IMG/VR virus record: IMGVR_UViG_3300024239_000011 | Location: 248,001-312,000 of that record | Length of the DNA stretch: 64,000 nt | Strand: one strand, 5' to 3' | Part shown: one piece after another, positions 1 through 64,000 of the stretch | Numbering within the stretch: position 1 is the stretch's first letter | How the letters are laid out: each line of letters starts with the position of its first letter | Position numbers and translations under genes: made by a program | Notes under the pieces: generated by a model | Told to the model about the DNA's origin: nothing | What the model saw: the letters and a program-made list of their open reading frames with translations, nothing else | Databases searched by the model: none

Positions 1-1498
1 CTTCGCCTATGCGACGTTCAAGGTCCATCTGGGTGGAGATCGTTTCTCCCTTCAGTTTGCTAACAACTGCCTTGGTGTCGGACTGGATTTGCTTGATTTC
101 GCGATCCCGATCCATTTCAAGTTTGGTAATGTCGTTCCCGGATCGTGCGATTTCATTGATCAATTGGGTATGGTGTTTTTCCATTTCCGTCTTGATCGTG
201 GTAATGCGGGTTTCGATGCGTTCTATTACGTCATGAATATGCGCTTCGTCTTTCAACGCCTGTCCACAAGCTTTACAATTCTTACTGTCCGGGTCGGACA
301 GTTCTGCTTCTGCTTTCGTAAGCTCTTCCTGTAATGCGGCGGTACGAGTTGCTGTGCTGACTTTGGTGGCTTCTAGAGTCGCACCAACACGCCCGATGGC
401 AGTTTCAGTCTGGGTATTGATGCGGGCAATAGCTTCTTCGCATTGGCGTTCAGTGCGCTCAACCTGGGCAGCAACGGTAGTATCCAGTTGGTCAAGATCA
501 CGTTGATAGCGGTCTAGTTCGTTCTGAAGTCGCGTGACTTGCTGTTCATCGACGCCAGAACTCGTTTCAAGTTCCTTGATCTCAGCAAGCAAACGAGTGG
601 CTTCGGTTTCGATCTGACGGATTTCTTGGGTAATAACATCCCGATCCGCTTTCAACGCTTGTATGGCACGGTCATAGATGTCTTGATCATCAAAGGCTTT
701 CACTTCGGCATCGAAGTCGATACCGGAAAGGGCACTGAGGTTGCCTTCGATTTCTGCGATGGTGTTATGCTGGGTGGTATCCCAACGTTGCACCTTCAAC
801 ATCAGGTCATCAATGCTGGTTTGGATTTTATCGTTCGCTGCTTTGATAGCCTCTATTTTATTCTCTTCCGACTCAATCTCGCGCTTAGAGTTGCGCATCA
901 ACTCCATGATCGTTTCAGCTTTTTCAGACAGCAACTTGATACCAAGAATTTGCTCGATGATTTCGCGTTGCTCGGTTGGCTTCATCATCAAAAACGGGGC
1001 AGTGTAAGTGTTCATAGCTACGACGTGCTTGAACATCTCAAAGTCGATACCGACCACCGTATCAATGGCTTCCTGTGTATCCTTACCAGTACCCTGTTGG
1101 TCGCCAACCTCTTTGACGATTTCCTCGGAATTATCGGACGCACGAACAACGCCGTCCACAATCCACCGAAAGATTTTGGGTTTCTGCCCCCGTTCAACCC
1201 GGTACGTGTGACCTTTCTTCTGGAATTCCAAGGTCACTAAACTCTGTTTATTGTTGATGTTGTTTACAAAGTTGCCCACACGCCGAATCGGTGAAATGGC
1301 ATGTCCGTACAGAGCATAAGAAATGCCATTTACGATGGTGGTTTTTCCAACCCCATTTCTCGCAGAATTGTCGCCCTGTGGCTGGTCTAGGTTCTCGCCC
1401 AGGATGAGGGTCAGTCCCTTACGATCTAGAGATACTACCTGCTCGACGTTACCCACCGAGAGAAAGTTTTTCATCGTGATCTTGGTGAATTCCAACAT
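1..1498 (-). CDS. gp46: T4 gp46-like (Rad50/SbcC) recombination ATPase, 3' end beyond window
   Basis: Manual translation from ATG at 1498: MLEFTKITMKNFLSVGNVEQ; Walker A SARNGVGKTTIVN; long coiled coil; CKAC zinc hook near 266-277. Absent from the ORF track because it runs off the window. Confidence 0.93.
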   Translation of the reverse strand, partial: MLEFTKITMKNFLSVGNVEQVVSLDRKGLTLILGENLDQPQGDNSARNGVGKTTIVNGISYALYGHAISPIRRVGNFVNNINNKQSLVTLEFQKKGHTYRVERGQKPKIFRWIVDGVVRASDNSEEIVKEVGDQQGTGKDTQEAIDTVVGIDFEMFKHVVAMNTYTAPFLMMKPTEQREIIEQILGIKLLSEKAETIMELMRNSKREIESEENKIEAIKAANDKIQTSIDDLMLKVQRWDTTQHNTIAEIEGNLSALSGIDFDAEVKAFDDQDIYDRAIQALKADRDVITQEIRQIETEATRLLAEIKELETSSGVDEQQVTRLQNELDRYQRDLDQLDTTVAAQVERTERQCEEAIARINTQTETAIGRVGATLEATKVSTATRTAALQEELTKAEAELSDPDSKNCKACGQALKDEAHIHDVIERIETRITTIKTEMEKHHTQLINEIARSGNDITKLEMDRDREIKQIQSDTKAVVSKLKGETISTQMDLERRIGE

Positions 1499-1514
1499 AG
1501 TTCGCCTTTTGTTC

Positions 1515-2468
1515 TCATACTGGGAATATTAATAGCTCAGTTTTCTCGGTGGCTGCAATTTTCTTCCCGTTGTCGGTTTCCACCTTGGTCTGCTGGATCG
1601 TGTATTTGGCATCAAACGCTTCAATACGCGCCCACGAGTAAAGGTCACGGATTTCTGGGCAGTCGTCATATGACAGCACCCACGGGTGTGGACATACCCG
1701 CAGAAGGTCTGCCATGCGGCGGTGATCGTCCTCGGTGAAGGCATGCTGGTACAGATCACCGCCCTTCATGTAATACGGCGGGTCCAAATAGATGAAAGCT
1801 GGTCGGCTGGTGTCGGTGATCATTGCAGCAAAATCGCTGTTGGTGACCCTCGCATCGACCGAAATAAACTGCTTGTGGATCAGGTCGATTTTCTTGCAGA
1901 TGTTGGATGGACTCCAACGGCAATCAATTGGGTACTTGGTATTGGCATCTTGGTTGCGCCCACCTAATGGACCGCCGGATTTGACGCCGAGACCTGAGTA
2001 GGAGATTTGGTGGATCGCCAGCTTCCGGAACCCACATTCAACTATTTCGCTGATAGTGGTTGGGGTTGGATTGTCCAAGAAGAACTGCTTGTAGTCGTCA
2101 AACGCCTGGATGGACGGCTTAAAGCTATTGACCAGTTCCTTTAGCTCTTCTGGATTGTTGATGACTGCGTTCCATAGTGAGAAAATTCCTACATCCTTGT
2201 CGTTGATCCAGAAGGATCGATAGCCAAATGTCTTCTCTTTTGCGTTCTTTCCCTTGGTTGGTGTATCAAAGGAGAACAACAAATCAAACGGGTCTTGTGA
2301 TACCTGCTTGGTGTGGTCGTTGTCTTCAAGCACCATCAGTCCCACGCTACCGCCGCCGAAGAATGGCTCACGATATTCCATCGCATCGTTGCTGGTAGCA
2401 GCAATGGCGGTTAGAATTTCATCGCGGAACTTGGACTTTCCGCCCGGATACCGAAAGAATGAAGCCAT
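1515..2468 (-). CDS. Dam/D12-class DNA adenine methyltransferase
   Basis: FRYPGGKSK, EPFFGGGS (motif I), YLDPPYY (motif IV), WVLSYDD, terminal ELLI. Confidence 0.92.
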   Translation of the reverse strand: MASFFRYPGGKSKFRDEILTAIAATSNDAMEYREPFFGGGSVGLMVLEDNDHTKQVSQDPFDLLFSFDTPTKGKNAKEKTFGYRSFWINDKDVGIFSLWNAVINNPEELKELVNSFKPSIQAFDDYKQFFLDNPTPTTISEIVECGFRKLAIHQISYSGLGVKSGGPLGGRNQDANTKYPIDCRWSPSNICKKIDLIHKQFISVDARVTNSDFAAMITDTSRPAFIYLDPPYYMKGGDLYQHAFTEDDHRRMADLLRVCPHPWVLSYDDCPEIRDLYSWARIEAFDAKYTIQQTKVETDNGKKIAATEKTELLIFPV

Positions 2469-2477
2469 TTCAACTCC

Positions 2478-3443
2478 TTAACCAAATAAGTCTTTGTTTA
2501 TCGCAGATAGGCTGGCTTCTGGACAATTTTTATCTTTGATGGTTAACGTTTTGGCGAAATGGTCCGGTATGGATATTTCTATTGAGAATTTTAAGTCATC
2601 CTCGACTTTACTACTTGCGTTATGTAATCGGAAATTAACTTTCCAATACTCGGTTGTAATCATATAGATGCGGGCAGCTTCGTCCATTTCGGGTGTTAGA
2701 CCGGAAAATAGGGATGAATTGTCGGGGATATTCGTGTAGAGGTGTTTTATTTTTCCGAAGTTGGTTTTAGGGTATGGAAGTGACCCGTTTACATTGATTG
2801 GGTATACTGTAATGTAATCTGATTTTCTTGGGTCGGTGCGTAGAACTGCTTTATAGTAGTCGTGCGTTCCCAGGATGGTTTGGACAATCCCATTTACTAG
2901 TACGTCGCTGGGGGTACGTTGAAAGATCGAGAAAATTATGTTGGTAAGTTGTTGACACAATTTGAGCGGCTTCACATCCAGCCGGTGCCAAAGCGACCCT
3001 ATGTGAGGGGTTAAAACGCTGAGTGTGTCTTTAATCGCGGTGCGCTCGGCGTCGGTTAACTCACATCCACAAATGGTTGTAGTTCTTTCTGAAATACGGA
3101 GCGATTTCTGTTCATCGCTGTTGTGTTTAAGGGATATTCCGCGTCGAATTGACGGGTTGTGTAAAAGAACATCACTTACGTCACCTCCAACAGCTAGGTG
3201 ATCCGATAGGCAAATAGCATTAAGGTTTGAACAATCGTTCAAACCTTCCGTTGCTAAAATATAATCGAGTAGAGTGTTACCAGCAGCCAACATCAGCCGA
3301 TATTCATAGGACGTGCCATTGTATTGAAGGTCGGCAAGTTCTGCCTTTTTCAAATAGTAGGATTTGTCCAGTCGGAGTGTTGCCCCTCGCATGGCAGCGG
3401 CGTCCATAACACTTGCTTCGAACGCATCACCTTTATTAGTCAT
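2478..3443 (-). CDS. HaeIII-family type II restriction endonuclease-like protein
   Basis: NKGDAFE, GDVSDVL, GISLKHN, LGTHDYYK and FRLHNASSKVEDDLKF resemble HaeIII-family blocks (GDVRD, SIKHNH, FRIHNASTKVE.SLKF). Confidence 0.8.
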   Translation of the reverse strand: MTNKGDAFEASVMDAAAMRGATLRLDKSYYLKKAELADLQYNGTSYEYRLMLAAGNTLLDYILATEGLNDCSNLNAICLSDHLAVGGDVSDVLLHNPSIRRGISLKHNSDEQKSLRISERTTTICGCELTDAERTAIKDTLSVLTPHIGSLWHRLDVKPLKLCQQLTNIIFSIFQRTPSDVLVNGIVQTILGTHDYYKAVLRTDPRKSDYITVYPINVNGSLPYPKTNFGKIKHLYTNIPDNSSLFSGLTPEMDEAARIYMITTEYWKVNFRLHNASSKVEDDLKFSIEISIPDHFAKTLTIKDKNCPEASLSAINKDLFG

Positions 3444-4077
3444 TGTATGGGACGTAGGTATGCGTTTCTACGTTGATAAGCGGACGCAGCATATGAGCAT
3501 ACACATCATAATTCTGGTGTGAGCAATCTTTGACCGGTGAGGGGGTGATCGGTAGATTTTCAATGAAAGTTTTGCTCTGCCACCCGGTCAGAACCACCCG
3601 CGCCCATTTCTCGTCACGAGATTCGGCTTCGCAATAACCGAACACGTAGATATCGCATTTTGGTGGCGTAGCAAACCCGCGGTCAGTAATTGCCTGAATA
3701 CGGTTGATCAAGCTGACGGTGGTTGCCAGCTTTACATCAACCGTCTTACCATTTTCAGTGAAATCGGTGTCATCGTATGCCCGGAAAGTGAGGTCCACCG
3801 GGAGGTTCTTAATTTTGGCATAGGCAAACTCCCCTAGCATTCCCATGCGGGTAACGATAAATGGATCATCGTCAGTGTTCTTGATGCCGCGTCCATAGCT
3901 TCCGGGTTTTGTATTACACCCTCGGTGTTTAGACGCGGCATCACACAATTCCCATTCAACGCCTTCAATTTTGATCACCAATGCCGGGTTTGCACGTGGA
4001 CGTTCCAGTGGTCCCAATTTGATGGTGGTGCTGATTTCAGGGGTGATTTGATTAGGCGTGTAGGAAATTTCATTCAT
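3436..4077 (-). CDS. Putative PD-(D/E)XK nuclease-fold protein
   Basis: GMLGEFAYAK...DTDF...TVDVK...DIYVF pattern; overlaps neighbours in an operon. Confidence 0.5.
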   Translation of the reverse strand: MNEISYTPNQITPEISTTIKLGPLERPRANPALVIKIEGVEWELCDAASKHRGCNTKPGSYGRGIKNTDDDPFIVTRMGMLGEFAYAKIKNLPVDLTFRAYDDTDFTENGKTVDVKLATTVSLINRIQAITDRGFATPPKCDIYVFGYCEAESRDEKWARVVLTGWQSKTFIENLPITPSPVKDCSHQNYDVYAHMLRPLINVETHTYVPYND

Positions 4078-4667
4078 GCAGCAAGCCCTTCGACCACAGT
4101 GTAGTCGCGATGCTCGAACCCGATAATCAGGCTGATTGATTCGTCCCAGATGACGGGGAATTCGCGACCACCAACCCCGTATACCAGAAACAGCTTGTGG
4201 TCAGCGGTTTCTTTATCCCAATACAAGTGGGTGTATTCACCGCGCATGATTTTCTTGTTGAGATCGATCCATTGCGGGTAGGATAAATGCTCAAACCCGC
4301 ACTTTTCATCTGCGTCTTTCTTGGAATCGGACAATGCTTTGCGGGCATATGTCGTCATGAAGATCAGTGTATCGAAGAAATGTTCGAGTAAGTATTCACG
4401 GGGTAGAACACCCGTAATGTGCTTCGATCCGTTGTCGCGGGTGCGGGTAACTGCGACGAAGAAATCGTCTCCGTTATACTGCCAACGGACGGCATACACG
4501 GAGACAGCCGAATCTTGTTCCAATAATTTACAGTTCCATGGATTGCTCAAATCAAGAACCATGCTGCACATCTGACAATAATCCTCATGGGACACTTCCA
4601 GATCATAAAACTCTGCCATCTGACGCTTGAAATTACGGAAGGCATTGCCGGTAGCGGACGGAAACAT
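4074..4667 (-). CDS. Hypothetical protein
   Basis: ORF in operon; start at MFPSATG with GGAG upstream. Confidence 0.6.
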   Translation of the reverse strand: MFPSATGNAFRNFKRQMAEFYDLEVSHEDYCQMCSMVLDLSNPWNCKLLEQDSAVSVYAVRWQYNGDDFFVAVTRTRDNGSKHITGVLPREYLLEHFFDTLIFMTTYARKALSDSKKDADEKCGFEHLSYPQWIDLNKKIMRGEYTHLYWDKETADHKLFLVYGVGGREFPVIWDESISLIIGFEHRDYTVVEGLAA

Positions 4668-4947
4668 GCGACAACTCCGAAACAAGAGGAACGGACAACA
4701 AATATGCCGCTGAAGGCGGCTCAGCGGCAATATATTTGTCCACAAGATGAATGGATGTTTTACTTACAGTCACGCATGATTAAGTAATCCCATGCTTGAT
4801 TTCCAGTTGGTAAATGTCCGCATTCTTCTTGGAACAGCATAGTGGGAAGCAAGACGCTGACCAGAATGAGAATGGTGAGAACGATGGGTGCTACGAGGGT
4901 GATGAACGCAATCGGTTTCATGATCCGTCCTGTGTGGGGGAAATCCC

Positions 4948-5304
4948 CTACCGTATACACTCTGCATACAAAGGGAGCAAATCGTTATATAGAGCCATCA
5001 CATCACCTCCGTTCTTTTGCACATAGAAGCTATGTGGTGGTTGGGTACCTTTCATTTTGTTGCACTCTTGACAAGCGGCAACAATGTTGATCCAGCTATG
5101 GGCGCCACCCTTCGAACGCGGGATTATATGGTCCCGCGTTGGATGATCCATGATCTTTCCGCAGTAGGCGCAACGATGGTTCTGAGCTTCTGACAGCCGG
5201 GAAAGCGACACCCCGATCCCATCTGGGTCGTAGCTGCATTCCCGGCGCAAATCTGACCAGATCAACTGGACGCCCATATCATCGCGCATCAAACGCTTCT
5301 CCAA
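4948..5304 (-). CDS. HNH endonuclease
   Basis: CAYCG...TRDHIIPRSKGG...NIVAACQECNKMKG. Confidence 0.9.
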   Translation of the reverse strand: MEKRLMRDDMGVQLIWSDLRRECSYDPDGIGVSLSRLSEAQNHRCAYCGKIMDHPTRDHIIPRSKGGAHSWINIVAACQECNKMKGTQPPHSFYVQKNGGDVMALYNDLLPLYAECIR

Positions 5305-6302
5305 ATCTCAACCAGAATAGCGTTGTCGATGGTAGCCGAATCGACAGCCAACAAACCTTCTTCAATGATCTGGTCGATAGTTTGAAAATTCACTTCTAGT
5401 GCGGTGTTGCTCATTTCATCCACAAGGTTTTTGGGGCGAAGTTCCATTTCACGGACTTGGAACATCCGTTCCAGTTCGTCGCGGATGGTCGCCATTTCCT
5501 CGTAGGACAAATCAACATCAATGGTAACGCGGGCGTACACGTCTGGGGTCAAATACTTCGACGGGTCTGCGATAATATCTGAAAGATTGGTCGTGATGTA
5601 TTTCGGGCAGTTTTCCCAATCGCGATAGATGGGCTTGCCGCCGTGTTCGATCAGCATGCAACCGCGTTCGAAGTCCCATGCGTCGGCGTAGTTGTGAGGG
5701 AACGCATTACCGATATAGTGAATGTTGCCCGACCGCTGGCGTTTATGGAAGTGTCCGGTGAATACGTACTCCTGATTAGTGAACAGGTTCTTGTTGACCG
5801 TCCCGTGGTCCTGGCATTCGATCATCGCGTTAAGCAGAAAACCGGGGATTTCAAAGTGTCCAAAGACGTATTTTTCTTGCCACTCGGGAATACTCTTCCA
5901 TTCGTCTCCAATCATCCAGGGCTGGAAGCGCGTGTCACCAATGACCAATGGATGCTGAACGACCGTCACTTTTTCAAGCAATTGACCAAACCGCGCGGAT
6001 GTCACGTCACGTTTGTCCTTGAAAAACATATCGTGATTTCCCACGACAAAGTAAACGTTCGTGAAATATTCTGCCAGCCGTGTCAACCCTTCAATACCGT
6101 AATTTAGTGTATTCACGTTGATAGTGCTGCGATTATGGAAGAAGTCACCCAAGAAAATACAAGTTTCAGCACCAAATTCATCGGCTTCCTTTATAAACCA
6201 ATCAATAAAATCCAAACAGTCGTTGTTATGGGTGTCTGAATTACTTCGGCACCCAAAATGTATATCTGTGAAGACTGCTGCTTTCTGGAATGCCATCGTC
6301 AT
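5289..6302 (-). CDS. gp47: T4 gp47-like (Mre11/SbcD) recombination nuclease
   Basis: Metallophosphoesterase motifs DIHFG, GDFFH, GNHD, GHFE, GHFH; typical gp55-gp47-gp46 order. Confidence 0.95.
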   Translation of the reverse strand: MTMAFQKAAVFTDIHFGCRSNSDTHNNDCLDFIDWFIKEADEFGAETCIFLGDFFHNRSTINVNTLNYGIEGLTRLAEYFTNVYFVVGNHDMFFKDKRDVTSARFGQLLEKVTVVQHPLVIGDTRFQPWMIGDEWKSIPEWQEKYVFGHFEIPGFLLNAMIECQDHGTVNKNLFTNQEYVFTGHFHKRQRSGNIHYIGNAFPHNYADAWDFERGCMLIEHGGKPIYRDWENCPKYITTNLSDIIADPSKYLTPDVYARVTIDVDLSYEEMATIRDELERMFQVREMELRPKNLVDEMSNTALEVNFQTIDQIIEEGLLAVDSATIDNAILVEIWRSV

Positions 6303-6344
6303 TGTTCACCTTTTGTTCTTAGTGGATTGTCGGTATTCTCGGTA

Positions 6345-6566
6345 TTATTTCAGTCGCTCGACATACCGACGCACGTAATCGCCCCAATCACCAACTACCG
6401 CATTATCAGAACCGTTGATTTCAACGCCGTAGCTCGCGATACTAACCCTAATCCCTGGTGGAATAGGCATACGCACGCTCTTGATTTCAAGATCGGGGTT
6501 CCTGGCAACAAAAATCAAAATACCGTCGTCAATCTTGACTAGATTGATGGGATAATGGATAACCAT
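6345..6566 (-). CDS. Hypothetical protein
   Basis: ORF with AGGA RBS, co-directional. Confidence 0.6.
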   Translation of the reverse strand: MVIHYPINLVKIDDGILIFVARNPDLEIKSVRMPIPPGIRVSIASYGVEINGSDNAVVGDWGDYVRRYVERLK

Positions 6567-6586
6567 GTTCGTTCCTTTTTCCTGTT

Positions 6587-6796
6587 CTAATCATCTTCTA
6601 GCGCATTTTGACGCAGATCGTCAAAAAATGCTTTTACTTGTGGGTCAGATTTTGGTTCATATCCGGGGAGTGTTGTGACATGGGAACCCGGTAATTTTTG
6701 TGCGCTCATTGGTGATAGCTCAATAAAGTCGTCAACGACGACCGTTGGCATAACCCGCCGTATCTCAGTGATTTTGCGTTGCATTTCGTCGTTCAA
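6587..6796 (-). CDS. Small protein containing a major-capsid (gp23) Gol-region-like fragment
   Basis: IRRVMPTVVVDDFIELSPM resembles gp23 IRRVMPTVIA..LVGVQPM; shares DPQVxxFF tail with the upstream ORF. Confidence 0.7.
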   Translation of the reverse strand: MNDEMQRKITEIRRVMPTVVVDDFIELSPMSAQKLPGSHVTTLPGYEPKSDPQVKAFFDDLRQNALEDD

Positions 6797-7014
6797 TCTT
6801 CGACCTCGGTTTTGTTTTGCTCAAAGAAATCCACCACCTGTGGGTCGGGTTCCTTCATAGGTGAAATTTTGGGTGCGCATATACCGGGCATGTCGGTTAG
6901 AACTTCCGGCATTACTCTGCGTATTACGGGAAGGATAACCTTCGTCATACCTACCGGTCCATCCAACAATGCCTGTTTGGTTTCTAGCCAGTGGGACGTG
7001 GTTGGTTTGATCAA
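6793..7014 (-). CDS. Small protein containing gp23 N-terminal and Gol-region-like fragments
   Basis: WLETKQALLDG and KVILPVIRRVMP match jumbo-phage gp23 N-terminal motifs. Confidence 0.75.
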   Translation of the reverse strand: MIKPTTSHWLETKQALLDGPVGMTKVILPVIRRVMPEVLTDMPGICAPKISPMKEPDPQVVDFFEQNKTEVED

Positions 7015-7259
7015 TTCTCTGGCTCCCGACTGTTCGCGAGAAAGAATCCACGCCCGCTCGTTTTCGCGGATTTCTTCTTCGGTTCGATCTCGGCGGTAAT
7101 CTCATGCGACATCGCTGCAATAATTTCAGCCTCAATATCGGGGTGTGCTTCATGATGGCGAAACTGCTGCCCGAATTGCGGCTCGTCTATGATGAATTTA
7201 ATCAAGGGCGTCCATCGCTTCTTGGCGCTGTTGCTCAAAATAGCTGCGAGTGTCGCCAT
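7011..7259 (-). CDS. Small protein containing a gp23 internal helix-like fragment
   Basis: DIEAEIIAAMSHEITAEI resembles gp23 D(I/V)EAEIMAALAQEITAEID; KRWT resembles the preceding ARWT. Confidence 0.7.
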   Translation of the reverse strand: MATLAAILSNSAKKRWTPLIKFIIDEPQFGQQFRHHEAHPDIEAEIIAAMSHEITAEIEPKKKSAKTSGRGFFLANSREPEN

Positions 7260-7554
7260 GGATTTCTTCCATGCGTTCTTTAATTACCGCGAGGACTTTT
7301 TTAGTATGTGGACTGATTTTTTCGGGCGACCTCGCGAATTTGTCCAGTAAACGCCGGATTTTATGAGGATGGGTACGAACCATTTGATCGTAATAGTCTG
7401 GATCGATCTCATCACCATCTTCATCTTCGAGCGCCAGTTCATCGGCGTCTACGTCCTTATAGCAGTCCTCGTCGGGGACTTCCGTATCATCTTCAATGAT
7501 CGACGGACGGTAAAAATTTGCCGTATGACCCTTACCGTAATATCGTCCAGTCAT
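7198..7554 (-). CDS. Hypothetical acidic protein
   Basis: ORF coupled to the upstream gene by TGATG overlap. Confidence 0.6.
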   Translation of the reverse strand: MTGRYYGKGHTANFYRPSIIEDDTEVPDEDCYKDVDADELALEDEDGDEIDPDYYDQMVRTHPHKIRRLLDKFARSPEKISPHTKKVLAVIKERMEEIHGDTRSYFEQQRQEAMDALD

Positions 7555-7865
7555 CAGTCAAAATCCTTCATTGCATCCGCACGCTGCGCTTCCCAGAAAT
7601 TCGTGATTGCTGTGGTATTACTGCGTTGCGCCGCGAGTAGCTGTTCAAATTCGGTAACCCAATCAAGAAACCCATCAACTTCGTGTGGCTCTACGATTTC
7701 TGCGGCATATTCACGCATGTGACCCATGAACTCTGCGCACAATTCCGCTGGGATCATGGTCAGATCGATAACGAATCGGTTAAAGTCGATATCACCGTAT
7801 TGGTCTTGGTGAACCACGATTTGATAAACGTTTTCATCCCCTTCGGGAATTACATTTATGGTCAT
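7554..7865 (-). CDS. Hypothetical protein
   Basis: ORF overlapping the folD stop (ATGA). Confidence 0.65.
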   Translation of the reverse strand: MTINVIPEGDENVYQIVVHQDQYGDIDFNRFVIDLTMIPAELCAEFMGHMREYAAEIVEPHEVDGFLDWVTEFEQLLAAQRSNTTAITNFWEAQRADAMKDFD

Positions 7866-8752
7866 CGGAAAATTCCACTGTCATGGGTTAAAGTAATACC
7901 GCGTTGCCGGGCACACGCCATTACCGTGTTGTGCATCAAGCATGCGATGGTCATTGGTCCTACGCCGCCCGGAACTGGGGTGATCGCCCCCGCGACCTCT
8001 TTCACGGCATCAAAGTCAACGTCGCCGCAGAGTTTACCATCGGGAAGGCGGTTGATACCCACGTCGATAATCACCGCCCCTGGCTTCACCCAATCTTTCT
8101 TGACCAGTTTCGCCACGCCAGTAGCCACCACCAGAATGTCGGCGGTACTGCATTCGGCTTCGATATCCTTGGTATGCTCATGGCACATTGCGATAGAGCA
8201 ATGCTCGTGTAACAGCAACGTAGCTATTGGTTTGCCCACAATGGTCGAACACCCAACTACGACCGCCTTTTTGCCGGTCAGATCGTGCCCCAGATGCTTC
8301 TTGATCAGCATGAGGCATCCCATGGGGGTACAGGGAATGATCCCGCCGCCATTAGTGACCAACAAACCCACGTTGTCGATGTGGAAACCATCTACATCCT
8401 TTTCTGGGGCGATGGCATTGATGACCGCGTGCTTACTGATGTGGGGCGGGAGGGGAAGTTGAACCAGAATGCCGTGAACCTGATCACTCTGGTTGAGCAT
8501 GTCGATATAGCCGAGTAAACTGTCCTGGGTGGTATGGGTGGACAGATTGAACATCAGTGATTGGACGCCAATTTCCTCGGCGGCTTTCGCCTTGTTGCGT
8601 ACATAGATATGGCTTGCCGGATCATCACCGACCATGATCACCGCAAGGCATGGTACGGTACCATGTCCTTTGAGTTCCGTGATTTGGTGGGAGAGGGTTT
8701 GAAGAAGGCGTTTTGATTCGGCTTTGCCGTCTATAATTTGAGCATCTGGCAT
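7862..8752 (-). CDS. folD: Bifunctional methylenetetrahydrofolate dehydrogenase/cyclohydrolase
   Basis: IIDGK, YVRNK, GILVQLPLP, EKDVDGFH, PCTP, DVGINR, ITPVPGGVGPMT; start chosen at MPDAQ. Confidence 0.97.
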   Translation of the reverse strand: MPDAQIIDGKAESKRLLQTLSHQITELKGHGTVPCLAVIMVGDDPASHIYVRNKAKAAEEIGVQSLMFNLSTHTTQDSLLGYIDMLNQSDQVHGILVQLPLPPHISKHAVINAIAPEKDVDGFHIDNVGLLVTNGGGIIPCTPMGCLMLIKKHLGHDLTGKKAVVVGCSTIVGKPIATLLLHEHCSIAMCHEHTKDIEAECSTADILVVATGVAKLVKKDWVKPGAVIIDVGINRLPDGKLCGDVDFDAVKEVAGAITPVPGGVGPMTIACLMHNTVMACARQRGITLTHDSGIFR

Positions 8753-8840
8753 ACTGTGCGACCTTTCGGTTTGATCCGAAAGAGTACCAAACTGGCAAAA
8801 CATGGAGCAATTTTATTCATCATGTTTTGCCAGTTGGTTT

Positions 8841-10580
8841 CTACTTCAATACCAGCGCATATACCGCGTTACCACAATCATATATAAGGTTCCACCCGTT
8901 CTGGCGCATGTTTTCGATTTCGGTTTGTGCAGGATCAAAATGGTCTAACTTTCCCTTCAGTTTGTGCTTTTGAAACCCATTTCGAGATTGTAAATTCATA
9001 TTTCCTTTGAAATAGAAATAGTTGGGTGGGGAGGTGTTGATATATTCAAATCCAAGTGCCTCGTATAATTTCCCCCGTCCCCAACGTAAATCTGCATAGG
9101 AGATGATGGAAGACGGATTATGATGTGTAATGAACGCATTCAGTAATTTACCAGCACCACCAATCACCGTCGTATTAAGTCCGCTTGAATACCGTAAAAT
9201 TTCCCACTCATATTTGTGCGAATACCGGCTTTTGGAAAAACTCATTGCTGCAACAAGATCATTATCAAAAAGTAGACCATATGTGACGGCGGCATGTGCA
9301 TGCCCTTGTAGGTGGGTTTCGGAAAAAAACATCTTGCTTGTTTGATGATCCAATTCGACTACTTCAGTCTTACGGGCATATATGCTATTAGCATTTCCAA
9401 GAATTGCACAAATACGGCTTTCAACGATTTCGCGTTGAAGCAACCATTCATTTTCCCATACATGGATTAATGTTATTCCGCGTTCTGTGCATAGCTTTGT
9501 TTTCATGGAATGGTAGTTCTTTGGTTTCCCGGCATTGATTGAATGCCACCATAACCCATCGTACTCGAACGCAATGTTTTTTGAGGGTACGAAAATGTCC
9601 AATTCGTACCCTTTTAACAAATGCCTGTTATTCGTTGTTACATCATAACCGAACCCGCGAATGAAATCCGTTAATTCGCGTTGTCCACTCGATACGAAGT
9701 GAACTTTTGGGGTAATTCCATGTTGTTTGAACCGGTGACACACCGGGAAAATAGATATCCCCAACTGTTGGGCGATTTCTTTTAATGTATATGTTTGATT
9801 TTGTTCTTTAAGCCAGTCAATATCATCCAGTTTATCTGCGACTCCTGCTGGAAAATGATATTGGTTTGGTTTACGTACCCCTATGGACGTGAATAGCTCT
9901 TGTAGCTTCTCTTTAATGTGAAGAACTTTCATGGGATTGTCACGCCCATACTTTGCGATCCAGTGGTTTTTGGTTTGCTTAATAACCTCTGAATTTTGAG
10001 ATGGGTAATCTGTTCCAAACTTTTGGCGGTTGGTTTCTTTGACTTTTTCGATGATTTTGGTTGATTGAGTTGGCCAAGCAACTCCATGGTTGTGAAGATT
10101 TGATTGCTGAACTTTATCTAGAATTTCAGCATTCATGGTAGGTGACTTCACCCCATATCGATCAATACAAGTTTGAGCGGTTGCGTGTTTGACAGCATCC
10201 GTCATTGATGCGAAATCCGCACCGTATTTTTCTCGGTTAGTCGTTTTCCGCTTGGTAATGATGTTTTGGCGATCTGTTTCCGAGCGATGTTCGCGTGCTT
10301 TTTCAGCGTTTTCTCGGTTACACGCGCATACCGACTGGTTGCCGCAAAATTTTAGATAGCCTTTATTAAAGGAAACAAAGGTAGGGCGCGAACCGTTAAC
10401 GCACATTATCTCGGGGACGGTTTTTCCATTCAAATATAGCCACAGTTTTTCTATATCAGGGACATCGAAGCCTCCAATAAAAGCTTCGATGTCTGCCCAA
10501 AAGTGTTCTTTTGCTATCTTCAGTTTTACTCGTGTATCAGAGTGTGATGATAGCATTTCAAGGTGGTGTTCTCGGTACAT
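8841..10580 (-). CDS. Hef/Vsr-like free-standing homing endonuclease with N-terminal repeats
   Basis: Repeated T..(E/K)KYG...P units; ELDIFVPSKNIAFEYDGLWWH; IHVWENEW; IYARK; SYADLRW; IYDCG; AT-rich. Confidence 0.8.
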   Translation of the reverse strand: MYREHHLEMLSSHSDTRVKLKIAKEHFWADIEAFIGGFDVPDIEKLWLYLNGKTVPEIMCVNGSRPTFVSFNKGYLKFCGNQSVCACNRENAEKAREHRSETDRQNIITKRKTTNREKYGADFASMTDAVKHATAQTCIDRYGVKSPTMNAEILDKVQQSNLHNHGVAWPTQSTKIIEKVKETNRQKFGTDYPSQNSEVIKQTKNHWIAKYGRDNPMKVLHIKEKLQELFTSIGVRKPNQYHFPAGVADKLDDIDWLKEQNQTYTLKEIAQQLGISIFPVCHRFKQHGITPKVHFVSSGQRELTDFIRGFGYDVTTNNRHLLKGYELDIFVPSKNIAFEYDGLWWHSINAGKPKNYHSMKTKLCTERGITLIHVWENEWLLQREIVESRICAILGNANSIYARKTEVVELDHQTSKMFFSETHLQGHAHAAVTYGLLFDNDLVAAMSFSKSRYSHKYEWEILRYSSGLNTTVIGGAGKLLNAFITHHNPSSIISYADLRWGRGKLYEALGFEYINTSPPNYFYFKGNMNLQSRNGFQKHKLKGKLDHFDPAQTEIENMRQNGWNLIYDCGNAVYALVLK

Positions 10581-10616
10581 GTCGGTAAATTAGCAAATTA
10601 CCGCATTATAACCAAT

Positions 10617-11486
10617 TTATTCCTCGCGATAATTCTTCTCCATTTCACGCATTTTATATTCATGTTCAATCTGACGTGTGAACGATGGGTTGTGACCCAT
10701 TGCTTGAAGCATATCATCGCGAATACTTTGGTTTTTCTTTTCGATGTTTAACACTCTAGTAAAAGATGCAGTAATTACTGCTGTGTAATAGGCAAAGGGA
10801 TTTGGTGTAATTGATCGTGACTCGTCAAATTGTAGTCCAACCTGGGAAAGCTGCACTAGGGCTTGGCTTTTCATTTCGTCAATGTATGTGTAACCGCGCC
10901 AATTTCCGCGTTGACTATATTTGTCCACCAATTTCATGAACATAAAAGCGAGCCGGTGGGTAATTTTACCATGGTCGGTGCAGAATTGATCACCTTTCCA
11001 ATGGCTCCGTAACACTTCAACAAACTGCCCGTCTTTGAGAATGTAGTGTTTAAAGGGCGGGAAGTTCATCCGTGCCCGTTCTTCGTCCTCTCCGTCTGCA
11101 TTTTTCTTTTTCTTCTTGTATTCCGGTGGAATGTGTTCATCCGTCATGACGCGGAATACGAGATTTTCAGTTTTGATATCATCAGCCGATGTATTGACTT
11201 GAATTTCTTGGGGGCGAAATCCCATTTCAAGCAATTCTTCTTTTTTCTGCTTGGTGACGCGCTCGGCGTTATTCGCCTTGGCTGTTTGAATCATTTCTTC
11301 GGTGATATCGGACAAACGACCTTGTTTTTTCTGATCACCGCCCTCACCAACGATAATGTCGTAGTATCGAAACCTATCCTGTTGATACTCCGGATCAAGC
11401 AATGAGCAATAGGTTAGCTTTGATTTGTGTATTTCGATAAGGAGTTCCTTGTTAGACAAGTAATTGATGCGTGGCGGTACTGACAT
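10617..11486 (-). CDS. gp55: T4 gp55-like late-transcription sigma factor
   Basis: NYLSNKELL, NWRGYTYIDEMK, QFDESRS..NPFAYYT, EKK.Q.IRD. Confidence 0.92.
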   Translation of the reverse strand: MSVPPRINYLSNKELLIEIHKSKLTYCSLLDPEYQQDRFRYYDIIVGEGGDQKKQGRLSDITEEMIQTAKANNAERVTKQKKEELLEMGFRPQEIQVNTSADDIKTENLVFRVMTDEHIPPEYKKKKKNADGEDEERARMNFPPFKHYILKDGQFVEVLRSHWKGDQFCTDHGKITHRLAFMFMKLVDKYSQRGNWRGYTYIDEMKSQALVQLSQVGLQFDESRSITPNPFAYYTAVITASFTRVLNIEKKNQSIRDDMLQAMGHNPSFTRQIEHEYKMREMEKNYREE

Positions 11487-11583
11487 TGAAATTCCTTAAC
11501 TGTTAATGGAACGCGATTTAATACTAATATCCTATAATATTTGTTGACACAATAAATAATTAACTTTGGTTTTTTAGTTCCAC

Positions 11584-11589
11584 TAAATA
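11584..11589 (+). promoter_or_regulatory. Late promoter TAAATA for the baseplate block
   Basis: cacTAAATAc 24 nt before the ATG at 11614; the same hexamer precedes other structural blocks. Confidence 0.7.
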
Positions 11590-11613
11590 CTCTATATGTG
11601 AAGGAGAGTATTC

Positions 11614-12507
11614 ATGGCAACGGATGATACCCCGACGATTGGGCAGAAAATGTTGAATGATGCAGAAACACTTCAGAGTGACTTTGCGCGTGATACGGCT
11701 TCGCTTGCTGATAAAATTGGTTCCATTATGCCATCGTTTGGATCGCGGGGGGTGGGTACTAATACTGGGGCGTTGTCTAAGGGAGAGCAGTATCTTCGGA
11801 ACACTTATGGGCAGAACCAGAATGCGAATATATCCCAACCTGCCTCTGGACAGACAACCACCAAGTTTGACCACCGGGCACGTCTACGCCCAATGCCAAA
11901 AGCGGAAGAGTTTGTGTATGGTGAGCGGGATCGTAATACCAACATTTTGTTTCCGTTGTATGAGTCTGGTGGACTGATTTGGCCATTTACACCATCCATC
12001 AATATTCAACAAAGCGTTGAATATACGGCGTATCAAGCAGTGCATAGCAATCAGGAATACAAGGCGTATTCTCATACTCCTGCCTTTTCATTTGCCTGTG
12101 CTGGTATATGGACTGCGCAGAATGAGCAAGAAAAAGCCTATTGTCTTGCCGGTTTGCATTTCCTTCGAACTGTGACGAAGATGCATTTTGGCATCAATGA
12201 TAAGGACAATCGCGGAACACCACCCCCTGTGTTGCTGTTTTCTGCATATGGTAATCTGATGTTCAACGATCTCCCGGTGATTATCAATTCATTCACGGTG
12301 GACTTTACTAATGATGTTGACTATGTGCAATTCCAACGAACGGTTGGGCAACAACGCCAAACTGGCACCGCGTGGTTGCCTGCTAAATTTAATGTGTCGG
12401 TACAGATGACGGTGCAAAAAACGCCAAGTCAAATGCGTAATGATTTCAATCTTAATAAGTTCCGTACTGGGGAGTTGTTGCTTTCTGGGAAAGGTGGGTG
12501 GTTCTGA
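11614..12507 (+). CDS. Baseplate/tail-tube initiator-like structural protein
   Basis: HFLRTVTKM.FG, GTPPPVLLFSAYG, DVDY motifs; position ahead of gp53-hub-gp5. Confidence 0.7.
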   Translation: MATDDTPTIGQKMLNDAETLQSDFARDTASLADKIGSIMPSFGSRGVGTNTGALSKGEQYLRNTYGQNQNANISQPASGQTTTKFDHRARLRPMPKAEEFVYGERDRNTNILFPLYESGGLIWPFTPSINIQQSVEYTAYQAVHSNQEYKAYSHTPAFSFACAGIWTAQNEQEKAYCLAGLHFLRTVTKMHFGINDKDNRGTPPPVLLFSAYGNLMFNDLPVIINSFTVDFTNDVDYVQFQRTVGQQRQTGTAWLPAKFNVSVQMTVQKTPSQMRNDFNLNKFRTGELLLSGKGGWF

Positions 12508-12803
12508 TGGCTACATATTCCGGACACTCGCCGTATGTGACGACCCCTCAAAATTCGTGGTATTTGGGCTACTATAATCACCGCAGTATCCTTCCAAACA
12601 TCACTGATGATTTGGTCGTGATAGAGCAGAAGCATCAGCACAGACCTGACCTTCTCAGTTACGACATGTACGGTACTGTGGATTTCTGGTGGGTTTTTGC
12701 GGCGAGAAATATGGATTTGATCAAAGACCCGATCTATGACTTGAACGCCGGGATGCAAATTTACGTTCCGTCGATGGCAAGTATTTCCTCAATGGTGTTC
12801 TAA
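12507..12803 (+). CDS. gp53-like (LysM-like) baseplate wedge protein
   Basis: HRPDLLSYDMYG...WWVFA.RN...DPIYD...G..IYVP. Confidence 0.85.
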   Translation: MATYSGHSPYVTTPQNSWYLGYYNHRSILPNITDDLVVIEQKHQHRPDLLSYDMYGTVDFWWVFAARNMDLIKDPIYDLNAGMQIYVPSMASISSMVF

Positions 12804-15800
12804 TGGCTACTTCGTCACCACCGCCCATGGCGGGGGAAGACCCCTCCAAGGTCAAATCTTCATCTACTGGGACTGACGGGAAAACCGTCCAGACTATGAA
12901 GGTTCCGGTCACATTCAATGAGAACGCGACCAATAGGACTGAGAATGATCGCTTGGCAGGGATTAATCTCAGTCAAATCGAGGAAAACTGCCTTAATCGG
13001 TACCACAATTATACCTACCATTGGCGGATGTTCCTGATCAATGACATGGACGAACGCGAAAAGCTTCTCAGTGGTGATATCGGGAAATACGCTGACACGA
13101 TCAAGAGCCTAGAGAAAGCTGGGCGCCTTCTGACAATTGTCGAAAGTGGTGTTACTGGGTATGGTATTGACGAAGTGCAAATGGTCACCAAGTGTGCGGA
13201 TCGAAATACCACCACAATCGGGTTCAATATTGAGCTAACCGAGCCAATGGGTTCGAGTTTTCTTGATAAGCTTGGTTTGGCGACCGTCCATCTTGGGGTG
13301 CCTACGTTCCGTGAGGCTCCATGGCATTTGGAATTGACCTTCATGGGGTACGAACCGGAAACCGGGTTGCCACGACGGATCACTGATGGGCAAGGGCGTC
13401 CAATCTACAAACTTTGGCCGGTCTACCTGACCGACATCAAGACGACGATGATCCATAGTTTGACCAAGTATAGTATTAAAGCGGTTCCTGCCTGTGAGAA
13501 GGCGAGAGCGAATAACCTTGCCTTGCTGCGTACTGGGGCAAAAATCACTGCCAGTACGCTTGGGGAAGCGTTGACAAAACTTGCGGAAGAAATGCCCGCA
13601 AAGATGTCAGAGAGCGATTACTACATTCAAGACAACAAGTACCGCTTTGAGTTCCACCCGCCGGAAATGGCATCGTGGCGTCTGGTCGAACAGGGCGATG
13701 GTTTCATCAAGCCGAACCGGTCTAGCGGGTGGGATAAGGTCCAAATCGACAAAACGTCGGTTCAATTTGCCGCGAGTTCGAATATCTATGACATCATCGA
13801 TATTCTCTCCATTTGCACCACTGAGTGTCAGCACAATTTGGGGGTCGTGAACCAAGACCTAAAACAACGGCAGGATGGCGACAATGGTGAGCGTGCTGCG
13901 GGCGGCTCGATCACCGATATCAGCCAGACCAACTTTCAGGCAGTTTCCGTTTATCCGGAGGTTACCAAGCTAACGTTTCGTCCCACGACCGGCGATTATG
14001 ACCGTGAGATTGTGTACCACATTCATCAACGGGATATCTCAACCCCGCTCATCGATCAGCGGCAGACAGAACGCCTCGCAAGAGACAAAGTAGCGGCACA
14101 ACAGCGGTATTTTGAGTTCGGGCGCCGCTTGAATAAACGTTACGACTATATGTACACCGGTCTCAACACCGAAATATTGAGCCTGGATATCAAGCTCGAC
14201 AATTTGTATCGCGCAACCCTTGCTCATATGGGCGGGCTGTACAGCAATCCTTTGATCACCGAAGGGTACTTCCTTGATAAGGAAAAGATCAAGGTGCGTA
14301 TGGATGCTCTAAAAAGCACGTTCGAGAACAATAAGCGCGAGATCAGAAAGATCGATGAAGAATTGAAGTCCAGCAGTGTTACTGCCGGGAAGCGCAAAGA
14401 GCTTGAGTTGCAGCGAAATAAGTTGGAAAGCAACAATAACGCTTACAAAGAACGTATGCGGACGTTGGCGATGGGTACCGCCAAACCGAATGATCCGACT
14501 AATGACGCGGTGTTCGAAGTCGAACAGTCGGCTCTTTCACGGGATGCGGAAATTCATGGCTCGCCATATGCACAGCAGCTTGCCAAGACCCAGAATGATC
14601 GTCTCAAGAAGTTCAAGAAGGATAATGAAAAGGTTGCGTATGCCGAAAATCTTCAGGGTGACCTTCAGGTGACTTTGGATTGGTATGCGTCAACTGGTAA
14701 AGGCACCAGTCTGATTATCTTTGGTGAAGACGACCGTAAGGCAGAAGCCGATTTCTTGATGTCAGTTGAGACCAAGTATGGGCGCGGGCGAGGCATCGCG
14801 GCATCGGTCTTGAATCAGGTTTACACGTCGAACGCATACGGGGATATGGTCACGATTGACCTCGAAGTGCGTGGCGATCCGTATTGGCTCGGGATGGACT
14901 CCTACGAGCTTTTGAAATACCAGCACGATACGATCAGTCGCTCACGTCCTGATACCTCCAAAGGCACGCCAAGCGGTGACGGACCACATCAGGTGAACGG
15001 GTACCCGAACTTCGTTGAAGCGCAGCATTTGTTCCTGCTGACGTTCAATGCGCCTAAAGAATATGACGAAATGGGTCTCACCCGGAATAACGGGAACGAG
15101 CCATCTTTTTTCGAGCGCGTGTATCACGTTCGCGAGGTTACCAGCATTTTCCGCCAAGGGCAGTTTATCCAGCGCCTCAAGGCGAATATGGACCCTCATG
15201 TTGCCCCTGCCTCGCTGATCGAACGAGTCAAGTTGCTTCAGGATATGCGTAAGGGAGAAGTGAGTGTTGTTACACCAAACTCCCCGGCGGCAACCACGAA
15301 GAACAATTCCCCGCTTAAAGCCAAAACGGCAACCGGAACATCTGCGACAAGCGCGGATTATGATTCTAAACGGTACGACTTCATCAAGGGGGTCGAGGGC
15401 GAGAAGTTGAAATCCTATACGGATACTACTGGACACCGCACCGTTGGCGTCGGGTTTAACATGGATGCTCCCGGTGCCAAGGAAAAATTTAATTCGACCT
15501 TGGGTACTGATGACCAGTATTTTCAGGATGTGTATAGCGGGCGTCAGAATATTACCCCTGAACAATCTAAGCAACTATTCAGTACAAGCGTAGTTGATGC
15601 GGAAGGCGTTGTTGATCGAAAACTTAGTGGAACTTCGCTAAGTGAAAACGAACGTATCGCTATGGTGTCGATGGCGTACAACAACCCGTCGTTGATTGGG
15701 TCGGGAATGACATCAGCCGTGCAAAATGGGGACAAGCAAGCGGTGGTCGATGAAATCCTCTATAAGTCAAATGGCGGCAACAGCAAGGGTATTGCTAATC

Positions 15801-15889
15801 GTCGCTATCAGGAAGCCGCCTTGTTTGCTGGTTCTGAGAGCATTGCCAGTGTGCCTGAATATAAGAAATATGCATCGAGGTATGCCTAA
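12803..15889 (+). CDS. Baseplate hub protein with C-terminal T4-type (GH24) lysozyme
   Basis: K.YDY.YTG.N and LEVRGDPYWL hub motifs; EGEKLKSYTDTTGHRTVGVGFN with intact E/D/T triad. Confidence 0.85.
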   Translation: MATSSPPPMAGEDPSKVKSSSTGTDGKTVQTMKVPVTFNENATNRTENDRLAGINLSQIEENCLNRYHNYTYHWRMFLINDMDEREKLLSGDIGKYADTIKSLEKAGRLLTIVESGVTGYGIDEVQMVTKCADRNTTTIGFNIELTEPMGSSFLDKLGLATVHLGVPTFREAPWHLELTFMGYEPETGLPRRITDGQGRPIYKLWPVYLTDIKTTMIHSLTKYSIKAVPACEKARANNLALLRTGAKITASTLGEALTKLAEEMPAKMSESDYYIQDNKYRFEFHPPEMASWRLVEQGDGFIKPNRSSGWDKVQIDKTSVQFAASSNIYDIIDILSICTTECQHNLGVVNQDLKQRQDGDNGERAAGGSITDISQTNFQAVSVYPEVTKLTFRPTTGDYDREIVYHIHQRDISTPLIDQRQTERLARDKVAAQQRYFEFGRRLNKRYDYMYTGLNTEILSLDIKLDNLYRATLAHMGGLYSNPLITEGYFLDKEKIKVRMDALKSTFENNKREIRKIDEELKSSSVTAGKRKELELQRNKLESNNNAYKERMRTLAMGTAKPNDPTNDAVFEVEQSALSRDAEIHGSPYAQQLAKTQNDRLKKFKKDNEKVAYAENLQGDLQVTLDWYASTGKGTSLIIFGEDDRKAEADFLMSVETKYGRGRGIAASVLNQVYTSNAYGDMVTIDLEVRGDPYWLGMDSYELLKYQHDTISRSRPDTSKGTPSGDGPHQVNGYPNFVEAQHLFLLTFNAPKEYDEMGLTRNNGNEPSFFERVYHVREVTSIFRQGQFIQRLKANMDPHVAPASLIERVKLLQDMRKGEVSVVTPNSPAATTKNNSPLKAKTATGTSATSADYDSKRYDFIKGVEGEKLKSYTDTTGHRTVGVGFNMDAPGAKEKFNSTLGTDDQYFQDVYSGRQNITPEQSKQLFSTSVVDAEGVVDRKLSGTSLSENERIAMVSMAYNNPSLIGSGMTSAVQNGDKQAVVDEILYKSNGGNSKGIANRRYQEAALFAGSESIASVPEYKKYASRYA

Positions 15890-18564
15890 TGTCGTTGGAT
15901 TTGTGGTCTCGTAAAGTAAAGAAGTCGCACCTTCTGCAATCGTCTAACGCGATGCCGCGTTACGACAAAATCTATGTCGGCTTGGTCATGGCGAACGACG
16001 ATCCCGATGGGATGGGGCGTCTCATGGTGTACATTCCGGAATTGTGCGGCGGGCGAATGACCGATTCTGAGGCATGGTTTCTTGTGAACTATGCGTCTCC
16101 ATTTGCGGGCGCTACCAATCCTTGGCCCGACCTTAGCACGGGGGATAGCGGAAACAAACGTGACGGAACCACTTTTGCTGACACACAGAAATCCTACGGT
16201 TTTTGGGCAACCCCGCCAGATTTGAACAATCAGGTACTTATTGCGTTTGCCTCGGGCGACCCGATGCGTGGGTTCTGGTTTGCGTGTCTGTACCAGCAAA
16301 ATATGAACCATATGGTCCCTGGTATTGGTGCGGGGAAGTCCTATGATGGTGATGAGAACGGAGTGGCGCAGCCTGTTGCTGAATACAACAAGGATGTAAG
16401 CGCGCCGTCTACCGCTGCGATGACCCAACGCGCGTCTCACCCACTTCGGGATGCTCTGAAGAAACAGGGGTTGAGTGTTGATGGGTTGCGCGGCGTATCG
16501 ACCGCATCGGCACGTCGAGAGTCGCCCAGCCGCGTCTTCGGGTTGCTCACACCGGGCGGGTCGCAATTCGTCATGGATGATGGCGACCCCCATAATGAAC
16601 AAAACGCTTACATTCGCCTGCGTACCGTGCAAGGTGCCCAAGTCGTAATTTCAGACACTTATGGGCACATCTATCTCATCAGTCGCGACGGGAATTCCTG
16701 GGTTGAACTGAATAATGATGGGCATATCGACGTTTATTCACGTCTTGCCGTGAACATCCACGGGGAAACCGACGTAAATATTCGTGCAGATCAGGATGTG
16801 AACATCGAAGCTGGTCGCAACATCAATATGAAGGCGGTCGAGGGTGATTTGAAGCTTGAAGTGGATGGAAACATTCACATGACAGCGGCTCGGAATTTCT
16901 CTCTCACGGCGCACGGAAACGGGGATATCAAGATCGATTCCCACCTCAAGATTTCTTCTTTGAATTACGATTTGCGGGTGGATCAGGATCGCACGATCTG
17001 GGTGGGTAAGGACACCCATATCAAGCATCCGGGTGGTGGTACCCGCAACTGGGGTGAGGCAAAGTCTTACGGGTTCCCTGGTCCGTGTATTATCCCACAA
17101 CCAGTAATCATTTCGTGTGGTGATGTGAAAGATGCTGCCTCGGCGGGGTCGGCGGCTGTTCCGGCGGTCAACACGCATGCTTTGAACAAGACGGTAACGG
17201 CATCGGTCACCACCCGTGTCCCCGAACATGAGCCGTGGGCGCCTCACACGGTACCAGCCCAAGGGGCACCGAAGGAATCCTATGAACCCGGCTTCGACCC
17301 GGCCAAGTATCAGGATTTGGAGCAGGAAAGTTCCCCCAATGATGGTTGCGGGGAGCCGAAAGCGGTTGACCGCATGGCAACGTCCGACCGAGGGAAGAAA
17401 TTTATCACAGGGTTGAACGATAACCCGTTCAGTTTGTATGCGGTATCGAGTGATGATCAAACGCTTCGGATTGGTTATGGGACAGTCGGACCTCGCGAAG
17501 AGATCATGACGGACTTCCGCTATGGTATTACTGAAGAGGATGCGTGGACCAATTTCGAACGTCGATTGAACCGAGACGGGGAAATCCCAGTCAAATCCAA
17601 TATCTCAGTCGAGTTGACCCAGGCGCAATATGACGCCTTGGTAAGTCTTGTTTTGGATTTGGGTGTCGGTGCCCTTAGTCGTGAGATCGATGGGGTACGT
17701 CTTCGTGACGTGATCAACGAAGGTAGGCACGATGATGCAGCCAAGATAATTGCGGTTCTGGGTGGGAATTCAAACCGTCGTCGCCAAGAAAGCGTTCTAT
17801 ACGCGACTTGTAACTACGGAAGCCTCGGTGATCGTTGCTCGTGGTTCAAGAAAGGTATGAACGATGCCAAGAACGTCTACAAGGGGCAGAACGACACCAT
17901 TCGCCGCCAAATCCAAGGATCGTGCTGGCGTATGAACCAGCCCGACCTTCCTGGCGGTGATGAGTTTGTTACCGAATTGCGCACAAAGTACCCGAAAGAG
18001 AGTGTACAGAATTACAAGACGCCGTGTATCTCGAAGAAGATCGAGGAACACAGTACCAGTGGTACCATCGTTGAAAACGGCGATATACCAATCGGGAAGT
18101 ATTTCAAGCTCAAGGATTTCTGTCAGAGCGATACTGCTCGGGCGGCAGGCATCCCGAACAATCCAACTGAAGAGGAAGTTGAAAATCTCAAGGCGCTAGT
18201 CACCAATGTCATTGACCCATTCATTGATGGTACCGGATGTCAAATCCGTATTACCAGTGGATACCGTAGTCCTGCACTGAACAATTATATGCGTGGTGGG
18301 CGTGCCGATGTAGCGAAACGTAGTCAGCACAGTCGTGGTCAAGCAGTGGACTTTATTCCACAAGGAATGACAACCAGACAGGCGGCGCTTTGGATTGCAG
18401 ATAACCTTCAATTTGACCAGCTTATTCACGAAGCCCGCAATACACGGTGGGTACATGTGAGTTGGAACCGTGCAGGTAATCGGGTAAATGACGGGCGTAC
18501 AAAAGTGTTTTCATGGAACACCACGTCTGGTCGGAAGTATTACGGTGAAATTGTTGACGTGTAG
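15889..18564 (+). CDS. gp5-like central spike: OB-fold, beta-helix, degenerate lysozyme, peptidase M15A
   Basis: DPDGMGRL.V.IP, SYGFW..PPD, RVPEHEPW; LTQAQYDALVS; ITSGYRS..SQH..GQAVD..WVHVS. Confidence 0.88.
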   Translation: MSLDLWSRKVKKSHLLQSSNAMPRYDKIYVGLVMANDDPDGMGRLMVYIPELCGGRMTDSEAWFLVNYASPFAGATNPWPDLSTGDSGNKRDGTTFADTQKSYGFWATPPDLNNQVLIAFASGDPMRGFWFACLYQQNMNHMVPGIGAGKSYDGDENGVAQPVAEYNKDVSAPSTAAMTQRASHPLRDALKKQGLSVDGLRGVSTASARRESPSRVFGLLTPGGSQFVMDDGDPHNEQNAYIRLRTVQGAQVVISDTYGHIYLISRDGNSWVELNNDGHIDVYSRLAVNIHGETDVNIRADQDVNIEAGRNINMKAVEGDLKLEVDGNIHMTAARNFSLTAHGNGDIKIDSHLKISSLNYDLRVDQDRTIWVGKDTHIKHPGGGTRNWGEAKSYGFPGPCIIPQPVIISCGDVKDAASAGSAAVPAVNTHALNKTVTASVTTRVPEHEPWAPHTVPAQGAPKESYEPGFDPAKYQDLEQESSPNDGCGEPKAVDRMATSDRGKKFITGLNDNPFSLYAVSSDDQTLRIGYGTVGPREEIMTDFRYGITEEDAWTNFERRLNRDGEIPVKSNISVELTQAQYDALVSLVLDLGVGALSREIDGVRLRDVINEGRHDDAAKIIAVLGGNSNRRRQESVLYATCNYGSLGDRCSWFKKGMNDAKNVYKGQNDTIRRQIQGSCWRMNQPDLPGGDEFVTELRTKYPKESVQNYKTPCISKKIEEHSTSGTIVENGDIPIGKYFKLKDFCQSDTARAAGIPNNPTEEEVENLKALVTNVIDPFIDGTGCQIRITSGYRSPALNNYMRGGRADVAKRSQHSRGQAVDFIPQGMTTRQAALWIADNLQFDQLIHEARNTRWVHVSWNRAGNRVNDGRTKVFSWNTTSGRKYYGEIVDV

Positions 18565-18567
18565 GGG

Positions 18568-18596
18568 TTGACAACTACCGGACACCTCGCTAAAGT
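18568..18596 (+). promoter_or_regulatory. Sigma70-type early promoter
   Basis: TTGACA-17 nt-TAAAGT upstream of the small ORF at 18627. Confidence 0.6.
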
Positions 18597-18626
18597 AGTG
18601 CCCATAACAAGCCACGAGGGAGTGCC

Positions 18627-18800
18627 ATGGCTAAGCGTATTGTTCTGACCCGCACGTTGAAGGTCGCGAAGGGCAATCTGGAAATCGGTCGTAAGGTCGC
18701 CGTTTCCGATTTGGACCCGCACGAGGTCAATGACCTGATCGCTCTGACCGGCGCCGTCATCCAGGGTCAGTACCTCGTGCGTCCCAGCGCGGTGGCGTGA
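18627..18800 (+). CDS. Small hypothetical protein (57 aa, MAKRIVLTRTLK...)
   Basis: GAGGGAG RBS, own promoter and terminator; below the ORF-track cutoff. Confidence 0.7.
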   Translation: MAKRIVLTRTLKVAKGNLEIGRKVAVSDLDPHEVNDLIALTGAVIQGQYLVRPSAVA

Positions 18801-18828
18801 TTTCGCGGTCTGAACAACTGGACTACAA

Positions 18829-18858
18829 AGAAACGGCGGCTAATTAGCCGCCGTTTCT
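18829..18858. terminator. Bidirectional intrinsic terminator
   Basis: AGAAACGGCGGC-TAATTA-GCCGCCGTTTCT between convergent genes. Confidence 0.75.
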
Positions 18859-19184
18859 GCTTGCCATTTCTTCCACATCGAACGCATGTTGTCACACATC
18901 AACATGTCTTCGGTGATTGGTACCTCGATTTCAAACATGCTGTCTGATAGAATAACCGTTCCGGTAGGTTCGGTCACTGTTGGGAAAAAATTTAACGCCA
19001 GCCGGGCTGCATCCGTGTGGATTTGTGAATCTAATGGGTTTGCCATGGTTCCCATGTTTACCTTGGTGTGCCCGATGATCGTTCCGTGTTGAACCACGGT
19101 AACCTGATAGATCAGGCTGACCGCCTCAATCAAAGACCAGTTCGGTTGGGGAAATGTAAAAGTATCCGGGTCGGTAGTCTGCAT
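18840..19184 (-). CDS. Hypothetical protein
   Basis: ORF in a minus-strand operon. Confidence 0.55.
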   Translation of the reverse strand: MQTTDPDTFTFPQPNWSLIEAVSLIYQVTVVQHGTIIGHTKVNMGTMANPLDSQIHTDAARLALNFFPTVTEPTGTVILSDSMFEIEVPITEDMLMCDNMRSMWKKWQAETAAN

Positions 19185-19560
19185 AATTCACCGTGTTGAC
19201 TTGTAGGTATACTTTGACATCCGAACCATCCACCGGTTTCATCCAGATGTACTTGACCGTGCGGTTGGGTTCTCCCTTAAATCGATCAATAATTTGATCA
19301 AGCGCCATCTGTTCGTCGGTGAACTCGATGTACGCTCCATAGTCGCCAATCACGACCCGATCATACCCGGTCGCTAGGACAGTCCCCACAGGCGTCCAGA
19401 ACACCTTGCGAGGATCGCCATTTGGGGACAGTTTCAATTGCGAGAGGTAATGGAGCCGCACGATCTGCGATTCGTCGGGCGGAAGGGGCTTGTAGAAACT
19501 TGAAGACCCCTTCTCTGTCCGCGACTGAACCTTATCAAGAATGGCTCGTAGGTTCTTCAT
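19126..19560 (-). CDS. Conserved-looking hypothetical phage protein
   Basis: ATGYDRVVIGDYGAYIEF...V.YADY..G.FYISP; function not recognised. Confidence 0.65.
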   Translation of the reverse strand: MKNLRAILDKVQSRTEKGSSSFYKPLPPDESQIVRLHYLSQLKLSPNGDPRKVFWTPVGTVLATGYDRVVIGDYGAYIEFTDEQMALDQIIDRFKGEPNRTVKYIWMKPVDGSDVKVYLQVNTVNYADYRPGYFYISPTELVFD

Positions 19561-19579
19561 CTTCAGATGCCCGTCTAGA

Positions 19580-20179
19580 TTACCCAAGAACAGTGTGCTT
19601 TTCGATGGGCGGAAGACCACGGTTCTCTCGGATCATGTTGATGGACATGCAGCCCTGCTCGATAGCATCATCCAGGGACACGTGGGTATGGGGTAGTTTG
19701 TCGAACCAACGCTTCGGATATCGGCTTTTCACGCTATGACGGAACTCGCACTTCTGCATCGCCATACCGAAGGACTTCATGCATAGTCCAGCATGTCCCA
19801 TGGGGTCTTGACCGGTGTACCGGATCAAGTACCAATGGACCCACATGTAATCGAACGCCGCAGGGTATCCCACAAAGATGGGGCGCAGACCACGGTTCAC
19901 CGTCACATCGGTGAGCCATGCAAGATACCGCTTCATTGTCTGTTCGCAGTCTTGTTGATTCACCTGGGTCGCATTCCAGGCGTCTGGGAACTTAGCCCAG
20001 AATTTCATCGTCTCGGGGTCTTGGACCGCGCCGGGGTAGGGTAGGACGTTGGTAGTAAAACTACTGGTCACTTCCTTGTCTATGGTCATAGCAACACTTG
20101 CGAAGCTAAGCATCGAGTTGATGGCAGGAATAGGACCGTCGCTTTCAATATCCGTGCTGATGTAGATTTCGCCGCTCAT
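19580..20179 (-). CDS. DEDDh 3'-5' exonuclease (RNase AS/Rv2179c-like)
   Basis: YISTDIESDGPIP, AFDY, H.SLDDAIEQ. Confidence 0.8.
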   Translation of the reverse strand: MSGEIYISTDIESDGPIPAINSMLSFASVAMTIDKEVTSSFTTNVLPYPGAVQDPETMKFWAKFPDAWNATQVNQQDCEQTMKRYLAWLTDVTVNRGLRPIFVGYPAAFDYMWVHWYLIRYTGQDPMGHAGLCMKSFGMAMQKCEFRHSVKSRYPKRWFDKLPHTHVSLDDAIEQGCMSINMIRENRGLPPIEKHTVLG

Positions 20180-20235
20180 AGTTCTTCTCTCAGGTTGACT
20201 GAAGAACCTAACGCGACCAAACTCAGGTGGTCAAT

Positions 20236-20793
20236 TTATTCGGTGCGGTCGAGGAAGCGATCAAATCGCTGATTAACAAGACGAAGAAGTTGGTCATTCT
20301 TGGGTCCGATGGTGTTCCGAACACGACCATTTGCCATGGTCGCAAGATATGCCACCGGTTTGTTGGCGCGGTTGCGCAAGAAATACAAGCGCACTACATC
20401 ATTACCTTCTTGATGGGTAATGTGAGAACCATCCCGAAAACCATGTTCTTCTTTGCCGGGCTTAGTTGGGTCTGTCCATACGGGACCGAGCTTGGTCAAC
20501 CCAATGTTCTGCCCGTCTCCGATCACCACCAGACCAAATTGCTCCACGAAGTGTTTGATGTGGTTGACGAAGTATGGGTGCTTAAATTCCGGCTGGACGT
20601 TGGTTATGTGAGTGACGCAGCCGCGCTTCACCACCATTGTGTTCAATGGCTGATTGTCTGGTGATACCAACACGTAGGTGCGGGCGCCGTTGACGGGGAT
20701 AACCAGTTCAACGATCTCAGCAACATGGTCGTCTCCGGGAAACGACATGATTGTTTTCTTCGGTTGGGTTGGGAATTGTTCAAGTCCAAGCAT
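20236..20793 (-). CDS. Hypothetical late protein
   Basis: TAAATA (20799-20804, minus strand) 5 nt before the ATG. Confidence 0.65.
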   Translation of the reverse strand: MLGLEQFPTQPKKTIMSFPGDDHVAEIVELVIPVNGARTYVLVSPDNQPLNTMVVKRGCVTHITNVQPEFKHPYFVNHIKHFVEQFGLVVIGDGQNIGLTKLGPVWTDPTKPGKEEHGFRDGSHITHQEGNDVVRLYFLRNRANKPVAYLATMANGRVRNTIGPKNDQLLRLVNQRFDRFLDRTE

Positions 20794-20866
20794 ATGGTTA
20801 TTTATTGCGCGGACTTGACTTGGTTGGATGTAGATGATATTTTAAATGATCCAATAAGAGGAATAA

Positions 20867-21241
20867 ATGGATCGTTCTCGTGCAAAAGACAGGTCTTTTC
20901 GCGTATGCTTACTCATGGCGCGACTAATGAAAGACCCTGCATGCTATCCCGATGAACGGGATACCGCAGCAATGCGGATACGAGAAGCCATCGATAAATG
21001 GGGTTTCTGTCCGTCTGATTTTGGGTTGACGTGGGTTGACATTCCTCGGTTTTTACCCGGTGATAAGGAAAAATTTATCCAGGGATACAACGAGGGATAC
21101 CGGGGTATTTCCCATTCGGGGAATAGAGCGATTATTGACTATTATGAATCTGGTATTGATTGGGGTGATCATGACCGTCGCGTAAATTGGGTGCGTGATC
21201 CGAACTATGTTTGGTTGCGCTATACCGAACAAGTCGATTAG
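20867..21241 (+). CDS. Hypothetical protein
   Basis: GAGG RBS; clean ORF. Confidence 0.65.
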   Translation: MDRSRAKDRSFRVCLLMARLMKDPACYPDERDTAAMRIREAIDKWGFCPSDFGLTWVDIPRFLPGDKEKFIQGYNEGYRGISHSGNRAIIDYYESGIDWGDHDRRVNWVRDPNYVWLRYTEQVD

Positions 21242-22434
21242 ATAATCCGCTTGATCGTTTCGATCTGACCCGGTGGAACCAAGAACTCAGACTCGGCATC
21301 CTGATACCGTTCCTTGCCAGTCAACCGCACCTGACATTCGAGAATGCCGACATCCTTGGGGGATCGTCCAACCAGCTTGGTCACCAGGGTTTTGGGACTC
21401 ATGAACACCGGGTTCGGGCGTTTGATCTTGTTCATCCAGAGGTACCAGTTGTACAGGCTGGCGGTATCTTCGATGTCTGGGTTCTTGGGATCGCGAACGC
21501 TTGCGTTGATGTGTAGGATCGCTGATAAGCTGTCCATTCCAGGCGTACCCTTGAACTGGTCGAAGATTTTCTCACGCTGACACCAGTCCAAAATCTGACG
21601 GAATTTCAACTCGCCATTGGCGATCATCACCATTTCGATCAGGCAGCGCCGTAGCTCTTTGGCGATATGGATGTCATGAGTAAAGGAAATTTCGGTGGTG
21701 CTGATGGTCCCCAGACCCAACCGATCATCCGGTTTGCTCTCGTGGAACCCGTCCTTCTCGATCTCGGCGGCGAACGCAGAGGCGTGATAAAGAGTTTCTA
21801 CGTCGCCATGCGCCGGGCGCCGATCTTTCTCGTCGCCATAGAGGTGGGTCTTGCGGAGCCATTCCTTGAGTTTCGGGACAGTTTCGTTGTAGAACTGCTC
21901 CCACAGCTTAATCATTTCAGCCGTTTTCTTGAGAACTTCAACCGCCGCTTTGTGGGCAGCAAGCTCATCCGGTTCCATGTATTCCGGATTGAGGTATCCG
22001 TTCTCAACGTGTTTCTCGATTATTTGATCGACGTATGGGAACACCTTGACGATTTCTGCGCTACGGTATTGCTCGTAATTCCGCTCGACGCTTTCAATGA
22101 AAAGGTTCAGCCATTTGCGCGACTCGCCTTCACTGCGAAGAATCCACTCGGCAACGTTCTGCATGGAAGCAAAAGCATAGGTGTCGGAATTTATGCGTCG
22201 GATGAATGTCTCGATATACCAAAACGCATCACTGGCTTCGGGATCATCCAACATCACACGACTGGCGGAATACTCGAAATCGCGCCAAGCCGAGTCCGCT
22301 TTCTTTATGAGTGCCTGAAGTTCTTTCGCGCGCCGGTCAAAATCGGTAAGCGCCTTGATCCGCAGTTGGATGAAGATGGCGATATTGCGAGGTGCGTTTT
22401 GAATAGCTTCGGTGATGACTTCTCTGATGCGCAT
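21238..22434 (-). CDS. Putative head-packaged protein with ADP-ribosyltransferase-like C-terminal domain
   Basis: MRIREVITE leader; TLYHAS..I..DGF, ISFT, ESEFLV; TAAATA at 22457-22462. Confidence 0.55.
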   Translation of the reverse strand: MRIREVITEAIQNAPRNIAIFIQLRIKALTDFDRRAKELQALIKKADSAWRDFEYSASRVMLDDPEASDAFWYIETFIRRINSDTYAFASMQNVAEWILRSEGESRKWLNLFIESVERNYEQYRSAEIVKVFPYVDQIIEKHVENGYLNPEYMEPDELAAHKAAVEVLKKTAEMIKLWEQFYNETVPKLKEWLRKTHLYGDEKDRRPAHGDVETLYHASAFAAEIEKDGFHESKPDDRLGLGTISTTEISFTHDIHIAKELRRCLIEMVMIANGELKFRQILDWCQREKIFDQFKGTPGMDSLSAILHINASVRDPKNPDIEDTASLYNWYLWMNKIKRPNPVFMSPKTLVTKLVGRSPKDVGILECQVRLTGKERYQDAESEFLVPPGQIETIKRII

Positions 22435-22477
22435 AGTGTGTTCCTTCGTTCGTTCTTATTTACCCGAGTGAACGAAG

Positions 22478-22506
22478 ATTTGGTGCCCATGTGATGGGCA
22501 CCAAAT
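22478..22506. terminator. Hairpin, likely terminator
   Basis: ATTTGGTGCCCAT-GTG-ATGGGCACCAAAT just after the stop at 22510. Confidence 0.6.
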
Positions 22507-22509
22507 GTA

Positions 22510-23043
22510 TTACGATGCTGTATTCAAACTGGTGTACCAGTATGCGCCGTCGAGACCCGGTTCGATGATCGCAGTAATTGGCGTTCCGTCAAAAGCGGTC
22601 AACGGTGTTGCGATCAAGTTGAACTTCGGTTCATTTTTCGGTTTGCGCAGGCGTCGCAACATATCCCAACGTTGTGTTTGTGACATGGCCACCGTGGCTG
22701 GCAACTTACTGATGATTTCCTCGACCGCTATCACCGAGGTTTCGCCCAACCCGGAGAGCAGATCATACATCTGTTTTTCGGCATCGACGCGGTTCGGGGC
22801 GTCCTTGTCCACGGTCACGTCCAGGGTAATCAGACAATGCGGTCGCACACCCACGTTGAGGACCATCGTGGCATAGCGCGGCATGATTTCCGCCACCAAG
22901 ATGCCGTCGATGTAAATGTTTTCGACCTCGCCCTTTTTGTTGACGAGGACTTCAAACCCACGCCTTTCCGCAGCCTCCATCAATTGCCGGATGGCTTTTT
23001 TGGTGGTTTTAAAGCCACTGATGAACGAATTGGGATTTTTCAT
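22510..23043 (-). CDS. Hypothetical protein
   Basis: Start MKNPNSF with GAGG RBS. Confidence 0.65.
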   Translation of the reverse strand: MKNPNSFISGFKTTKKAIRQLMEAAERRGFEVLVNKKGEVENIYIDGILVAEIMPRYATMVLNVGVRPHCLITLDVTVDKDAPNRVDAEKQMYDLLSGLGETSVIAVEEIISKLPATVAMSQTQRWDMLRRLRKPKNEPKFNLIATPLTAFDGTPITAIIEPGLDGAYWYTSLNTAS

Positions 23044-23386
23044 GGTTAACCCTCGGTTTCCTGGCGCATGCGACGATCTTCCTCGCGATGCCATGCTTCG
23101 TCCTGGGCGGCTCGTCCAAGACTTTCTGGTTGTTGATGATCGGCGTACCGGGAATCTTATGGTCCCAGAAGCCGATAGTGACCGTGGTGACGTGCATGAC
23201 GGACGCCGGGTGGGCAATCCTTTCCCGCTTCATCACCTCGGGGTCAAGGTACGGCAGCGCCGACCTGTAGGCATCGGTGGTTCGCAGCCACGCCGTTGAA
23301 CATGTCGGCGGCTTCGGTCAGCCCAGCATTGCGGACTTGTTCGATCAGCGCCGATACCTGCTCGACGCCTTTGCTGTCGATACCAC

Positions 23387-23755
23387 TCATTGGGGAAATT
23401 CCTTCACAAATTCATCCCGCAATGCAGGGGCGGTGAATGCCAGCCACTTGGCGACTTGATCACGACGGACCAACCCAACCAACTTGGTCAAGTCGAGCGC
23501 GAAGGTACCGCGATCTTCGGGATAGAAGTTCAGCAGATCACCGATGATCAGATGAGCAGGGTCGCACAATTGGAAGTCGATGTTCCAATCCTGATGCGCC
23601 TGGAAGAACGCATGTGCGTCCTCACCAATGAACACCCGTCCGACCTCGGTGAATTCGAAGCTGTCGGCATACATCTTACCGTATTTGTTGCGCTGGTCCG
23701 TGAGGTAATACCCCAGGACCACGCCCATGATGGCGACCGGCTTACGCAGCGACAT
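23387..23755 (-). CDS. Hypothetical protein
   Basis: Start MSLRKP overlapping the upstream ORF. Confidence 0.6.
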   Translation of the reverse strand: MSLRKPVAIMGVVLGYYLTDQRNKYGKMYADSFEFTEVGRVFIGEDAHAFFQAHQDWNIDFQLCDPAHLIIGDLLNFYPEDRGTFALDLTKLVGLVRRDQVAKWLAFTAPALRDEFVKEFPQ

Positions 23756-23993
23756 CCCACAGCCCCTTGTCCTTAGCAGCGTCCACAACGCGCTTGTAAT
23801 GCTCGGGCATCTGACTGCCCAGCAACGCCAGGATGGTGCGCGGGACCGACTCGTAGTCGCTCGGCTCGTTGCTGCGACGGCGAATGATGCTGCCGTTGCA
23901 CACGTACATGTCCACCGGGATCGGACCCGTGCGATCCACCCCAACGAAGCGACATCCGCCACCATCATGAATGAATACCGGTTTCTCGGACAT
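23742..23993 (-). CDS. Hypothetical protein
   Basis: Start MSEKPV with AAGGGG RBS. Confidence 0.6.
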   Translation of the reverse strand: MSEKPVFIHDGGGCRFVGVDRTGPIPVDMYVCNGSIIRRRSNEPSDYESVPRTILALLGSQMPEHYKRVVDAAKDKGLWDVAA

Positions 23994-24120
23994 GGCAACC
24001 CCCTTGAAAGCTCCCTGAACTATACCACCCACATTTGTAAAGTCAATAGCAGTAGGGAAATAAAGCCGTTGTTTAACCACGGGCTAAATACACCTGAGTT
24101 AACTCGGGATTGGAATTTGG

Positions 24121-24522
24121 ATGGTCCAGAAGGTTAAGCAATCAAACATCTTCATTGGTTTTAGCTCTGAGGGTGCAACCCCAGACAAGACCAAGTTGTT
24201 TGATATCGAACTGGTGAAGCGCGATCTGCTCAATCACTTGTACACTGCTCGCGGTGAGCGGGTGATGAACCCTGAATACGGGTCGATCATATGGGAATTG
24301 CTTTTTGAACCATTGACCGAAGGCACTGCGGCGATGATTGTGGATGACGTGACGCGGATTGTGAATTCAGAACGGCGCCTTCAGTTGCAAAATTGCGATA
24401 TCGAGCCGTTGGAACATGGCATCCGCATCAAGCTGGACTTGCTGTTCCTGCCATACGACATCGTGGACACAATGTTTGCTGATTTTGACAAAAGAAGTTA
24501 TGAGCGCAGAGGTGGTGTATAA
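24121..24522 (+). CDS. gp25: gp25-like baseplate wedge subunit
   Basis: LVKRDLLNHLYT..GERVM.PEYGS.IWELLFEP; TAAATA at 24085-24090. Confidence 0.92.
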   Translation: MVQKVKQSNIFIGFSSEGATPDKTKLFDIELVKRDLLNHLYTARGERVMNPEYGSIIWELLFEPLTEGTAAMIVDDVTRIVNSERRLQLQNCDIEPLEHGIRIKLDLLFLPYDIVDTMFADFDKRSYERRGGV

Positions 24523-27500
24523 TGAGTCAGGGTATTCGACAAAATAATCTCTTATCCGGTGAAGACTGGAAGAAAATCTATCGTGCATTCACCTCGGTAA
24601 ATTTCTCTGCATACGACTTCGACACCATCCGTCAGGCGATGGTTGATTACGTTCGCATCAACTTTCCCGAAGATTTCAACGACTGGATTGAATCGTCTGA
24701 GTTTGTTGCGCTCATTGATCTTCTTGCGTATCTTGGACAGAGCCTTGCGTTCCGTATGGACCTCAACGCCCGTGAGAACTTCATTGATACCGCCGAACGA
24801 CGTGAAAGCATTTTACGTTTGGCGCGTCTGCTCTCATACAATCCACGTCGCAATTTCCCGGCAACGGGGCTGGTGAAGATTACCCAGGTCATCACCGATG
24901 AAGATATTCTCGACAGTAATGGCGTCAACCTCGCAAACACGCCGATTCTTTGGGACGACGCAAATAACCCCGATTGGTTTGAGCAGTTCATTCTTGTGAT
25001 GAATGCTTCGTTCGTGAAAACCAACCCCTATGGTCGTCCGGTTAATAATGGAATTGTGGGGCAGGTTCGCACGCATCTGTATGAATTTAACAATCAGAAT
25101 ATGGCTCGCACGTCTTACGCATTTTCTGCAAATGCGGGTGGGAACACTTTGCCATTCGAAATTGTTAATCCGAATTTTGAAAATGGTGCCGCGTTTTATG
25201 AACGTAGCCCAAATCCCGAAGAAGCTTTCCATATCGTTTACCGAAACGATGGGAATGGAAATAGTAGTTCGAATACCGGGTTCTTTTTGATGTTTAAACA
25301 GGGACAATTAAAGTATGAGGACTTTGAGCTTACTGTCCCTGTTGAAAATCGTGTTATCGAGATTAATACTGATGGTATTAATGATAATGATGTGTGGGTA
25401 CAAGAAGTTGATGAACAGGGGCGTATCCTAAACGATTGGACCAAAGTACCGACGATTACTGGTAACAACATCATTTACAATAGTATTAACCGCAATGAGC
25501 GCGATATCTTTCAAGTCATAACTCGTGATCGCGATCAGATTAGCTTGCGTTTCGCAGATGGACGTTTTGGTAACGTTCCAACTGGTGTGATCCGGTGCTG
25601 GTACCGCCAGAGCAGCGGTACTGAATATGAATTGCGTCCCCAGGATATCAGCGGATTCATTCTTAATATCCCTTATGTGAATAATCGGGGCGAAGTTCAC
25701 AACCTCGGTCTGCAATACGCACTACAGTACACTGTCACCAATGCTCAACAGCGTGAAACGATTGAGCAAATACGTCTACGTGCGCCACAGGTCAATCAGA
25801 CTTATGGTCGCATGGTCAATGGTGAAGATTACAACGTCTATCCATTGAATACTAATCGCGCGATCAAGCTGAAGGCGGTCAACCGGACTTATGCCGGGCA
25901 CAACCGTTACTTCGATCTTAATGACCCGACCGGTAAGTATCAGAATACCAATGTCTTTGCCGAGGATGGTATCATCTACCGGGAGTTTGAGTACAAATAT
26001 GATGAAGAACCGTTGCCGACTTCCAAGGATGCCAGTGAGATTATCTATGACCGAATTATACCAATGGTACAGGCACCGGAGCTTGCGAATTTCTACTACT
26101 GGTACGTGACAACAAACGACACCATCCACCCGCATGTCGGGGATTTTCGGGTCGAGAACACCACTACGTTGATCTGGCGTCGTGCTGAAAAAGCGTTATA
26201 TTCTTCGACTGGTGTATTTGGTACCAGTTTGACCAATCCGGTACCGGTGGGTGGAACAACAATTGGTGCCAGTCATTACATCACTGCGGGGGCAATCGCG
26301 AAGTTCCGGGATGCTGGTTGGGCCAATATCAAAAGTGTGCGGGGCGATGGTACCTATGTCGGAAATGGTGCAAGTGCTAGTGGACCTGGGGCAATTGAAT
26401 TGGATCAGGCGGTGGCAACGGGTGATCCGTTAGAATTTATTATTCCGACTTTCCGCCGGGTATTCATTGATGCCGAACTTGAAAAAATACGTGAGCAAAT
26501 TCGGGAAACCAATACATTTGGTCTACGCTATGATGTGTATGATCGGGCGTGGAAGGTCATCACTGCACCAAATCTAAACGAAGAGGCGGTATACAGCACT
26601 GAGTTTGCTGGCGATACCAGCCTGACGAATAAAGATGCAAGCTGGATGATTAAAGCGGTTTATACTCCAAGCTCGTGGAAGTTCACGTGCCGTGGTTTGC
26701 AGTATGTTTTTGAGAGCGACAAGGATGTTCGCTTCTTCTACTTCAACGGCTATAAGACGGTGGATATTGCGACCGCTAAGGCGGTTAAGGACTATATCCG
26801 TATTCTTAAGGTTAACAACAAGCCACTCAACACTGAGCAGTTTGGTGAGGATATAAAGTTTGAATTGTATGATTCGTTTATGTACGAAGACGGTCATATT
26901 GAGCCGCGCCGAGTGAAGATTAAGCCGGTTGATAGTGATGATGATGGTAACCCGGACAATCCATTGGCGTTTGATGCCGTGGTATATCCTCACCGGTTTG
27001 AACAGCCATGGGATACGACCCAAATACCATCACCAAATGAAGATTCGGTATGGGACTATCTGGTGTTCTGGCGTCTATACACTGATAATGACGGCTATCA
27101 GTATTATAAGCCTATGGTCAAGGGTTCGGATATTCGTCGGTACGAAGACACCGCAAATGTAGATTGGCAGTATGGTGATGTTGGTTATAGCCCAATTACC
27201 AAAAAGTTCTATGAGTGCTTGGTTGAGGGTCAGAAGCCTACCACCCCGGCTGCCGCTGGTAAATATGTAGCCCATGAGGGTCGTGGTCTTGTGTCCGAGG
27301 CGGAAGATGCTGGATTGCTTTTCCAGTGGCGTCACTTCGCGGCATTCGATCACCGGATTGACCCGGCGCCGTCGAATATCATTGATATGTTCGTGTTGAC
27401 CCAGGAATACTACAACCGCGTCACTACTTGGATCAACAGCAACCGCCGCGCCGCTGAGTTCCCCAAGGCGCCGACCAGCGATGATCTGCGTCAGTTGTTC

Positions 27501-27932
27501 ACCGATTTGAACGCAGTAAAGATGCAGGGCGACGAAGTGATCTACCACCCGGTGACGTTCAAGCCGGTGTTCGGTGAGAGCGCCCGCGAGGAATTGCGGG
27601 TCAAGTTCAAGGCGATCAAACTCCCCACCGCCACGCTGTCGGATGGTGAGATCAAGAGCCAGATCATCCGCTCGATCAATGACTTCTTCGTGATTGAAAA
27701 TTGGGACTTCGGGGAAAGTTTCTACTTTACCGAACTGGCGACCTACATTCACCAGAACCTCATTACCGAAATTGCTTCGGTGGTACCAGTCCCGATGAAT
27801 GAGGACGCAAAATTTGGTAACTTGTTCCAAATCCGTTGCGAGCCTGACGAAGTGTTTATCTCGACTGCTACCGTGGCGGACGTGCAGATTGTCACGACCT
27901 ATACTCAGTCGAATCTTCGGATCGGTAACTGA
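24522..27932 (+). CDS. gp6: gp6-like baseplate wedge subunit
   Basis: YDFDTIRQ.MVDY, ARENFIDTAERRES, FADG.FG..P, RMVNGEDY. Confidence 0.9.
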   Translation: MSQGIRQNNLLSGEDWKKIYRAFTSVNFSAYDFDTIRQAMVDYVRINFPEDFNDWIESSEFVALIDLLAYLGQSLAFRMDLNARENFIDTAERRESILRLARLLSYNPRRNFPATGLVKITQVITDEDILDSNGVNLANTPILWDDANNPDWFEQFILVMNASFVKTNPYGRPVNNGIVGQVRTHLYEFNNQNMARTSYAFSANAGGNTLPFEIVNPNFENGAAFYERSPNPEEAFHIVYRNDGNGNSSSNTGFFLMFKQGQLKYEDFELTVPVENRVIEINTDGINDNDVWVQEVDEQGRILNDWTKVPTITGNNIIYNSINRNERDIFQVITRDRDQISLRFADGRFGNVPTGVIRCWYRQSSGTEYELRPQDISGFILNIPYVNNRGEVHNLGLQYALQYTVTNAQQRETIEQIRLRAPQVNQTYGRMVNGEDYNVYPLNTNRAIKLKAVNRTYAGHNRYFDLNDPTGKYQNTNVFAEDGIIYREFEYKYDEEPLPTSKDASEIIYDRIIPMVQAPELANFYYWYVTTNDTIHPHVGDFRVENTTTLIWRRAEKALYSSTGVFGTSLTNPVPVGGTTIGASHYITAGAIAKFRDAGWANIKSVRGDGTYVGNGASASGPGAIELDQAVATGDPLEFIIPTFRRVFIDAELEKIREQIRETNTFGLRYDVYDRAWKVITAPNLNEEAVYSTEFAGDTSLTNKDASWMIKAVYTPSSWKFTCRGLQYVFESDKDVRFFYFNGYKTVDIATAKAVKDYIRILKVNNKPLNTEQFGEDIKFELYDSFMYEDGHIEPRRVKIKPVDSDDDGNPDNPLAFDAVVYPHRFEQPWDTTQIPSPNEDSVWDYLVFWRLYTDNDGYQYYKPMVKGSDIRRYEDTANVDWQYGDVGYSPITKKFYECLVEGQKPTTPAAAGKYVAHEGRGLVSEAEDAGLLFQWRHFAAFDHRIDPAPSNIIDMFVLTQEYYNRVTTWINSNRRAAEFPKAPTSDDLRQLFTDLNAVKMQGDEVIYHPVTFKPVFGESAREELRVKFKAIKLPTATLSDGEIKSQIIRSINDFFVIENWDFGESFYFTELATYIHQNLITEIASVVPVPMNEDAKFGNLFQIRCEPDEVFISTATVADVQIVTTYTQSNLRIGN

Positions 27933-27960
27933 GGGGTCTAGCACCCCTCAGTTTCTCTTC
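27927..27960 (+). terminator. Intrinsic terminator after gp6
   Basis: AACTGAGGGGT-CTAGC-ACCCCTCAGTT followed by pyrimidines. Confidence 0.65.
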
Positions 27961-28083
27961 TGTCAAGTCAATTTTACTTTTGCACAACGGGTCAAAAAGG
28001 AAATTTGACCTGAGGTCCATGACACTCGTAGTGTCCGTGTATTCGTCGTAAAGACGCTCTGACACTAGACTACGAGGTAACAC

Positions 28084-28479
28084 ATGGCAACCATCACTAA
28101 GACCGCAAAGCAGGCAGAAATCATCCGCACCGCTCTGGTCACCGACAAGCTCCCGACCGCTCTGCGCCCGTCCCTGAACAGCTACGCTACCACCCAGAAC
28201 TTCCCCCACAACGAAGACTTCGTGAAGACCATCGTTGCGCTCCGTCCGGAGTGGCTGCCGACCCGTTCGACCGAGATCAAGGGTTCGTTTGCGACCAACA
28301 AGAAGGCGCTGCTGCTGATGGCTGCTGCCGGTTGGAATAAGCCGCATGCCAAGACCAAGGTCGGCACCGCGCTGATCAACTATTGCTCGACCAAGCACAA
28401 GAACCATGACGCCGTGTTCGCCGCCACCATCAAGGCGCTGCGTCCGGATTGGTTCGGTGGCGAGCGCGTGCTGCCTTAA
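28084..28479 (+). CDS. Hypothetical protein with internal two-fold repeat
   Basis: KTIVALRPEWL and ATIKALRPDWF; GAGG RBS; strongly biased codons. Confidence 0.75.
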   Translation: MATITKTAKQAEIIRTALVTDKLPTALRPSLNSYATTQNFPHNEDFVKTIVALRPEWLPTRSTEIKGSFATNKKALLLMAAAGWNKPHAKTKVGTALINYCSTKHKNHDAVFAATIKALRPDWFGGERVLP

Positions 28480-28757
28480 TCTGTGATCTGGCTTTGGGCA
28501 CTTGTTTTGTGATAAGTGTCCAAAGTCAAGTTTTGGCCCGACGAATCATTTGAGGTATTTGATGCTTAGAGTTGTACTTGTTCGCCAGAAAATGAGTGAC
28601 ATTCGGGCGCGTGATTTCGAAGAGAAGTATATCGACGCCCCGTTGCCGACCACTCGTGCCGACTATGATGCGCTTCGGAAGAAGCTGTCGGAAGCTGGTG
28701 ATCTTCTTGGCAGCAACGCATGCATGATCATCAGCGTCACGGAAGTGGAGGCTGATG

Positions 28758-29162
28758 ATGCCTAAGATGACACGCCGTGGTTTCTTTGCTGGGTTGGTGG
28801 CGCTGGTCGCCAGTACGGCTCTTCCGAAGATTGCCACCGCCAATCCGACAAAGACCGAGGCGCTTGATCGGATACATACTCGCCGCGCGCTCATGACGAT
28901 CCAACAAGACATCGAGAAGGTGATGCGCGAGTTTGTTTTCGAACGAAATGACGCTGCCACGCGCGTCGCAGTTCGGAACAACCTGATCTCGATGCTCGAA
29001 CGCTATATTCCCTACGATTACAGCGTTGTGTGCGACCCGACCAATAATACGGACGCTCGTATTGAGCGCGGTGAATTGTGGGTGGATATCGTGCTGAAAT
29101 TCGATCCCACCGACCGAGATTACATCTATATCCCCGCCCGTCTGGTCGGAATGAAGGTCTGA
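28758..29162 (+). CDS. Twin-arginine signal fused to a tail-sheath (gp18) C-terminal domain
   Basis: MTRRGFFAGLVALVA; ALDRI..RR, FVFE.ND..TR, YDY.VVCD.TNNT..RI.R.EL.VDI, YIYIP. Confidence 0.8.
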   Translation: MPKMTRRGFFAGLVALVASTALPKIATANPTKTEALDRIHTRRALMTIQQDIEKVMREFVFERNDAATRVAVRNNLISMLERYIPYDYSVVCDPTNNTDARIERGELWVDIVLKFDPTDRDYIYIPARLVGMKV

Positions 29163-29163
29163 T

Positions 29164-30123
29164 ATGAGACAGAAAGTCGTCATGATGGTGGGGTTCCCCG
29201 CCGCAGGGAAGGGCACCCTCACCCGTGAATTATCCGACGAAGGCTATGTGGTGTTGAACCGCGATAGCGTCGGTGGATCGATTGCGGGTCTGGTTCCGAA
29301 GCTGGAAGACCTTCTGGCGGCTGGCAAGTCTGTGGTGCTGGACAACACCAACGGGACCGTCGAAACCCGCAAGCAGTTCATCGACGTGTGCAAGAACCGT
29401 GGCGTTGCCATTGAGGCGTTCCACGTCGATACGTCGATTGAAGATGCCCAGATCAACGCTCTGCATCGCATGTGGGACCGTTACCGGATGATCTTCTACA
29501 CCGATGCCGATATCAAGGCGCATCCGGACGCGAAGAAAGACCCCAATATCTTCCCGGTGCATGTGCTGTTCTCGTATCGCAAGCAGTTCGAGAAGCCCAC
29601 TACCGCCGAAGGTTTCACTGCGGTCAAGAAGATCAATTTCGAACGCCGTCCGCTGGGGTCAGAATACCATAATTCTGCGGTGATCTTCGACTACGACGAC
29701 ACCTTGCGCACAGTGGCTCCCGGTGCTGCTTACAAGTACCCGACCAAGCCCGAAGAAGTGACCATTCTCCCTGGTCGTGCTGAGAAACTTCAGGCACTCG
29801 CCAATCAGGGCGTGATCCTGCTTGGGGTGTCCAATCAGTCGGGCATTGCCAAGGGTCATTTGTCGGTTGAAGACGCCGACCGGTGCTTCCGCCACACTAA
29901 TGAGCAGCTTGGGGTGAATGTTGACTATAAGTTTTGTCGTCATGCGGTACCGCCGGTTAGTTGCTATTGTCGCAAGCCAGGGCAAGGTATCGCAATAGAA
30001 CTAATACGCCGTTACTATCTTGATCCAGCGAAGGTGCTGTTTGTTGGTGATCAAACTACTGATAGGACATTTGCGATGCGGGCGGGATTTGCCTATTCGG
30101 ACCAAGCCGATTATTTCGCTTAG
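29164..30123 (+). CDS. Polynucleotide 5'-kinase/3'-phosphatase-like (P-loop plus HAD)
   Basis: GFPAAGKGT, VLDNTN...R; DYDDT, SNQSG, CYCRKP, VGD...D. Confidence 0.85.
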   Translation: MRQKVVMMVGFPAAGKGTLTRELSDEGYVVLNRDSVGGSIAGLVPKLEDLLAAGKSVVLDNTNGTVETRKQFIDVCKNRGVAIEAFHVDTSIEDAQINALHRMWDRYRMIFYTDADIKAHPDAKKDPNIFPVHVLFSYRKQFEKPTTAEGFTAVKKINFERRPLGSEYHNSAVIFDYDDTLRTVAPGAAYKYPTKPEEVTILPGRAEKLQALANQGVILLGVSNQSGIAKGHLSVEDADRCFRHTNEQLGVNVDYKFCRHAVPPVSCYCRKPGQGIAIELIRRYYLDPAKVLFVGDQTTDRTFAMRAGFAYSDQADYFA

Positions 30124-30241
30124 GTAGCCCGTCTGATCTAATTGCCTGTTTTGTTCTCACGATGGTGGGTGACATGACTACTGACAAGACTTGGGCTACC
30201 AAACTTGGTTTCACCTTCGTAGATGTGGATGAGTATTTCAA

Positions 30242-30472
30242 ATGAAAGATTTTGTTGAATTGGTGAGAACCGGACAAACCGAAGCAGCCTACCGACGTTT
30301 ACAATACGTTTTGCGGTCCAAGATTACCGAGCAACTAAAAATGGCACCGGATGAAGCGAATGCTTTCGTCGCGCGGGCGTATACCGTTCCCATGCCTCCG
30401 GAGCGGAGCATGACGCTTGAAGAAGCCTTTAAAGAATGCCGGTTAGCATTTATGCAAATTATGTCGGTATGA
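30242..30472 (+). CDS. Hypothetical protein, paralog A
   Basis: Similar to the next ORF (G...A...LQYV.R......QLKM.P.....FV.R). Confidence 0.65.
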   Translation: MKDFVELVRTGQTEAAYRRLQYVLRSKITEQLKMAPDEANAFVARAYTVPMPPERSMTLEEAFKECRLAFMQIMSV

Positions 30473-30492
30473 CCGAACACTTGAGGTGAACG

Positions 30493-30729
30493 ATGAGAAC
30501 ATACCTTCATTTAATGGGTCAGGGAAAAGCTCGTGAAGCATTTTTGCATTTGCAATATGTCACCCGGTACGAGCTTGCAACACAACTAAAGATGTCACCA
30601 ACATCACGTGATGACTTTGTTCAACGAAGCGATCCATATAAAGTATTGTCAGTGAATAATGCTCTGCAATATTATCATATGGCAACCGAGGCATTGAAAA
30701 ATGGAATCGAAGGAGATTGCTCCCTATGA
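30493..30729 (+). CDS. Hypothetical protein, paralog B
   Basis: GAGG RBS; similar to the previous ORF. Confidence 0.65.
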   Translation: MRTYLHLMGQGKAREAFLHLQYVTRYELATQLKMSPTSRDDFVQRSDPYKVLSVNNALQYYHMATEALKNGIEGDCSL

Positions 30730-31040
30730 ATAGTTATCAAATCATTAAATTGTGGTCTGTCCACACTACGGTTAATGAGTGGGGTGCTGTCGGTTCATTG
30801 GTTGGTTATTTCACCAGCGAAGACAAAGCCAAAGTCGCTGCTGAAGGGCGCGGCTGGTGGGGTGGCGAAGGGGCGATCCGTGAGACGGCGGGGATTACCG
30901 TCCATCCCGGTTTGACCTTCCCGTTGGCGGACATCACGCCGTTGAAACTCGATGTGGATTTGATCACCGATGCCGCAAAGGTGCGGCAGGATGCTTTGAA
31001 GAAGTTGACACCGCGTGAACGAGAAATCCTGGGGGTGTAA
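30726..31040 (+). CDS. Hypothetical protein
   Basis: C-terminal ALKKLTPREREILGV tail common in small phage proteins. Confidence 0.7.
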   Translation: MNSYQIIKLWSVHTTVNEWGAVGSLVGYFTSEDKAKVAAEGRGWWGGEGAIRETAGITVHPGLTFPLADITPLKLDVDLITDAAKVRQDALKKLTPREREILGV

Positions 31041-31354
31041 TGTTTAGTTTCTATGTTCTCAGCATCCTTGCCTGTATTTTTGGGGCAATGGCATCCGTGT
31101 TGATTTCTCATCTCATCTACGATTTATTTGGATTGATTACGAACGCTTGGATACGGCGCCCGATCCGGTTAGCGGTGGTAATTGTAGCGGTGCCGTTTAT
31201 TATGCTTTGTACCTATTCTGGTCGCATCATCCATGCATTCACCGGGCAGGTAAAACAGATCGAGCTTGCTCAGATTGACGGTAAGCCGGTTTATGCAAAA
31301 GCGTGGCGCTACAAGGAATTGTGGCAAGACGAATGGACAGATTGGGAGTTGTAG
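31040..31354 (+). CDS. Hypothetical membrane protein
   Basis: Two hydrophobic segments. Confidence 0.6.
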   Translation: MFSFYVLSILACIFGAMASVLISHLIYDLFGLITNAWIRRPIRLAVVIVAVPFIMLCTYSGRIIHAFTGQVKQIELAQIDGKPVYAKAWRYKELWQDEWTDWEL

Positions 31355-31357
31355 CAA

Positions 31358-31627
31358 ATGGTTGCCTATAATAGTGGACCCATGTCGATGGGACAACTGA
31401 TCAAGCAAGCACATAGTATTGGAAATTTCGCAGATGACGCACCTCTGTTCTTGGATTTTACGGGTGGTTATTGGTGTTGTGGTCGGGTTGAATTTATTAC
31501 CAACGATGCTGTGCTGATGCACATGCTTGAGGATGATGACGGGAAGTATACCGGTGAGAATGTCACTGTTGTCCCGCTTGAGGGTTTAGAACTTGCGTGG
31601 TGGAACCATGCCGAGAAAGAAGACTAA
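31358..31627 (+). CDS. Hypothetical protein
   Basis: Tightly packed operon ORF. Confidence 0.55.
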   Translation: MVAYNSGPMSMGQLIKQAHSIGNFADDAPLFLDFTGGYWCCGRVEFITNDAVLMHMLEDDDGKYTGENVTVVPLEGLELAWWNHAEKED

Positions 31628-31961
31628 GGAACAGAAGGCATCCAAGCCGACAAATACGGCTATCAATGTCTTACAGAAAACGCTTGAAAAATCCATCACA
31701 ACAGCCGAACAGCAGTTTGAAAAACTGCGTGGTAGGGTTGCCTTGGAGATATTGGTTTTTTCAGAGCATGGGTTTAAAAACGTACCCGTGCGCATGGAAG
31801 AAGATGTTCTTCTGCTCGCAACTGCATACGACAAATTCCTAAAAGGAGATGTCTTTGCGAAGTTTAGTGCGTGGTGCAAAAACGAGGGATACCGGTTCAA
31901 ACTCTGGCAGACCGACGATGGTGCGTCAAAGATTGTTCGTGGTGTGTTGATGGAGTGGTAA
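31608..31961 (+). CDS. Hypothetical protein
   Basis: Tightly packed operon ORF. Confidence 0.55.
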   Translation: MPRKKTKEQKASKPTNTAINVLQKTLEKSITTAEQQFEKLRGRVALEILVFSEHGFKNVPVRMEEDVLLLATAYDKFLKGDVFAKFSAWCKNEGYRFKLWQTDDGASKIVRGVLMEW

Positions 31962-32198
31962 GTGAATATTTTTCAATTCATGTCGGATAGTCCGGTGTTG
32001 ACGTTTTTTCTGGCTGTCATCGCATCGAACCTGATTTTTCAGTGTTGGAATAGATTCTGGCGTCATTGGACATTGCGCAAAAATGGTTATCCCCCGGCGC
32101 ATTGCAATGCCGATGGTGATTTTCAAACAGAAGTAAACATTGAGGATGAGATCGAGGATGACGATTATGAAAAAGTTCGTAGAACCCGTACAGCTTGA
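31962..32198 (+). CDS. Small membrane protein
   Basis: One TM segment then GYPPAHCNADGDF. Confidence 0.65.
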   Translation: MNIFQFMSDSPVLTFFLAVIASNLIFQCWNRFWRHWTLRKNGYPPAHCNADGDFQTEVNIEDEIEDDDYEKVRRTRTA

Positions 32199-32676
32199 AC
32201 TTCCATATGTTCCGCCCAAACCTCGTCCTCGGCGTTTTAGCGACGACATGTGGCGATTGGCCACTGAGCAATCAATGCCAGATATCATCGCGTGGCTGGG
32301 TAACAGCTACAAACCGTCACAGTATGAGGAAGTATTCGAAGACATCCTTGACGTAGTGATGCACGAAGATAGTGGGTATGACCGTCTAAAGCGTCTGGAT
32401 ACCAAACATGGTTGGTATGGGTCTGACGACGATCTTCATGAGATCATCGCTTGTATTGACACCTTCAACGTTCACCAACAAGCAATGCGTTATTGGGTAC
32501 AGGCATACAACGTAAAACCTCAATACCACATGGGCACCTTGGTACATACTAAGTATGGTCTTGGTGAAATTACCCGTATCATTGAAGAAACGGCTGAATA
32601 TGTCGTGCGGTGTGATGGTCAATCGGCGGGGAGTGGCTACGTTCTTGCGTATGAAGATATCAATGTTTCCCGCTGA
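32167..32676 (+). CDS. Hypothetical protein
   Basis: GAGG RBS; clean ORF. Confidence 0.65.
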   Translation: MKKFVEPVQLELPYVPPKPRPRRFSDDMWRLATEQSMPDIIAWLGNSYKPSQYEEVFEDILDVVMHEDSGYDRLKRLDTKHGWYGSDDDLHEIIACIDTFNVHQQAMRYWVQAYNVKPQYHMGTLVHTKYGLGEITRIIEETAEYVVRCDGQSAGSGYVLAYEDINVSR

Positions 32677-33085
32677 AATTGTTAAACAGCAGACCGATTC
32701 GGATTGCTTCTTGTGTTGCGTGGCAATGGCTCTCGCAGTTCCATATGAAACCCTCTGTAAGCGTATTGGTGATCTGGTCAAGCCAATACAGGTGCGCGGT
32801 TCATATGATGCTGACGAGGTTGTTGTGCTGACACGGATGGGGTTGACCGAACATGTCCATTACATACGCCTAATTATGATGCCGCAATACGCCCAGACGC
32901 CGTTCCTGCGCAACGTATTATGGGGTAGGAGAGCAATTATCGCGGTGGCGAGCAAGAACAACCGAGATGGTAAACATGCCATCTACTGGGATGGAAACGA
33001 GCTTCACGACCCATCCAACCGCGAGATTTACTCGTGGGGCGAAGTCCACCCGATTTCCATGATCATTTTTCAAGAGGTTAGTTGA
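32663..33085 (+). CDS. Putative C39-like cysteine peptidase
   Basis: QQTDSDC...AM, HAIYWDG, HDP (Q/C/H/D pattern). Confidence 0.6.
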   Translation: MFPAEIVKQQTDSDCFLCCVAMALAVPYETLCKRIGDLVKPIQVRGSYDADEVVVLTRMGLTEHVHYIRLIMMPQYAQTPFLRNVLWGRRAIIAVASKNNRDGKHAIYWDGNELHDPSNREIYSWGEVHPISMIIFQEVS

Positions 33086-33387
33086 TGAAACTTATGGAGA
33101 AAGTCACGGTCACTCGTGAAATTGATGTAGCGCCCTGTGTGAAGTGCGGTGGTGATGACATCGACATTTATGACTGTGGATATTCAACCTTCAATGTCGG
33201 TGGTGGTGAGTGTCGCACATGTGGTCATAAGGTGACGAATAACCACCTGGGTTGCTTTCCAACAAAGACGGAATTGGCAGCCATCTGGAATGCCGGGAAT
33301 GACCTTGAGGGGTTGATAAAAGCCGAGAAAGACAAAATTGAAATTGCCCAGGCTCGGATTGCCGAACTGGAAAAGCACCGGAAATGA
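33085..33387 (+). CDS. Lar-like zinc-ribbon protein
   Basis: PCVKCGG...CRTCG...AAIWN. Confidence 0.55.
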   Translation: MKLMEKVTVTREIDVAPCVKCGGDDIDIYDCGYSTFNVGGGECRTCGHKVTNNHLGCFPTKTELAAIWNAGNDLEGLIKAEKDKIEIAQARIAELEKHRK

Positions 33388-33417
33388 AAATGGGGTCCGA
33401 TGGACCCCATTTTCTTT
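33386..33417. terminator. Bidirectional terminator
   Basis: GAAAATGGGGTCC-GAT-GGACCCCATTTTC between convergent genes. Confidence 0.7.
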
Positions 33418-33835
33418 AGATCGGACGGAAGCGCGGCGTGCGATCTTCCTGTGTGGTGCGCGCCGCCAGGAATTCCCGCACTTTCGGATTGGAGTGCGGA
33501 CGGAACACATGCTCGTGGTGCTTCCAGAACGCCTTGCGATCATCCGGGGACGTACCCCGATAGTCGCCGCTGCCTTCCATGCCGTTGTGCATCGTCTTGA
33601 AGCACAGCATGTTCTCCCCGAACCGGCGAATGCGGTAGTGAACGATGTCCAGCGTGCCGATCACGGTGAAGCACTCGAACCCGCCGATGGCGCCGCTTAC
33701 CACGAGGTCGATGCCGTGTTCGAAGTTCTCGATGGGCGTGTTCATGTTCTCGATGGCAGTGACACCGAACGGCGCCACCGGCTTATCCAGCACGACCACT
33801 TCCGCTTCATCGATGTATTCAAGACCGGTTTTCAT
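33416..33835 (-). CDS. Hypothetical protein
   Basis: ORF ending at the terminator. Confidence 0.55.
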   Translation of the reverse strand: MKTGLEYIDEAEVVVLDKPVAPFGVTAIENMNTPIENFEHGIDLVVSGAIGGFECFTVIGTLDIVHYRIRRFGENMLCFKTMHNGMEGSGDYRGTSPDDRKAFWKHHEHVFRPHSNPKVREFLAARTTQEDRTPRFRPI

Positions 33836-34079
33836 GCGCAACCCCTTTAAATGTTGGGCAGACAATAACAACCCCCAATCATAAAGTCAATCGGATGGGG
33901 GTTGACAATTATGGGTTGCCATGTATTATTACCCGAGATTTGATGAGGCAACGACAATGGCTGCGTTCGGTAGGGGTCACCCAGAACCCGCGAAGCGATG
34001 CCATATACCCGTACTTCCAATTGCTGGGTCCGCAGGATGTGTCCAACGTCCTTGCTTTCCGTTTGGGGCTGATGTTGCG

Positions 34080-34442
34080 ATGACTGATCTTTACACCTCC
34101 CTGGTATCCATCGGCTTTGGTCTGGGTGCCAGTCTGAGCATCGGGCTTGGCTTCCTGACCATGGTCGAAACCAAGGTCGAACAGTGTCGGCGTGAGCGCC
34201 TGTACGAAGCCATGGTCAAGTATGCGTTCAAGGGTCGTCAGGGCATGTTTTCATCCGTGCTGCGGGAGACATGGGAACTCGGGCTGCCTCTGAAGCCCTT
34301 GGTCGCGTACCTCGACTGGTTCCGCTTCCAGAAGCTTCAGTACCCGTGGTATGCTGAGCAGTTGGATCGCATCTTCCTCTATAGTCTGCGCCGGGTCGTA
34401 ATCGAGGGCGAAACCCCCGAGAACCTTCGGTACTATAGATAA
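34080..34442 (+). CDS. Hypothetical protein with N-terminal TM segment
   Basis: Start MTDLY coupled to a small upstream ORF. Confidence 0.6.
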   Translation: MTDLYTSLVSIGFGLGASLSIGLGFLTMVETKVEQCRRERLYEAMVKYAFKGRQGMFSSVLRETWELGLPLKPLVAYLDWFRFQKLQYPWYAEQLDRIFLYSLRRVVIEGETPENLRYYR

Positions 34443-34487
34443 AACCCGGTTTTTACCCTCGCTAAATAACCAAAACGCGGGGGTAAA

Positions 34488-35432
34488 ATGACCGACGATC
34501 TGATTGTTTTTCCTGAAGAGAACAAAACAAGAACATCAACTGAACTTGTCATTGGTGACTGTCTCGAAGTCGTGAAGAGATTGCGGGATGACGGAGTGCG
34601 TTTCGATGCCATCGTCACTGATCCGCCCTACGAGATCAACTACATGAATAAGGCATGGGATTCCACTGGCGTGGCATTCTCGGTCAATACCTGGGCATTG
34701 TTTCGTGAAGTATTAAAGCCGGGTGGGTTCTTGTTGGCGTTCTCAGCCACCCGTCTCTATCATCGAATGGCAGTTGCGATTGAAGACGCTGGGTATGAGG
34801 TCTACCCAATGCTCGCGTGGCAATTCCCCGGTGGACTTCCCAAGCCAATGAACGTCGCGAATCTTTTCGACCGCGACAATCAGGTTGAACGAAAGGTCGT
34901 TGGTACCAAAAAAGCTTCTGGATATACCAAGGCACTGGTTCAGCACGGGGTCCAGAATTACAATTCCTTTGAGTTCGCGCAGTATGAAACTGCGGTGTCC
35001 GACGAAGCAAAGGAATGGAACGGCTACTACTACGGTGTGAATACACTGAAGCCTGCGATGGAGCCGATCTTCATGGGCCGGAACCCGATCTCGGAACCGC
35101 GCGTCATTGACAATTTGCGGGTCCATCGTACCGGGGCGATCAATATTGGGGAACTAAAAGAACGCCGGGGTGGGAATTATCCGACCAACGTCATTGAATG
35201 TCGGAAGTCAAACAAGAACGAACACCAGTCGGACCATCCGACTGTCAAGCCGACATTGTTGATGGAGGACTTGGTTACTTTGGTTTGTCCGAAGGGAGGC
35301 CGTGTTCTTGATCCGTTCGCCGGAACCGGTACAACCGGTATCGCGTGTCAAAATGTCGGTCGGGATTGTACTCTCATCGAACACAATCCCGACATGGAAC
35401 CAGTAATTCGGCGCCGTCTCAACCAGGGATGA
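34488..35432 (+). CDS. Beta-class N4-C/N6-A DNA methyltransferase
   Basis: GDCL, VTDPPY, HPTVKP, VLDPFAGTGTT; TAAATA at 34463-34468. Confidence 0.92.
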   Translation: MTDDLIVFPEENKTRTSTELVIGDCLEVVKRLRDDGVRFDAIVTDPPYEINYMNKAWDSTGVAFSVNTWALFREVLKPGGFLLAFSATRLYHRMAVAIEDAGYEVYPMLAWQFPGGLPKPMNVANLFDRDNQVERKVVGTKKASGYTKALVQHGVQNYNSFEFAQYETAVSDEAKEWNGYYYGVNTLKPAMEPIFMGRNPISEPRVIDNLRVHRTGAINIGELKERRGGNYPTNVIECRKSNKNEHQSDHPTVKPTLLMEDLVTLVCPKGGRVLDPFAGTGTTGIACQNVGRDCTLIEHNPDMEPVIRRRLNQG

Positions 35433-36603
35433 AGTCCTCTTCTTCCTCGTGGATGACCAGACTAAAACCCAGCGTGTCCGGAATACTCGGGTCTTTCCCA
35501 ATGAGAGCGACCAGTTCTTGGAGAAGATCGGCGGCACGTGTCAAGTCGTTTCCGACTCGTTCTTCTTTGACCTTCCGAGTTCCATCTTCATGGAAGTTGT
35601 TGTAGACGCCCTTGATGCCGCCATTCCCCTTCAGAAACGCCAGTGCCTTTTCTTCATCCGTAATCCCCATGTTGCGCAAGCGAGTTACCACACCTGCCAT
35701 TTCAGAAATTCTGCTGCGCGCCCACCGTGTACAAGCATCCTTTACCGGTGTTACATAATGCGCCACGCAGACGCTCGTGATAGGAACCTTTGTATTCTCT
35801 GCGGGTTTGAGTCCGCTTTCCGCGATCAGATGGGCGAACACCGAAGGGTTCGCCTCGACGTGCGCTACCATGGCGGGCATACGCGCAAGCTGACGTAATC
35901 TAATTTCATCCGAACATCCCGCTTGCATGAGAAGGGTCCGGTCGGCGTCGCAGTCGGCGGAACGGTCATCCATCGGGATGAAGTTAAAGTTCAAGCCCCA
36001 CAGGAAGGAGAACTGCTCCTTCAAGAACTCACGCGGGGCGCCAAGCTTGGTCTGGAAAGCCACAAAGGCACTGCGCGCCCTCTCGTGGTCCAGGCAGTCC
36101 GCCAGTTCGTAGCGCGACTCCTTACCGTCACACACCGCTTTCCACATGGGGCAACCGAGGTATTCCGCCCACAGCAGAAAGAGGTGCTTCATGTCCTTCC
36201 GACTGACTTTGCACGGAAGGCGGTGTTTGCCGTAACGAAGCGCGCTTACTTCCCACGGGTACGGAATGCGCATTTTCCATACGGAGCGCGCGGGGGAACC
36301 CTGGCGCGGCACCTCCTTGAACCAGCCGAGGCTAAAATCCGATGCCCAATAAAGGGTCTTCGGAATGCCCAGGCGTTCGGACAAGGCCGCTTGCCAGGAC
36401 TTGTCCCGCCAGCGCATTACGCCTTCCGCCACACCCTTGGATTGGGTGGAGGTACCATGCTCGAACCTGAAACAAATGACCGGCGCCATCGTCTCATAGA
36501 CGATATAATCCGGGCGGTTCCCCACGCCCCAGCCGTCGCCATAGAAAAAATCGGGTCCACTGATCGCCGGGGCGCTGTGACCGGCACGGGCAGATTTGAG
36601 CAT
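35419..36603 (-). CDS. Hypothetical protein (394 aa)
   Basis: Long ORF with GGAGG RBS. Confidence 0.7.
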   Translation of the reverse strand: MLKSARAGHSAPAISGPDFFYGDGWGVGNRPDYIVYETMAPVICFRFEHGTSTQSKGVAEGVMRWRDKSWQAALSERLGIPKTLYWASDFSLGWFKEVPRQGSPARSVWKMRIPYPWEVSALRYGKHRLPCKVSRKDMKHLFLLWAEYLGCPMWKAVCDGKESRYELADCLDHERARSAFVAFQTKLGAPREFLKEQFSFLWGLNFNFIPMDDRSADCDADRTLLMQAGCSDEIRLRQLARMPAMVAHVEANPSVFAHLIAESGLKPAENTKVPITSVCVAHYVTPVKDACTRWARSRISEMAGVVTRLRNMGITDEEKALAFLKGNGGIKGVYNNFHEDGTRKVKEERVGNDLTRAADLLQELVALIGKDPSIPDTLGFSLVIHEEEEDFIPG

Positions 36604-36826
36604 TTTCGCCTCCCTCTATCTCTTTCATCCTATCTTCTCGCGAAAAAATGTCAAGCCGCCCTGGATCATTCAAAGCGATTTTCGCTCTAACTCCGTGAAA
36701 ACAATCACCTTTTCCTCATTCAGTTTGTCGCCTTGCCAAAATCGGTCAAAGTGTGTACAAATAGATCATCGAATTGCCACACGGCGTAATAACGAAATGC
36801 CACCCGGCTCAAACGGAGTAACTGCC

Positions 36827-37468
36827 ATGAACTTCAGCCCCGCCCTGTCGAACAGCATGCCCACCGAAGAGCGCATCCAGCAGATGCGCGAAAACATCCT
36901 GAACAACTCGCCGCGTGGCACGGACGACGCCATGACCGCCATCGGGGTCACCGAAGAGTTCCAGCGCCGCATTCTGCGCCGTGCCTTCAACTCCACCCTG
37001 AAGCCCGGCGGCTCCAACCATGATCTGGTCACCACCGGCAAGTGGATGCGCCACCGCGAAAAGACCGCCGGGCTGGAAGGCGCCCCCAAGGGCAAGCCGG
37101 TGATGGCTTACCAGCCCACCGTGTCCACGGTGGTCGAAATGCAGCGGATTATTGGGTCGCATGCCGACGCTCTTCCTCCCGCTGTCATTGAAAATATGGC
37201 GGTGGTCGCGGACATCTTTACTCAGCGATCCGGCAAATCGCTGCGCGAAATGGACCTCTACACCATCGGTGAAGCGATCTCCAAATCGCACGAAGCCAGC
37301 GCGACCCAGTTGATCATCGAGCGCAAGGATCGCGAAACGGCTGAAAAGCTTCTGGAAGCCGAGCGCCGTGTTTCCGAAACTGAGCGGAAGGCTAAGGAAC
37401 AGCTTGCCGATATCGTCAATCGTCTGCTGCCCGCCGGGTCCGCCAATCTTCCTGCCGCTGCTGGCTAA
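36827..37468 (+). CDS. Hypothetical protein with C-terminal coiled coil
   Basis: GGAG RBS before MNFSP; biased codons. Confidence 0.7.
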   Translation: MNFSPALSNSMPTEERIQQMRENILNNSPRGTDDAMTAIGVTEEFQRRILRRAFNSTLKPGGSNHDLVTTGKWMRHREKTAGLEGAPKGKPVMAYQPTVSTVVEMQRIIGSHADALPPAVIENMAVVADIFTQRSGKSLREMDLYTIGEAISKSHEASATQLIIERKDRETAEKLLEAERRVSETERKAKEQLADIVNRLLPAGSANLPAAAG

Positions 37469-37540
37469 AACTTCGCCGCAGGCTCTTTACATTAAGTCCC
37501 CGCCACGTTATACTGGCGGGGACTTCGTTTGGAGGTAGTC

Positions 37541-38632
37541 ATGGACCCGCTTCTTCTTTCCGACAAGCTTACGAAGGCGTTCCAGCGTGTGGTTGACACA
37601 CCGGACGCAGTGGCGGGCGCCATTGTCCGAATGCTCACCGCCGAGGGCAAAACCCTCCACGACGTGAGGCTGATCGTTGACGATACGTTGATCGATCTGG
37701 TCCGCCGCCAAGCCGCTGAACTGGAAACTCTCCGTCAGTACGCGCCCCGTACCTGGGCTGACTTCGAACAACTGGCTGCGTCCAAGATCAGCATGAAGGG
37801 TGCCAAGGGTACGTGGATTGGCAATTTGGCGAAGCGTATCAAGTTCGATCCCAATATGCTGAAACAGTGCAAGGACACTGGTTATGTACCCAGGTCCGTC
37901 GTGCAAATGGTGATGCAGCTTCCTGATCTGGACACGACCGGCGTTGACCTGACCAAGGAAATCGAAGACTTCCTGATCCAGTGTGACAACAACGGCATCA
38001 GTCAGTACACTCTTGCTAAGGTTCTGTCGGCTATTGCCGGGAAGGACATTACCGAAGGGCAGATACAGCGAGCCTATCAGAAAGCGCCCAAGGGCGAGAT
38101 TCTGCCCGCCGACAGCGACGTGTCCCTGAAATCCGCCGAACTCAAGCGCATTGGCGAAAGCCTGTTCGGTATGTCGAACAAGCGGAAGCTGTATCGCTTC
38201 ATGGATACCTGGGGGGTCCACAACGGTGTCGAATATGTGAGAGGCGGGGCGGATAAGGTTCTCAAACTTTCTCAAACGAAGAAACTTCGGGAGGCGTACT
38301 ACCGCGAACTGAAGCTTCGTGCTGCCAACCCGAAGTATGCTGCGCTGAGCCTTCAATATGCTCTGGTTCCGCGCTGCAAGAAGGGTTCCAAGGATCGTGG
38401 CAACATGTCGTCTGAGGCGTTCGTTGCTCTGGCGAAGGGCTGGTTCGGGGATGATTTCGTCCCGTACATCGCCGCCTTCATCGGTTTCGATGAACGCAGC
38501 ATTCGCGACATCGTTAGCGGCTCTCGCCCGGTCACCGTTGAGTTGGAACAGTGGTTGCAGCAAGTTGTGAGCAACCCGGCCCCGGTCAACGATGATGGCG
38601 GCGCCGACGAGGAAGAACGCGAAGCGGTGTAA
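37541..38632 (+). CDS. Hypothetical protein, possible C-terminal HTH
   Basis: GGAGG RBS; IAAFIGFDERSIRDIVSG.RPV resembles an XRE-type HTH. Confidence 0.7.
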   Translation: MDPLLLSDKLTKAFQRVVDTPDAVAGAIVRMLTAEGKTLHDVRLIVDDTLIDLVRRQAAELETLRQYAPRTWADFEQLAASKISMKGAKGTWIGNLAKRIKFDPNMLKQCKDTGYVPRSVVQMVMQLPDLDTTGVDLTKEIEDFLIQCDNNGISQYTLAKVLSAIAGKDITEGQIQRAYQKAPKGEILPADSDVSLKSAELKRIGESLFGMSNKRKLYRFMDTWGVHNGVEYVRGGADKVLKLSQTKKLREAYYRELKLRAANPKYAALSLQYALVPRCKKGSKDRGNMSSEAFVALAKGWFGDDFVPYIAAFIGFDERSIRDIVSGSRPVTVELEQWLQQVVSNPAPVNDDGGADEEEREAV

Positions 38633-38634
38633 AG

Positions 38635-38665
38635 GAAAAGGCGGGGATCACTCCCCGCCTTTCTC
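38635..38665. terminator. Bidirectional terminator
   Basis: AAAGGCGGGGA-TCAC-TCCCCGCCTTT between convergent genes. Confidence 0.75.
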
Positions 38666-41600
38666 TTAGTTACCCCAGTAATGGGTGGCTGGTTTTTCCC
38701 GTAGGAATTGTGCCATCGCACTGTTGGAGTATTGCAGCCCGCGATACGAGCGGAGGTGCAGAATAATGTTGTTCTGCCCGTTCGTCGGCGCCGGGATGTT
38801 CCGGCGGAACTTCAGGATGGTTCCGTCGATGAACCAATCCTGATACCGTATCAACTGTTCTTCAATCGTTCGCGTTTCACCGGTTTCAGGATCAACAAAT
38901 CCTTCGTGTTCGATAATAACGCGAATATCTAGAAGCTCAGCATCATATGCGCGTGACAATTGATACCAACGCCCAGCATCAGCCTGGGTCACGCCTTTCG
39001 TCCCAACTGGGATGGCATCTAGCTGTCCTTGGAAGCCCTTATCCAACAATCCTTCCCAGCGATACCCACCGGGAATATATTGCGGTGCCCCACCATCGAC
39101 AACAATTGTTCCAGCCGGGTAAGACGCACCGGAAATTTCCCAGTTCGAGACGGTGGCAGAGAAGGTCAGTACCCATCCTTCAGTTGGGGCATATGGGAAT
39201 TTCACTACAACTTCATCCGTGTCATTGCGAGTAACGGTGTAGCTTTCCTTCCGATACTCTTTCACCATCACCTTGCCGTGATCAACATACTCTGCCTTGA
39301 TCATTACGGCATCGTCATTCATGGGGTCGAACCAACCAGGGAGAATAAATTCTTCCTTTAGCCCATCAGATACTTCCATATGATTTCGATAAATGTTGCG
39401 AATACCAGATGATGTTCCGCCAGTACCACGACGAATATTCAACAGACGGTTATTCACCACGTCGATGCCCATGTATTCGATTCGTTCACCATCTACAAAT
39501 ACGGCTTCTGGGGTCAGTAGCGGACGTACCGACGAAACAACGTTATTCCCAAAGAATGCAGTTGCTAATGCATCAGATGCACTGTCACTGATTGAGAAAT
39601 CTTGTCCGTCTACCCGACGTATGATCAAATGCCCATGTTCGGTAATCGCTGCTGAAATCGTAACTGCACGAAGATCGGCGTTCGAGTTGATTGCCATTGC
39701 GATGTCCGCGTGAGTGATGATCCCATCCGCAGCACCACCAGCGGCATTGTCGCTGACAACCACGTGTACTGGTGGAACTGGTGTTGATGACAGTAGATCA
39801 ATGTTGACCACCAACGTTGCAGTGGTTGCATACATTGTCACGTCTTTTCGTGACAGAATAGCAGCTTCATTATTAGTCACGAACACTTTTGCATCAACAA
39901 CCTGCATATGACGATCATCAAAATCCAATGCAGTATTCAGCTTGGTCTTGTGGGCATCAGCAATGCGTAGGTATTCCCATTCGTCCTGGCTGTTCTTGAA
40001 TAATCGGAAACCAACCGGCTGTTGCGCGGAGCGATTGGTAAACGTCGTTACAACCACACGCCAATCCCCACTATGCCGATTGTTGAAGCTCACGAGCGGG
40101 CGGCTTCGGTTATCATCCCATCCAAAATACGCATCCCAACTGAGATTATCCCAGCCGATGGTGCTGTTTTGAATGGTGTAATCCATGCCGTAGATATTAC
40201 GGCGCCCGTTTGTGTTGACCCACAACGAATTTGCATCGCTGGGGACACGGGTCAGTGGATATTTTCCATTTACAGTCGCGGTGAAGACCTCAGTCCGAAT
40301 ACCCATCGCTTCATCGTCACTAAATGTGGTGACAGTAATCCAGTCACCATCTTCCAACGTCAGCCCTGCAAACGTTGGACCATAGAGATGCAATTCGTTT
40401 CCGTTCTTGATGTCGTAGTCATACTTGCCATGTTCATACCAAACAAAGCAAATATCGGCATTCTTGCTGGGTGCATCAAAGAAGTGAATCTCGCGGGTAG
40501 CTTCTTCAACCGCACGAGCCAATGATGCTGCGTAGTTTCCGGTATTACGCATTCCGGCGCTGGTAATCATACGACTCCAACGACCGCGCCCCAAATAGAG
40601 GATCATATCCCCATCTTCGAACCCGAACTCGTTCTGATTGGTTTGATTTGGGTTAGGACGATTCATCCCTTTCGTTGCCCACGTACCAGCAAACGCCACT
40701 CCCAGCCAATTACGAACATTGGTGCCTTCTGGTTTTGGGGTGTTATCAAATGGCACGCCATCATAACCACCATCGTCAAACCCGAAATACCCTTCTATAA
40801 CAAAGTAATCACCCGCTTTTAGATCGTCATCACCATCACATGGTAACGCATCATTAGCATCGATTGGCCCTCGGAAACGCTGCGGAATGGTAAAACTGCC
40901 CACATCCACCGTTCCCGTCGCATCACCACCGACTGTTCCTGCGGGATACACGGGGACAAGTGGAGTCGTATTCTGCCCAATCCAGATTTGGGTGTCAGCA
41001 ACCGAGGTAATTGGACGTTCGAAGCGGTATGCAAAGCAACCGCCGTCACCCAGGAAGTACCGAGTTGTTGGTGGCATCAGACGAATACCACGACCAACGT
41101 CATCCGCTACCAACGGATCGCCAATTGACGTTCCGGCTGGTTGACCGTTCTCACAGATCAAATCAGCTTCGGTGATCTTTTTATAAACCAATACAGCCCC
41201 ATGGTGCGGTACCGTTGGGGACGGGACATCAGTCAGAATAATCGGCTCACCGGCAGTATATTGATACTGATGAGTACGAACTTTGACAATGTTCGGGGTG
41301 TTGAATGCGACGATAGCAACCTCTCCCGGTTCACCATCAGTCAGAACAACTTCATGAGTACCGGTATCATGTTTGATCACGGAATAATCACCGAGGGACA
41401 ACACTTCGCCGTCACGAACAACCGATATATGTGACTGAGAATAGGTAATCCCTTCTGGATTTTTCAGCATCAATGGCGGCATGATGCCATTAGTCGGGCT
41501 AAACCGAGCGATTTCCACAATGCGCTGGTTCTGATTGTTTTGGAAGTCATTCGATGCCGCATCCTCGATCTCGTATGTCACCGTCACGAGGGTTCCTTCA

Positions 41601-44600
41601 GTGGGGGCAACCCCAAGGAACAATTGCTGTTCGATAACATTAAATTCGGTGATCTCAGTGACCGGTTGAGTGCCAGCTTGTGTCCAAACGCGAATATTTG
41701 GAGTTGCTGCCGGAAGTTTGGTCAATGTAAATTCACCCACGCCAACCGACACAAACGTATCGATGTTTTCCACATTGGTACCACCAGTAGAGAATGATGT
41801 GATCTTGATGACCGCACCCTTCGGCGGGGCAATACCCAATTCAACTACACCAGTGTCCCAGTGCAAGTAATACTGATCAGCACGTACCGCAGTATCGCTG
41901 CTAAACAATGGATCACCGGTCATTGGGTTGCGCGAAACCATTTCAAGCATCATGTTCTCGCCGTCCAGCCCGACCGTGACAAATACCGTTTCGCGGCTTG
42001 ATGGCTTTTGTCGCAGTTCAAAGTGCGTCGTAACATCATCAGCTTCGTAACGCGCCGATACAACAGACGGCGCACCAGCGGTGGCTTCGGTGTATACGGT
42101 GATGCCTAGGCTATCCGCCGTCCGCGTTGCTATCAGTTCTTGTGGACGATTTTCATCCATATAAGGGTTGGTCATGGCAGGTTTGCCCTGTAATTCGATG
42201 CGGACTTCCGTACCTTGCACAACACTTTCATCGAAAATGACATGCCATGTGCCAGCTATATTTTCGAGATGATAACCATCTAGTCTACGGCGTCCGTTGA
42301 CATACACACGTGCATGCCAATTTAGGTCATCCGCACTACCGATAACGCCTACAACAGGCGCCCCATCAAGTTGGAAATCTTGTTGCCCGTCGAGGGCTTC
42401 AAAGGTTTTGGACGGACCCGCCAGGAAGAAACCACCATCAACAATTACATCATCAAACCCGCTGGTAGAAGCCGGGGCAGTAAACGTGCCTCCCATTATG
42501 TTCATATCGTAGTAACGAGTTGATTTCTTCTCGCTCATGGTTGTTTCTACACCATCTACAATATCATTGGTGACAACCGCAACCGTGATTAGATCACCGT
42601 GATTAGGAAGTGCGTTGAACCTTACTTTCCACAGGTCTTCTGTTGTATTGTAATAGAAATCATATGCATCGGAAAGTTGAACTATGCCGTTGTATTCAAC
42701 AACCACTACATCGCCGTCCATCTTGTCGCGAATGCTATCGAAGATATGGTCGCCCCATCCAAGGGAGTTGTCCATTCCATCCTGCCAATATGTGACAGGG
42801 ACTTCATCTTGACCGTTGTACACGAAATTCATCACTGGAACATGGTTGCCCACATCTTCAGAGAACTTGGTGTCCAACAGATCGCCACCATCCATGCGGG
42901 TACCCTTGAAGTTGATATCCAAGAGTTCTCGCATATCTTTCGCAGGCATACCAGGGGTTGGGCGATAGTAAAGCATGATGCGCTCAGCCTGGGTCAACAA
43001 ATTCGGGTCCATGGTATTGTCGTATGGAACCGTAATATTGTCTCCTTTCTCATTAACCAGGGTCAACACATCATCCCGGTACGTGAGTAGGTTCATCGGT
43101 ATGTTGTCACTACCAAAGATAATGTCACTTGGAAGTGACGCTTTGATTTCGATAGTGTTGGCATCAACATACTTCATAACCTTATATGCGCCCACCATGG
43201 TCGTTTGCGAACGACGACGAATGTAAATGGTCTGTCCATCCTTAGGCGTTTCATTAATACGCAGACGTACCCCTGGATCGGTCTTATAGGTGATCATTAG
43301 TTGATCACCGGATTTTGGTGTTGGACTGATCATCACAATTTGCCCATTACCATACATAAACGTGTACAAAGGATCGGCATTTGTTACACGCGGCGTTCCG
43401 TTGCGCGGAATAATCGCGTCAGGTGTAATCAACTCCCAATTAGATTGATCGGTTGCAAAATCCACGCTGGTATGCGAGGTGGTACACACAAAAACTGATC
43501 CGCTGTGTTTAGCCAAATCATTGACCACATACACCTTTTCCGCTGCCCATGCCTTAACTCCACGTAAATTGCGCTTTACTTTTACGCTAATAGTGGATTC
43601 GTGATATGGTATGTTTTTAAGTGCAATTGTACCGGTGCTTGTCCCACGAATAACGATATCTTCGCGTTGTTCCATCGAGACAATTTCATAGTCAGGTGTG
43701 TAGGTTTTTGCATCATTATCTCGTGAGATTTCTAACGCATCACCATCGGTGTAATAATTTGCCGTTGTTGCCCAATCAAGTAGACGACCATCCACGTAGA
43801 CTTCGAGATCATGTTCATCTACCCGGAACGGCAATTCAAACAGCTTCGTGTGTCCATCACCAGTCAGCACTACTTCTGGAATTGGCTGGGGGATAACCAC
43901 ATAAGCGGCAATCTGGGGGATTGCATCGCTCCAATGTTTTAGTTTTTCGCCGTCAAAATCACCAGTGGAAACATACGATTTGATGCACAAGTAGTTCTTT
44001 GTGCGCCAACGGATAATATCCCCAACCACATACGAAATATTAGCGTCATATGCAGACGGATTCATATCATAATGCGGTGCCACCACATTGTGGTTGGCTG
44101 GGGTTTTAACAATGACTCGGTTGGATGCCCCAGGTTTTAGGCTGGCAATGCGTGTTGGAATTGGGTGGTTGGGTGAACGCAAATACACAACTTTCCAATG
44201 ATCTTGGTTTAGACCATCGTAGTTATGGAACCACACACGATCACCAAGACGATGCGCACGCTTGGTGGTCGATTCCTCACGTTGACCATAGTGTTCACGG
44301 TACAACTTCAACAGAGCTTGCTCACCATCCACGTACCAATCAATCCATTTTACACGGTCAAAGTGAATCGTAGTCTTCATCGAGCGTACCGGATAATGGT
44401 CGTCCGCGATTTTCTGGAAGTTTTCGTACCAATCCTTGTGATGTCGGCTGTTACGAAAATCCGTGGCCGTATATGGATCAGCAATAGTGTACGTACCATC
44501 CCCATTCCATACCACGTCGATTACTGCGTGATCCTTAATGGTACGATCCAATGGGAATACTGGCTTATCAAAGTCGGTAACACGGGCATGACCGGTTTCC

Positions 44601-47600
44601 ATCGGGAGAATCTTCGACAATGTAAAATCGCGGATTTTCGAGTGGTACGGCTTGACTTCGTTGATGTATCCAATAATTGAGTCGGTCTTGTCTTTACGCA
44701 ACACCGGTTCTTGAATCAACGGCTCGTTGATACCCTTGATGAACAGAAACGATGTTTTGAATGCCCAATCGACCATCCGGTGTTCGGTATGAGCGTAATG
44801 TACCATAGCAAAGAACAGGGCATTGATTTCACCCTTGGACAGTAACCCTGGTATATCAGCATCACCCATCAATGCTTTCAGCATAGCCTTGAACTCAAGG
44901 CTACCATCACGGAGGCGGACAGTCTCCCAATATGCGTTCAAATCAGTTGGATGATTGTCCTTAATGATTTGGCGCCGACTTTCGTCGTAGAACCGATCAC
45001 TCAGCTTAATAGTACCATTCTTGTAGGCTACCATTTTCCAACGACCGAAGGCTTCACCATCAACCTTGCCCTGGTATTCCTGCCAGTACCAGAGGTCAAT
45101 GTCCTTTTTGTCAATCCGGATCAGATCGCCTGCTGAGAAACCAACCTCACGGTCGTGGATATCGCGTTCAACTTCACTTGGGAATACATAACGCGGGATG
45201 TTCAGCTTCGAATAACCAGTATCATACCAGTCAACGGTAGACCAGAAATCAATAGTTTTATAATGCTGAACTGCATCGCAAGACCAACGACCGGCAACGG
45301 TCGGATCGTAACTCCACAGAGACCAGAAGCCATAGGTTGAAGTATTACCACGAACCAGAACTCGGGTACCACGTTCTAGAACGAAGTCAGGGTCGATTTC
45401 CTTGGCATTGCGTTCGTCAAATGAGTCAACTTCCATGTGGTAGTCTAAATCACCAACTACCTCAAACCAATTGTTGTTGTCCACGCCAACCACTGCGTTC
45501 GAAACACACTGTATCCACTTGGTGCCACGATTGTCATTACCACGACGAACATAGATATTAGCCCCTTCCGGTAGGTGGCTACCGGCGGCACAATCAGTGG
45601 CGCGAACGAATACCTTGTCGTTTTCGTGGTAAACGTAGATGCCGTTCTCCGTGGCATCTATCTGGTTCTTCACCAGTACGCGGTTGCCCTCCCGGACAAA
45701 CACACGGTCGATGGTACCAGGGAATGTACCGCCAGTTAAATCAACGTTGCCGTCAATCGTCGCGGTGGCCAAATCGACATCAATCTTCGCAAGCAGACCT
45801 ATACTTGAACCAACATGCTTCTGCGCTACTAATGCCCGTGGAGATTTTTCAGTGAACGTCAGCAAACCTTCATCGGACGATTGAAGATACGTAAGATCAC
45901 CTTGCATGACCGGGCGCTTGGTCAGCATGGTATTCACTCGCTCTACAATGATGCGACGTGCCATGTAGCGGTCATTGAACCATGACTGGCGCGGACGGAA
46001 GAGGTTGCCATAACGTTCCACCGTGGACAGGCTCAGGTCGGGAACGTCCATGTATTCGACGTTGAAGCCAACCAACGAGTCGGTCATCTTTCGCCACAAT
46101 AATGGATCGGGGTATGACCGGTCATCACCTTCGCGCATCAACACCCATTCACGGTGAACGTTGTCTTCGCGGTCGGTACGACGATAGTTAACCTGAACAA
46201 TACTGTTCTCATCGTTGAGCAGATAATCAACACCTGAAATGATTGTCGCATCTGGTGAGATTGGTGCGAACCATGGCATATCAAATGTCGATGGGTTCTC
46301 AATGAACTTAGCAACCTGAGTGGTCGTCAATTTGCGCCATTCAACCGGGGGAACTGTTGCCTTGTTTTTGACCCAGAAATAGTATACGGTTTTATAATCA
46401 CCGGTAGCCGGATCATATTCGGTGCGCTCACACCATGCCGGGTTGTTGGCATCCTTTACTGATCCAGTTGGTTTGGCGTCAAATGCTTCGATTGCCTTAC
46501 CCTTGTTGATTTCGACTTGACGTGCCCATTCGGTGGGAGGAACCGTTGAACGGGTCCACTCGTACACATCAATCGTGGCACGGGGCGCCAAACGACCCCA
46601 CACGTACTTGCGATACTTGTTATCACTAATCTCGTAGTCGAGGAACTTGACGGTACTCAAATCCCACCACAGGCGATGTTCTTCTCCACCACCCCAGGCA
46701 ATTTCCGGATTCATACGATGGTATTTGGGGTCGCCATTATTGTATACTGCCGGATCAATTTCCAGTTTGTACCAAATTTCTGCATCAGCCGTGCCCGGTA
46801 TGATGCCCTTGGCAGGATCATACAGGTGAACGTACTGCTGTACCTCAGTGGTTTTCTTGTCATAGATTACCGCATTGAAAATACGATTGTTATCTACTTT
46901 TGCTGGTTGGATACGAACCGGTATGGTATCGAAATTATTACCGTTGTATTGATATACTGCATACTTACCATTACCCGCATCATCTACATAGGCAAGGTCA
47001 CCTGACAACCACTGCCCGGTATTCAGCGTTGCATTGCGTGCAGATATGGTTGCAAAACGGCGTGGGAAGAATTTCATCACGGCAGGACCAGTGGTTCCGC
47101 CCTGCGAAGTCCAATCAAACATGTCGTCAATTACCACCGGAATGATGAATTCCGTAGTAGATGGTACTGACTTCACATAATGAATACCACGTACATCCGG
47201 TATCGACTTGGTATCTGTAGTGATTACGATCAAGTCGTCAATAGCAAGATTATGGGTGTCCGAAACTGTGATTTTAGTTTCAGTATCCGACACATATTCG
47301 ACCTTGGTAACATTAACAACAGCCGTACCGAGGTTCTGAACAGAGAACATCTGCCATTCGTCATTGATGTCGTATACCCAAATTTTTTCACCCGTCACAA
47401 AGTTCTTACCCTTCTGAAGGATTTCGTAGTGAACACTGGACAAGTCGGTAAGATCAAGGGCATAATGATCAGATTCATCCACACGGGCATAACCAGCAAC
47501 CGGAAGATCACCCTCACGGGTTTCATTGATTGCGCGTAGCGGGAAAATGGTTTCCATTTCCCGGTTTGGTTTCACCACCCACCGGTTCTCGGTTTCTACC

Positions 47601-50600
47601 AACCGTCCAGCGTCAATGTCTTCCACGATAGTTGAAGCACTGGTGTGTGCGGACAACACCGAGTAATACCGGTTGTCGAATTTAACCTCTTCATATTTTG
47701 AATAGAAGGTATTCGGTGCCCATGACTGAACTTCAAGTGGAATATTGACTACATCATCGTTCGGCAGATCAGCAATGGTACTGTTGTTGGCGAAAAACTC
47801 AACCAACTGCGGACGTGACCGTACTTCTCGTTGACGCAACAAGAATTCAAAGGTCAATTTATTGGTAACGCCACCATAGTTTCCGACGCGGAATGCCCAT
47901 TCATCAAAGAATTTAACTTCTTCCGCGTCCAGCACAAAGAAACTACGCAAGAGTTTTTGCATAGCATCAGAGGTGCCTTTCTGACGCATGGCACCCTGGA
48001 AGAACTGGAACTCGGTCTTAGGATCAAGCAACAGATCATTCATATAAGCGCGACCCTGGTAGCCCACTAAGTGCAGCGAGTAATTACGCAGGGTTGGATT
48101 ATCTACCCCATCTTCAATACCAAAGAAATGACGGAAGTCATCCACGGTCTTTTCGAAGTTTGGGATCAAAACATTGTCGGTCACAATAAAACCGGGGGCA
48201 TCCATGCGCCCAACCCAATCCATTGACCGCGTTGCCGACAGACGGAGACGTGGCTGACGCAGGTTGAATACCGGATCATAGATCAGATCATTGAAAATTG
48301 TCACGTTGTCGAAAATGATAACGTGTTCAACTTCACTGACAAACAAACGGGTCAGATAAATCAATTGGTCGTTACGTGACGTGACCACCAATTCATTACC
48401 GACGCGCGAGACATCGGTTTCGCGCGGTTGTATCATAAAGCCATCGCGATTAAGCATCGAATATGCACCACGCACAATGCGTTCGATATTCTGTACTTCG
48501 CCATGGTCGGTGACGAATTTGACATATTTTGATGCCGGTGACAGTGCAATAGTATTACCCGGTGCCCAACGTCCGAGAGACCAGAACAAAAAGTCCTTGC
48601 CAACCGAGACCCAATCAATCGTCTCTTCGTTGGCAAAATCCATTTGTTCGAAAACCCATCCGTCTTTCTTCAGCCAGCGTCCATAATCCACAAGGAAGTC
48701 AAAAACATCTTGTGGATTGTAAAATTCAGTACCATACGGTACATTAAGAATGTTTCCGGCACGGTTTGCATCAAGATAATGAATTACCGTGATGCCTTTA
48801 TTATTCGGACCAAGATCAAGTGGTTTCCAGAAGGAATCCCCAAACTCTTCACCGGAACGATGGTTGTCAATGCACTTGTATTCAACTCCCTGATTAACAA
48901 CGATATCCCCTGCCGTGTACACAACATGAGCTTGCCATGGACGACCAGTTTTTTCGGTCTTACCAACGGCAACCTTGGTCTTGCGACCATTGATATCACT
49001 TGGAATGGTGCGGAATACTGGATCAACCACATCGTAACCAAACACCTTCCATCCTCGACCGGTCCACTGCACGATTACGCCGCTATAGGTGTGATCGGCA
49101 ATGCTCGGGCTGCGATATAGGAAGACGTTGATGTTTTCGCTCGGGACCAAACCGAAGTTATCGGCACGAGCCTGTAAGGTGTTCTGATCCACAAACCCCG
49201 CCATTTTGTGACCAAGACGCACGTCAATACCACGAATGACCTTACCGAACGCCTCGGTAATATCCTGACCACGGCTTTTGATGTAATCACAAACCCATTG
49301 TTGTACCCCGGTCACGCGATAACGCTGCGGAAGATCAACCTCAGAGGATTCTTCGCCATGCAAGGTCAAATAGCTGTGCGGACGACGGGCACGAATATCA
49401 TCGTACACCCACTGACGGGTTTGCTTCTGGTTGCGATAAATTTCCTTCAGGCGGACGGTATCCCAACAGTATTCGATCAGTCGCACCGGCTTGATCAAAT
49501 ATCCGCTCATGGTAGCAGCGAACGGGAAGTTCGGGCTGCGGCGCCATGCGGTTTCTGTCGGTCCATGATCCCCGAATTTCCATTCCTGCTGTGCTTCAAA
49601 CGCAGTCGGAAGGCGCGAACAAATACCAGCAGATACCGGATCAATCAAATTACCAAGATCATCTACCGGAATGTACTGCGACATTCCGGGACGCTGGTAC
49701 TCTGAATAGGTACCAGCGGTCGGTCCACGAGCGATAATGCCGTTTTCAAGATCGCCCCACAACTTGGTATTGCCGCGCGTATATGGAGCCACGCCGTAAT
49801 GGGCATCCCACCAATCCGGCTTTTGTGACATACCAAGCATTTCCCATGGGTGTGTATGGGGGCGGTCGGTATCAAAATAGTACAAATAGATGCCACGCCA
49901 ATGCCCTGGCAACGGCTGCCCGTCACGATCAGGAACCGCTCCGTAATTCCATGTGAATGGATTGTCGGCAATCCACGTCTGGTTTTCACGATAATTGACG
50001 CGAGACATCGTTGCCCACCGTTCAAAGGCAGGACGGATAATGCTGTTCCATTCAGCCCATGAATAATCGGTCAAATAGCCTGCACCACCCTCACTCGCGG
50101 GGCGCCGGAATTTACCAGATACGTACCGACGATGGTCGAAAATCCGTTCAGCCCCTCGTTGGGCAAAACGCAGCGACGAATTGTTGTAAACGCGCTTCTC
50201 AAATTCGAGTACAACGCTGTTCAGGAACTCATATTCCCCGGTGAAGCTTTCGATATACGAACCATCATGTGCCTGAATAAACTGACGTGGGTTCAGCAGC
50301 GTCTCATCCACTACCATCCCAGGACGGAAAATAGCATAGATGCCCATTTGAGAGGGCGACGGTGGCACGTAGGTGAAATACCCATCATACCGGATCAGAC
50401 GAATTTTATCGGTTTCATTGAGGCTGAAATCGCCAAGCAGACGTATTTCGTCTACGTCAGTCTCGTAGTCCCACCCACGATCCAATAATTTCGGAAATTC
50501 GCCGTTCTTTTCCAAATAGACGAATGATTTTTCGATGTTCTCGCGGGTGCCTGGAATCAGATATTCGTTGACACCGGTAAAGCAGTCCACCGAAACTTCG

Positions 50601-53600
50601 AAAACCTTGAAGTTATCACCCGCCGGGCACATTGTGGAGTATGCAAAGGGGAAATCAACAGTCTTACCAACATTGATTTCTTCCAATGCCCGATTGACGA
50701 AATCTTCAGGGGAAATCAGTCGATCAATACCCTGCTCATAGATATCCACAATCTTACGGATAAATTTGTTACGGAAACGGCTGAACTCATGTTCCGCATA
50801 CTGTATCGACAACATGAAGTCAATGTTTTGATCTGATGCCATAATCATAGTCTTCAACATCGGCGCTCGATGTTGAAGAATTACGCGACCAAACGAACGA
50901 TCCTTTGGGGTGTCACGGTAGTTGTTTACCCCGTACACGTTCCCGTTAAAATTCTTCTGACTCTTCAATATCGTCGTGAAGTGATCAAAGAATTCATTAT
51001 AACTGATTTCACTTACTTCACGAGAATCCGGGTTGCCCTGAAGATTGAACGGAACCTCATAGACGCCAACCAGATTATCTGGCGCTCGCCGCACATAGGT
51101 GTAAATGGTCACAAGGTTATTCTTCGCAACACCGTTACGCAAACTGACAACACCATCAGATACCGAATAATCAGTGTACAAATTGAGTTCTTCGGCATTA
51201 ACCATTACAGAAATGGCATCCGGATCGATCAATTCATCAACGGTTAAGTTGTGCGAAATTGCGAAATCAGTTTGACCTTCGGTAGAGATGTAGGTGTGTT
51301 TGATGCGCTGACGGCTTGGCATATCCACCAAGTACCAGTCGTTTGAATAATCAAAACTGCCATCAATTTTCTGGGTACGATGGAAGTAATACCCCGTAAT
51401 CTCATCCTTATCCAGGGCATAATTGAACCGTTCGGTGGTTAAGTAATTCTTGTAAATGGGATGACCACTTGCGCTGTGTTTGACGCGCATTTCAAGAATT
51501 GTGTCCATTGGAACGCCCGCCGATGCTTCATCGGTGAATCCAAAAACGCGGCTACCGGCGAACGTGGATTCTGGGTAACGCCCCGGATCATCCAAGGCAA
51601 CGCCGTCGATGTCGTAGAGTGCAAATAATGGGGGCTGGTTCGAGTGGGTCTTGCGCTGAACTTCAATCCAGTTGTCGCCATCGAAGCGGAAATCACGGTC
51701 AAGGTTTGAGAACCCGTATCGAGAACGAATGGTGTCGCCAACCGAAGGAAGACCACTTTCATTCTCGCCAACAATGACCGGCGATAGTACCACACGTCCA
51801 GTGGATTTGATACCAGATACACGGTAAATGCGATTGTTGTATTCTGGGTTTGGATCATTGGTGATCAAGATGGTCATACCATCGCGGATCAAAATGCCCT
51901 TCTCGGTATCCCAGATAATCGCGGTGATCTTGGTTTGTGCAGTCCCGGTAGGTTTACGAATGCTTAGTGTGTTATTGGCGTTGATACGATAATCGAAACC
52001 AATACGCACTGGACGATCATTGAAATAGAATACCGCACGCAACGCTTCGTCCGGAGTTAACCCAAGACCCATCGTCGGATTGGATAGATCAATGGTGTAC
52101 GATCCCGCATCGACAAACCAAGTCGAAGTCGGATCATTGGCAGTATCTACCCAGTTTTTACCACGTGCTGATACATCAAGCAGCAAGGGTGCAATACCAA
52201 ACTCACGTAACGGGGGCTGATTGTGAATAAAATCAGGATTGGAAGCAGCGAACCCATTGATCTGAGTGAACGTTAATACGTCTTCCTTAACATCCACATC
52301 ACCAACACGACGTTGACCATACTGATACAATTCCAAATTACGCTTGAACTCAATGATTGGACGCTCAGCGCGAATCGCGTCGTCCGTACCACGGTCGGCA
52401 CGAGCAACGACATCCTCGTGGAACCACCGGTTCCCGCGACTCCATGGATTGCCGTCAATACAACCACGCTCCATCACAAGATAATCTGGACGGGCACTGG
52501 TTGTCGCCAAAGCAACACTACCCCAACCAAGACCCTGCTCGGCATCCCACCCAAATGGTTCAATGCGCAGATTGATTTCTTTTCCAACCCCGGCAACTTT
52601 ATACATACAGGTCTTGTAGGTATACTTGGTGACTTGTTCGAAACCATATGTAACAAAGATGATCAGCATGTTGTTGGTCAGCGCAATCGGCTCGGACGGC
52701 GACGCATACGATGCTTCCCATTTGTCGTCATAGGGGTCAGTCACATCCGGTGGGGTCATCGGATCAAATGGACGCCACGGGTTGTCCTGATTTGCTCGCT
52801 TGTAATGACCACTAAAATCAAAATATTTCTTACCGTTAATGGTCGTGATGAAGTTTTGAATATCAGTATTCGGGTCTTCAATGAAAAATACGTAGGGTGT
52901 GACCGTATAACGACCAAGATCATCCCAGCGATGACCACCTTCACCCTCTGGTTCTTCAATCAGGAATGCAGATACACCAACTCCTTCAATAATGAAAGTC
53001 TTGTTGTTGAACTGATCGCTATTCACGTCGCGGCGAATAGTCAAACGCATTCCACTGGTGAGGGTTAGCGGTTCTACCGTTCCGTCGTGCGGCTCAGTGA
53101 TGCTGTCATCAGACGGCAGCCGATATTTTCCCGTGAATATTAATGGATAATCCGTATTCCCGACCAAAGTTCGTTCCACATCAGTCAAACTGAGAATTTC
53201 AATCGGTTTCGGTCCACGCGGCATCCAATAATACCGTTTGAAATTCATAAGCTTATCGATGTCTACCGGCGGACACCATGAATAAAACTCATTGTCGAAA
53301 AGACGGTTATGGTCGTTTATCAAACCGCCATGAAAACGCAGATGGTTCAATAGATCATCGTAGAACAAAGCATGCGTCACCGAAGCAGTTTCCGTGGCGC
53401 GGCTGATTGCTATGGGTTCCATCGAATAATCTTGGCGTGTCTTTGATGGCTCCTGAATGTAGAAATCCTTTTCAGGGTCAGTATACAATGGATAGCGTCC
53501 AATGTATCCACTGACTACTTCCGATGCCTGTGGCTGGAATAGATGATCTACAGTGGCGCCAAAAAACCGCTGAAGGGTCTGGCTTTGAAGAACCGAAGGC

Positions 53601-53632
53601 AAATGCTTGATTACTTGTCTTTTCTCGACCAT
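38666..53632 (-). CDS. Giant (4988 aa) baseplate/virion structural protein
   Basis: Uninterrupted 15 kb ORF; YINEVKPYHSKIR; YFDTDRPH..PWEM; four W/Y-x4-Y-x2-(G/N)D CBM5/12-like repeats; RVLVKNQ...ENGIY fibre motif; TAAATA at 53664-53669. Confidence 0.85.
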   Translation of the reverse strand: MVEKRQVIKHLPSVLQSQTLQRFFGATVDHLFQPQASEVVSGYIGRYPLYTDPEKDFYIQEPSKTRQDYSMEPIAISRATETASVTHALFYDDLLNHLRFHGGLINDHNRLFDNEFYSWCPPVDIDKLMNFKRYYWMPRGPKPIEILSLTDVERTLVGNTDYPLIFTGKYRLPSDDSITEPHDGTVEPLTLTSGMRLTIRRDVNSDQFNNKTFIIEGVGVSAFLIEEPEGEGGHRWDDLGRYTVTPYVFFIEDPNTDIQNFITTINGKKYFDFSGHYKRANQDNPWRPFDPMTPPDVTDPYDDKWEASYASPSEPIALTNNMLIIFVTYGFEQVTKYTYKTCMYKVAGVGKEINLRIEPFGWDAEQGLGWGSVALATTSARPDYLVMERGCIDGNPWSRGNRWFHEDVVARADRGTDDAIRAERPIIEFKRNLELYQYGQRRVGDVDVKEDVLTFTQINGFAASNPDFIHNQPPLREFGIAPLLLDVSARGKNWVDTANDPTSTWFVDAGSYTIDLSNPTMGLGLTPDEALRAVFYFNDRPVRIGFDYRINANNTLSIRKPTGTAQTKITAIIWDTEKGILIRDGMTILITNDPNPEYNNRIYRVSGIKSTGRVVLSPVIVGENESGLPSVGDTIRSRYGFSNLDRDFRFDGDNWIEVQRKTHSNQPPLFALYDIDGVALDDPGRYPESTFAGSRVFGFTDEASAGVPMDTILEMRVKHSASGHPIYKNYLTTERFNYALDKDEITGYYFHRTQKIDGSFDYSNDWYLVDMPSRQRIKHTYISTEGQTDFAISHNLTVDELIDPDAISVMVNAEELNLYTDYSVSDGVVSLRNGVAKNNLVTIYTYVRRAPDNLVGVYEVPFNLQGNPDSREVSEISYNEFFDHFTTILKSQKNFNGNVYGVNNYRDTPKDRSFGRVILQHRAPMLKTMIMASDQNIDFMLSIQYAEHEFSRFRNKFIRKIVDIYEQGIDRLISPEDFVNRALEEINVGKTVDFPFAYSTMCPAGDNFKVFEVSVDCFTGVNEYLIPGTRENIEKSFVYLEKNGEFPKLLDRGWDYETDVDEIRLLGDFSLNETDKIRLIRYDGYFTYVPPSPSQMGIYAIFRPGMVVDETLLNPRQFIQAHDGSYIESFTGEYEFLNSVVLEFEKRVYNNSSLRFAQRGAERIFDHRRYVSGKFRRPASEGGAGYLTDYSWAEWNSIIRPAFERWATMSRVNYRENQTWIADNPFTWNYGAVPDRDGQPLPGHWRGIYLYYFDTDRPHTHPWEMLGMSQKPDWWDAHYGVAPYTRGNTKLWGDLENGIIARGPTAGTYSEYQRPGMSQYIPVDDLGNLIDPVSAGICSRLPTAFEAQQEWKFGDHGPTETAWRRSPNFPFAATMSGYLIKPVRLIEYCWDTVRLKEIYRNQKQTRQWVYDDIRARRPHSYLTLHGEESSEVDLPQRYRVTGVQQWVCDYIKSRGQDITEAFGKVIRGIDVRLGHKMAGFVDQNTLQARADNFGLVPSENINVFLYRSPSIADHTYSGVIVQWTGRGWKVFGYDVVDPVFRTIPSDINGRKTKVAVGKTEKTGRPWQAHVVYTAGDIVVNQGVEYKCIDNHRSGEEFGDSFWKPLDLGPNNKGITVIHYLDANRAGNILNVPYGTEFYNPQDVFDFLVDYGRWLKKDGWVFEQMDFANEETIDWVSVGKDFLFWSLGRWAPGNTIALSPASKYVKFVTDHGEVQNIERIVRGAYSMLNRDGFMIQPRETDVSRVGNELVVTSRNDQLIYLTRLFVSEVEHVIIFDNVTIFNDLIYDPVFNLRQPRLRLSATRSMDWVGRMDAPGFIVTDNVLIPNFEKTVDDFRHFFGIEDGVDNPTLRNYSLHLVGYQGRAYMNDLLLDPKTEFQFFQGAMRQKGTSDAMQKLLRSFFVLDAEEVKFFDEWAFRVGNYGGVTNKLTFEFLLRQREVRSRPQLVEFFANNSTIADLPNDDVVNIPLEVQSWAPNTFYSKYEEVKFDNRYYSVLSAHTSASTIVEDIDAGRLVETENRWVVKPNREMETIFPLRAINETREGDLPVAGYARVDESDHYALDLTDLSSVHYEILQKGKNFVTGEKIWVYDINDEWQMFSVQNLGTAVVNVTKVEYVSDTETKITVSDTHNLAIDDLIVITTDTKSIPDVRGIHYVKSVPSTTEFIIPVVIDDMFDWTSQGGTTGPAVMKFFPRRFATISARNATLNTGQWLSGDLAYVDDAGNGKYAVYQYNGNNFDTIPVRIQPAKVDNNRIFNAVIYDKKTTEVQQYVHLYDPAKGIIPGTADAEIWYKLEIDPAVYNNGDPKYHRMNPEIAWGGGEEHRLWWDLSTVKFLDYEISDNKYRKYVWGRLAPRATIDVYEWTRSTVPPTEWARQVEINKGKAIEAFDAKPTGSVKDANNPAWCERTEYDPATGDYKTVYYFWVKNKATVPPVEWRKLTTTQVAKFIENPSTFDMPWFAPISPDATIISGVDYLLNDENSIVQVNYRRTDREDNVHREWVLMREGDDRSYPDPLLWRKMTDSLVGFNVEYMDVPDLSLSTVERYGNLFRPRQSWFNDRYMARRIIVERVNTMLTKRPVMQGDLTYLQSSDEGLLTFTEKSPRALVAQKHVGSSIGLLAKIDVDLATATIDGNVDLTGGTFPGTIDRVFVREGNRVLVKNQIDATENGIYVYHENDKVFVRATDCAAGSHLPEGANIYVRRGNDNRGTKWIQCVSNAVVGVDNNNWFEVVGDLDYHMEVDSFDERNAKEIDPDFVLERGTRVLVRGNTSTYGFWSLWSYDPTVAGRWSCDAVQHYKTIDFWSTVDWYDTGYSKLNIPRYVFPSEVERDIHDREVGFSAGDLIRIDKKDIDLWYWQEYQGKVDGEAFGRWKMVAYKNGTIKLSDRFYDESRRQIIKDNHPTDLNAYWETVRLRDGSLEFKAMLKALMGDADIPGLLSKGEINALFFAMVHYAHTEHRMVDWAFKTSFLFIKGINEPLIQEPVLRKDKTDSIIGYINEVKPYHSKIRDFTLSKILPMETGHARVTDFDKPVFPLDRTIKDHAVIDVVWNGDGTYTIADPYTATDFRNSRHHKDWYENFQKIADDHYPVRSMKTTIHFDRVKWIDWYVDGEQALLKLYREHYGQREESTTKRAHRLGDRVWFHNYDGLNQDHWKVVYLRSPNHPIPTRIASLKPGASNRVIVKTPANHNVVAPHYDMNPSAYDANISYVVGDIIRWRTKNYLCIKSYVSTGDFDGEKLKHWSDAIPQIAAYVVIPQPIPEVVLTGDGHTKLFELPFRVDEHDLEVYVDGRLLDWATTANYYTDGDALEISRDNDAKTYTPDYEIVSMEQREDIVIRGTSTGTIALKNIPYHESTISVKVKRNLRGVKAWAAEKVYVVNDLAKHSGSVFVCTTSHTSVDFATDQSNWELITPDAIIPRNGTPRVTNADPLYTFMYGNGQIVMISPTPKSGDQLMITYKTDPGVRLRINETPKDGQTIYIRRRSQTTMVGAYKVMKYVDANTIEIKASLPSDIIFGSDNIPMNLLTYRDDVLTLVNEKGDNITVPYDNTMDPNLLTQAERIMLYYRPTPGMPAKDMRELLDINFKGTRMDGGDLLDTKFSEDVGNHVPVMNFVYNGQDEVPVTYWQDGMDNSLGWGDHIFDSIRDKMDGDVVVVEYNGIVQLSDAYDFYYNTTEDLWKVRFNALPNHGDLITVAVVTNDIVDGVETTMSEKKSTRYYDMNIMGGTFTAPASTSGFDDVIVDGGFFLAGPSKTFEALDGQQDFQLDGAPVVGVIGSADDLNWHARVYVNGRRRLDGYHLENIAGTWHVIFDESVVQGTEVRIELQGKPAMTNPYMDENRPQELIATRTADSLGITVYTEATAGAPSVVSARYEADDVTTHFELRQKPSSRETVFVTVGLDGENMMLEMVSRNPMTGDPLFSSDTAVRADQYYLHWDTGVVELGIAPPKGAVIKITSFSTGGTNVENIDTFVSVGVGEFTLTKLPAATPNIRVWTQAGTQPVTEITEFNVIEQQLFLGVAPTEGTLVTVTYEIEDAASNDFQNNQNQRIVEIARFSPTNGIMPPLMLKNPEGITYSQSHISVVRDGEVLSLGDYSVIKHDTGTHEVVLTDGEPGEVAIVAFNTPNIVKVRTHQYQYTAGEPIILTDVPSPTVPHHGAVLVYKKITEADLICENGQPAGTSIGDPLVADDVGRGIRLMPPTTRYFLGDGGCFAYRFERPITSVADTQIWIGQNTTPLVPVYPAGTVGGDATGTVDVGSFTIPQRFRGPIDANDALPCDGDDDLKAGDYFVIEGYFGFDDGGYDGVPFDNTPKPEGTNVRNWLGVAFAGTWATKGMNRPNPNQTNQNEFGFEDGDMILYLGRGRWSRMITSAGMRNTGNYAASLARAVEEATREIHFFDAPSKNADICFVWYEHGKYDYDIKNGNELHLYGPTFAGLTLEDGDWITVTTFSDDEAMGIRTEVFTATVNGKYPLTRVPSDANSLWVNTNGRRNIYGMDYTIQNSTIGWDNLSWDAYFGWDDNRSRPLVSFNNRHSGDWRVVVTTFTNRSAQQPVGFRLFKNSQDEWEYLRIADAHKTKLNTALDFDDRHMQVVDAKVFVTNNEAAILSRKDVTMYATTATLVVNIDLLSSTPVPPVHVVVSDNAAGGAADGIITHADIAMAINSNADLRAVTISAAITEHGHLIIRRVDGQDFSISDSASDALATAFFGNNVVSSVRPLLTPEAVFVDGERIEYMGIDVVNNRLLNIRRGTGGTSSGIRNIYRNHMEVSDGLKEEFILPGWFDPMNDDAVMIKAEYVDHGKVMVKEYRKESYTVTRNDTDEVVVKFPYAPTEGWVLTFSATVSNWEISGASYPAGTIVVDGGAPQYIPGGYRWEGLLDKGFQGQLDAIPVGTKGVTQADAGRWYQLSRAYDAELLDIRVIIEHEGFVDPETGETRTIEEQLIRYQDWFIDGTILKFRRNIPAPTNGQNNIILHLRSYRGLQYSNSAMAQFLREKPATHYWGN

Positions 53633-53744
53633 ATCGACCTTGACTGTTTAATTAATGCATAGGTATTTACGCCGGTATTATCACCGCAGTTATTTATCCC
53701 GACCGAAAATAAAGCCGGGAACAAATAAAGTTTTCTGGACAGTC

Positions 53745-53773
53745 TTGACAGCATCAATCTAGCGTTGTATGGT
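53745..53773 (+). promoter_or_regulatory. Sigma70-type early promoter
   Basis: TTGACA-17 nt-TATGGT. Confidence 0.6.
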
Positions 53774-53800
53774 ATTCACAACACAGCGGGAGTTATCTCG

Positions 53801-53977
53801 ATGTCCTCGAATACTAAGAAGCGTCATCCGGTCGAATACCTCGGTCATGTTGCCGGGTATGCCACCACCAAGCGCGGCGCTCTGCGCATCATGCGCAAGC
53901 TGAACAGCCTCGTGACCAAGATGGCTTTGAGCAAGGGCAAGAAGCCCGTCTGGCAGGCGGTCGAATGGGAGGGCTAA
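53801..53977 (+). CDS. Small basic hypothetical protein
   Basis: GGAG RBS downstream of the promoter. Confidence 0.65.
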   Translation: MSSNTKKRHPVEYLGHVAGYATTKRGALRIMRKLNSLVTKMALSKGKKPVWQAVEWEG

Positions 53978-53980
53978 GAC

Positions 53981-54463
53981 ATGTCCAGAACTGTTCGTAA
54001 GGTTCCCAATTGGGTGTCCAATCGCCACTGCAACAAGCATTTGGATAAGCCGTGTGCGGTTAGCTCTCATGGCTCCCCGCGCAAGTTCGATACCGACCGC
54101 GACATGTTCATCTTCGAATATACGCATGGGCTGTCGAAGCCGATGAACCTGTTCGCGGGTGACGGGGTTTTGGTTGGTCGCAAGGGCGCCAAGGCGGTCA
54201 AGAAGGCGTATTCCAAGAAGGCGCGTCGTCAGAGCATGGCGGTTCTCGAAGCCGAATTGCTGATGGCGATGGAACCCATCGATCCGATCTTCGACCCCGA
54301 GGATGATTACTTCCCGTCGTATGACGACGATCTGGACCTCGATCCGTTCGATGAGCATTATGCGGCGAACGACGATTGGGATTACGTCGATGACGGGATG
54401 GATTTCTGCGATCCCTGGTACGACGATTACCACTCCCACTATTACCCCATGGCTGCGGAGTAA
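53981..54463 (+). CDS. Hypothetical protein, basic N-terminus and Asp/aromatic-rich tail
   Basis: GGAGG RBS; composition. Confidence 0.75.
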   Translation: MSRTVRKVPNWVSNRHCNKHLDKPCAVSSHGSPRKFDTDRDMFIFEYTHGLSKPMNLFAGDGVLVGRKGAKAVKKAYSKKARRQSMAVLEAELLMAMEPIDPIFDPEDDYFPSYDDDLDLDPFDEHYAANDDWDYVDDGMDFCDPWYDDYHSHYYPMAAE

Positions 54464-54468
54464 CCACC

Positions 54469-54648
54469 ATGTACATGATCACCGGCTACGACGACCTGTG
54501 CATGGACATCAACATCAAGGTTGAGTCCTTCATGGAAGCCATCCAGATCATCCGCAAGCTGCGTGATACGTGTATCGTGTGGCTCACTCGCGAGAGTAAG
54601 ACCCCTGGGAAGTATGTCCCCACCAAGTATTCCACCGCGTGGGTCTAA
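54469..54648 (+). CDS. Small hypothetical protein (59 aa, MYMITGYDD...)
   Basis: GGAG RBS; ends at the terminator. Confidence 0.6.
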   Translation: MYMITGYDDLCMDINIKVESFMEAIQIIRKLRDTCIVWLTRESKTPGKYVPTKYSTAWV

Positions 54649-54650
54649 GG

Positions 54651-54683
54651 GAAAGGCGGGAGAAATCCCGCCTTTTCTTTTTC
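54651..54683 (+). terminator. Intrinsic terminator
   Basis: AAAGGCGGGA-GAAA-TCCCGCCTTT followed by a T-tract. Confidence 0.8.
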
Positions 54684-54746
54684 TATCACTTGACTTTTAG
54701 TACGGTGAATGTCAAAAATCCATAAGCGTTCACCGGAGTTTTCGCC

Positions 54747-55358
54747 ATGCCCTACGACCCCAGTGCTTTCATTCACTTCGCGATGCAGAACGGCGTGTTT
54801 CCTGAAGGCGGGAAGTACGGTGATCGTATTACCTTCACCATCCATGCGCCCAATAATCTAATGTTGGTGTTGGACGCCGGGCGGAATACCGGGGTACTGC
54901 CGCCCTCGTTGGAGTTCGACAAGCGCAACGGTAAGATCACCAAGGTCTGCAATGGGTTCGACAAGTACCCCGAAATGCTAAAGTGGATAATCACCTGCTA
55001 CGTGTCCCAGCGCGTCACCCGTATGACTGGTTTGAAGGTAATCAAGATGACCCAACTGGTCGATTACGACGCTGCCACCCAGGAATTCGACAAGATGGGT
55101 CGCGGCGTCCGCTCTGGCATTCGTGACTGGTTCACGCGCCTGGGGCAGGACATGCTTGCGGTACCAGTGATGGAGGCGCTTGCCCTCACCGAACGTGCGA
55201 TGATACTGCTGTCGAAGTTGACGGAAGAACAGGCGGATGTTCTGTATGAGGAAACGGAAACCGTGCGTCGCAAGTCGCAATTGGGTTTAATCGAATATAT
55301 GTCGGAGCAAGAGATTCTGGTTGAATTGCTCGACCAGATTGAGAAGGAAGTTCAGTGA
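54747..55358 (+). CDS. Hypothetical protein abutting the repeat array
   Basis: GGAG RBS; stop codon 6 nt before the first repeat; no Cas motif recognised. Confidence 0.75.
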   Translation: MPYDPSAFIHFAMQNGVFPEGGKYGDRITFTIHAPNNLMLVLDAGRNTGVLPPSLEFDKRNGKITKVCNGFDKYPEMLKWIITCYVSQRVTRMTGLKVIKMTQLVDYDAATQEFDKMGRGVRSGIRDWFTRLGQDMLAVPVMEALALTERAMILLSKLTEEQADVLYEETETVRRKSQLGLIEYMSEQEILVELLDQIEKEVQ

Positions 55359-55364
55359 TCATTT

Positions 55365-56284
55365 CTGTCGCACCACGATCCGTGGTAATTTCTTAGGTAC
55401 GGTTTGTCCACCATGGTACTATCGCACCACGACTGCCGTGGTATTTCTTCGCTTTTACGGCTGGGTCCATGGCCACGCCCGTCTTTCGGACCACGAGCAG
55501 ATTGCCGTGATATTTGCTTCAAAGAAAGCACAAGGAATGGCGCTCTGCGAAACACTTTCGCACCACGATTGCCGTGGTATTACCAACATTCACGGTAATG
55601 GTTCTGAATCTGCGGCTTTCGCACCACGAGCAACCGTGGTATTGCCTTCCAACGACAGGAGGAATGCATGCGCAGTCTTTCACTTTCGCACCACGAGCAG
55701 ATTGCCGTGGTATGTTTCCCTGATCGGGACGACATCTACGCCCTGTTCAGACTTTCGCACCACGAGCAGATTGCCGTTGGTATTGCTTCGCGCGACCTGA
55801 TCAATTTCCTCGAAGAGATTCGCCTTTCGCACCACGGGTGAATTGTCGTGGTATTTGCTTCCGATGAAATGGAACATGCCGCCAAAACCGACGTACTTTC
55901 GCACCACGGGCAAGTTGCCATGGTATTGCTTCACCAGCAAAAACAGACCGCATGTCGCGATGGTCAGCTTTCGCACCACGGGCAAATTGCCGTGATATTG
56001 CTTCCAGCTTGGTCACCACCAGCGTGTCGCCCTCGCGCTTTCGCACCACGGGCGAATTGCCGTGGTATTGCTTCTCTGACTATCGCCAAGCAGCAGGTCG
56101 ATCTCTATCGCACCACGGGTGAATTGCCGTGGTATTGCTTCCCCCGGCAACTACCTTGCCTTCGTCCATGTTGATCCTTCGCACCACGGGCGAATTGCCG
56201 TGGTATTGCTTCCCATAGCTGCTGGATTTGACAGCATGATGTTCGAGCTTTCGCACCACGGGCGAATTGCCGTGGTATTGCTTC
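55365..56284 (-). CRISPR. CRISPR-like array, 14 repeats and 13 unique spacers (about 26-35 nt)
   Basis: Plus-strand consensus CTTTCGCACCACGGGCGAATTGCCGTGGTATTGCTTC (37 nt); starts at 55365, 55419, 55483, 55555, 55616, 55683, 55752, 55824, 55896, 55968, 56038, 56105, 56176, 56248; hairpin ACCACGG/CCGTGGT; decay increases leftward; minus strand ends in GAAAG (orientation inferred). Confidence 0.9.
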
Positions 56285-56344
56285 ACCGCGCGCCCTGAGT
56301 ACACGTAGCCGTCATGTAACGGGCTGTCATGTGCAGTTATCGAT

Positions 56345-56488
56345 GCATACCACGGTTCTCGTGGTGCGAACGACACCCTGTTCAAGGGCGTCGATTTGTA
56401 TTTGGTAATACACCACGCCAATCGTGGTGCGACAGCTACCTACAATCGTTGCCAACAGTCCTATAACAATACCACGACAATCGTGGTC
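56345..56488 (+). CRISPR. Three inverted degenerate repeats with two spacer-sized gaps
   Basis: ATACCACGGTTCTCGTGGTGCGAAC, ACACCACGCCAATCGTGGTGCGACAG and AATACCACGACAATCGTGGTC are reverse complements of the short-loop variants in the main array. Confidence 0.75.
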
Positions 56489-56563
56489 TTTTTATTTGCC
56501 ATACTATACAGACAGGTGTATGCATGTATGCATGAATGATTAACCGAATCATGAGGTGCAAAT

Positions 56564-56974
56564 ATGTCCTACCCTACTCGCGAAGAAATCCAAGCTGCCG
56601 CTCTGCCGCTGATGAAGGCTCAACAGCTTCGTCTTGGCTTCTATGTAACTGACGATATTGTGGCAGAACTGGCGAAGGAATTCGGCGTCGATCTCAACGA
56701 GAAGATCGAAACCGGTCGCAGCAAGTTCGGCAACCTGTTCGACTGGGTGACTGCTCGGATGACTTCCACCGGGCAGCACGTCAAGATCAAGCCGAAGCAT
56801 TATCGGCTGGTGCTTTTCCCGTCTGTGACCGATCAGCGGGATGCCAAGGTGGACCACAAGACGGCTCCATCCAAGAATGATTTGTTGCTCAAACTGGCAC
56901 AGCAAATCGACACAATGGCGCAGAACATGGCGCAGATCAACGAAACATTCCGCCAGCTTCAAAAGGCGGCGTAA
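56564..56974 (+). CDS. Stand-alone Mrr N-terminal-like winged-helix protein with coiled-coil tail
   Basis: PT.EE....LPLM...IVAELAKEFG...TGRSKF.N..DW....M...G resembles Mrr_N; no nuclease domain. Confidence 0.6.
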   Translation: MSYPTREEIQAAALPLMKAQQLRLGFYVTDDIVAELAKEFGVDLNEKIETGRSKFGNLFDWVTARMTSTGQHVKIKPKHYRLVLFPSVTDQRDAKVDHKTAPSKNDLLLKLAQQIDTMAQNMAQINETFRQLQKAA

Positions 56975-56977
56975 ACG

Positions 56978-57009
56978 AAGAAACCCCGCCACTGGCGGGG
57001 TTTCTTTTT
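56978..57009. terminator. Bidirectional terminator
   Basis: AAGAAACCCCGCC-ACT-GGCGGGGTTTCTT followed by T. Confidence 0.8.
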
Positions 57010-57017
57010 CGAGTTAT

Positions 57018-57251
57018 TCACCAACACTCTTCGCATCGCAATTCGAATACCGTGTCTTGATCACAGTTTTCGGGGATCGTCACTTTCAATTTCGCTCGAT
57101 CTATGTGAAGGATGCGTAGGGTGATTTTCACCGTGACATCAGGAAAGATCACAATGTCGTCAACCAAAGGGACGACAGGCATTGTTTTGGTGAATGATCT
57201 GCTCGACATACCATGGCGAAATGTCATATCGAATAAGACGAGGTATTTCAT
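57018..57251 (-). CDS. Hypothetical protein
   Basis: ATGA overlap with the upstream ORF. Confidence 0.55.
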   Translation of the reverse strand: MKYLVLFDMTFRHGMSSRSFTKTMPVVPLVDDIVIFPDVTVKITLRILHIDRAKLKVTIPENCDQDTVFELRCEECW

Positions 57252-57925
57252 TCCGCTTCGTCCCATTCTTTATCAAACGGACGGATGAATTCCCACCGGT
57301 CATTACACCAACGGATATGTTCACATGGCACTTCACTGTATGGGGTTTTACGCCCATCAATCCAGTCGATCTGCACTCTCTTGGTGTCCGTGTCGATAAT
57401 GACCACTGTACCTTCGCGGTCAGCGTCCTGCCACACCGAATCGCCTTCGAATAGGGTGTGTTCGGTTTGTTCCAAACGACGTTCAAGGGTTGCCATGATC
57501 TCTTCGGCTGACATGGCATACCGTGTGACAACGGTATCCGGTCCCAACAGCCCAAGTGCCCGTGATACCAGCCCATCGATGAAACCAAGTTTCACCCCAT
57601 CACTGGCTTCTTCACCCGCCAGTGTGGACATGAGGCGTGCTGCCATGATTGCTTCGAGGTAGATGTCCAGCTTGGCGACCCGGTGATTGTCGAAACCACC
57701 CGCATAAGCATGTAAGGCACGCGCCAATTCGGCATGTCCGATCCCAGCTTCGTCCGACATGGCATTGAGTGCGATGAGCAGCCCGCGCCCGATATCAGTC
57801 ATCACGTCGTCGGGAACATTTTCACCGCCATGGATACCACGCACCATCAGCACGGAGTTGACCAGATCGACTACTTGCTGGGCAATGACCATTGACAACC
57901 GATCACCAATCACATCTTCAGCCAT
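57248..57925 (-). CDS. Hypothetical protein
   Basis: GAGG RBS before MAEDVIG. Confidence 0.65.
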   Translation of the reverse strand: MAEDVIGDRLSMVIAQQVVDLVNSVLMVRGIHGGENVPDDVMTDIGRGLLIALNAMSDEAGIGHAELARALHAYAGGFDNHRVAKLDIYLEAIMAARLMSTLAGEEASDGVKLGFIDGLVSRALGLLGPDTVVTRYAMSAEEIMATLERRLEQTEHTLFEGDSVWQDADREGTVVIIDTDTKRVQIDWIDGRKTPYSEVPCEHIRWCNDRWEFIRPFDKEWDEAE

Positions 57926-58052
57926 TTTGCCCTCAGTCCCTTTGAAAAGGATAGGATAACGATACTCGGTATGCGTGTCAAGCCGGTGAATTAAAGCCAG
58001 AGATAAATATTGGTTAAATACCACAGACGGTATTTCAGGGGATGGTATTACC

Positions 58053-58637
58053 ATGAATAAGAAGCAAACAATTGCAAAATGCGAAGTTGATGATTTCTTT
58101 GATAAGGGCGGTGCTACCGCCATGGGTCACATCTTCATTCATGACCCGGAAACCGGTGAAGTATTTGTGAATAAACGTAATGCGATTCACTACGAATCAT
58201 TTTCTATAGCCATCATCAAGGCATTGGCCCAAAAACAAGACGGGCACATTTACACGATGGCATTTGGTAATGGAGCCTCGGCGGTATCTGGTATTGGAAC
58301 GATCACTTACTTGACCCCAAATGTGGTTGGGTATGGAGCAGAATTGTATAACCAGACTTACGCTAAGAACATTCTCGAAGACAACATGGAAGTTCGTCAT
58401 ACCCCTGGTGAACTTTATACCGATCTTGTTATTCGAGTAACATTGGGGTTTGGTGAACCCTCAGGACAACGTGCTTTTGATGACGCGATTAGTCTTGAAG
58501 ACGCTTATGTTTTTGATGAAATTGCGTTGAAAGCATTTGACGGCACTTTACTTACACATGTGATTTTTCACCCTGTGCAAAAAAGTTTGAATAGACAAAT
58601 CGAATTAGTTTATACCATCCGCGTCGCGATGGTTTGA
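58053..58637 (+). CDS. Baseplate/tail structural protein
   Basis: NAIHYE, MAFGNG, FDEIALK, LLTHVIFHPVQKSLNRQIE..YT; TAAATA at 58004 and 58015. Confidence 0.75.
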   Translation: MNKKQTIAKCEVDDFFDKGGATAMGHIFIHDPETGEVFVNKRNAIHYESFSIAIIKALAQKQDGHIYTMAFGNGASAVSGIGTITYLTPNVVGYGAELYNQTYAKNILEDNMEVRHTPGELYTDLVIRVTLGFGEPSGQRAFDDAISLEDAYVFDEIALKAFDGTLLTHVIFHPVQKSLNRQIELVYTIRVAMV

Positions 58638-58649
58638 TGTGCGGATACT

Positions 58650-58682
58650 AATGAAAAACGGCGGGAACCCGCCGTTTTTCAT
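58650..58682. terminator. Bidirectional terminator
   Basis: ATGAAAAACGGCGG-GAAC-CCGCCGTTTTTCAT between convergent genes. Confidence 0.8.
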
Positions 58683-58723
58683 TACGTACTCATGCTATTC
58701 CTCGAATTTCTTGTTCCGTGGGA

Positions 58724-59740
58724 TTAATACACCAATTCGTCTTGTTCGTGACCTTCGTAAATGATAATCTGCCCGGATACCGCCAGTTCCTTAGCAATAA
58801 CGACGATGAGCGACTGCGCCTGATCCACGTCGCGTAGGCGTACTGGTCCCATTGCGTCCATGTCTTCCTTAAGCATTTTTGCCGCACGTTCGGACATGTT
58901 CTTCATGAACAAGTCTTTGATGCCATCAGAGGCACCCTTGAGCGCCAGGGACAGTCGGTCTTTTTCCACCTGACGCAGTAATGTTTGGATACCAGCGGCA
59001 TCCAAGCGCACCAAATCCTCGAAGGTGAACATCAGCGCCTTGATCTTTTCCGCCGATTCGCGGTTGCGTTCTTCGAGCGAGGACATCAAGCGGTTTTCGG
59101 TGGTGCGGTCGAGGTTGTTGAAAATATCTGCCATCAATTCGTGGGTATCGCGGCGTTGGGTGCGGGCGAGGTTGCCCATAAATTCGGTACGCAAGATATC
59201 TTCAACCTGATCCAACACTTCCTTCTGTACCGCCTCCATACGCAGCATGCGCATCACCACTTCCATGGCGAAATTTTCCGGCAGTAGTGCCAGCACGCGG
59301 GCGGCGTGGTCGGGCTTGATCTTGGCCAGCACGACGGCGACGGTCTGCGGGTATTCGTTCTTCAGGTAATTGGCCAGCACCGCTTCGTTGACGTTGCCCA
59401 GCTTGTCCCACATGGTACGACCAGCGGGACCGCGAATCTCTTCCATGATTCGGCTGGCTTGATCGCTGGGTAATGCCTTAGTGAGAAGTCGTTCCGTGCT
59501 TTCGATGGAACCGACTAGCGTACCAGTGGTCAAAAGGTTGTCTGCAAATTCTGCATACAGAGTTTCGATCAATTCAGGCGTAACGGTGCCTAGGTTCGCC
59601 ATGATCTGCGACACTTCCTTGATTTCGTCATCATCAAGGCGGTGCAGAATTTGCGACCCGTGATCTTCCCCGAGTGCCATGAGGAAGATGGCGGCTTTTT
59701 GTGGACCCGTCAGGCAACGATAGTCGGTCTTTATCGGCAT
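58724..59740 (-). CDS. fliG: Flagellar motor switch protein FliG, alphaproteobacterial type
   Basis: [54 protein letters not shown]; full length; TAAATA at 59769-59774. Confidence 0.97.
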
Positions 59741-59818
59741 TTTTCACCTGTTTGCATCAACGATGCCTTATTTAACCGGACAAAGGTGAAGAAATATCCG
59801 AGGAAAGTCAATAAGAGA

Positions 59819-60082
59819 TCAGCCCAAAATGGCGACTGGAAGCACTCCATGGTATTGCGGATACCGATGCCCCAGCACCGTTTTGGGAATGAATACGGTG
59901 GACACTTCACCGCGATGAGCCGCGATGATCATATTCACCTGAAAGAACTGGTTGGGGTGTGACGTCATCCAGGCAGTTTCCGCTTTCTTATGCGCATCCA
60001 GGGCAGATTCCGCCGTCACGGTGATTGCATTCACTGGGTCGCCGTTGCCGTATGGGGGTGTAATAACGGTGAACTTGGTCAT
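59819..60082 (-). CDS. Hypothetical protein
   Basis: GAGGG RBS; lies between ate and fliG. Confidence 0.6.
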   Translation of the reverse strand: MTKFTVITPPYGNGDPVNAITVTAESALDAHKKAETAWMTSHPNQFFQVNMIIAAHRGEVSTVFIPKTVLGHRYPQYHGVLPVAILG

Positions 60083-60084
60083 GA

Positions 60085-60807
60085 TCAGTCACCCTCGTTT
60101 TCCAATGGTTGCCACCCGTTCGAGCCGCAGACTTCGAGCGGTTTGAAGCGGGTTTTATATTTCATGGTTTGTGCCCCTTTTACCCAAAATCCCAGATAGA
60201 AATACGGAAGGTTTTGGCGTTTGAGTTCTTCAATTACCCAGAGGATCGCAAAAGTACCTAGCGACCGTTTATCCATGGACGGCTCGAAGAACTGGTAGTT
60301 TCCAGAAAACCCGTCATTCAATCGGTCGATCAGGGTCACTCCGATAAGATGCCCATTGGCATCCCGGAATTCGTATAGGAACGTTTCAATCGGGCTGATC
60401 TCAACCATCGACCGATAGTCCTCAAAACTCATCAACGCCATGTCACCGCCAGTGTGTCGCGTTTCCTGATAGCGTGTGAACAATCCGTATTGTTCCTTGG
60501 TCGCAACATTCTTCACGCGAGTAACAATCAAATCGGTATTTGTCTTGATAATTTTGCGCATGGTGCGGTCAGGAGCAAACCCATCAACAACAATACGCAC
60601 AGATTTACACTCCGAGCAGCCCGTGCAGGTTGGAGTATAGATGATGTTATGACTGCGCCGATAGTTTGACGCTGCCATATCACTATAAAATTTCTCGGCA
60701 TTTTTCAGGCTGGAAATTTCAGTCACGGTTTTACGTTCAGCCCGTGCCGGAAGATATGGGCACGGCAGCGGTGACGTTGTGAAGTAATATGGAGATTTTC
60801 TCGTCAT
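60085..60807 (-). CDS. ate: Bacterial ATE/Bpt family aminoacyl-tRNA--protein transferase
   Basis: PCPYLP..ERK, YRRS...Y.P.C..C..C.SVRI, Y...RH..G.M, SLGTF.IL, YLGFWV, M.YK.RF.P.E. Confidence 0.93.
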   Translation of the reverse strand: MTRKSPYYFTTSPLPCPYLPARAERKTVTEISSLKNAEKFYSDMAASNYRRSHNIIYTPTCTGCSECKSVRIVVDGFAPDRTMRKIIKTNTDLIVTRVKNVATKEQYGLFTRYQETRHTGGDMALMSFEDYRSMVEISPIETFLYEFRDANGHLIGVTLIDRLNDGFSGNYQFFEPSMDKRSLGTFAILWVIEELKRQNLPYFYLGFWVKGAQTMKYKTRFKPLEVCGSNGWQPLENEGD

Positions 60808-60881
60808 TGAACACCTGTGATACACCACCCGCCATGTTAGCGTTCTGGTTGTGCATTGTCAATGATCGCCTAAATACGATC

Positions 60882-61073
60882 ATGAGGTATTACCATATTA
60901 CAATTCGCTACGGTGGAACTAAAAAAACGCCTTTTTGGGATGAACCAAGAACGTTTTCGGTATGTGCAGATCGCGAAGATTTGGCACTCGAAGAACTTTT
61001 GCGCCGGTACCCAAGGTATCTTGGATTTGAGGTCGAACATATTGAAGAAAGCCTCATCTCAGAAAACGCATAA
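60882..61073 (+). CDS. Small late hypothetical protein
   Basis: TAAATA (60871-60876) 5 nt before the ATG. Confidence 0.55.
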   Translation: MRYYHITIRYGGTKKTPFWDEPRTFSVCADREDLALEELLRRYPRYLGFEVEHIEESLISENA

Positions 61074-61119
61074 TAAAACTACCGGCTAAATATCATCATT
61101 ACCATTTGGCGTAGGTGGA

Positions 61120-61929
61120 ATGATGGCGATTACGTATACACTTAATAAAACAGATGGAACACAACTTTGCATTGTAAATGAGCTTGTTGAAGATACAACC
61201 ACAATTCCATTGGCGCTTTTTGGTAAAAACCGACTTAATTACGGTAAAAAGCTAAACGAAAATTTTGTTAAGCTACTTGAAAACTTTAATGACGCTGCCG
61301 CGCCATCCAATCCTCTTATCGGGCAATTGTGGTATAATCGTACAACAGGCGATCTCAAGCTATACAATGGTACAACATTTGCTGGTTTGAACGCCGATAC
61401 GTTGGACGGCGTTCATAGTGATGAACTGTTGCTAAAATCTCAAAATTTAGCAGATTTACCAGATAAAGCAACCGCGCGTAGTATTTTGTCCGTGTATGAA
61501 AAAACACAGGTATATACCCGAGCAGAAACGTACTCAAAAACTGAAGCTGAAAGTTTATTTGTCAATGTATCCGGCGACACCATGACCGGGTTCTTGTCTC
61601 TTCATGCTGACCCTACGAATGCACTTCACGCCACCACCAAACAATATGTGGATAACCTCGGTGCCTATGGTCACACCGATAACCCAACCATCGCCGCTGG
61701 TACCTATGTGGACTACAACCTTCAGACTATTTTTGCAGACGCAGGGTATGACGCGAGGGCGGCAGATGTTGGTGTGAAGGTTCTCGACGTAACTAGTGGT
61801 TCGCCAACTGAGAATTGGTATATTGACGCAGGAGCGGTTGCAACTATTGCAGTAAACAATACCACAGTGCGAATAATAAACGAATATACGTCGGCACTTA
61901 CTTTCTACATCACAATTATCAAGGTCTAA
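61120..61929 (+). CDS. Tail-fibre/baseplate-associated protein
   Basis: YTLNKTDG, LFGKN..NYG..LNENFVKLLENF, P..GQLWY, GDTMTG.L, HATTKQYVD; TAAATA at 61087. Confidence 0.8.
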   Translation: MMAITYTLNKTDGTQLCIVNELVEDTTTIPLALFGKNRLNYGKKLNENFVKLLENFNDAAAPSNPLIGQLWYNRTTGDLKLYNGTTFAGLNADTLDGVHSDELLLKSQNLADLPDKATARSILSVYEKTQVYTRAETYSKTEAESLFVNVSGDTMTGFLSLHADPTNALHATTKQYVDNLGAYGHTDNPTIAAGTYVDYNLQTIFADAGYDARAADVGVKVLDVTSGSPTENWYIDAGAVATIAVNNTTVRIINEYTSALTFYITIIKV

Positions 61930-61930
61930 T

Positions 61931-63874
61931 ATGATCACCCGCACATACTACCGCGCAAATGGTAATTTCATATTGGTCCCTGACCGTGGTGTCAAAACCG
62001 CAGCGGACTACTATGGCTATAATACTTTATATGCGTCATCTGCTGCTAGTGGATATCAGGAAAGCTCAAAGGTCACCTTGCACTTGTACGAGGACATGAC
62101 GACTGGAAAATTGAGCTTGCACGTCATAAACGACATGTCCCAGGGATTGGGTGATACCGGTGGTGGTGCTAACTATGTTGTGGTGGATAATCTTCCGACA
62201 GGACATCAAGTAATTGCAGCGGATGATCCTGGCGAGGCATGGTCTAATAGTACGACACAGGCTATTGGTAATTTTGGATGGGGTGATTGCTGCACTGATG
62301 GTATGGTAATCGATAATATTCAAGATATGACTGCAATTATGATTACCTGTTCTGGGTATAGCGGCGTTGATCAATTCAAGCTTGCGAGCTATGATGGACG
62401 CATTCAATATCTCCCTCTGACAACAACACTAACAATCGAGAAGATTGTCGAAGAGATAGACGAAACATTGTTTTTACAAGAAAACCCGGTCGCAGGGCAA
62501 TACACAGGTTCTCAAGTTGTATCTTTTACTAAGGCGGCGAATGTTACTGCTAAAATCGCGCTCAATGCCACCCCATCCAATTCAAAAATTATCGCATATG
62601 ACGCCAATGAAAATCCATTCATTGCGGTCGTTGATGACGGGCGTGGACGTGTAGTCTTTGATGGCGGGTTCCCTAGATACTACAACTCAAATTGGAACGG
62701 GGTTGGGTATTACACTCTGCTCAAAGCAGAGCATATGTTTCTCTATCAATGCATGAACTGGATTGTCAATCCGGTAAAGGTTCGTAATGGTAATAAGTCA
62801 ATACTAATATTCAATGACAGCATCACTGGTGAGAATTACCCACTCAGTTCGTTTAATACAACATTGGATGGGGTTGCCGCGATTGCCGGTTATACTCTTG
62901 TACACAAGGATCGGTCAAGCTTTGGGGCAGGAGATCAAGTAACAATCCCATTTGTTGAACTTGATCAGTATGCAGCGGTTATTGTGTTTTCAACAAGATA
63001 CTGGGGTTCGCCCAGTATTACGGCAGAAACCGGGGCAAATTTCAAGATATACCGGGAAGCCGGAAACGGTATTATGGTGATCACGGACCATTCCGATGGC
63101 ACAACGTCATTTCAGCATACCGCGAACGTTATTGCAAACCAGTTTGGGGCTAATTTTTACGGGTCTGTGGATAGAACCCCCGTCGCAGTTTCGACGTTGA
63201 AGCAAAATTATGGCGTCCATCCTCTTTGGAATAATATCCCTGGAAGTATTGTTGGGGGAGGTAGTGAAGGTAATATATCCGTCACCAATTTCCCTGATTA
63301 TAATGACACGTCGTGGGTAATTGATCCGGCAGACATTTACACCTTTAATGCTCTTGTCCAAGACGAGATTGGGTTCTTCTATCATTTCTCATTTGGATAT
63401 GCAATTGGCGTTGATGAACCGATACAATTGAATTTTTCACCGGAGACATTGAAGGATGTGGTGAACGTTGATTTCTACGTCGCTCAATATGCCGGTACTA
63501 CGAGTGGGTTTGTGATTGATGCCATCGGAAATGTCCTCGGGTCATTTCGTAATGATGGGACGTTCTCAATGACGTGGTACGATCCAGATTTCGCGACCGT
63601 ACAATTGACGAAAGGTGATGCGCCAATTGTAATCAATATTCGTGTTACGCATCCCTTCTCGTATACCAAGAAAGTTTCTCTGATACGCTATGTGAAGGCG
63701 TGCAATCCTTTAAGTTCATCTTCAATTCTTGATGCACTTCATGGTGCTGAGTTGCGGGATCATCTTGGATCACCAGCAAGGATTATTCGTGACTTCCGCG
63801 ATATTACCAATAATGATCCAAACAAGAAACCATCATTTGCGCTGTCATATCTGTACTACTATTTGCTTCCGTGA
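61931..63874 (+). CDS. Putative virion/tail-associated protein
   Basis: Long ORF coupled to the fibre gene; GRVVFDGGFP, VITDH motifs; function not recognised. Confidence 0.6.
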   Translation: MITRTYYRANGNFILVPDRGVKTAADYYGYNTLYASSAASGYQESSKVTLHLYEDMTTGKLSLHVINDMSQGLGDTGGGANYVVVDNLPTGHQVIAADDPGEAWSNSTTQAIGNFGWGDCCTDGMVIDNIQDMTAIMITCSGYSGVDQFKLASYDGRIQYLPLTTTLTIEKIVEEIDETLFLQENPVAGQYTGSQVVSFTKAANVTAKIALNATPSNSKIIAYDANENPFIAVVDDGRGRVVFDGGFPRYYNSNWNGVGYYTLLKAEHMFLYQCMNWIVNPVKVRNGNKSILIFNDSITGENYPLSSFNTTLDGVAAIAGYTLVHKDRSSFGAGDQVTIPFVELDQYAAVIVFSTRYWGSPSITAETGANFKIYREAGNGIMVITDHSDGTTSFQHTANVIANQFGANFYGSVDRTPVAVSTLKQNYGVHPLWNNIPGSIVGGGSEGNISVTNFPDYNDTSWVIDPADIYTFNALVQDEIGFFYHFSFGYAIGVDEPIQLNFSPETLKDVVNVDFYVAQYAGTTSGFVIDAIGNVLGSFRNDGTFSMTWYDPDFATVQLTKGDAPIVINIRVTHPFSYTKKVSLIRYVKACNPLSSSSILDALHGAELRDHLGSPARIIRDFRDITNNDPNKKPSFALSYLYYYLLP

Positions 63875-63949
63875 TTGTGGTTTGTGGGCGCACGCATTCA
63901 CCATACTCGAAGAATAAATACCAGGAATGTTTGAGTAGAGGGGTTGCGG

Positions 63950-64000
63950 ATGGTCTATTTTATTAACAAATACGATGGCACACAGGTAGCGGCAATTGCC
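63950..64000 (+). CDS. Start of a fibre-like paralog (MVYFINKYDGTQ...), truncated by the window
   Basis: Resembles the N-terminus of 61120; TAAATA at 63915-63920 and GAGG RBS. Confidence 0.6.
   Translation, partial: MVYFINKYDGTQVAAIA

What the first reader, a model, noticed from the sequence alone, without database searches (positions are those of the whole stretch)
54747..56974. Array flanked by an unknown 203-aa protein and a nuclease-less Mrr_N-like protein
Seen: the 203-aa ORF stops 6 nt before repeat 1 with no terminator, so its transcript would run into the array. A winged-helix plus coiled-coil ORF follows the inverted arm. Terminators at 54651 and 56978 bracket the unit. The central gap contains a direct repeat GC(C/T)GTCATGT. 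Inference: these may be the array's effector or regulator; the Mrr_N-like protein could alternatively be a decoy for Mrr-type restriction.
Basis: inference. Interest (0 to 1): 0.6.

Follow-up and report, generated by a model that had tools for sequence, protein, structure and literature searches.

The report
Cas-less type IV-A CRISPR locus in megaphage
The repeat array is the leftover, cas-less version of a phage-borne type IV-A CRISPR-Cas cassette; the small winged-helix protein beside it travels with that cassette in related giant phages and is a candidate regulator, whereas the 203-aa protein is an unrelated neighbour.

Summary
The window is part of a 543-kb megaphage related to Atu_ph07 and Phosso.

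The array has 14 repeats of 37 nt at 55365-56284, then a 61-nt gap, then three inverted degenerate repeats. It is a CRISPR array. A sister strain (97-99% identical flanks, same metagenome) carries an 8.5-kb type IV-A cassette at exactly this site, with DinG/Csf4, Csf2, a Cas6e-like protein, Csf3 and its own arrays. A third related phage carries the same cassette at another genome position. The window's genome has none of these cas genes, so its array is a cas-less allele. The gap sits where the cas genes lie in the relatives, and the inverted arm is a decayed second array. By analogy, the main array's sense strand is minus, antisense to the 203-aa ORF.

The 203-aa protein has two distant homologs without arrays and is frameshifted in the cas-bearing strain, so it is a bystander. 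The 136-aa protein has a 35%-identical homolog directly downstream of the third phage's array, so it is cassette-linked, probably as a dimeric DNA-binding regulator. Its Mrr_N likeness rests on one predicted fold only.

The parts
54647..54680 (.). Intrinsic terminator (GGCGGGA-GAAA-TCCCGCC plus T-run) that closes the upstream 59-aa gene and bounds the unit on the left
   Evidence: I17
54690..54719 (+). Sigma-70-like promoter match (TTGACT-18-AAAAAT) upstream of the 203-aa ORF
   Evidence: a consensus match only
54747..55358 (+). 203-aa orphan protein. It is a conserved small phage family that is not linked to arrays, so it is a bystander flank gene
55365..56284 (-). Main CRISPR array with 14 repeats. 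The consensus is 37 nt, minus-sense GAAGCAATA-CCACGG-CAATTCGC-CCGTGG-TGCGAAAG, with 13 spacers of 24-35 nt. The best-kept repeats are at the right end, next to the gap. Short-loop degenerate copies are at the left (trailer) end
56005..56037 (-). Spacer 10. Its reverse complement encodes REGDTLVVTKL, the conserved serine-recombinase motif. It matches a recombinase gene on Methylobacterium plasmid pAMS5c at 31 of 33 positions, and many other plasmid and phage recombinase genes
56285..56346 (.). Central gap of about 61 nt, at the position the cas genes occupy in the sister strain and in the third phage. It contains GCCGTCATGT (56308-56317) and GCTGTCATGT (56323-56332). The function of that pair is unknown
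56347..56497 (+). Right arm: three degenerate short-loop repeats in inverted orientation (56347-56371, 56407-56435, 56468-56487). It is the remnant of the cassette's second, divergent array. The last hairpin is followed by a T-run (56489-56497) and looks like a terminator
56496..56563 (+). Upstream region of the 136-aa gene, conserved with the sister strain. It holds a TGTATGCA tandem with ATGCAT palindromes (56517-56538) and an ATGAT/ATCAT inverted repeat over the RBS. This is a candidate operator and promoter
   Evidence: the operator role is inferred
56564..56974 (+). 136-aa protein. Residues 1-86 form a predicted winged helix with an Mrr_N-like fold, and residues 104-135 form a heptad-patterned helix. 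The gene accompanies the type IV-A cassette in related phages
56978..57006 (.). Intrinsic terminator with 14-nt perfect arms plus a T-run, bounding the unit on the right
   Evidence: I16

Best explanation
The locus is the cas-less allele of a megaphage-borne type IV-A CRISPR-Cas cassette that has two divergent arrays. In the full cassette (sister strain B and related phage C) one operon, 237aa-cas6e-csf2-dinG, reads into the main array. A second operon, csf3-193aa, reads into a second array in the opposite direction. In this genome the cas genes are absent. What remains is the main array (55365-56284, sense strand minus), a 61-nt gap where the cas genes would be, and the decayed second array (56347-56487, sense strand plus). 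No cognate Cas6 or Csf proteins are encoded in the 543-kb genome. The array is therefore most likely a decaying orphan that could make crRNAs only if Cas proteins were supplied in trans. The 136-aa gene lies directly downstream of an array end, in the array's sense direction, both here and in phage C. I take it to be a cassette accessory. I propose that it is a dimeric DNA-binding transcription factor (winged helix plus coiled coil) acting on the dyad or tandem TGTAT-type elements in its own upstream region. It does not recognise the repeats, because strains A and B share a 99% identical protein but have different repeats. The 203-aa gene is an unrelated neighbour whose stop codon happens to mark the left junction of the variable cassette. 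Shown: the array anatomy, the allelic replacement, the cas identities in B and C, the absence of these cas genes here, the wHTH homolog beside C's array, and the array-free contexts of the 203-aa homologs. Inferred: the strand of transcription, decay versus use in trans, and DNA binding and regulation by the 136-aa protein.
For: Array geometry and hairpin. Spacer 10 derives from a serine-recombinase gene, with 31 of 33 positions matching and similarity ending at the spacer borders. Sister strain: window 55357-56495 is replaced by L056 1405-9932, with flanks 97-99% identical. PADLOC hits there are typeIV_DinG 2.7e-41, typeIV_Cas7 3e-13, Cas6/Cas6e 1e-12 and typeIV_Cas5 1e-25. Strain B has its own 35-nt repeat array and five inverted degenerate copies in front of the 136-aa gene. 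Both alleles occur in JGI metagenome 3300034072. Phage C has the same cassette (50-62% identity), a main array and a full inverted second array. Phage C's cassette lies in a region syntenic with G000 at about 484-494 kb, not about 304 kb. No cas homologs in G000: tblastn; PF08798, PF13307 and PF01867. Sense strand: the arrays are co-directional with dinG in B and C; the 3' ends are xCGxxAG; a bacterial type IV-A relative has a 36-nt repeat ending ACTGAAAG that is co-directional with its cas genes; and G.U wobbles appear only in the minus sense. Repeat decay: only 2 of the 7 repeats nearest the gap are identical here, against 7 of 7 in B and 8 of 8 in C. wHTH homolog next to C's array. The 203-aa relatives lack arrays and the gene is frameshifted in B.
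Against: Only three cassette instances are known, and the wHTH link rests on two genomic contexts. Those contexts may not be fully independent. A 514-aa gene near C's cassette shares 46% identity over 169 aa with a gene about 8 kb from the wHTH gene here. No cas-bearing cassette with the window's own repeat type was found. 'Loss of cas genes' is therefore inferred from architecture, not seen directly. No RNA data could be obtained, so strand, processing and expression are all untested. Repeat 8 shows a wobble that favours the plus strand. Both AF2 models were poor (pLDDT 46 and 56), and Foldseek and VIA-align found no significant match for the N-domain. The bacterial type IV-A relative examined has no wHTH homolog within 20 kb. 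The same locus sits on an 869,618-bp ENA contig that could not be searched. cas genes outside the 543-kb record are therefore not excluded.
Confidence: 0.65

Rival explanations
1. The 136-aa protein is an ordinary neighbour. Its position next to the cassette in two phages reflects shared ancestry of a larger block or an insertion hot spot, not function.
For: Between strains A and B the gene lies in the conserved flank, not in the exchanged segment. A second gene near C's cassette resembles a gene about 8 kb away in G000. No wHTH homolog lies near a bacterial type IV-A relative. None was found in 401 sampled genomes of that class, in PLSDB or in the phage collection.
Against: Among the window's six flank genes tested, only this one has a homolog in the 20-kb locus of phage C. 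That homolog lies 84 nt from the last repeat and in the array's sense direction, the same arrangement as here.
Confidence: 0.2
2. The 136-aa protein is a nuclease-less Mrr_N decoy or anti-restriction factor that interferes with host Mrr or McrB-type enzymes, and it is unrelated to the array.
For: The ESM Atlas model of the protein matches six Mrr_N cluster sets over residues 1-86, with TM 0.52-0.53 by query and up to 0.62 by target. It has no catalytic domain.
Against: The Pfam Mrr_N HMM gives no hit, even in a single-family search of the genome. The gene co-locates with the CRISPR cassette in two contexts. Winged-helix folds are generic DNA binders.
Confidence: 0.1
3. The cas-less array is functional in trans. 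Its transcripts would be processed and loaded by Csf/Cas6 proteins from a co-infecting sister phage or a host plasmid, or would act as a repeat decoy against such systems.
For: The cas-bearing allele coexists in the same metagenome. The repeats share architecture and the 3' xCGxxAG end with those of B and C. Every repeat still folds into a hairpin. Viral arrays and solitary repeats that exploit or inhibit foreign Cas proteins are documented (PMC11656645, PMC10651486).
Against: The stem and loop sequences differ from those of B and C (13 of 37 columns invariant). Repeats near the presumed leader have accumulated substitutions. No bacterial array with this repeat was found among 185,579 species representatives. 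No cross-targeting was seen between the A, B and C spacers and the available genomes.
Confidence: 0.25
4. The 203-aa protein is the array's effector or processing factor, and its transcript is the array precursor.
For: There is a 6-nt gap between its stop codon and repeat 1, with no strong terminator in between.
Against: Homologs at 42% and 30% identity lie in contexts without arrays, cas genes or the wHTH gene. The gene is frameshifted in two independent assemblies of the cas-bearing strain. The sense strand of the array is most likely the opposite strand. The protein has no family or fold assignment.
Confidence: 0.04
5. The repeats are not CRISPR but protein-binding iterons, such as an origin or a partition site, bound by the winged-helix protein.
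For: The repeats are palindromic, there are two inverted arms around a centre, and a DNA-binding-type gene lies adjacent.
Against: The loop length between the half-sites varies from 3 to 8 nt. The 'spacers' are unique, and one derives from a foreign recombinase gene. The allelic site holds a bona fide cas operon with an array of the same design. The 99% identical protein in strain B faces quite different repeats.
Confidence: 0.03

Closest known systems
[quoted passage not shown]
   Same: The allelic and related cassettes encode DinG, Csf2, Csf3 and a Cas6e-like protein and have no Cas1/Cas2. The arrays sit beside the cas genes. One spacer here matches a plasmid or MGE recombinase gene, in line with the MGE-targeting bias described for type IV.
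   Different: The cassette is carried by 250-540-kb lytic-type megaphages. The repeats are 35-37 nt with a 66-72-nt period. Two divergent arrays flank the cas genes. A small winged-helix gene accompanies the cassette. The copy in this window has no cas genes at all.
Orphan or mini CRISPR arrays and solitary repeat units (Racr) in viruses (PMC11656645; PMC10651486)
   Same: This is a virus-borne repeat-spacer array without cas genes in the same genome.
   Different: Those elements have repeats identical to host arrays and usually only one or two spacers. Here there are 14 + 3 repeats. No matching host array was found. The cognate machinery seems to belong to sister phages rather than to the host.
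Mrr_N (PF14338), the N-terminal winged-helix domain of Mrr and McrB-type restriction enzymes
   Same: The predicted fold of residues 1-86 resembles it (TM 0.52-0.62). The layout is similar: helix, strand, two helices, then a G-x-x-F-x-N...W motif and a terminal strand ending in YRL.
   Different: The Pfam HMM gives no match. There is no nuclease or AAA domain. A C-terminal coiled-coil-type helix is attached. The gene is linked to CRISPR, not to restriction genes.
Transcription regulators encoded in CRISPR-cas loci (PMC11656645 Fig. 2 legend lists a 'tr. regulator' in plasmid CRISPR loci)
   Same: It is a small gene of DNA-binding type at the edge of a cas/array locus.
   Different: No sequence relation has been shown, and regulation here is inferred only.

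Membership tests
CRISPR array | Near-identical direct repeats of about 23-47 nt, regularly spaced by unique spacers of similar length | tested here: met
   There are 14 repeats of 30-38 nt (37-nt consensus), 13 unique spacers of 24-35 nt, and a period of 54-72 nt.
CRISPR array | Spacers derived from foreign genetic elements | tested here: inconclusive
   One of 13 spacers (spacer 10) matches serine-recombinase genes of plasmids and phages, best 31 of 33 positions, search E 2e-4. The others have no match in the phage or plasmid collections.
CRISPR array | Polarity: conserved repeats at the leader end and degenerate repeats at the trailer end | tested here: met
   The best-conserved repeats are next to the gap and the short-loop degenerate ones are at the far end. 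Strain B and phage C show the same pattern relative to dinG.
CRISPR array | Spacer turnover between related genomes | tested here: not met
   Four other contigs with this allele are 99.96-100% identical across the array. Variation exists only as whole-cassette replacement.
Type IV-A CRISPR-Cas | csf2 (Cas7), csf3 (Cas5), cas6/csf5 and dinG/csf4 next to the array | tested here: not met
   They are absent from the window and from the 543-kb record. They are present at the allelic site in strain B and in phage C. The window therefore holds an array of this family, not a complete system.
Type IV-A CRISPR-Cas | Repeat of the same kind as in arrays adjacent to csf genes | tested here: inconclusive
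   The architecture is the same (7-9 nt, 6-7-bp stem, 5-8-nt loop, then a 7-8-nt 3' end xCGxxAG or xxxGAAAG), and the lengths are similar (35-37 nt). Only 13 of 37 columns are invariant against B and C.
Type IV-A CRISPR-Cas | No adaptation module (cas1/cas2) | tested here: met
   PF01867 is absent from G000. No cas1/cas2 gene appears among the called genes of the B and C loci.
Mrr_N (PF14338) | Match to the family HMM at or above its gathering score | tested here: not met
   There is no hit at E <= 0.1 against Pfam, and none at E <= 10 in a single-family six-frame search of the genome.
Mrr_N (PF14338) | Winged-helix fold superposable on Mrr_N domains | tested here: inconclusive
   The ESM Atlas model (pLDDT 0.67) matches six Mrr_N cluster sets at TM 0.52-0.62 over residues 1-86. 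My own AF2 model (pLDDT 56) gave nothing significant.
Viral mini-array / RNA anti-CRISPR (Racr) | Repeat identical or near-identical to a host CRISPR repeat | tested here: not met
   A pattern scan of 185,579 species genomes gave only five single chance hits and no array. The host is unknown, so the test is weak.

The most novel reading that the evidence does not exclude
Within one megaphage population, a full type IV-A cassette and a cas-less 'array plus wHTH' allele are maintained side by side at the same site. The cas-less phage would borrow Csf/Cas6 proteins from co-infecting kin, or jam them with its repeat RNAs. The 136-aa winged-helix/coiled-coil protein would be a previously undescribed dedicated type IV-A accessory that controls array or cas expression.
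Probability: 0.15. Interest if true: 0.8.

Novelty: new variant of a known kind. Interest (0 to 1): 0.55.

Why it matters
[quoted passage not shown] This lineage of 250-540-kb phages carries a distinct variant with long repeats and twin divergent arrays. It also shows a natural presence/absence polymorphism of the cas genes at one site. That polymorphism offers a way to ask how virus-borne arrays persist without their own Cas proteins. The study also nominates a small winged-helix protein as a testable new accessory or regulator of type IV-A systems. It removes the 203-aa orphan from consideration.

Tried and rejected
Sequence-family searches on both ORFs gave nothing significant. These were Pfam, PHROGs, PADLOC, NCBIfam and PDB sequence searches, plus a PDB search with the wHTH profile.

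Word-based homolog searches found only the proteins themselves.

Single-sequence AF2 models were poor (pLDDT 46 and 56). Foldseek against PDB and BFVD, the atlas shape search and VIA-align wide on the 136-aa model gave no significant N-domain match. Only the long C-terminal helix aligned.

tblastn of both proteins against the phage collection, and of the 136-aa protein against plasmids, found no match.

Repeat-pattern scans were unproductive.
- IMG/VR and the GTDB genomes gave only single chance hits.
Two of the single hits were contigs labelled human-gut metagenome assemblies. I did not examine or use any of these single-hit loci.

The search for related loci in IMG/VR found nothing for strain B DinG, strain B Cas6e, the wHTH alignment or the DinG alignment.

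Spacers of A, B and C gave no cross-matches against G000 and the other loci. Phage C's array gave no match against plasmids or phages.

No wHTH homolog was found in 401 sampled genomes of the class of a Rhizobium genome.

The 869-kb ENA contig could not be searched.

I considered scanning all 581 ORFs of the genome against PADLOC through large reference lists. I dropped this to avoid very long typed calls, and used tblastn plus three family searches instead.
Full report
**Context.** The window is G000:C1:248001-312000 of a 543,035-bp IMG/VR virus record. A neighbouring 194-aa protein (58053-58637) is 46-52% identical to proteins of Sinorhizobium phage Phosso and Agrobacterium phage Atu_ph07. 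It also has homologs in the Rak2/GAP32-type jumbo phages. In Phosso and Atu_ph07 that gene directly follows the giant virion protein on the same strand. Here 4.4 kb (53633-58052) separate the 4988-aa ORF from it, and that stretch holds the finding. Rfam and tRNA scans of the window found nothing.

**Observation.**
- The 203-aa ORF runs 54747-55358, and repeat 1 starts at 55365.
- The 136-aa ORF runs 56564-56974.
- Hairpin plus T-run terminators lie at 54647-54680 and 56978-57006.
- GCCGTCATGT and GCTGTCATGT lie at 56308-56317 and 56323-56332, with 3 matches in the window against 0.32 expected.

One correction applies. On the + strand the first two degenerate repeats are hairpins with T-rich tails, and the scan scores them as terminator-like.

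**The array.** There are 14 direct repeats between 55365 and 56284.
- The consensus is 37 nt, with a 6-7-bp stem and an 8-nt loop.
- The 13 spacers are unique and 24-35 nt long.
- The period is 54-72 nt.
- The four right-most repeats are identical or nearly so. The left-most have shortened loops and substitutions. This is the usual leader-to-trailer gradient.

Three further copies in inverted orientation follow a 61-nt gap, at 56347-56371, 56407-56435 and 56468-56487. They are short-loop copies, and the last carries a T-run. Every copy folds as a hairpin.

Spacer 10 (56005-56037) matches serine-recombinase genes on many plasmids and some phages. The best match is 31 of 33 positions to Methylobacterium plasmid pAMS5c. 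Similarity stops at the spacer borders. Its reverse complement reads REGDTLVVTKL, the conserved resolvase motif. No spacer matches the phage's own genome.

**The decisive comparison.** The 203-aa and 136-aa proteins have no family assignment. Word-based searches return only the proteins themselves. Looking up near-identical proteins found contigs of a sister strain, 'B' (ENA ERZ4201046 NODE_195, and JGI 3300034072 contigs).

The flanks of B are 97-99% identical to the window. Window 55357-56495, from the stop codon of the 203-aa ORF to 68 nt before the 136-aa ATG, is replaced in B by 8.5 kb. That segment encodes the following.
- A 199-aa orphan.
- An M50-peptidase/pentapeptide fusion.
- DinG/Csf4 (PADLOC typeIV_DinG, 2.7e-41).
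- Csf2/Cas7 (3e-13).
- A Cas6e-like protein (1e-12; Pfam PF08798, 1e-11).
- Csf3/Cas5 (1e-25).
- Two unassigned proteins of 237 and 193 aa.

[quoted passage not shown] Its array has 11 repeats of 35 nt. The seven perfect copies lie next to the dinG 3' end and four short-loop copies lie distally. It has the same design as the window's array but a different sequence. Five inverted degenerate copies lie after the csf3-193aa operon, just before the 136-aa gene.

A Csf3 homolog (62% identity) led to a third phage, 'C' (a 251,722-bp ENA contig). It has the same gene order at 50-62% identity. Its main array has 18 repeats, and a full second array of at least 8 inverted repeats follows the 193-aa gene.

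The window's 'inverted arm' is therefore the remnant of the cassette's second array. The 'central gap' marks where the cas genes sit in the relatives.

**Absence of cas genes here.** tblastn with all nine cassette proteins of B finds nothing in the 543-kb genome. Searches with PF08798, PF13307 and PF01867 are also empty. Both alleles occur in the same metagenome, JGI 3300034072. Copies of the window's allele from four other assemblies are identical across the array.

The window's repeats are less uniform than those of the cas-bearing relatives. Only 2 of the 7 repeats nearest the gap are identical here, against 7 of 7 in B and 8 of 8 in C. This fits relaxed constraint after loss of the cognate Cas proteins.

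**Strand.** Four observations bear on the sense strand.
- In B and C the main array is co-directional with, and directly downstream of, dinG. The second array is co-directional with csf3-193aa.
- In that sense the repeats end GCGAAAG (window), UCGUUAG (B) and UCGAUAG (C) after the stem.
- A distant bacterial type IV-A locus, found with the Csf3 alignment, has a 36-nt repeat ending ACTGAAAG with a 65-66-nt period. It too is co-directional with its cas genes.
- Substitutions in window repeats 3, 9 and 10 give G.U wobbles in the minus sense but C.A mismatches in the plus sense. Repeat 8 is the one counter-example. Phage C's consensus stem pairs fully only in the minus sense.

I therefore read the main array as minus-sense. 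A read-through transcript from the 203-aa gene would then be antisense to the crRNAs. This is inference, because no RNA data could be obtained.

**The 203-aa protein.** An exhaustive HMMER search found two relatives, P0004 (197 aa, 42% identity) and P0005 (228 aa, 30% identity), as well as a fragment from strain B. P0004 lies in a related phage contig, tightly packed among other genes. That contig has no array, no cas gene and no wHTH homolog. P0005's 1.6-kb contig also has no repeats.

In strain B the gene carries 42 nt in place of 10 nt at window 55051-55060. This shifts the frame, and it is seen in two independent assemblies. The protein is real and conserved, but nothing ties it to the array. 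Structure prediction failed (pLDDT 46; Atlas pLDDT 0.47).

**The 136-aa protein.** It is 99% identical in strain B, where it faces a different repeat type. It therefore cannot be a repeat-sequence-specific binder for both.

tblastn found a homolog in phage C, a 129-aa gene (L178 3758-4147). It is 43% identical over residues 6-82 (E 1e-14) and 35% over the full length, including the C-terminal helix. It starts 84 nt after the last (trailer) repeat of C's main array and runs in the array's sense direction. Here the 136-aa gene follows the second array in the same way, 73 nt after its last hairpin.

None of the window's other flank genes (203, 160, 59, 291 and 82 aa) has a homolog in C's 20-kb locus. 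C's cassette lies between genes whose homologs map to G000 at about 484-494 kb, not about 304 kb. The wHTH gene has therefore moved with the cassette.

There is one caveat. A 514-aa gene near C's cassette shares a 169-aa stretch with a gene about 8 kb from the wHTH gene here.

**Fold of the 136-aa protein.**
- The ESM Atlas model (pLDDT 0.67) matches only Mrr_N-containing clusters over residues 1-86, at TM 0.52-0.62.
- The Pfam Mrr_N HMM gives no hit, even in a single-family search.
- My own AF2 model was too poor to test the fold.
- Residues 104-135 form one predicted helix with a 3-4 hydrophobic spacing.

**Upstream regions of the wHTH genes.** The upstream region here holds a TGTATGCA tandem with ATGCAT palindromes (56517-56538). 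In phage C it holds a perfect 10-bp inverted repeat, TATACATACA-N5-TGTATGTATA. A dimeric autoregulator would fit both. This is inference only.

**Searches for further relatives of the wHTH.** No further relatives were found in the phage collection, in PLSDB, in IMG/VR or in 401 sampled bacterial genomes. The bacterial type IV-A relative has none within 20 kb.

**Comparison with what is known.** Type IV-A systems are described as plasmid-borne, lacking adaptation genes and nucleases, dependent on DinG, and aimed at other plasmids. Only occasional (pro)phage examples are reported (PMC7038947, PMC11656645, PMC11519345). Jumbo phages are known to carry CRISPR systems and arrays that lack parts of the machinery (PMC11656645).

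This locus is a new variant of that kind. It belongs to a megaphage lineage carrying a long-repeat, twin-array type IV-A cassette. The lineage shows a natural cas-less allele and has a candidate winged-helix accessory gene. The window's locus itself fails the membership test for a complete type IV-A system because it has no cas genes. It is best filed as an orphan array of that family.

**Verdict.**
The 136-aa protein is plausibly a cassette-linked regulator. The 203-aa protein is not connected with the array. Neither protein is the effector.
- Interest is moderate.

Noticed in passing
window 38666-53632 (-): A 4988-aa ORF, the counterpart of the roughly 4.5-kaa 'virion structural protein' of Phosso and Atu_ph07. 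A weak CBM_5_12 hit is on record.
   Followed up: no
window 58724-59740 (-): A phage-borne full-length FliG flagellar motor switch protein with the FliG_N, FliG_M and FliG_C domains (E 1e-35 to 1e-42). This is unusual cargo for a phage.
   Followed up: no
window 60085-60828 (-): A phage-borne arginine-tRNA-protein transferase (ATE_N plus ATE_C, E 3e-37 and 3e-17), an N-degron pathway enzyme.
   Followed up: no
L017 (ENA ERZ27245855 k141_178484): The identical locus sits on an 869,618-bp contig, although the IMG/VR record is 543,035 bp and is rated complete. The genome may be larger, or the contig may be a concatemer. The contig could not be searched.
   Followed up: partly
L056 1406-2881: Strain B's cassette begins with a 199-aa orphan and a 290-aa M50 metalloprotease fused to Qnr/MfpA-like pentapeptide repeats. 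Both lie between the 203-aa gene and the array.
   Followed up: partly
window 57018-57266 (-): An 82-aa ORF convergent with the 136-aa gene gives a weak PADLOC Csx19 hit (E 0.0078 over 30 residues). This is probably chance.
   Followed up: no
L056 8290-8376 and L178 9920-10000: The divergent cas promoter region of strain B and phage C shares a conserved AATTAGGGTTGAC element. It is absent from the window's central gap.
   Followed up: partly
L184 (G012:C48) about 12994-13160: A bacterial genome in the class of a Rhizobium genome has a distant type IV-A locus (Csf3 and DinG at 28% identity). It carries a small array of 36-nt repeats, GTTGCGCGCACCCTGCTTTTGCGGGGTGACTGAAAG, with a 65-66-nt period.
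   Followed up: partly
L178 1464-3008 versus G000 312,769-313,272: A 514-aa gene beside phage C's cassette shares 46% identity over 169 aa with a gene about 8 kb to the right of the wHTH gene in this genome. It may be a shared structural-protein domain or a trace of a larger shared block.
   Followed up: partly

What the first reader, a model, noticed from the sequence alone, without database searches (positions are those of the whole stretch)
56005..56037. Spacer 10 encodes a serine resolvase/invertase signature
Seen: the reverse complement CGCGAGGGCGACACGCTGGTGGTGACCAAGCTG translates to REGDTLVVTKL. Known: small serine recombinases (Tn3 resolvase, Hin/Pin family) carry GDTLVV.KLDRL just before catalytic-site arginines. 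Inference: the spacer came from a high-GC plasmid, transposon or prophage recombinase. This supports real acquisition and suggests the phage targets co-resident mobile elements through a conserved motif.
Basis: partly seen in the sequence, partly recalled or inferred. Interest (0 to 1): 0.7.

Follow-up and report, generated by a model that had tools for sequence, protein, structure and literature searches.

The report
Phage CRISPR spacer matching a recombinase gene
One spacer in a CRISPR array carried by a 543-kb phage is an exact copy of 33 bases of a DNA-invertase/resolvase gene from a mobile element of an alphaproteobacterium, and the array is a type IV-A-style array that has no cas genes of its own, although a sister phage has the full cas operon at the same spot.

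Summary
Window 56005-56037 is a 33-nt spacer whose reverse complement reads REGDTLVVTKL. It has a 33/33 match in a 185-aa Resolvase+HTH_7 gene (Gin/gamma-delta family) in a mobile-element-like region of Methylobacterium aerolatum. It has 31/33 matches in orthologues of M. cerastii, Pelagibius marinus and Methylobacterium plasmid pAMS5c. About 1.6e-8 exact matches are expected by chance.

The window is part of a 543,035-bp Atu_ph07-like jumbo phage, probably with an alphaproteobacterial host.

The array has 14 repeats and 13 spacers. Three inverted degenerate repeats follow it. No cas gene was found anywhere in the phage. A sister phage is 97-98.5% identical in both flanks. It replaces exactly this 1.1-kb cassette with an 8.5-kb type IV-A CRISPR-Cas locus (DinG, Csf2, Csf3, Cas6e-like) flanked by two outward-facing arrays. 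Those repeats are homologous to the window's repeats but have a different stem.

So the spacer is a real acquisition from a recombinase gene of a mobile element. Whether this cas-less array still interferes with anything is unproven. The idea of broad targeting through a conserved motif is not supported: near-exact DNA matches are few. This is a new member of known kinds, of moderate interest.

The parts
56005..56037 (-). Spacer 10 (4th spacer from the cas-proximal centre). On the - strand it reads as the sense strand of a serine recombinase gene (REGDTLVVTKL).
   Evidence: 33/33 match to M. aerolatum recombinase. 31/33 matches in M. cerastii, Pelagibius marinus and pAMS5c.
55365..56284 (-). 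Array A: 14 repeats and 13 spacers of 24-35 nt. The consensus repeat on the - strand is GAAGCAATACCACGGCAATTCGCCCGTGGTGCGAAAG. Repeats are best conserved at the right (centre-proximal) end. At the left end they are decayed and have shortened loops.
   Evidence: Hairpin fold with 7-nt 5' and 6-nt 3' tails. Homology to type IV-A repeats of two other phage contigs.
56285..56341 (.). 57-nt centre between the two outward-facing arrays. In related phages the type IV-A cas operon sits at this position.
   Evidence: Architecture compared with L078 and L075.
56342..56490 (+). Array B: three degenerate, short-loop repeat units in the opposite orientation, spaced 63 and 59 nt apart. The last is followed by a T-run. 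It occupies the position of the sister phage's mini-array next to the 136-aa gene.
55359..56495 (.). The whole variable cassette (array A, centre and array B). A sister phage replaces it with 8.5 kb that carries a type IV-A CRISPR-Cas locus.
   Evidence: Loose ends at 55356 and 56496 in runs X2-X4. Contig NODE_195 aligns to window 50042-55359 and 56496-63608 at 97-98.5% identity. Cas identities by PADLOC.
56564..56974 (+). 136-aa protein P0002, directly beside array B. Homologues sit beside the type IV-A arrays in the sister phage (99% identity) and in contig L078 (43% identity). The N-terminal 86 residues resemble the Mrr_N winged-helix fold. It may be a partner or regulator of the locus.
   Evidence: No Pfam or PADLOC hit.
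54747..55358 (+). 203-aa protein P0001, the left flank of the cassette. Its stop codon abuts the left junction. No known domain.

Best explanation
The window belongs to a 543-kb Atu_ph07-like jumbo phage, probably infecting an alphaproteobacterium.

Positions 55359-56495 hold a pair of outward-facing CRISPR arrays of a rare, phage-borne type IV-A lineage. The cas operon that sits between such arrays in relatives is missing here.

Spacer 10 was acquired from a ~185-aa serine recombinase gene (Gin invertase / resolvase family) carried by a plasmid or integrated element of a high-GC alphaproteobacterium. The source is the Methylobacterium recombinase family or a close relative.

The following steps are inferred. 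Array A is transcribed on the - strand. A Cas6e-like nuclease would cut after the hairpin. This would give a crRNA with a ~7-nt 5' handle, the 33-nt guide (identical to the recombinase sense strand, so it pairs with the template DNA strand) and a 3' hairpin. In a Csf complex with DinG, such a crRNA would bind the recombinase gene and silence or destabilise the element without cutting it, as shown for plasmid type IV-A systems.

This phage encodes none of these proteins. Its array therefore either works only with a cognate type IV-A complex supplied in trans (by a co-infecting relative or a host plasmid) or is a decaying remnant.

My estimates: origin of the spacer 0.95; type IV-A family assignment 0.8; present-day interference activity about 0.35.
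For: - **Exact protospacer.** The match is 33/33, and 35/35 if two repeat bases are counted, in M. aerolatum.
- **Target gene identity.** Pfam Resolvase 4.6e-40 plus HTH_7; phrog_125 DNA invertase 6.4e-58; full-length match to Gin (PDB 4m6f, 1e-29) and gamma-delta resolvase.
- **Target context.** Neighbours are a ParB-like protein, an endolysin-like hydrolase and a tyrosine integrase. The 31/33 match in pAMS5c lies on a 20-kb plasmid next to a tape-measure gene.
- **One gene family.** The best-matching genes are 66-79% identical in protein.
- **Same study.** Recombinase-coding contigs that align only to the spacer occur in samples of the same study as the phage.
- **Sister phage.** It carries Csf4/DinG (2.7e-41), Csf2 (3.1e-13), Csf3 (4.7e-25) and a Cas6e-like protein (1.2e-12) exactly in place of the cassette.
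- **Second phage contig.** L078 has the same operon between two outward-facing arrays.
- **Repeat homology.** Repeats of the three loci share ATAC before the stem and an invariant GGT.CG...G after it. Their stems differ but still pair, and they fold alike.
- **Orientation.** Repeat decay runs away from the centre.
- **No adaptation genes.** No Cas1 or Cas2 was found, as is usual for type IV-A.
- **Host.** The nearest phages are Agrobacterium Atu_ph07 and Sinorhizobium Phosso. The phage FliG is 67.6% identical to Azospirillum/Hyphomicrobiales FliG.
- **Type IV-A biology.** Taken from review PMC11656645.
Against: - No cas gene of any kind was found in the 543-kb genome.
- The sister's repeats have a different stem (CCCCC/GGGGG against CCACGG/CCGTGG), so its Cas6 may not process this array.
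- No locus joining this exact repeat to cas genes was found in 185,579 genomes, IMG/VR or JGI metagenomes.
- The 5' flank of the exact protospacer is TGC, not the AAG PAM known for studied IV-A systems.
- Transcription is not shown. One RNA-library contig at depth 2 covers part of the array, but it may be DNA.
- A + strand terminator-like hairpin with a T-run at 56471-56496 would also fit + strand transcription.
- The motif is highly conserved and high-GC codon choice is narrow. The exact match therefore identifies the gene family firmly but the source organism only loosely: 29-30/32 matches also occur on actinobacterial plasmids.
- The oldest repeats are decayed.
Confidence: 0.78

Rival explanations
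1. The array is a functionless relic. A type IV-A locus lost its cas operon by deletion, and the two arrays are drifting. Spacer 10 records a past acquisition, possibly made before the locus entered this phage, and does nothing today.
For: - No cas genes in the genome.
- Only 57 nt separate the two arrays, at the place where relatives carry about 5.5 kb of cas genes.
- The distal repeats carry indels and substitutions.
- There is no spacer variation between samples.
Against: - The five centre-proximal repeats are nearly identical, and the hairpin is kept in all 14 units.
- The identical array persists in subsurface, soil and wastewater samples from four studies.
- Distal decay is also seen in arrays of L078, which does have cas genes.
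Confidence: 0.4
2. The array is serviced by a host-encoded CRISPR-Cas system (type I or another type) whose repeats it mimics, like the cas-less arrays and mini-arrays described in other viruses.
For: Huge phages with cas-less arrays that resemble host repeats are documented (Al-Shayeb 2020; review PMC11656645). The hairpin-plus-handle layout also fits Cas6e- or Cas6f-processed type I repeats.
Against: - No similar repeat was found in one genome of each of 185,579 species.
- None was found in about 800 sampled Beijerinckiaceae and Rhizobiales genomes searched with the whole array.
- The closest repeats found are those of phage-borne type IV-A loci at the homologous site.
Confidence: 0.1
3. The repeats act as RNA decoys (an RNA anti-CRISPR). 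They soak up the Cas6/Csf proteins of competing type IV-A-bearing phages or plasmids, and the spacers are irrelevant.
For: Repeat-derived RNA anti-CRISPRs in viruses are known (review PMC11656645). A sister phage with a related type IV-A system co-occurs in the same samples.
Against: A decoy needs only solitary repeats. Here 13 spacers of regular CRISPR length are kept, and one has an exact foreign protospacer. The stems differ from the sister's repeats.
Confidence: 0.07
4. The similarity to recombinases is coincidental and the element is not a CRISPR array. It would then be, for example, a series of terminator-like or regulatory hairpins.
For: The repeats score as terminator-like hairpins in a simple scan. 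No cas genes lie nearby.
Against: - A 33/33 match has an expectation of 1.6e-8.
- The repeat-spacer period is a regular 67-72 nt.
- The repeats are homologous to those of arrays flanking bona fide Csf/DinG genes at the same locus.
Confidence: 0.02

Closest known systems
Plasmid-borne type IV-A CRISPR-Cas (IV-A1 of Pseudomonas oleovorans, IV-A3 of Klebsiella plasmids; Pinilla-Redondo 2020, Guo 2022 and Benz 2024 as cited in PMC11656645)
   Same: - The sister locus has DinG, Csf2, Csf3 and a Cas6e-like protein, and no Cas1/2 or nuclease.
- Repeats have the hairpin-plus-handle layout.
- Spacers are about 30-35 nt.
- The one identified target is a gene of another mobile element, which fits conflict between mobile elements.
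   Different: - It is carried by lytic-type jumbo phages, not plasmids.
- Csf2 has only two relatives at E<1e-10 among 1.84 billion representative proteins and no hit in 50,697 phage records.
- DinG is only 23-30% identical to plasmid DinGs.
- Repeats are 35-37 nt, and two outward-facing arrays flank the operon.
- In the window itself the cas operon is absent.
- The protospacer flank is not AAG.
Cas-less or adaptation-less CRISPR arrays of huge phages (Al-Shayeb et al. 2020, PMC7162821)
   Same: It is a huge phage carrying a compact array without Cas1/2/4 and without interference genes. A spacer matches DNA of bacteria or mobile elements found in the same study.
   Different: That paper's main text does not mention type IV or DinG. 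Here no host repeat match was found. The cognate type can instead be inferred from an allelic cas-bearing locus in a sister phage.
Virus-borne mini-CRISPR arrays used in inter-virus conflicts (Saccharolobus portogloboviruses; reviewed in PMC11656645)
   Same: It is a virus-carried array without cas genes that would depend on Cas proteins made by something else.
   Different: Mini-arrays have 1-2 spacers, repeats identical to the host's, and spacers against related viruses. Here there are 13+2 spacers, no host repeat match, no cross-targeting of the related phages, and a recombinase gene of a plasmid or integrated element as target.
Gin/Hin/Cin DNA invertases and Tn3/gamma-delta resolvases (the target gene family)
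   Same: The target protein matches Pfam Resolvase plus HTH_7 and aligns end to end with Gin and gamma-delta resolvase. The spacer covers the GDTLVV-KL strand just before the DRLxR catalytic arginines.
   Different: The target belongs to a distinct alphaproteobacterial subfamily whose members are 66-79% identical to each other. Whether it acts as an invertase or a resolvase in its element is unknown.

Membership tests
CRISPR array (generic) | Three or more direct repeats of 23-55 nt, separated by unique spacers of similar length | tested here: met
   14 repeats of about 37 nt and 13 unique spacers of 24-35 nt, with a period of 67-72 nt in the intact part.
CRISPR array (generic) | At least one spacer identical to foreign DNA (a protospacer) | tested here: met
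   Spacer 10 matches 33/33 in the M. aerolatum recombinase gene. The other 12 spacers have no match.
CRISPR array (generic) | cas genes adjacent or elsewhere in the genome | tested here: not met
   No hit in flanking ORFs. 88 ORFs of at least 380 aa gave only two distant TnpB-like genes. Cas1, Cas2, Cas6, RAMP, DevR and Csy4 Pfam models gave 0 hits. ORFs under 380 aa outside the window were tested only with those six models.
Type IV-A CRISPR-Cas | csf2 (Cas7), csf3 (Cas5), cas6/csf5 and dinG (csf4) next to the array | tested here: not met
   They are absent from this genome (tblastn with the sister's proteins). They are present at the homologous site of the sister phage and in L078.
Type IV-A CRISPR-Cas | Repeat homologous to the repeats of loci with type IV-A cas genes | tested here: met
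   Alignment A2 shows an invariant GGT.CG...G 3' part and ATAC 5' of the stem. The stems differ but still pair, and the fold topology is the same.
Type IV-A CRISPR-Cas | Same locus architecture and position as cas-bearing relatives | tested here: met
   The cassette's borders (55356-59 and 56496) are the borders of the sister's type IV-A insert. Two outward-facing arrays occur as in L078 and the sister. The P0002 homologue lies beside the arrays in all three.
Type IV-A CRISPR-Cas | crRNA processing and DinG-dependent interference or repression | not testable with these tools
   No stranded RNA data exist. One depth-2 contig in an RNA library may be DNA.
Small serine recombinase (target of the spacer) | Resolvase catalytic domain with N-terminal Ser motif plus C-terminal HTH | tested here: met
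   PF00239 at 4.6e-40 and PF02796. Full-length alignment to Gin 4m6f and gamma-delta resolvase 1gdt, with YARTSTLDQ aligned on Gin's YVRVSTNDQ and KLDRLARS on KLDRLGRS.
Host-dependent viral cas-less arrays / mini-arrays | Repeats identical or near-identical to a host CRISPR array | tested here: not met
   0 hits for the repeat pattern in 185,579 species genomes. No repeat hits in about 800 sampled alphaproteobacterial genomes. The pattern was fairly strict, so diverged host repeats could be missed.

The most novel reading that the evidence does not exclude
The array-only phage is a 'CRISPR freeloader'. It keeps guides but no proteins, and loads its crRNAs into type IV-A complexes made by co-infecting sister phages or host plasmids. 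Alternatively, it uses the crRNAs to jam those complexes. The same hotspot would then alternate between a full system and a guide-only allele within one phage population.
Probability: 0.2. Interest if true: 0.75.

Novelty: new member of a known kind. Interest (0 to 1): 0.5.

Why it matters
- **Real spacers, and a host clue.** The result gives a clean case of a huge-phage CRISPR spacer with an exact protospacer. This shows that a cas-less array holds real acquired spacers. Together with the nearest phage relatives and the phage's FliG gene, it points to an alphaproteobacterial host.
- **A rare lineage and a natural comparison.** Following the spacer uncovered a rare, divergent type IV-A lineage living in jumbo phages. 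It also uncovered a natural pair of near-identical phages that differ by having either the full system or only the arrays at one hotspot. That pair is a ready-made comparison for two questions: whether phage arrays without cas genes work in trans, and how CRISPR loci are gained and lost in phage genomes.
- **Fit with known type IV biology.** Targeting a recombinase gene of a plasmid or prophage agrees with the view that type IV systems serve conflicts between mobile elements.

Tried and rejected
- **Spacer in IMG/VR.** The exact spacer gave 0 hits.
- **Repeat searches.**
  - IMG/VR gave 0 hits with the strict pattern and only single chance hits with the relaxed one.
  - 185,579 genomes gave 0 hits.
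  - JGI metagenomes returned only the phage's own record plus single-copy chance hits.
- **Other 12 spacers.** Nothing significant was found against plasmids, phages or about 800 Beijerinckiaceae/Rhizobiales genomes.
- **Second recombinase spacer.** I suspected spacer 7 (peptide RDLINFLEEIR) also came from a recombinase. A degenerate pattern found nothing in 401 Rhizobiales genomes, so I dropped the idea.
- **TnpB/Cas12f-like genes as effector.** The two 391-aa genes lie more than 100 kb away. Their flanks show no similarity to the repeat, and they look like IS-type copies.
- **Self-origin or self-targeting.** The phage has no Resolvase-family gene and no second copy of the spacer.
- **Cross-targeting.** No spacer of this phage, the sister or L078 matches the others' available DNA. 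L078's spacers have no plasmid hits.
- **PAM.** It cannot be derived from one protospacer. The flanks of the near matches differ.
- **Other searches that gave nothing.**
  - Rfam and tRNA scans of the window.
  - Relatives of P0001 or Csf2 in IMG/VR.
  - A paper search for the metagenome id.
- **Third Csf2 relative.** P0007 lies on a 1.7-kb contig without an array.

Full report
**1. Observation**

Window 56005-56037 reads CAGCTTGGTCACCACCAGCGTGTCGCCCTCGCG. Its reverse complement translates to REGDTLVVTKL. It lies between two copies of a 37-nt palindromic repeat. The array spans 55365-56284 and has 14 repeats and 13 unique spacers of 24-35 nt. The repeats are nearly identical at the right end. 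Towards the left they lose loop bases and pick up substitutions. Three further repeat-like hairpins lie in the opposite orientation at 56342-56490, and the last is followed by a T-run. The genome holds no other such array.

**2. Where the window comes from**

- The window is bases 248001-312000 of a 543,035-bp virus record with GC 0.487. It is the metagenome contig Ga0247724_1000001, from a subsurface sample.
- The surrounding genes are structural genes of a T4-like jumbo myovirus: a baseplate wedge, a baseplate hub/lysozyme, and a 4,988-aa protein with CBM_5_12 modules.
- The baseplate wedge protein is closest (42-43% identity) to Agrobacterium phage Atu_ph07 and Sinorhizobium phage Phosso.
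- A phage-borne FliG is 67.6% identical to FliG of Azospirillum and of a Hyphomicrobiales bacterium.
- Both lines point to an alphaproteobacterial host.

**3. Source of the spacer**

BLAST against 72,556 plasmids placed the best hits in 'recombinase family protein' genes. The top hit was 31/33 on Methylobacterium sp. AMS5 plasmid pAMS5c.

A scan of one genome for each of 185,579 species, with two wobble positions left open, found three loci:

- 33/33 in Methylobacterium aerolatum DSM 19013;
- 31/33 in M. cerastii;
- 31/33 in Pelagibius marinus.

About 1.6e-8 exact matches are expected by chance. In the 31/33 matches every mismatch is a synonymous third-codon base.

The M. aerolatum gene has these properties:

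- It encodes 185 aa with Pfam Resolvase (4.6e-40) plus HTH_7, and matches phrog_125 'DNA invertase' (6.4e-58).
- It aligns end to end with Mu Gin (PDB 4m6f, 1e-29) and with gamma-delta and Tn3 resolvases. The spacer lies on Gin's QKGDTLVVWKL, just before DRLGRS.
- Its neighbours are a ParB-like protein, an endolysin-like hydrolase and a tyrosine integrase, so the region looks like a mobile element.
- The four best-matching genes form one family, 66-79% identical in protein.

Short contigs from other organisms that align only to the spacer, and continue as recombinase coding sequence, occur in samples of the phage's own study and in wastewater runs. The phage has no Resolvase gene and no second copy of the spacer. 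Spacer 10 has GC 0.70, against 0.53 +/- 0.05 for the other spacers.

One caveat applies. The motif is very conserved and high-GC codon use is narrow, and matches of 29-30/32 also occur on actinobacterial plasmids. The gene family is therefore certain, but the donor organism is only indicated.

**4. What kind of array it is**

No cas gene was found in the phage.

- Flanking ORFs have no Pfam or PADLOC hits.
- The 88 ORFs of at least 380 aa gave only two TnpB/Cas12f-like paralogues. They lie more than 100 kb away and show no link to the repeat.
- The Cas1, Cas2, Cas6, RAMP, DevR and Csy4 models found nothing.

Laying public runs on the region showed a second strain that departs from the window exactly at 55356 and rejoins at 56496. 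Through a 99%-identical homologue of the 136-aa gene downstream of the array, I reached that strain's contig, ENA ERZ4201046 NODE_195. It is 97-98.5% identical to window 50042-55359 and 56496-63608. In place of the 1.1-kb cassette it carries 8.5 kb with these genes:

- Csf4/DinG (PADLOC 2.7e-41);
- Csf2/Cas7 (3.1e-13);
- a Cas6e-like protein (1.2e-12);
- Csf3/Cas5 (4.7e-25);
- two small unassigned proteins.

That is a type IV-A system. It has an 8-repeat array after dinG and a degenerate 5-unit array after the last gene on the other side.

A second related jumbo-phage contig, L078 (251.7 kb), has the same operon, with Csf2 51% identical. It is flanked by two outward-facing arrays of about 18 and 15 repeats.

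Read on its - strand, the window repeat shares with those repeats an ATAC before the stem, a 7-8 bp hairpin whose sequence differs while staying paired, and an invariant GGT.CG...G tail. All of them fold to the same topology.

The window cassette is therefore the same architecture with the operon missing. Array A faces left, a 57-nt centre follows, and array B faces right. This sets the likely transcription of array A on the - strand and fits the repeat decay running away from the centre.

The lineage is rare.

- Csf2 has two relatives at E<1e-10 among 1.84 billion representative proteins.
- It has none in 50,697 phage records.
- DinG is only 23-30% identical to plasmid DinGs.

**5. Mechanism**

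*Shown:* the spacer derives from a recombinase gene, the repeat family and the locus are type IV-A-like, and the phage lacks cas genes.

*Inferred:*

- A Cas6e-like enzyme would cut after the hairpin.
- The crRNA would carry a ~7-nt handle, a guide identical to the recombinase sense strand, and the 3' hairpin.
- A Csf-DinG complex would bind the gene and repress or destabilise the element without cleavage, as established for plasmid type IV-A systems (review PMC11656645).

Because the proteins are not encoded here, the array either depends on a complex supplied in trans or is a remnant. The stems differ from the sister's repeats, so cross-use is uncertain.

The array is identical wherever it was covered in four subsurface or soil runs. 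Fragments of it were also found in four wastewater runs. This shows persistence but no ongoing acquisition.

**6. Comparison with what is known, and verdict**

Huge phages with arrays lacking adaptation or interference genes, and with spacers against bacterial DNA from the same site, are known (Al-Shayeb 2020). Type IV systems are known mainly from plasmids and from some prophages, and they target other mobile elements. This case is a new member of both kinds. Its added interest is the full-system and array-only alleles at one hotspot.

The claim of active, motif-based broad targeting is not supported:

- near-exact DNA matches are few;
- the other spacers have no hits;
- no effector is encoded;
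- no PAM can be derived.

Noticed in passing
window 58724-59740 (-): The phage encodes a full-length flagellar motor switch protein FliG (N, M and C domains). It is 67.6% identical to FliG of Azospirillum and of a Hyphomicrobiales bacterium. This is an unusual auxiliary gene for a phage.
   Followed up: partly
window 60085-60828 (-): A homologue of arginine-tRNA-protein transferase (ATE_N + ATE_C, N-end-rule type) lies next to FliG. It is conserved in the sister phage.
   Followed up: no
window 38666-53632 (-): A giant 4,988-aa ORF whose only Pfam hit is CBM_5_12 carbohydrate-binding modules. It is probably a giant fibre or adhesin of the virion.
   Followed up: partly
window 56564-56974 (+); L078 14527-14916: The 136-aa protein P0002 sits beside type IV-A arrays in three phages (99% and 43% identity). 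Its N-terminal 86 residues resemble the Mrr_N winged-helix fold (TM about 0.52). It is a candidate accessory protein or regulator of this CRISPR lineage.
   Followed up: partly
G000 61214-62389 (+) and 191873-193048 (-), outside the window: Two 391-aa TnpB/Cas12f-like paralogues, 85% identical in protein. Similarity is confined to the gene plus about 70-95 nt on each side, so they look like IS-type or homing copies inside a jumbo phage.
   Followed up: partly
L075 7180-13765 (sister phage contig ENA ERZ4201046 NODE_195); L078 6375-14440: A divergent, phage-borne type IV-A CRISPR-Cas lineage with two outward-facing arrays. Csf2 has only two relatives at E<1e-10 in 1.84 billion representative proteins. 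The sister's insert also carries a 290-aa Peptidase_M50/pentapeptide protein and a 199-aa unknown protein.
   Followed up: yes
window 55061-55359 versus L075: In the sister phage the P0001 gene is disrupted by an indel of about 100 nt. Only an 87-aa C-terminal ORF is called there.
   Followed up: no
window 54700-57000 in runs X5-X8: Fragments identical to the array and its left flank occur at low depth in wastewater metagenomes and RNA libraries from three other studies. This phage, or a near-identical one, is therefore not confined to the subsurface site.
   Followed up: partly
window 8841-10580 (-); G000 174246-175874 and 204017-205822: A family of homing/HNH endonuclease genes (phrog_3339) is present in several diverged copies across the genome.
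   Followed up: no
G000, among ORFs of at least 380 aa (exact positions not determined): Four large ORFs match PADLOC viperin (pVip, radical-SAM) models at 1e-14 to 1e-15. Single ORFs match candidate defence families (PDC-M16A, PDC-M42C, PDC-M37B, DolB, a RecD of type IV-D).
   Followed up: no
window 1515-2468 (-) and 34488-35432 (+): Two DNA methyltransferase genes (phrog_56; N6_N4_Mtase). They probably protect the phage against restriction.
   Followed up: no

Follow-up and report, generated by a model that had tools for sequence, protein, structure and literature searches.

A block of short hairpins in a window of 64,000 nucleotides of viral DNA (the whole stretch analysed, positions 248001-312000 of a 543,035-bp IMG/VR virus record) raises the question of why repeat stems should stay fixed while the loops they enclose vary from 3 to 10 nt, and of what kind of locus would preserve such units. 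Matches to virion and tail-fibre proteins adjoin the block and the record holds 66 tRNA genes predicted by ARAGORN, which together identify the record as that of a huge phage. It is a fragment, since an ENA contig of 869,618 bp (ERZ27245855 k141_178484) has the identical array and extends past the record end by at least 9.7 kb of new sequence; if that contig represents a single phage genome, it is larger than the 735-kb genome that PMC7162821 gives as the largest.

Several further features of the phage were recorded. Among the matches listed, 43 tRNA genes lie on the minus strand at G000 77583-154000, and one tRNA gene has a 4-base anticodon (ctta). Within the window, 38666-53632 (minus) is a single ORF of 4,988 aa for which a weak CBM_5_12 match is the only family hint, 58724-59740 (minus) encodes a full-length homologue of the flagellar-switch protein FliG (N, M and C domains, E 1e-35 to 1e-42), and 60085-60828 (minus) encodes an arginine/leucine-tRNA-protein transferase homologue, the last two being conserved in the sister strain described below. 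PADLOC annotation of 133 proteins at G000 199-412 kb gave, among the matches listed, which were dominated by redundant methyltransferase models, five viperin-like (pVip) proteins, several type II or orphan methyltransferases, homing endonucleases and LmuB-like matches. Sequence past the record end (L080 1-1978) holds a DNA topoisomerase or gyrase A-type gene that is split by a LAGLIDADG-domain intein, and sequence on the other side (L079) a class I aminoacyl-tRNA synthetase.

The block comprises 17 copies of an ACCACG-centre-CGTGGT hairpin at 55365-56494, of which 14 are direct (55365-56284) and three inverted (56341-56494). The direct cores start at 55372, 55426, 55490, 55562, 55623, 55690, 55759, 55831, 55903, 55975, 56045, 56112, 56183 and 56255, and the inverted cores occupy 56349-65, 56412-28 and 56471-87. 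The modern full unit of 37 nt reads CTTTCGC, 22 further nucleotides and ATTGCTTC on the plus strand, and GAAGCAAT, ACCACGG-loop-CCGTGGT and GCGAAAG on the minus strand, a form that can also be written ACCACGG..CCGTGGTGCGAAAG. Hairpin centres are 3-11 nt long (ATC, ACTGC, ATTGC, AGCAAC, AGCAGATTGC and the GGCAAGTTGC/GGCGAATTGC group, with AGAAC, ATTGG and ATTGT in the inverted copies), and repeat lengths fall into classes of 30-34 nt and 37-38 nt. The copies and centres are those reported in an earlier note on this DNA, made from the letters of the sequence, which had described 17 copies with kept arms and a variable centre, and its two length classes were likewise recovered. Arms are perfect in 13 of the 17 copies; r3 and r10 read CGTGAT and r9 reads CATGGT, all being G>A on the plus strand and hence G.U on the minus strand, as had been proposed for the lower-stem changes in these three repeats, and r7 carries an insertion of one T. 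The accompanying claim that upper-stem changes favour the plus strand held, at the seventh pair, for copy 8 only, whereas those in copies 3, 6 and 7 give A.C on plus and G.U on minus. The minimum-energy fold is the hairpin for all 17 copies in either sense, and the three newest repeats are identical to one another.

Regular direct repeats of about 23-47 nt with unique spacers of like length, the criterion for a CRISPR array, are what the block displays: the period is 54-72 nt and the 13 spacers of the direct copies are all unique and 24-35 nt long. A non-CRISPR origin, as REP-like or terminator hairpins or as sites for a dimeric DNA-binding protein, would account for the arms forming a perfect inverted repeat and for the terminator-like scores of r1, r2 and i17 (the last inverted copy), but it is scarcely credible given the 54-72-nt register with unique spacers, the spacing of 3-11 nt between half-sites, which is incompatible with a fixed dimer site, the lack of further copies in the 543 kb, and, as set out below, a spacer that matches mobile-element genes and the cas genes at homologous loci.

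In the sequences searched, the repeat appears to be confined to this locus. A covariance model of the copies gave exactly 17 matches in the 543-kb record (E 2e-12 to 2e-4), the next-best match there having an E of 0.59, and the exact pattern CCACG..CGTGG occurred 21 times in the genome, 13 of them in the 5-kb bin of the block. No other CRISPR-like periodic array was found in the record. Exact-pattern scans of IMG/VR, 185,579 species genomes and JGI metagenomes found no repeat array elsewhere, returning only single chance matches and the window's own contig. Rfam CRISPR-DR families gave no match to the repeat even at E up to 10, and an Rfam Trp-leader match over i16-i17 was judged to be chance.

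Six-frame searches of the same record, which accounts for just some 62% of a contig that is 870 kb or longer, found no Cas1, Cas6 (three models), Csy4, Cas5, Cas7 or RAMP match and no match to type IV Cas5, Cas6 or Cas7 models, and PF09704 and PF05107 (Cas5d/I-C) were absent from it. Nor was a cas gene physically linked to the window repeat found anywhere in the data searched. The flanking small proteins, considered as possible Cas-like partners, have no Pfam or PHROG family, and the 203-aa neighbour protein yielded no homologue. Two TnpB-like genes (Cas12f1-like_TNB), the sole matches in the record, were also rejected as array partners, being 110-240 kb away, IS-like and 83% mutually identical. 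In all, three such TnpB-like genes (Cas12f1-like_TNB / OrfB_IS605) were noted, at G000 61214-62389 (plus), G000 191873-193048 (minus) and L080 2148-3347, encoding about 391-400 aa with about 82% DNA identity; they are IS-like and unrelated to the array repeat.

The origin of the block became traceable through strain variation at the site. In three DNA runs of the same study, contigs agree with the window to 55356, diverge and rejoin it at 56496. A pattern scan for the variant junction returned nothing, and the alternative allele, L075, was recovered via a 90%-identity cluster mate of the 136-aa neighbour. Its flanks are 97-98.6% identical to the window on both sides, and by blastn the strain-variable cassette at 55360-56495 is replaced in it by 8.5 kb, the letters at the junctions being those of the loose ends in the reads. 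The sister strain bearing this allele co-occurs with the window strain in the same samples. The neighbouring 203-aa gene is itself rearranged between the two alleles (L075 15639-16038 against window 55061-55359): the alignment is limited to the last 99 codons, after which come 100 nt of other sequence and a 55-nt overlap, and in L075 the gene is called as an 87-aa fragment.

The insert of L075 encodes Csf3/Cas5 (9.6e-26), a Cas6e-like protein (1.2e-12; L075 9481-9984), a 237-aa protein, Csf2/Cas7 (3e-13) and a DinG/Csf4 helicase (2.7e-41), and is a type IV-A system. The operon, csf3 / csf1-like / cas6 / csf2 / dinG, spans roughly 6 kb and has an array on each side. One begins 22 nt past dinG with seven identical 35-nt repeats (...CACCCCCGCATTTGCAGGGGGTTCGTTAG) followed by four old units with shorter hairpins, and the other, across the operon by the 136-aa gene, consists of four short, degenerate copies in opposite orientation. 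The same operon is present in L078, a third phage contig of 251,722 bp with a Csf2 51% identical, where 18 copies follow dinG and the far side of the operon holds about 15 degenerate copies in opposite orientation. L083, a type IV-A locus that is more distant, is likewise flanked by arrays on either side and has a CCACCC/GGGTGG stem. Members of this Csf2 clade are very rare: a set of 1.84 billion proteins contained 3 representatives at E < 1e-10. A search for the cognate cas operon of the window repeat among Csf2 relatives led to P0007, whose 1.7-kb contig has no array, and the 870-kb contig bore none of the weaker Csf2 clusters. At L075 14044-14171, a strong terminator hairpin, bidirectional in form, closes the array after dinG, and beyond it stands a single inverted repeat unit on its own (minus strand, ATCACCCCAGCAGGGGTTCGACAG).

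The window, L075 and L078 have in common a stem base of ACC/GGT and a 7-nt handle [T/G]CG[A/T]NAG (NCGNNAG), of which position 5 is the tolerant site in all three alike. Overall repeat identity is low, and the covariance model of the window repeat (R1) does not score the repeats of L075 and L078; the link between the window repeat and type IV-A is one that synteny and repeat design would suggest. The arrays of the window match those of L075 and L078 in order and orientation, and the counterpart of the inverted copies is the second array beyond the 193-aa gene, with 4 copies in L075 and about 15 in L078. Array 1 (55365-56284; 14 units and 13 spacers) heads towards the 203-aa gene, as in the sister loci, and its sense was therefore assigned to the minus strand, while array 2 (56341-56494) heads towards the 136-aa gene in the same manner and was assigned to the plus strand. 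The twin-array layout explains the three inverted copies (i15, i16 and i17) as a second array. The earlier note had left the orientation open, describing a handle of about 8 nt in either sense; the handle proved to be 7 nt, GCGAAAG on the minus strand, and synteny settles the strand.

In this orientation r14 (56248-56284) is the unit nearest the former cas side and r1 (55365-55394) stands at the old end of array 1, adjoined by the 203-aa gene (54747-55358, plus). Degeneracy rises towards 55365, consistent with the minus orientation. At the old end (r1-r5, 55365-55649), loops are 3, 5, 10, 5 and 6 nt long and the 5' tail is decayed, with the stem and a GCGANAG handle retained. A segment of 56 nt (56285-56340) stands in place of the roughly 6-kb operon of the sister strain. 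The three degenerate units of array 2 have 5-nt loops and handles GCGAACG and GCGACAG, that of i17 being gone; the hairpin of i17 followed by TCTTTTTATTT (56471-56497, plus) is terminator-like, with a T run, and lies at the right edge of the cassette.

Read along the plus strand, a promoter-like site (54690-54719) is followed by the 203-aa gene and then by the block, with the i17 hairpin and T run last. This tidy unit speaks for an alternative in which the 14 direct copies are a plus-strand, I-C/I-G-like array that shares a transcript with the 203-aa gene and stops at the i17 terminator. The plus-strand repeat ends, TCGC...CGTGG(T)ATTG, are reminiscent of I-C repeats and would also fit, as would the one spacer with matches, the plus strand of which is antisense to a recombinase mRNA. 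This alternative is nevertheless quite unlikely: it would place the degenerate units at the leader end, turn the arm changes into C.A mismatches, make the 3' tail ATTGCTTC the least conserved part of the repeat, and require a sense opposite to that given by synteny with the sister loci, and Cas5d was not found in the 543-kb record. The suggestion in the earlier note of a Cas5d enzyme is not favoured for the same two reasons, its absence from the record and the inferred minus sense. Plus-strand read-through into the block is possible and would yield array 1 as antisense.

With the strand assigned, the parts of the repeat could be compared for their rates of change. Across the 17 copies, 4 of 205 cells are off consensus in the arms and 14 of 119 on the handle side, compared with 33 of 139 in the 8-nt tail and 59 of 170 in the centre. 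Among the eight old copies the contrast is sharper, with 1 of 96 in the arms against 28 of 66 in the tail and 46 of 80 in the centre, as expected under the selection on the hairpin for which the earlier note had argued. In the minus sense the 7-nt handle is almost fixed across copies, the 3' arm CGTGGT is unchanged in 17 of 17, and the three substitutions in the 5' arm are all C>U, giving G.U pairs; given three transitions, the probability that all are C>U is about 0.125, which alone is weak evidence. The spacing of the units is regular, so that no unit has dropped out and the contrast in conservation is not merely an effect of how copies were recognised.

The covariance model of the 17 copies that the earlier note had called for found all 17, and only here, but a test for covariation within the array gave zero compensatory changes, so that here the constraint could in principle bear on the sequence itself and not on pairing. 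Across the three loci (window, L075 and L078), in an alignment of 31 mutually related units trimmed by best pairing, 95.7% of stem cells are paired compared with 81.7% in shuffles, none of 500 shuffles reaching the observed value, and three of the six stem pairs show compensatory changes on both sides. The arrays that stand beside cas genes decay in a like manner: in L075 the modern loop of 9 nt gives way to loops of 6, 5 and 3 nt at the old end, and in L078 a loop of 7 nt gives way to one of 5 nt; neither handle is affected, and no loop of the old units in either exceeds the modern loop length. A comparison of change rates in stem and loop, also put forward in the earlier note, gave a far lower rate for the stem within the window array. 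Five window units have one common 5-nt gap in the loop, which may go back to a short ancestral repeat and not to separate deletions, and r3, a long-loop copy, is flanked by short ones. Selection on the hairpin is supported by the contrast between the arms and the tail and centre, the like decay in cas-linked arrays and the covariation across loci. It was concluded from these sequence comparisons that stem and tag are probably the constrained parts and loop and tail the free ones, as would be expected for recognition by Cas6 and Cas5.

In published type IV-A crRNAs the 5' tag measures 7-8 nt and Cas6 is retained at the 3' hairpin (PMC11519345). In the mechanism proposed for the present block, the two arrays diverge from a centre that lacks the operon found between them in the sister phages, and each repeat encodes an 8-nt tail, a hairpin with an ACC...GGT base and a 7-nt NCGNNAG handle. 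Since Cas6 of type IV-A systems binds the hairpin, cuts at its 3' base and stays bound, with Cas5 holding the 7-8-nt tag, the handle and the stem (most of all the 3' strand of the stem) would be constrained and the apical loop and 5' tail free. Old units would then lose letters of the loop and tail by deletion-biased decay and keep a foldable stem, and such decay acting on a constrained stem would produce the pattern of fixed stems with loops of 3-10 nt. Cas6 recognition would be the selective agent, and the cassette would once have had a cas operon of its own. The block most probably derives from a type IV-A array pair, and we regard it as likely that it is the remains of a type IV-A-like CRISPR locus, twin arrays without their cas operon, shaped by Cas6-type constraint.

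A different use for retained hairpins would be as decoys, the short-loop copies acting like Racr RNAs and soaking up Cas6 or Cas7 from a type IV or type I system that belongs to the host or to a rival. The retention of hairpins while the guide-side tail decays would suit this role, the stem-loop is critical for inhibition in Racr RNAs (PMC10651486), and a sister phage bearing type IV-A is present in the same samples. The copies lie, however, in regular repeat-spacer register and not solitary behind a promoter, this stem is not known from any array of a host or rival, and the same decay is seen beside the phages' own cas genes, where a decoy role would be senseless; we consider this role very unlikely.

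The spacers and the signals around the arrays bear on whether the arrays of the probable type IV-A remnant are still in use. Spacer 10 (about 56005-56038) matches Methylobacterium pAMS5c at 33 of 35 positions (E 2e-4), and its target is the conserved GDTLVV.KLDR region of the catalytic domain in serine-recombinase genes of many plasmids and one phage, the plus strand of the spacer being antisense to the recombinase gene. Contigs that match spacer 10 alone, with unrelated GC-rich flanks, occur in the same subsurface samples (runs X2 and X4) and are candidate protospacer-bearing elements with a serine-recombinase gene. The other 12 of the 13 spacers had no match in phage or plasmid collections, no self-target of the spacers was found, and neither was cross-targeting among the spacers of the three phages and their sequences. 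That the recombinase genes matched lie on plasmids and a phage agrees with the bias against plasmids published for type IV systems (PMC7038947). Five assemblies, each from a different sample, have the same array and show 0-1 difference over 2,228 nt. Neither the 56-nt segment nor the minus strand upstream of r14 yielded a promoter-like site; L075 has TGTATAAT just ahead of its first repeat. An RNA library (run X5) contained a contig of 151 nt over r2-r4 at depth 2 and with no strand information, which may be carried-over DNA; the run is too thin and strandless to show transcription. Run X5 is a wastewater metatranscriptome from another study, and its contigs, identical to 54179-54436, 55139-55289 and 55424-55574, indicate that the phage or a near-identical relative occurs beyond the subsurface site.

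These observations can also be read as signs of an active orphan guide set, loaded in trans on a type IV-A or other Cas6-type complex and silencing competing mobile elements, with the complex supplied by the host, a host plasmid, a part of the phage genome not yet seen or a co-infecting phage. The identity of the newest three repeats, variation of the handle at the same tolerated position as in cas-linked arrays, the plausible targets of spacer 10 in the same samples, the unchanged array in five assemblies and the RNA-library contig over r2-r4 would all agree with continued use; cas genes may lie in the rest of the contig of at least 870 kb, and the use of host Cas proteins has been proposed for cas-less huge-phage arrays (Al-Shayeb et al. 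2020, PMC7162821). Weighing against it are the absence of the repeat array from the species genomes, IMG/VR and JGI metagenomes, the lack of any Cas6, Cas5, Cas7, Cas1 or type IV model match in the 543 kb, the missing promoter-like site upstream of r14, and the depth, strandlessness and possible DNA origin of the RNA contig. Cross-processing by the sister strain's machinery is doubtful because its repeat stem differs. An active orphan guide set is possible but on balance doubtful, and the arrays are probably now either inactive or dependent on a cognate Cas set in trans. The proposals of the earlier note that old units may still be functional, or that variants may load different host effectors, likewise gained no support, neither a cas gene in the 543 kb nor a host array with this repeat having turned up.

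A related but unlikely idea, suggested by the conserved hairpins and handles of the sequence, is that the arrays are kept on purpose and might let the phage borrow or jam rival type IV-A machinery. The rival would be the co-occurring sister strain or a host plasmid, met in co-infection or in plasmid-bearing hosts. If this were true, a phage of 870 kb or more would exist as one strain with only guides or decoys and a sister with the whole system at the same hot spot.

When compared with known systems, the block as a type IV-A remnant has mixed affinities. Type IV-A loci (Csf1-3, Cas6/Csf5 and DinG) are found on plasmids and some prophages, and their repeats are about 28-29 nt long. Like them, the present site has Csf2, Csf3, a Cas6e-like protein and DinG in the sister strain at the exact position, no adaptation module, a 3' hairpin with a 6-7-bp stem and a 7-nt GCGAAAG tag on the minus strand, and one spacer matching a plasmid-typical gene. 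Unlike them, the window strain is without cas genes at the locus, the repeats are 35-37 nt, the carrier is a huge lytic-type phage and not a plasmid, and the sister loci belong to a very rare Csf2 clade with twin arrays flanking the operon. As the defining cas genes are absent, the block cannot be filed as a type IV-A locus.

The block is an instance of the cas-less huge-phage arrays of PMC7162821, with which it shares a compact array, a genome of more than 200 kb and the lack of adaptation or interference genes nearby; it departs from them in that its origin is traceable to a cas-bearing allele in a co-occurring strain and that no host array with a like repeat was found. As in degenerate repeats at trailer ends generally, identity to the newest repeat drops with distance from the leader or cas side, but here the decay is partitioned, the loop and 5' tail being degraded, probably with deletions, while the stem and handle are nearly invariant, and it spans eight old units and the whole second array. 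Racr and other solitary repeat units (PMC10651486) are similarly phage-borne hairpins without cas genes in which the stem-loop is critical, but the block is not a solitary-repeat Racr, all copies being in spacer register with no matching host repeat and no promoter directly upstream.

New here are a rare Csf2 clade on huge phages, repeats of 35-37 nt, an operon with twin flanking arrays, the exchange between strains of a complete for a cas-less cassette at one site, and a reproducible, partitioned decay of repeats. An otherwise ambiguous orphan array thereby becomes a traceable case, in which two co-occurring strains differ by a cassette swap at one site, one having a complete and very divergent type IV-A system and the other only two arrays. 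The strains form a natural pair for testing whether cas-less phage arrays still work, and bear on how type IV systems are gained and lost on phages rather than plasmids. The natural series of loops of 3-10 nt on one stem bears on which parts of the repeat Cas6 needs, and partitioned decay, seen in three loci, could serve to orient arrays and to predict Cas6 determinants from sequence.

Follow-up and report, generated by a model that had tools for sequence, protein, structure and literature searches.

Organisation of the repeat locus

The window, by which we mean the whole 64,000-nt stretch of DNA analysed, contains two repeat arms of opposite orientation that lie between two plus-strand genes. 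The features of this region are as follows.

54747–55358, plus strand: upstream flanking gene encoding a 203-aa protein of no known family
55365–56284, minus strand in its probable guide-RNA sense: main arm (array 1), with 14 repeats (R1–R14) and 13 spacers
56285–56340, no strand: centre, or junction between the arms, of 56 nt with a GC content of 0.57
56341–56494, plus strand in its probable canonical sense: minor arm (array 2 remnant), with three short-loop copies (I1–I3) and two spacers
56341–56372, 56404–56435 and 56463–56494: copies I1, I2 and I3, separated by gaps of 31 and 27 nt
56471–56497, plus strand: intrinsic-terminator-like end of the minor arm, formed by the I3 hairpin ACCACGACAATCGTGGT and then CTTTTTATTT
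56564–56974, plus strand: downstream flanking gene encoding a 136-aa protein

The 14 repeats of the main arm all share one orientation, and their plus-strand consensus is CTTTCGCACCACGGGCGAATTGCCGTGGTATTGCTTC (37 nt). Individual copies measure 30–38 nt, those of the newer half being 37 nt, and are separated by spacers of 24–35 nt, which gives start-to-start distances of 54–72 nt. We counted 10 occurrences of the repeat-core pattern in the window, whereas shuffled sequences gave an expectation of 0.00. The organisation is that of a CRISPR array, with regularly spaced direct repeats and 13 unique spacers, to which the other arm adds three repeats and two spacers. The copies that adjoin the centre are the best preserved, R11 and R14 being identical and R13 differing by one change. 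The edit distance to R14, read from R1 to R14, is 11, 8, 7, 9, 7, 6, 4, 4, 3, 2, 0, 2, 1 and 0, and this repeat cline is supported by a Mantel test (r 0.46, p 0.001). As is typical of CRISPR polarity, the conserved repeats are localised to the putative leader end and the degenerate ones to the trailer end. The repeats are strongly palindromic, and in folding calculations each copy forms a stable 7-bp hairpin. By this predicted structure they are hairpin repeats of the kind processed by Cas6.

The centre is not unusually structured in folding calculations. Among the minor-arm copies, I1 is closest in edit distance to R5, I2 to R4 and I3 to R2 and R4, and an exact 15-nt match connects R1 with I2. 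The outermost copy, I3, is the most degenerate of this arm. Its 7-bp hairpin (−8.7 kcal/mol, z −3.5) is followed by CTTTTTATTT, and this region was flagged on the plus strand by a terminator scan. An earlier sequence-only reading had described a CRISPR-like array on a very large phage whose arms point away from a centre, and our analysis confirmed this description: the 14 repeats at 55365–56284 in one orientation, the near-perfect copies beside a non-AT-rich gap (then put at about 60 nt), the three inverted repeats with spacer-sized gaps and a terminal T-tract, and the resemblance of the inverted copies to the far-left short-loop repeats.

The junction between the arms was also recovered independently. 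Logan contigs from two other samples run from the last repeat through the centre, along the inverted arm and into the downstream gene (56255–57400 in X2 record 8 and 56255–56626 in X3 record 14), and a separate ENA assembly is identical across 12,070 nt, array included. Misassembly of the inverted arm, which the earlier reading had named as a possible refutation, is ruled out by these independent assemblies bridging the junction. A wastewater metatranscriptome (X5) contained one 151-nt piece across R2–R4 at depth 2, which attests to the presence of the array and not to its transcription or strand.

A sigma-70-like promoter match is located at 54690–54719, upstream of the gene for the 203-aa protein. 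Judging from this layout, read-through from that gene would transcribe the main arm in antisense and the minor arm in sense. The plus-strand signals, namely the promoter-like site at 54690, the orientation of both flanking genes and the terminator after I3, also fit plain read-through that would run against the sense of the main arm. The candidate late-promoter motif TAAATAC is found upstream of many genes, with no exact copy in or near the array. Neither flanking protein has a relative that we could find in IMG/VR, and the 203-aa protein has none in a set of 5.8 billion proteins. The N-terminal part of the 136-aa protein resembles the Mrr_N winged-helix fold, which we regard as a lead only. 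Protein-atlas look-ups of the 203-aa and 136-aa proteins and of a 647-aa protein gave no Cas-like lead, and a PDB sequence search with the 647-aa protein was empty. Scans of the window for Rfam families and tRNAs produced no match, nor did a blastn search of INPHARED at E 1e-5.

Searches for cas genes and for the repeat elsewhere

We failed to identify a cas gene among the ~49 open reading frames of the window scanned with Pfam, PADLOC or NCBIfam, in agreement with the sequence-only reading of the 64 kb, and likewise none is present among the Pfam assignments precomputed for the 131 kb (of ~543–870 kb) that surround the array. The genes typical of type IV-A systems (csf1, csf2, csf3, dinG and cas6-like) are thus missing from both the window and the 131 kb, and no class 2 effector (Cas9, Cas12) or TnpB-like gene was found among the open reading frames tested. 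The best 20 Csf3 homologues among 1.84 billion representatives include none on the contigs of the window genome. IMG/VR, in which the 543-kb contig of this phage is included, yielded no locus resembling Csf3 or DinG; the diversity of a broad Csf3 alignment made it unsuitable for scanning loci, and a narrower one gave no relative in that collection.

The repeat core was searched for as an array in the same manner. No other instance was found in GTDB, sampled at one genome per species (185,579 species), or in 241 million JGI metagenome records, the source sample included. Within IMG/VR this phage alone carries it, other database matches being single chance ones, and searches of the literature with the repeat strings gave no relevant match. 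The earlier reading had proposed a search of host genomes for the repeat; none of the hosts represented in GTDB, the JGI metagenomes or IMG/VR has an array with a near-identical repeat, which is the mark of host-shared phage arrays (Al-Shayeb et al, 2020). No cas cluster associated with a repeat of the window type was seen in the collections searched.

Relatives with a cas cluster at the same site

The gene for the 136-aa protein served as the anchor by which a co-occurring sister strain, L064, was reached. This comparison, which the earlier reading had suggested making across related phages, defined a strain-variable cassette.

55360–56495, no strand: whole strain-variable cassette of 1,136 bp, allelic to an 8,525-bp insert at 1408–9932 of L064

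The flanks of L064 are 95.5–98.6% identical to the window. Loose ends were detected at 55356 and 56496 in runs X2–X4, and both strings are found exactly in L064; both alleles, cas-bearing and cas-less, are present in these runs. An inversion of the whole cassette in the sister strain was rejected, because L064 explains the loose ends, which do not match the cassette ends when these are reverse-complemented.

The L064 insert begins with the main array, followed by dinG, cas7, cas6 and orf237, all directed toward that array, and continues with cas5 and orf193, which are directed toward a short-loop mini-array at the other end. These six cas-cluster genes occupy 5,973 bp between the two arms, and in L064 as in L066, a second relative, the cluster sits where the window has its 56-nt centre. 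The profile matches in the L064 insert are to typeIV_DinG (E 2.7e-41), typeIV_Cas7 (3e-13), Cas6/Cas6e (1e-12) and typeIV_Cas5 (1e-25), with the PADLOC and NCBIfam matches falling below NCBI's curated cut-offs. Csf1 was not recognised in L064 or L066. The main array of L064 (3033–3712) is localised directly downstream of dinG and features seven perfect repeats that adjoin this gene and decayed short-loop copies at the far end. At the other side, approximately five inverted short-loop copies (9689–9916) follow immediately after orf193 and share their end flank with I3 of the window. The window cassette (55360–56495) and the type IV-A insert (1408–9932) accordingly occupy the same position.

L066 is a more distant huge phage, with dinG and csf3 59% and 63% identical, respectively. 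It retains the layout of L064 with two full arrays of 18 and ~16 repeats. Its homologous main array is also directly downstream of dinG, with perfect repeats by this gene and decayed short-loop copies far from it, and its counterpart of the minor arm (5190–6204, ~16 copies) follows orf193 as in L064. In the bacterial relative L067 the genes of the cluster all run one way, and no array lies within 2 kb.

Because the homologous array in L064 and L066 lies directly downstream of dinG and in the same direction, the guide-RNA sense of the main arm is probably the minus strand, on which its canonical repeat would be GAAGCAATACCACGGCAATTCGCCCGTGGTGCGAAAG; that of the minor arm is probably the plus strand. 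The repeat cline, together with the same shrinkage of loops at the trailer end in both relatives, indicates the polarity of the main arm, for which we infer a newest end at 56284 and a decayed trailer end at 55365.

The repeats of the window, L064 and L066 share a common form, which is composed of a head of 7–8 nt, a stem of 6–7 bp, an A/T-rich loop of 8–10 nt that contains AATT or ATTT, and a GGT(G/T)CG(A/T)NAG tail (GGTGCGAAAG, GGTTCGTTAG and GGTTCGATAGG in the three loci). Paired changes distinguish their stems (ACCACGG/CCGTGGT versus ACCCCC/GGGGGT), two stem pairs being changed on both sides. The overall identity of the window repeat to those of the two relatives is low and the repeats are clearly different, so that the likeness is one of form. 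The similarity of the centre to the dinG and orf193 ends of L064 and L066 and to their divergent promoter region was not above that of shuffled sequences.

Spacer matches

Only one spacer corresponds to a database entry.

56005–56037, no strand: spacer S10, the only one of the 15 spacers with a database match

S10 matches a gene for a "recombinase family protein" on Methylobacterium sp. AMS5 plasmid pAMS5c at 33 of 35 positions (E 2e-4), as well as many other plasmids, and Rhodobacter phage RcXuper at 26 of 26. The matched segment corresponds to the conserved GDTLVVxKL region of serine recombinase (resolvase) genes in plasmids and phages, a motif that is itself widely conserved, and the plus strand of S10 in the window is antisense to the recombinase coding sequence. 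Type IV spacers are biased toward plasmids (PMC7038947), which the S10 match fits.

The remaining 14 spacers had no match in the phage and plasmid database searches, and exact cores of the newest ones, S13 and S12, occur in IMG/VR only within the array itself. We found no self-targeting within the 131 kb, and the spacers are also unlike each other. Those of the minor arm match nothing in the available sequence, the cas region of the sister strain included. The spacers of the window, L064 and L066 show no cross-targeting within the available sequence, and no match was obtained for the L064 and L066 arrays against plasmids or for the L066 array against phages.

Origin and possible function of the two arms

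Based on these comparisons, the phage probably carries, in this block, the CRISPR portion of a type IV-A CRISPR-Cas locus from which the cas genes are missing. As far as sequence can tell, the two arms are the two arrays of one type IV-A locus, placed back to back in the genome of a huge T4-like phage. In this lineage the layout comprises the operons orf237-cas6-cas7(csf2)-dinG(csf4) and cas5(csf3)-orf193, each followed by its own array. The divergence of these two cas operons, each with its array downstream, would be why the arms point apart. The window strain lacks all six cas-cluster genes as well as the inter-operon promoter region, and its arrays abut across the 56-bp junction. The ancestor of the window allele was presumably cas-bearing. 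As the 56-bp centre keeps no recognisable cas or promoter remnant, loss of the cas genes by simple deletion and replacement of the cassette by recombination are equally possible.

New repeat-spacer units would have been added at the ends facing the cas genes, which would account for the position of the best repeats at the centre, whereas the outer repeats would be old and decayed copies with shrunken loops. An early halt in the growth of the minor arm may be what makes it resemble the oldest repeats of the main arm; its final repeat would both close the arm and serve as its terminator. The bidirectional spacer acquisition that the sequence-only reading had considered would hold only in the sense that two separate arrays each gained units at their cas-facing end.

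Type IV-A systems act through a Csf complex that, with DinG, silences or blocks plasmids and mobile elements. If the window arrays were transcribed, a Cas6e-like enzyme would be expected to cut each hairpin repeat and release a guide with a 7–8-nt handle (GCGAAAG). Such a guide would be loaded into the Csf (Cas5/Cas7) complex, which together with DinG would silence or block plasmids and other mobile elements. Transcription, processing and targeting by the window arrays are predictions of this scheme, and the window strain alone cannot carry out type IV-A interference. The arrays may well be an inert and fairly recent relic. They could also plausibly still guide matching Cas proteins supplied in trans, either from elsewhere in the genome, from a co-infecting relative or from a host plasmid. 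To a fate other than these two we assign a small probability.

The layout of L064 and L066, in which two divergent operons each feed their own array and an extra orf193 is present, may represent an undescribed variant of type IV-A. That the locus is new, either as such a variant on lytic megaphages or as a guides-only allele kept beside a cas-bearing allele, or both, is rather doubtful. If true, the guides-only allele would use Cas proteins provided in trans by co-infecting relatives or host plasmids, with closely related huge phages dividing the labour or one of them acting as a cheater.

The window locus marks a type IV-A CRISPR-Cas site on a T4-like phage genome of >500 kb, and the same subsurface samples contain both cas-bearing and cas-less strains. 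In the prevailing view, type IV systems chiefly serve plasmids in fighting other plasmids. Their occurrence on megaphages, with a spacer matching plasmid recombinase genes, points to a wider set of elements that use type IV. The natural pair of alleles offers a ready comparison for asking whether orphan arrays work when Cas proteins come from elsewhere.

Alternative explanations

The absence of neighbouring cas genes would also be expected if the orphan array hijacked a host CRISPR-Cas system, its repeats mimicking a host array such that host Cas6 and effector proteins load phage guides and attack competitors. Cas-less phage arrays that share host repeats are documented (PMC7162821), and S10 matches a gene of mobile elements. 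However, no other array with this repeat core was found in the 185,579 GTDB species, the 241 million JGI records or IMG/VR, and the type IV-A cluster of the sister strain itself provides a closer explanation. We consider such hijacking unlikely.

The short loops of the minor arm might alternatively indicate an RNA decoy or regulatory mini-array of the Racr or Cracr type, whose hairpin RNAs would soak up or reprogram the Cas proteins of a host or rival and leave its CRISPR-Cas switched off. Racr provides a precedent (PMC10651486), and viral Cracr arrays have two to three spacers, which are short, and degenerate repeats whose loops are reduced (10.1101/2024.10.29.618823), a description that the three short-loop copies and 27–31-nt spacers of the minor arm resemble. 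Against this, no cognate Cas system with the window repeat was found in GTDB, JGI or IMG/VR, and the minor-arm spacers lack matches, as described above. L064 carries the same short-loop copies beside an intact cas cluster, for which decay of an old array is a sufficient explanation. A decoy role is improbable.

Least credible, and in our judgement very improbable, is a mechanism of built-in anti-repeats, one of the possibilities raised in the sequence-only reading. It would have the inverted copies base-pair with direct repeats of a single plus-strand transcript, for tracrRNA-like, RNase III-type processing and an unknown effector. I2 is 92% complementary to R4 over 24 nt and 100% to R1 over 15 nt, and a promoter-like site upstream of the whole block and a plus-strand terminator after the inverted arm would delimit such a transcript, but every repeat forms a stable 7-bp hairpin, unlike tracr-dependent repeats, the decayed, oldest repeats are those that the inverted copies complement best, the loops of the newest being poorly matched, and Cas9, Cas12 and TnpB-like genes were not found among the open reading frames tested. 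The inverted orientation needs no pairing function, because the corresponding copies in L064 and L066 form an ordinary second array with 6 kb of class 1 cas genes between. For inverted repeat copies beside an array, a second array of the same locus is a likelier explanation than a new mechanism of RNA pairing. The suggestion of an undescribed guide-RNA system was likewise not sustained, since the inverted arm is the counterpart of the second array that follows the csf3-orf193 operon in the type IV-A loci of L064 and L066.

Comparison with known systems

In some CRISPR loci, for example type I-F in Pseudomonas aeruginosa (PMC13142298), two divergently oriented arrays flank a cas operon. These loci resemble ours in that two arrays belonging to one repeat family run in opposite directions around cas genes, and differ in that the genes between the arrays are gone from the window, where the arrays touch, and in that the present locus is of type IV-A. 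The minor arm is also similar to viral mini-arrays, single repeat units, Racr and Cracr elements (PMC11656645; PMC10651486; PMC10120712; 10.1101/2024.10.29.618823), as it is a degenerate short-loop mini-array of three copies on a virus. However, it is located beside a 14-repeat array, and its position is that of a regular second array in the relatives. As with the anti-repeats of class 2 tracrRNAs, the locus has beside an array an inverted repeat-like sequence that leads into a hairpin and a T-tract. In contrast to these, the window has palindromic repeats, three spaced inverted copies and no class 2 effector among the open reading frames tested, and the relatives show an array at this position.

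Type IV-A loci typically contain csf1-csf2-csf3, dinG/csf4, a cas6-like gene and one array, and are found mainly on plasmids (PMC7038947; Benz et al, 10.1101/2023.06.23.546257). In accordance with this, L064 and L066 encode DinG, Cas7/Csf2, Cas5/Csf3 and a Cas6e-like protein beside hairpin-repeat arrays, with no adaptation genes; the window repeat shares its form and tail with theirs, and one window spacer matches plasmid genes. The differences are that the window itself is without cas genes and that its carrier is a huge T4-like phage and not a plasmid. L064 and L066 further differ in their two divergent operons, each with an array, in the lack of a recognised Csf1 and in the extra 193-aa gene after csf3.

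Huge phages have been shown to carry CRISPR arrays that lack Cas or adaptation genes, with a proposed role in competition between mobile elements (Al-Shayeb et al, 2020; PMC7162821). The window locus is consistent with the Cas-less arrays of this group in being a compact array on a phage genome of >500 kb with no neighbouring cas genes. It differs from them in that no host array with its repeat was found in the collections searched, and in that its origin can be traced to a phage type IV-A locus through the polymorphism for presence and absence of cas genes at the same site.

Anatomy and assembly support of the repeat arrays

The array locus in the window is composed of two arms of opposite orientation around a short centre.

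55365–56284: main arm, 14 direct repeats (R1–R14)
56285–56340: centre, 56 nt, GC 0.57
56341–56372: inverted copy I1, opposite to the main arm
56404–56435: inverted copy I2, opposite to the main arm
56463–56494: inverted copy I3, opposite to the main arm

The main-arm repeat (plus-strand consensus CTTTCGCACCACGGGCGAATTGCCGTGGTATTGCTTC, 37 nt) alternates with 13 spacers of 24–35 nt, all unique, and its core is present in 10 copies in the window, with 0.00 expected from shuffles. The gaps between the inverted copies measure 31 and then 27 nt, and no relationship was seen between the spacers of one arm and those of the other. Folding predicted a 7-bp hairpin for every repeat copy in both senses; the I3 hairpin, followed by CTTTTTATTT, was scored as a plus-strand intrinsic terminator. 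Measured against R14, the copy next to the centre, the edit distances of R1 to R14 run 11, 8, 7, 9, 7, 6, 4, 4, 3, 2, 0, 2, 1 and 0 (repeat-quality cline, Mantel r 0.46, p 0.001), R11 being identical in sequence to R14 and R13 one base off. Loops of the old main-arm copies are 3–6 nt against the usual 10. Those of the inverted copies are 5 nt, and the nearest main-arm repeats are R5 for I1, R4 for I2 and R2/R4 for I3; an odd 8-nt tail, ATTACCAA, is common to I2 and R4. Repeat mapping, folding and edit distances thus bear out everything that the sequence-only reading had described of the repeats, gap, inverted copies and T-tract.

The window lies at about 248,001–312,000 of IMGVR_UViG_3300024239_000011 (Ga0247724_1000001, 543,035 bp). 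Across the 12,070 nt that were compared, array included, an independently assembled ENA contig (ERZ27245855:k141_178484, 869,618 bp) does not differ from the window. In other samples of the same study, two contigs, X2 record 8 (56255–57400) and X3 record 14 (56255–56626), span the last repeat, centre, inverted arm and next gene. Given this support across 56285–56345, the inverted arm is not a misassembly, a possibility that had been raised earlier. An 808-nt contig with identical spacers was present in runs X3 and X4 of this subsurface study. In a wastewater metatranscriptome (X5), we identified near-identical 151-nt pieces at 55139–55289 and 55424–55574, the latter across R2–R4; they show presence, not transcription, of the phage or a near copy outside the subsurface study.

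A sister strain carries cas genes at the same site

Runs X2, X3 and X4 contain a second strain that is window-like to 55356, continues into unrelated sequence and rejoins the window at 56496. A homologue with 99% identity to the 136-aa protein encoded downstream of the array (56564–56974, plus strand) lies on NODE_195, an ENA contig of 33.9 kb (locus L064), where both loose-end strings of the second strain are found exactly. The flanks of L064 are 95.5–98.6% identical to the window, and its positions 1408–9932 (8,525 bp) replace the 1,136-bp cassette of the window. In window orientation, this insert contains:

first genes (region 1406–3005, together with the next entry): 199 aa; 290 aa, carrying Peptidase_M50 and pentapeptide domains
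2887–2911 and 2946–2966: two repeat-like copies of a third, tiny array-like unit, with a perfect 40-nt palindrome (terminator) at 2966–3005
3033–3712: main array, seven perfect 35-nt repeats adjoining dinG, decayed copies with short loops at the opposite end
minus strand: dinG (csf4), PADLOC typeIV_DinG, 2.7e-41
minus strand: cas7 (csf2), 3e-13
minus strand: Cas6e-like gene, 1e-12
minus strand: 237-aa gene
plus strand: cas5 (csf3), 1e-25
plus strand: 193-aa gene, after cas5
9689–9916: about five inverted short-loop copies, directly after the 193-aa gene

NCBIfam agrees with PADLOC on the cas proteins, more weakly, and the inverted copies stop at the same flank as I3. L064 thus shows the two-armed geometry of the window, its arms set apart by a type IV-A cas cluster.

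A search of 5.8 billion proteins with the L064 DinG retrieved a single further relative (59% identical), on a 251,722-bp ENA contig from a more distant huge phage (L066). There, csf3 and then orf193 lead into array 2 (about 16 heterogeneous repeats), and in the opposite direction orf238, cas6, cas7 and dinG lead into array 1, whose 18 repeats are perfect beside dinG and decay outward to a last copy with a shrunken loop. Because L064 and L066 share this arrangement, the layout of the phage family is two divergent cas operons, each with an array behind it that runs in the operon's own direction; the well-kept array end faces the cas genes, and trailer repeats shed loop length. Two spacers of L066 array 2 (5352–5381 and 5733–5761) are mutually diverged copies, adjacent repeat included, a sign of internal duplication in that array.

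The window, L064 and L066 repeats have a common form: a 7–8-nt head, a 6–7-bp stem closed by an A/T-rich loop, and a tail (GGTGCGAAAG, GGTTCGTTAG and GGTTCGATAGG in the three families). The stems differ on both sides (ACCACGG/CCGTGGT versus ACCCCC/GGGGGT), and such paired changes within a kept form look like those of a conserved Cas6 hairpin substrate. Based on the L064 and L066 layout, the guide sense is likely the minus strand for the main arm (repeat GAAGCAATACCACGGCAATTCGCCCGTGGTGCGAAAG) and the plus strand for the minor arm.

Identity and origin of the window locus

We conclude that the feature is real and well supported and that its evolutionary explanation is ordinary: it is probably an orphan type IV-A array pair on a megaphage. 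None of the six cas-cluster genes of its relatives is present at the locus. In the 56-bp centre we found nothing left of the ends of dinG or orf193 and no trace of the conserved promoter region between the divergent operons (AATTAGGGTTGAC), so that a clean deletion and recombinational cassette replacement are equally possible. No cas cluster linked to a window-type repeat was observed anywhere, so that a cas-bearing ancestor of this allele is presumed. The proposed candidate for an undescribed guide-RNA system gives way to orphan type IV-A arrays at a site where L064 carries an allelic cas cluster. Added interest lies in type IV-A on lytic huge phages, in the split two-array layout and in a natural polymorphism, cas-bearing versus cas-less, within the same samples.

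Phage surroundings and search for cas genes

Gene content marks the element as a huge T4-like phage; it encodes a T4-type portal and baseplate, thymidylate synthase, DHFR, a sigma factor of its own and a lysozyme/baseplate-spike protein, together with many small genes without a recognised family. Given this portal and baseplate and the 869,618-bp contig, taken as assembled, the genome may exceed the 735-kb record cited in PMC7162821.

The window and five extension loci were merged into a region of 130,967 bp. No cas family was detected among about 49 ORFs scanned with Pfam, PADLOC or NCBIfam, or in precomputed Pfam calls for every called gene of the merged region, which upholds the earlier statement of no cas gene in 64 kb and extends it to 131 kb. 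The same 131 kb contained no further repeat copy outside the array and no spacer self-target. Apart from L064 itself, a HMMER search with Csf3 against 1.84 billion representatives retrieved only L066 (63%) and remote proteins with at most 35% identity; none of the 20 best homologues was on the 869,618-bp or 543,035-bp contig. A Csf3-motif scan of IMG/VR (including the 543-kb contig) found no relative, and DinG 8-mers had no match in IMG/VR. These negatives make it less likely that another part of the phage genome encodes a type IV partner; other Cas families may lie in the roughly 740 kb beyond the 131 kb.

The only sigma-70-like site is upstream of the locus on the plus strand. TAAATAC, a candidate late promoter similar to TATAAATA of T4, is absent from the array locus. 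In the 131-kb region it lies 18–64 nt upstream of many start codons (window 11584, 24085, 53669 on the minus strand and 63915, for example), and 11 of its 17 copies are intergenic.

Several other genes were recorded. The window has a gene for the flagellar switch protein FliG, full length with three domains (58724–59740, minus strand; E 1e-35 to 1e-42 per domain), and one for an arginine/leucine-tRNA protein transferase with ATE_N and ATE_C (60085–60828, minus strand), both conserved in L064. In that strain, the 203-aa gene that precedes the array seems disrupted or rearranged (L064 608–1407 versus window 54747–55358), with overlapping alignment pieces and gene calls of 87 aa and shorter. The first 86 residues of the 136-aa downstream protein resemble the Mrr_N winged-helix DNA-binding fold, a lead from an Atlas structure search (TM about 0.52). 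A single 4,988-aa ORF spans 38666–53632 (minus strand), its only recognised part being a CBM_5_12 carbohydrate-binding module. About 4.6–11 kb past the right end of the window (L056 14553–20960), three unknown genes (647, 444 and 380 aa) precede five consecutive radical-SAM genes (347–501 aa), a run that looks like a biosynthetic cluster. A restriction-modification-like cluster (window 2–4077 and L059 7180–13307) comprises a HaeIII-like endonuclease, a D12 adenine methylase, a 778-aa AAA_23/SMC-like ATPase and an HNH gene, with GmrSD_N, HamA-like and PDDEXK genes farther out.

Possible function and comparison with known type IV-A systems

Autonomous activity of the locus is excluded, because it has neither cas proteins nor the native promoter region. 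We tentatively regard the arrays as a recent inert relic, with confidence just short of even, based on the lost promoter region, spacer content unchanged across all samples and the lack of targets. Continued supply of guides to matching Cas proteins provided in trans is nearly as likely; the sequence match of R11 and R13 to R14, the intact hairpins, the terminator closing the minor arm and the persistence of the cas-less allele at a depth comparable to the cas-bearing one are consistent with such retained use. Service of the phage arrays by host machinery is weakened as an explanation: the window repeat was found as an array nowhere else in IMG/VR, 185,579 species (one genome each) or 241 million JGI metagenome records, and the latter two sets thus hold no matching host array. 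A Racr/Cracr-type decoy or regulatory role of the minor arm is not needed to explain the anatomy. The suggestion of tracr-like anti-repeats is not supported, as the repeats are palindromic, no class 2 effector was found among the ORFs tested, and in L064 and L066 the inverted copies are arranged as a regular array.

In type IV-A systems, a Cas6-like enzyme processes hairpin repeats and a Csf complex is loaded, which with DinG silences or blocks plasmids; these systems are without adaptation genes, can borrow a type I-E adaptation module, and have spacers with mostly plasmid matches (PMC7038947; 10.1101/2023.06.23.546257; PMC11656645). Spacers other than S10 had no match in the phage and plasmid searches or in the L064/L066 sequence; the exact cores of S12 and S13 recovered nothing from IMG/VR but the array itself. 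S10 matches serine-recombinase genes in their conserved GDTLVVxKL region, best on Methylobacterium plasmid pAMS5c (33/35), and also on many other plasmids and a Rhodobacter phage (26/26). This plasmid match agrees with the plasmid bias of known type IV-A spacers.
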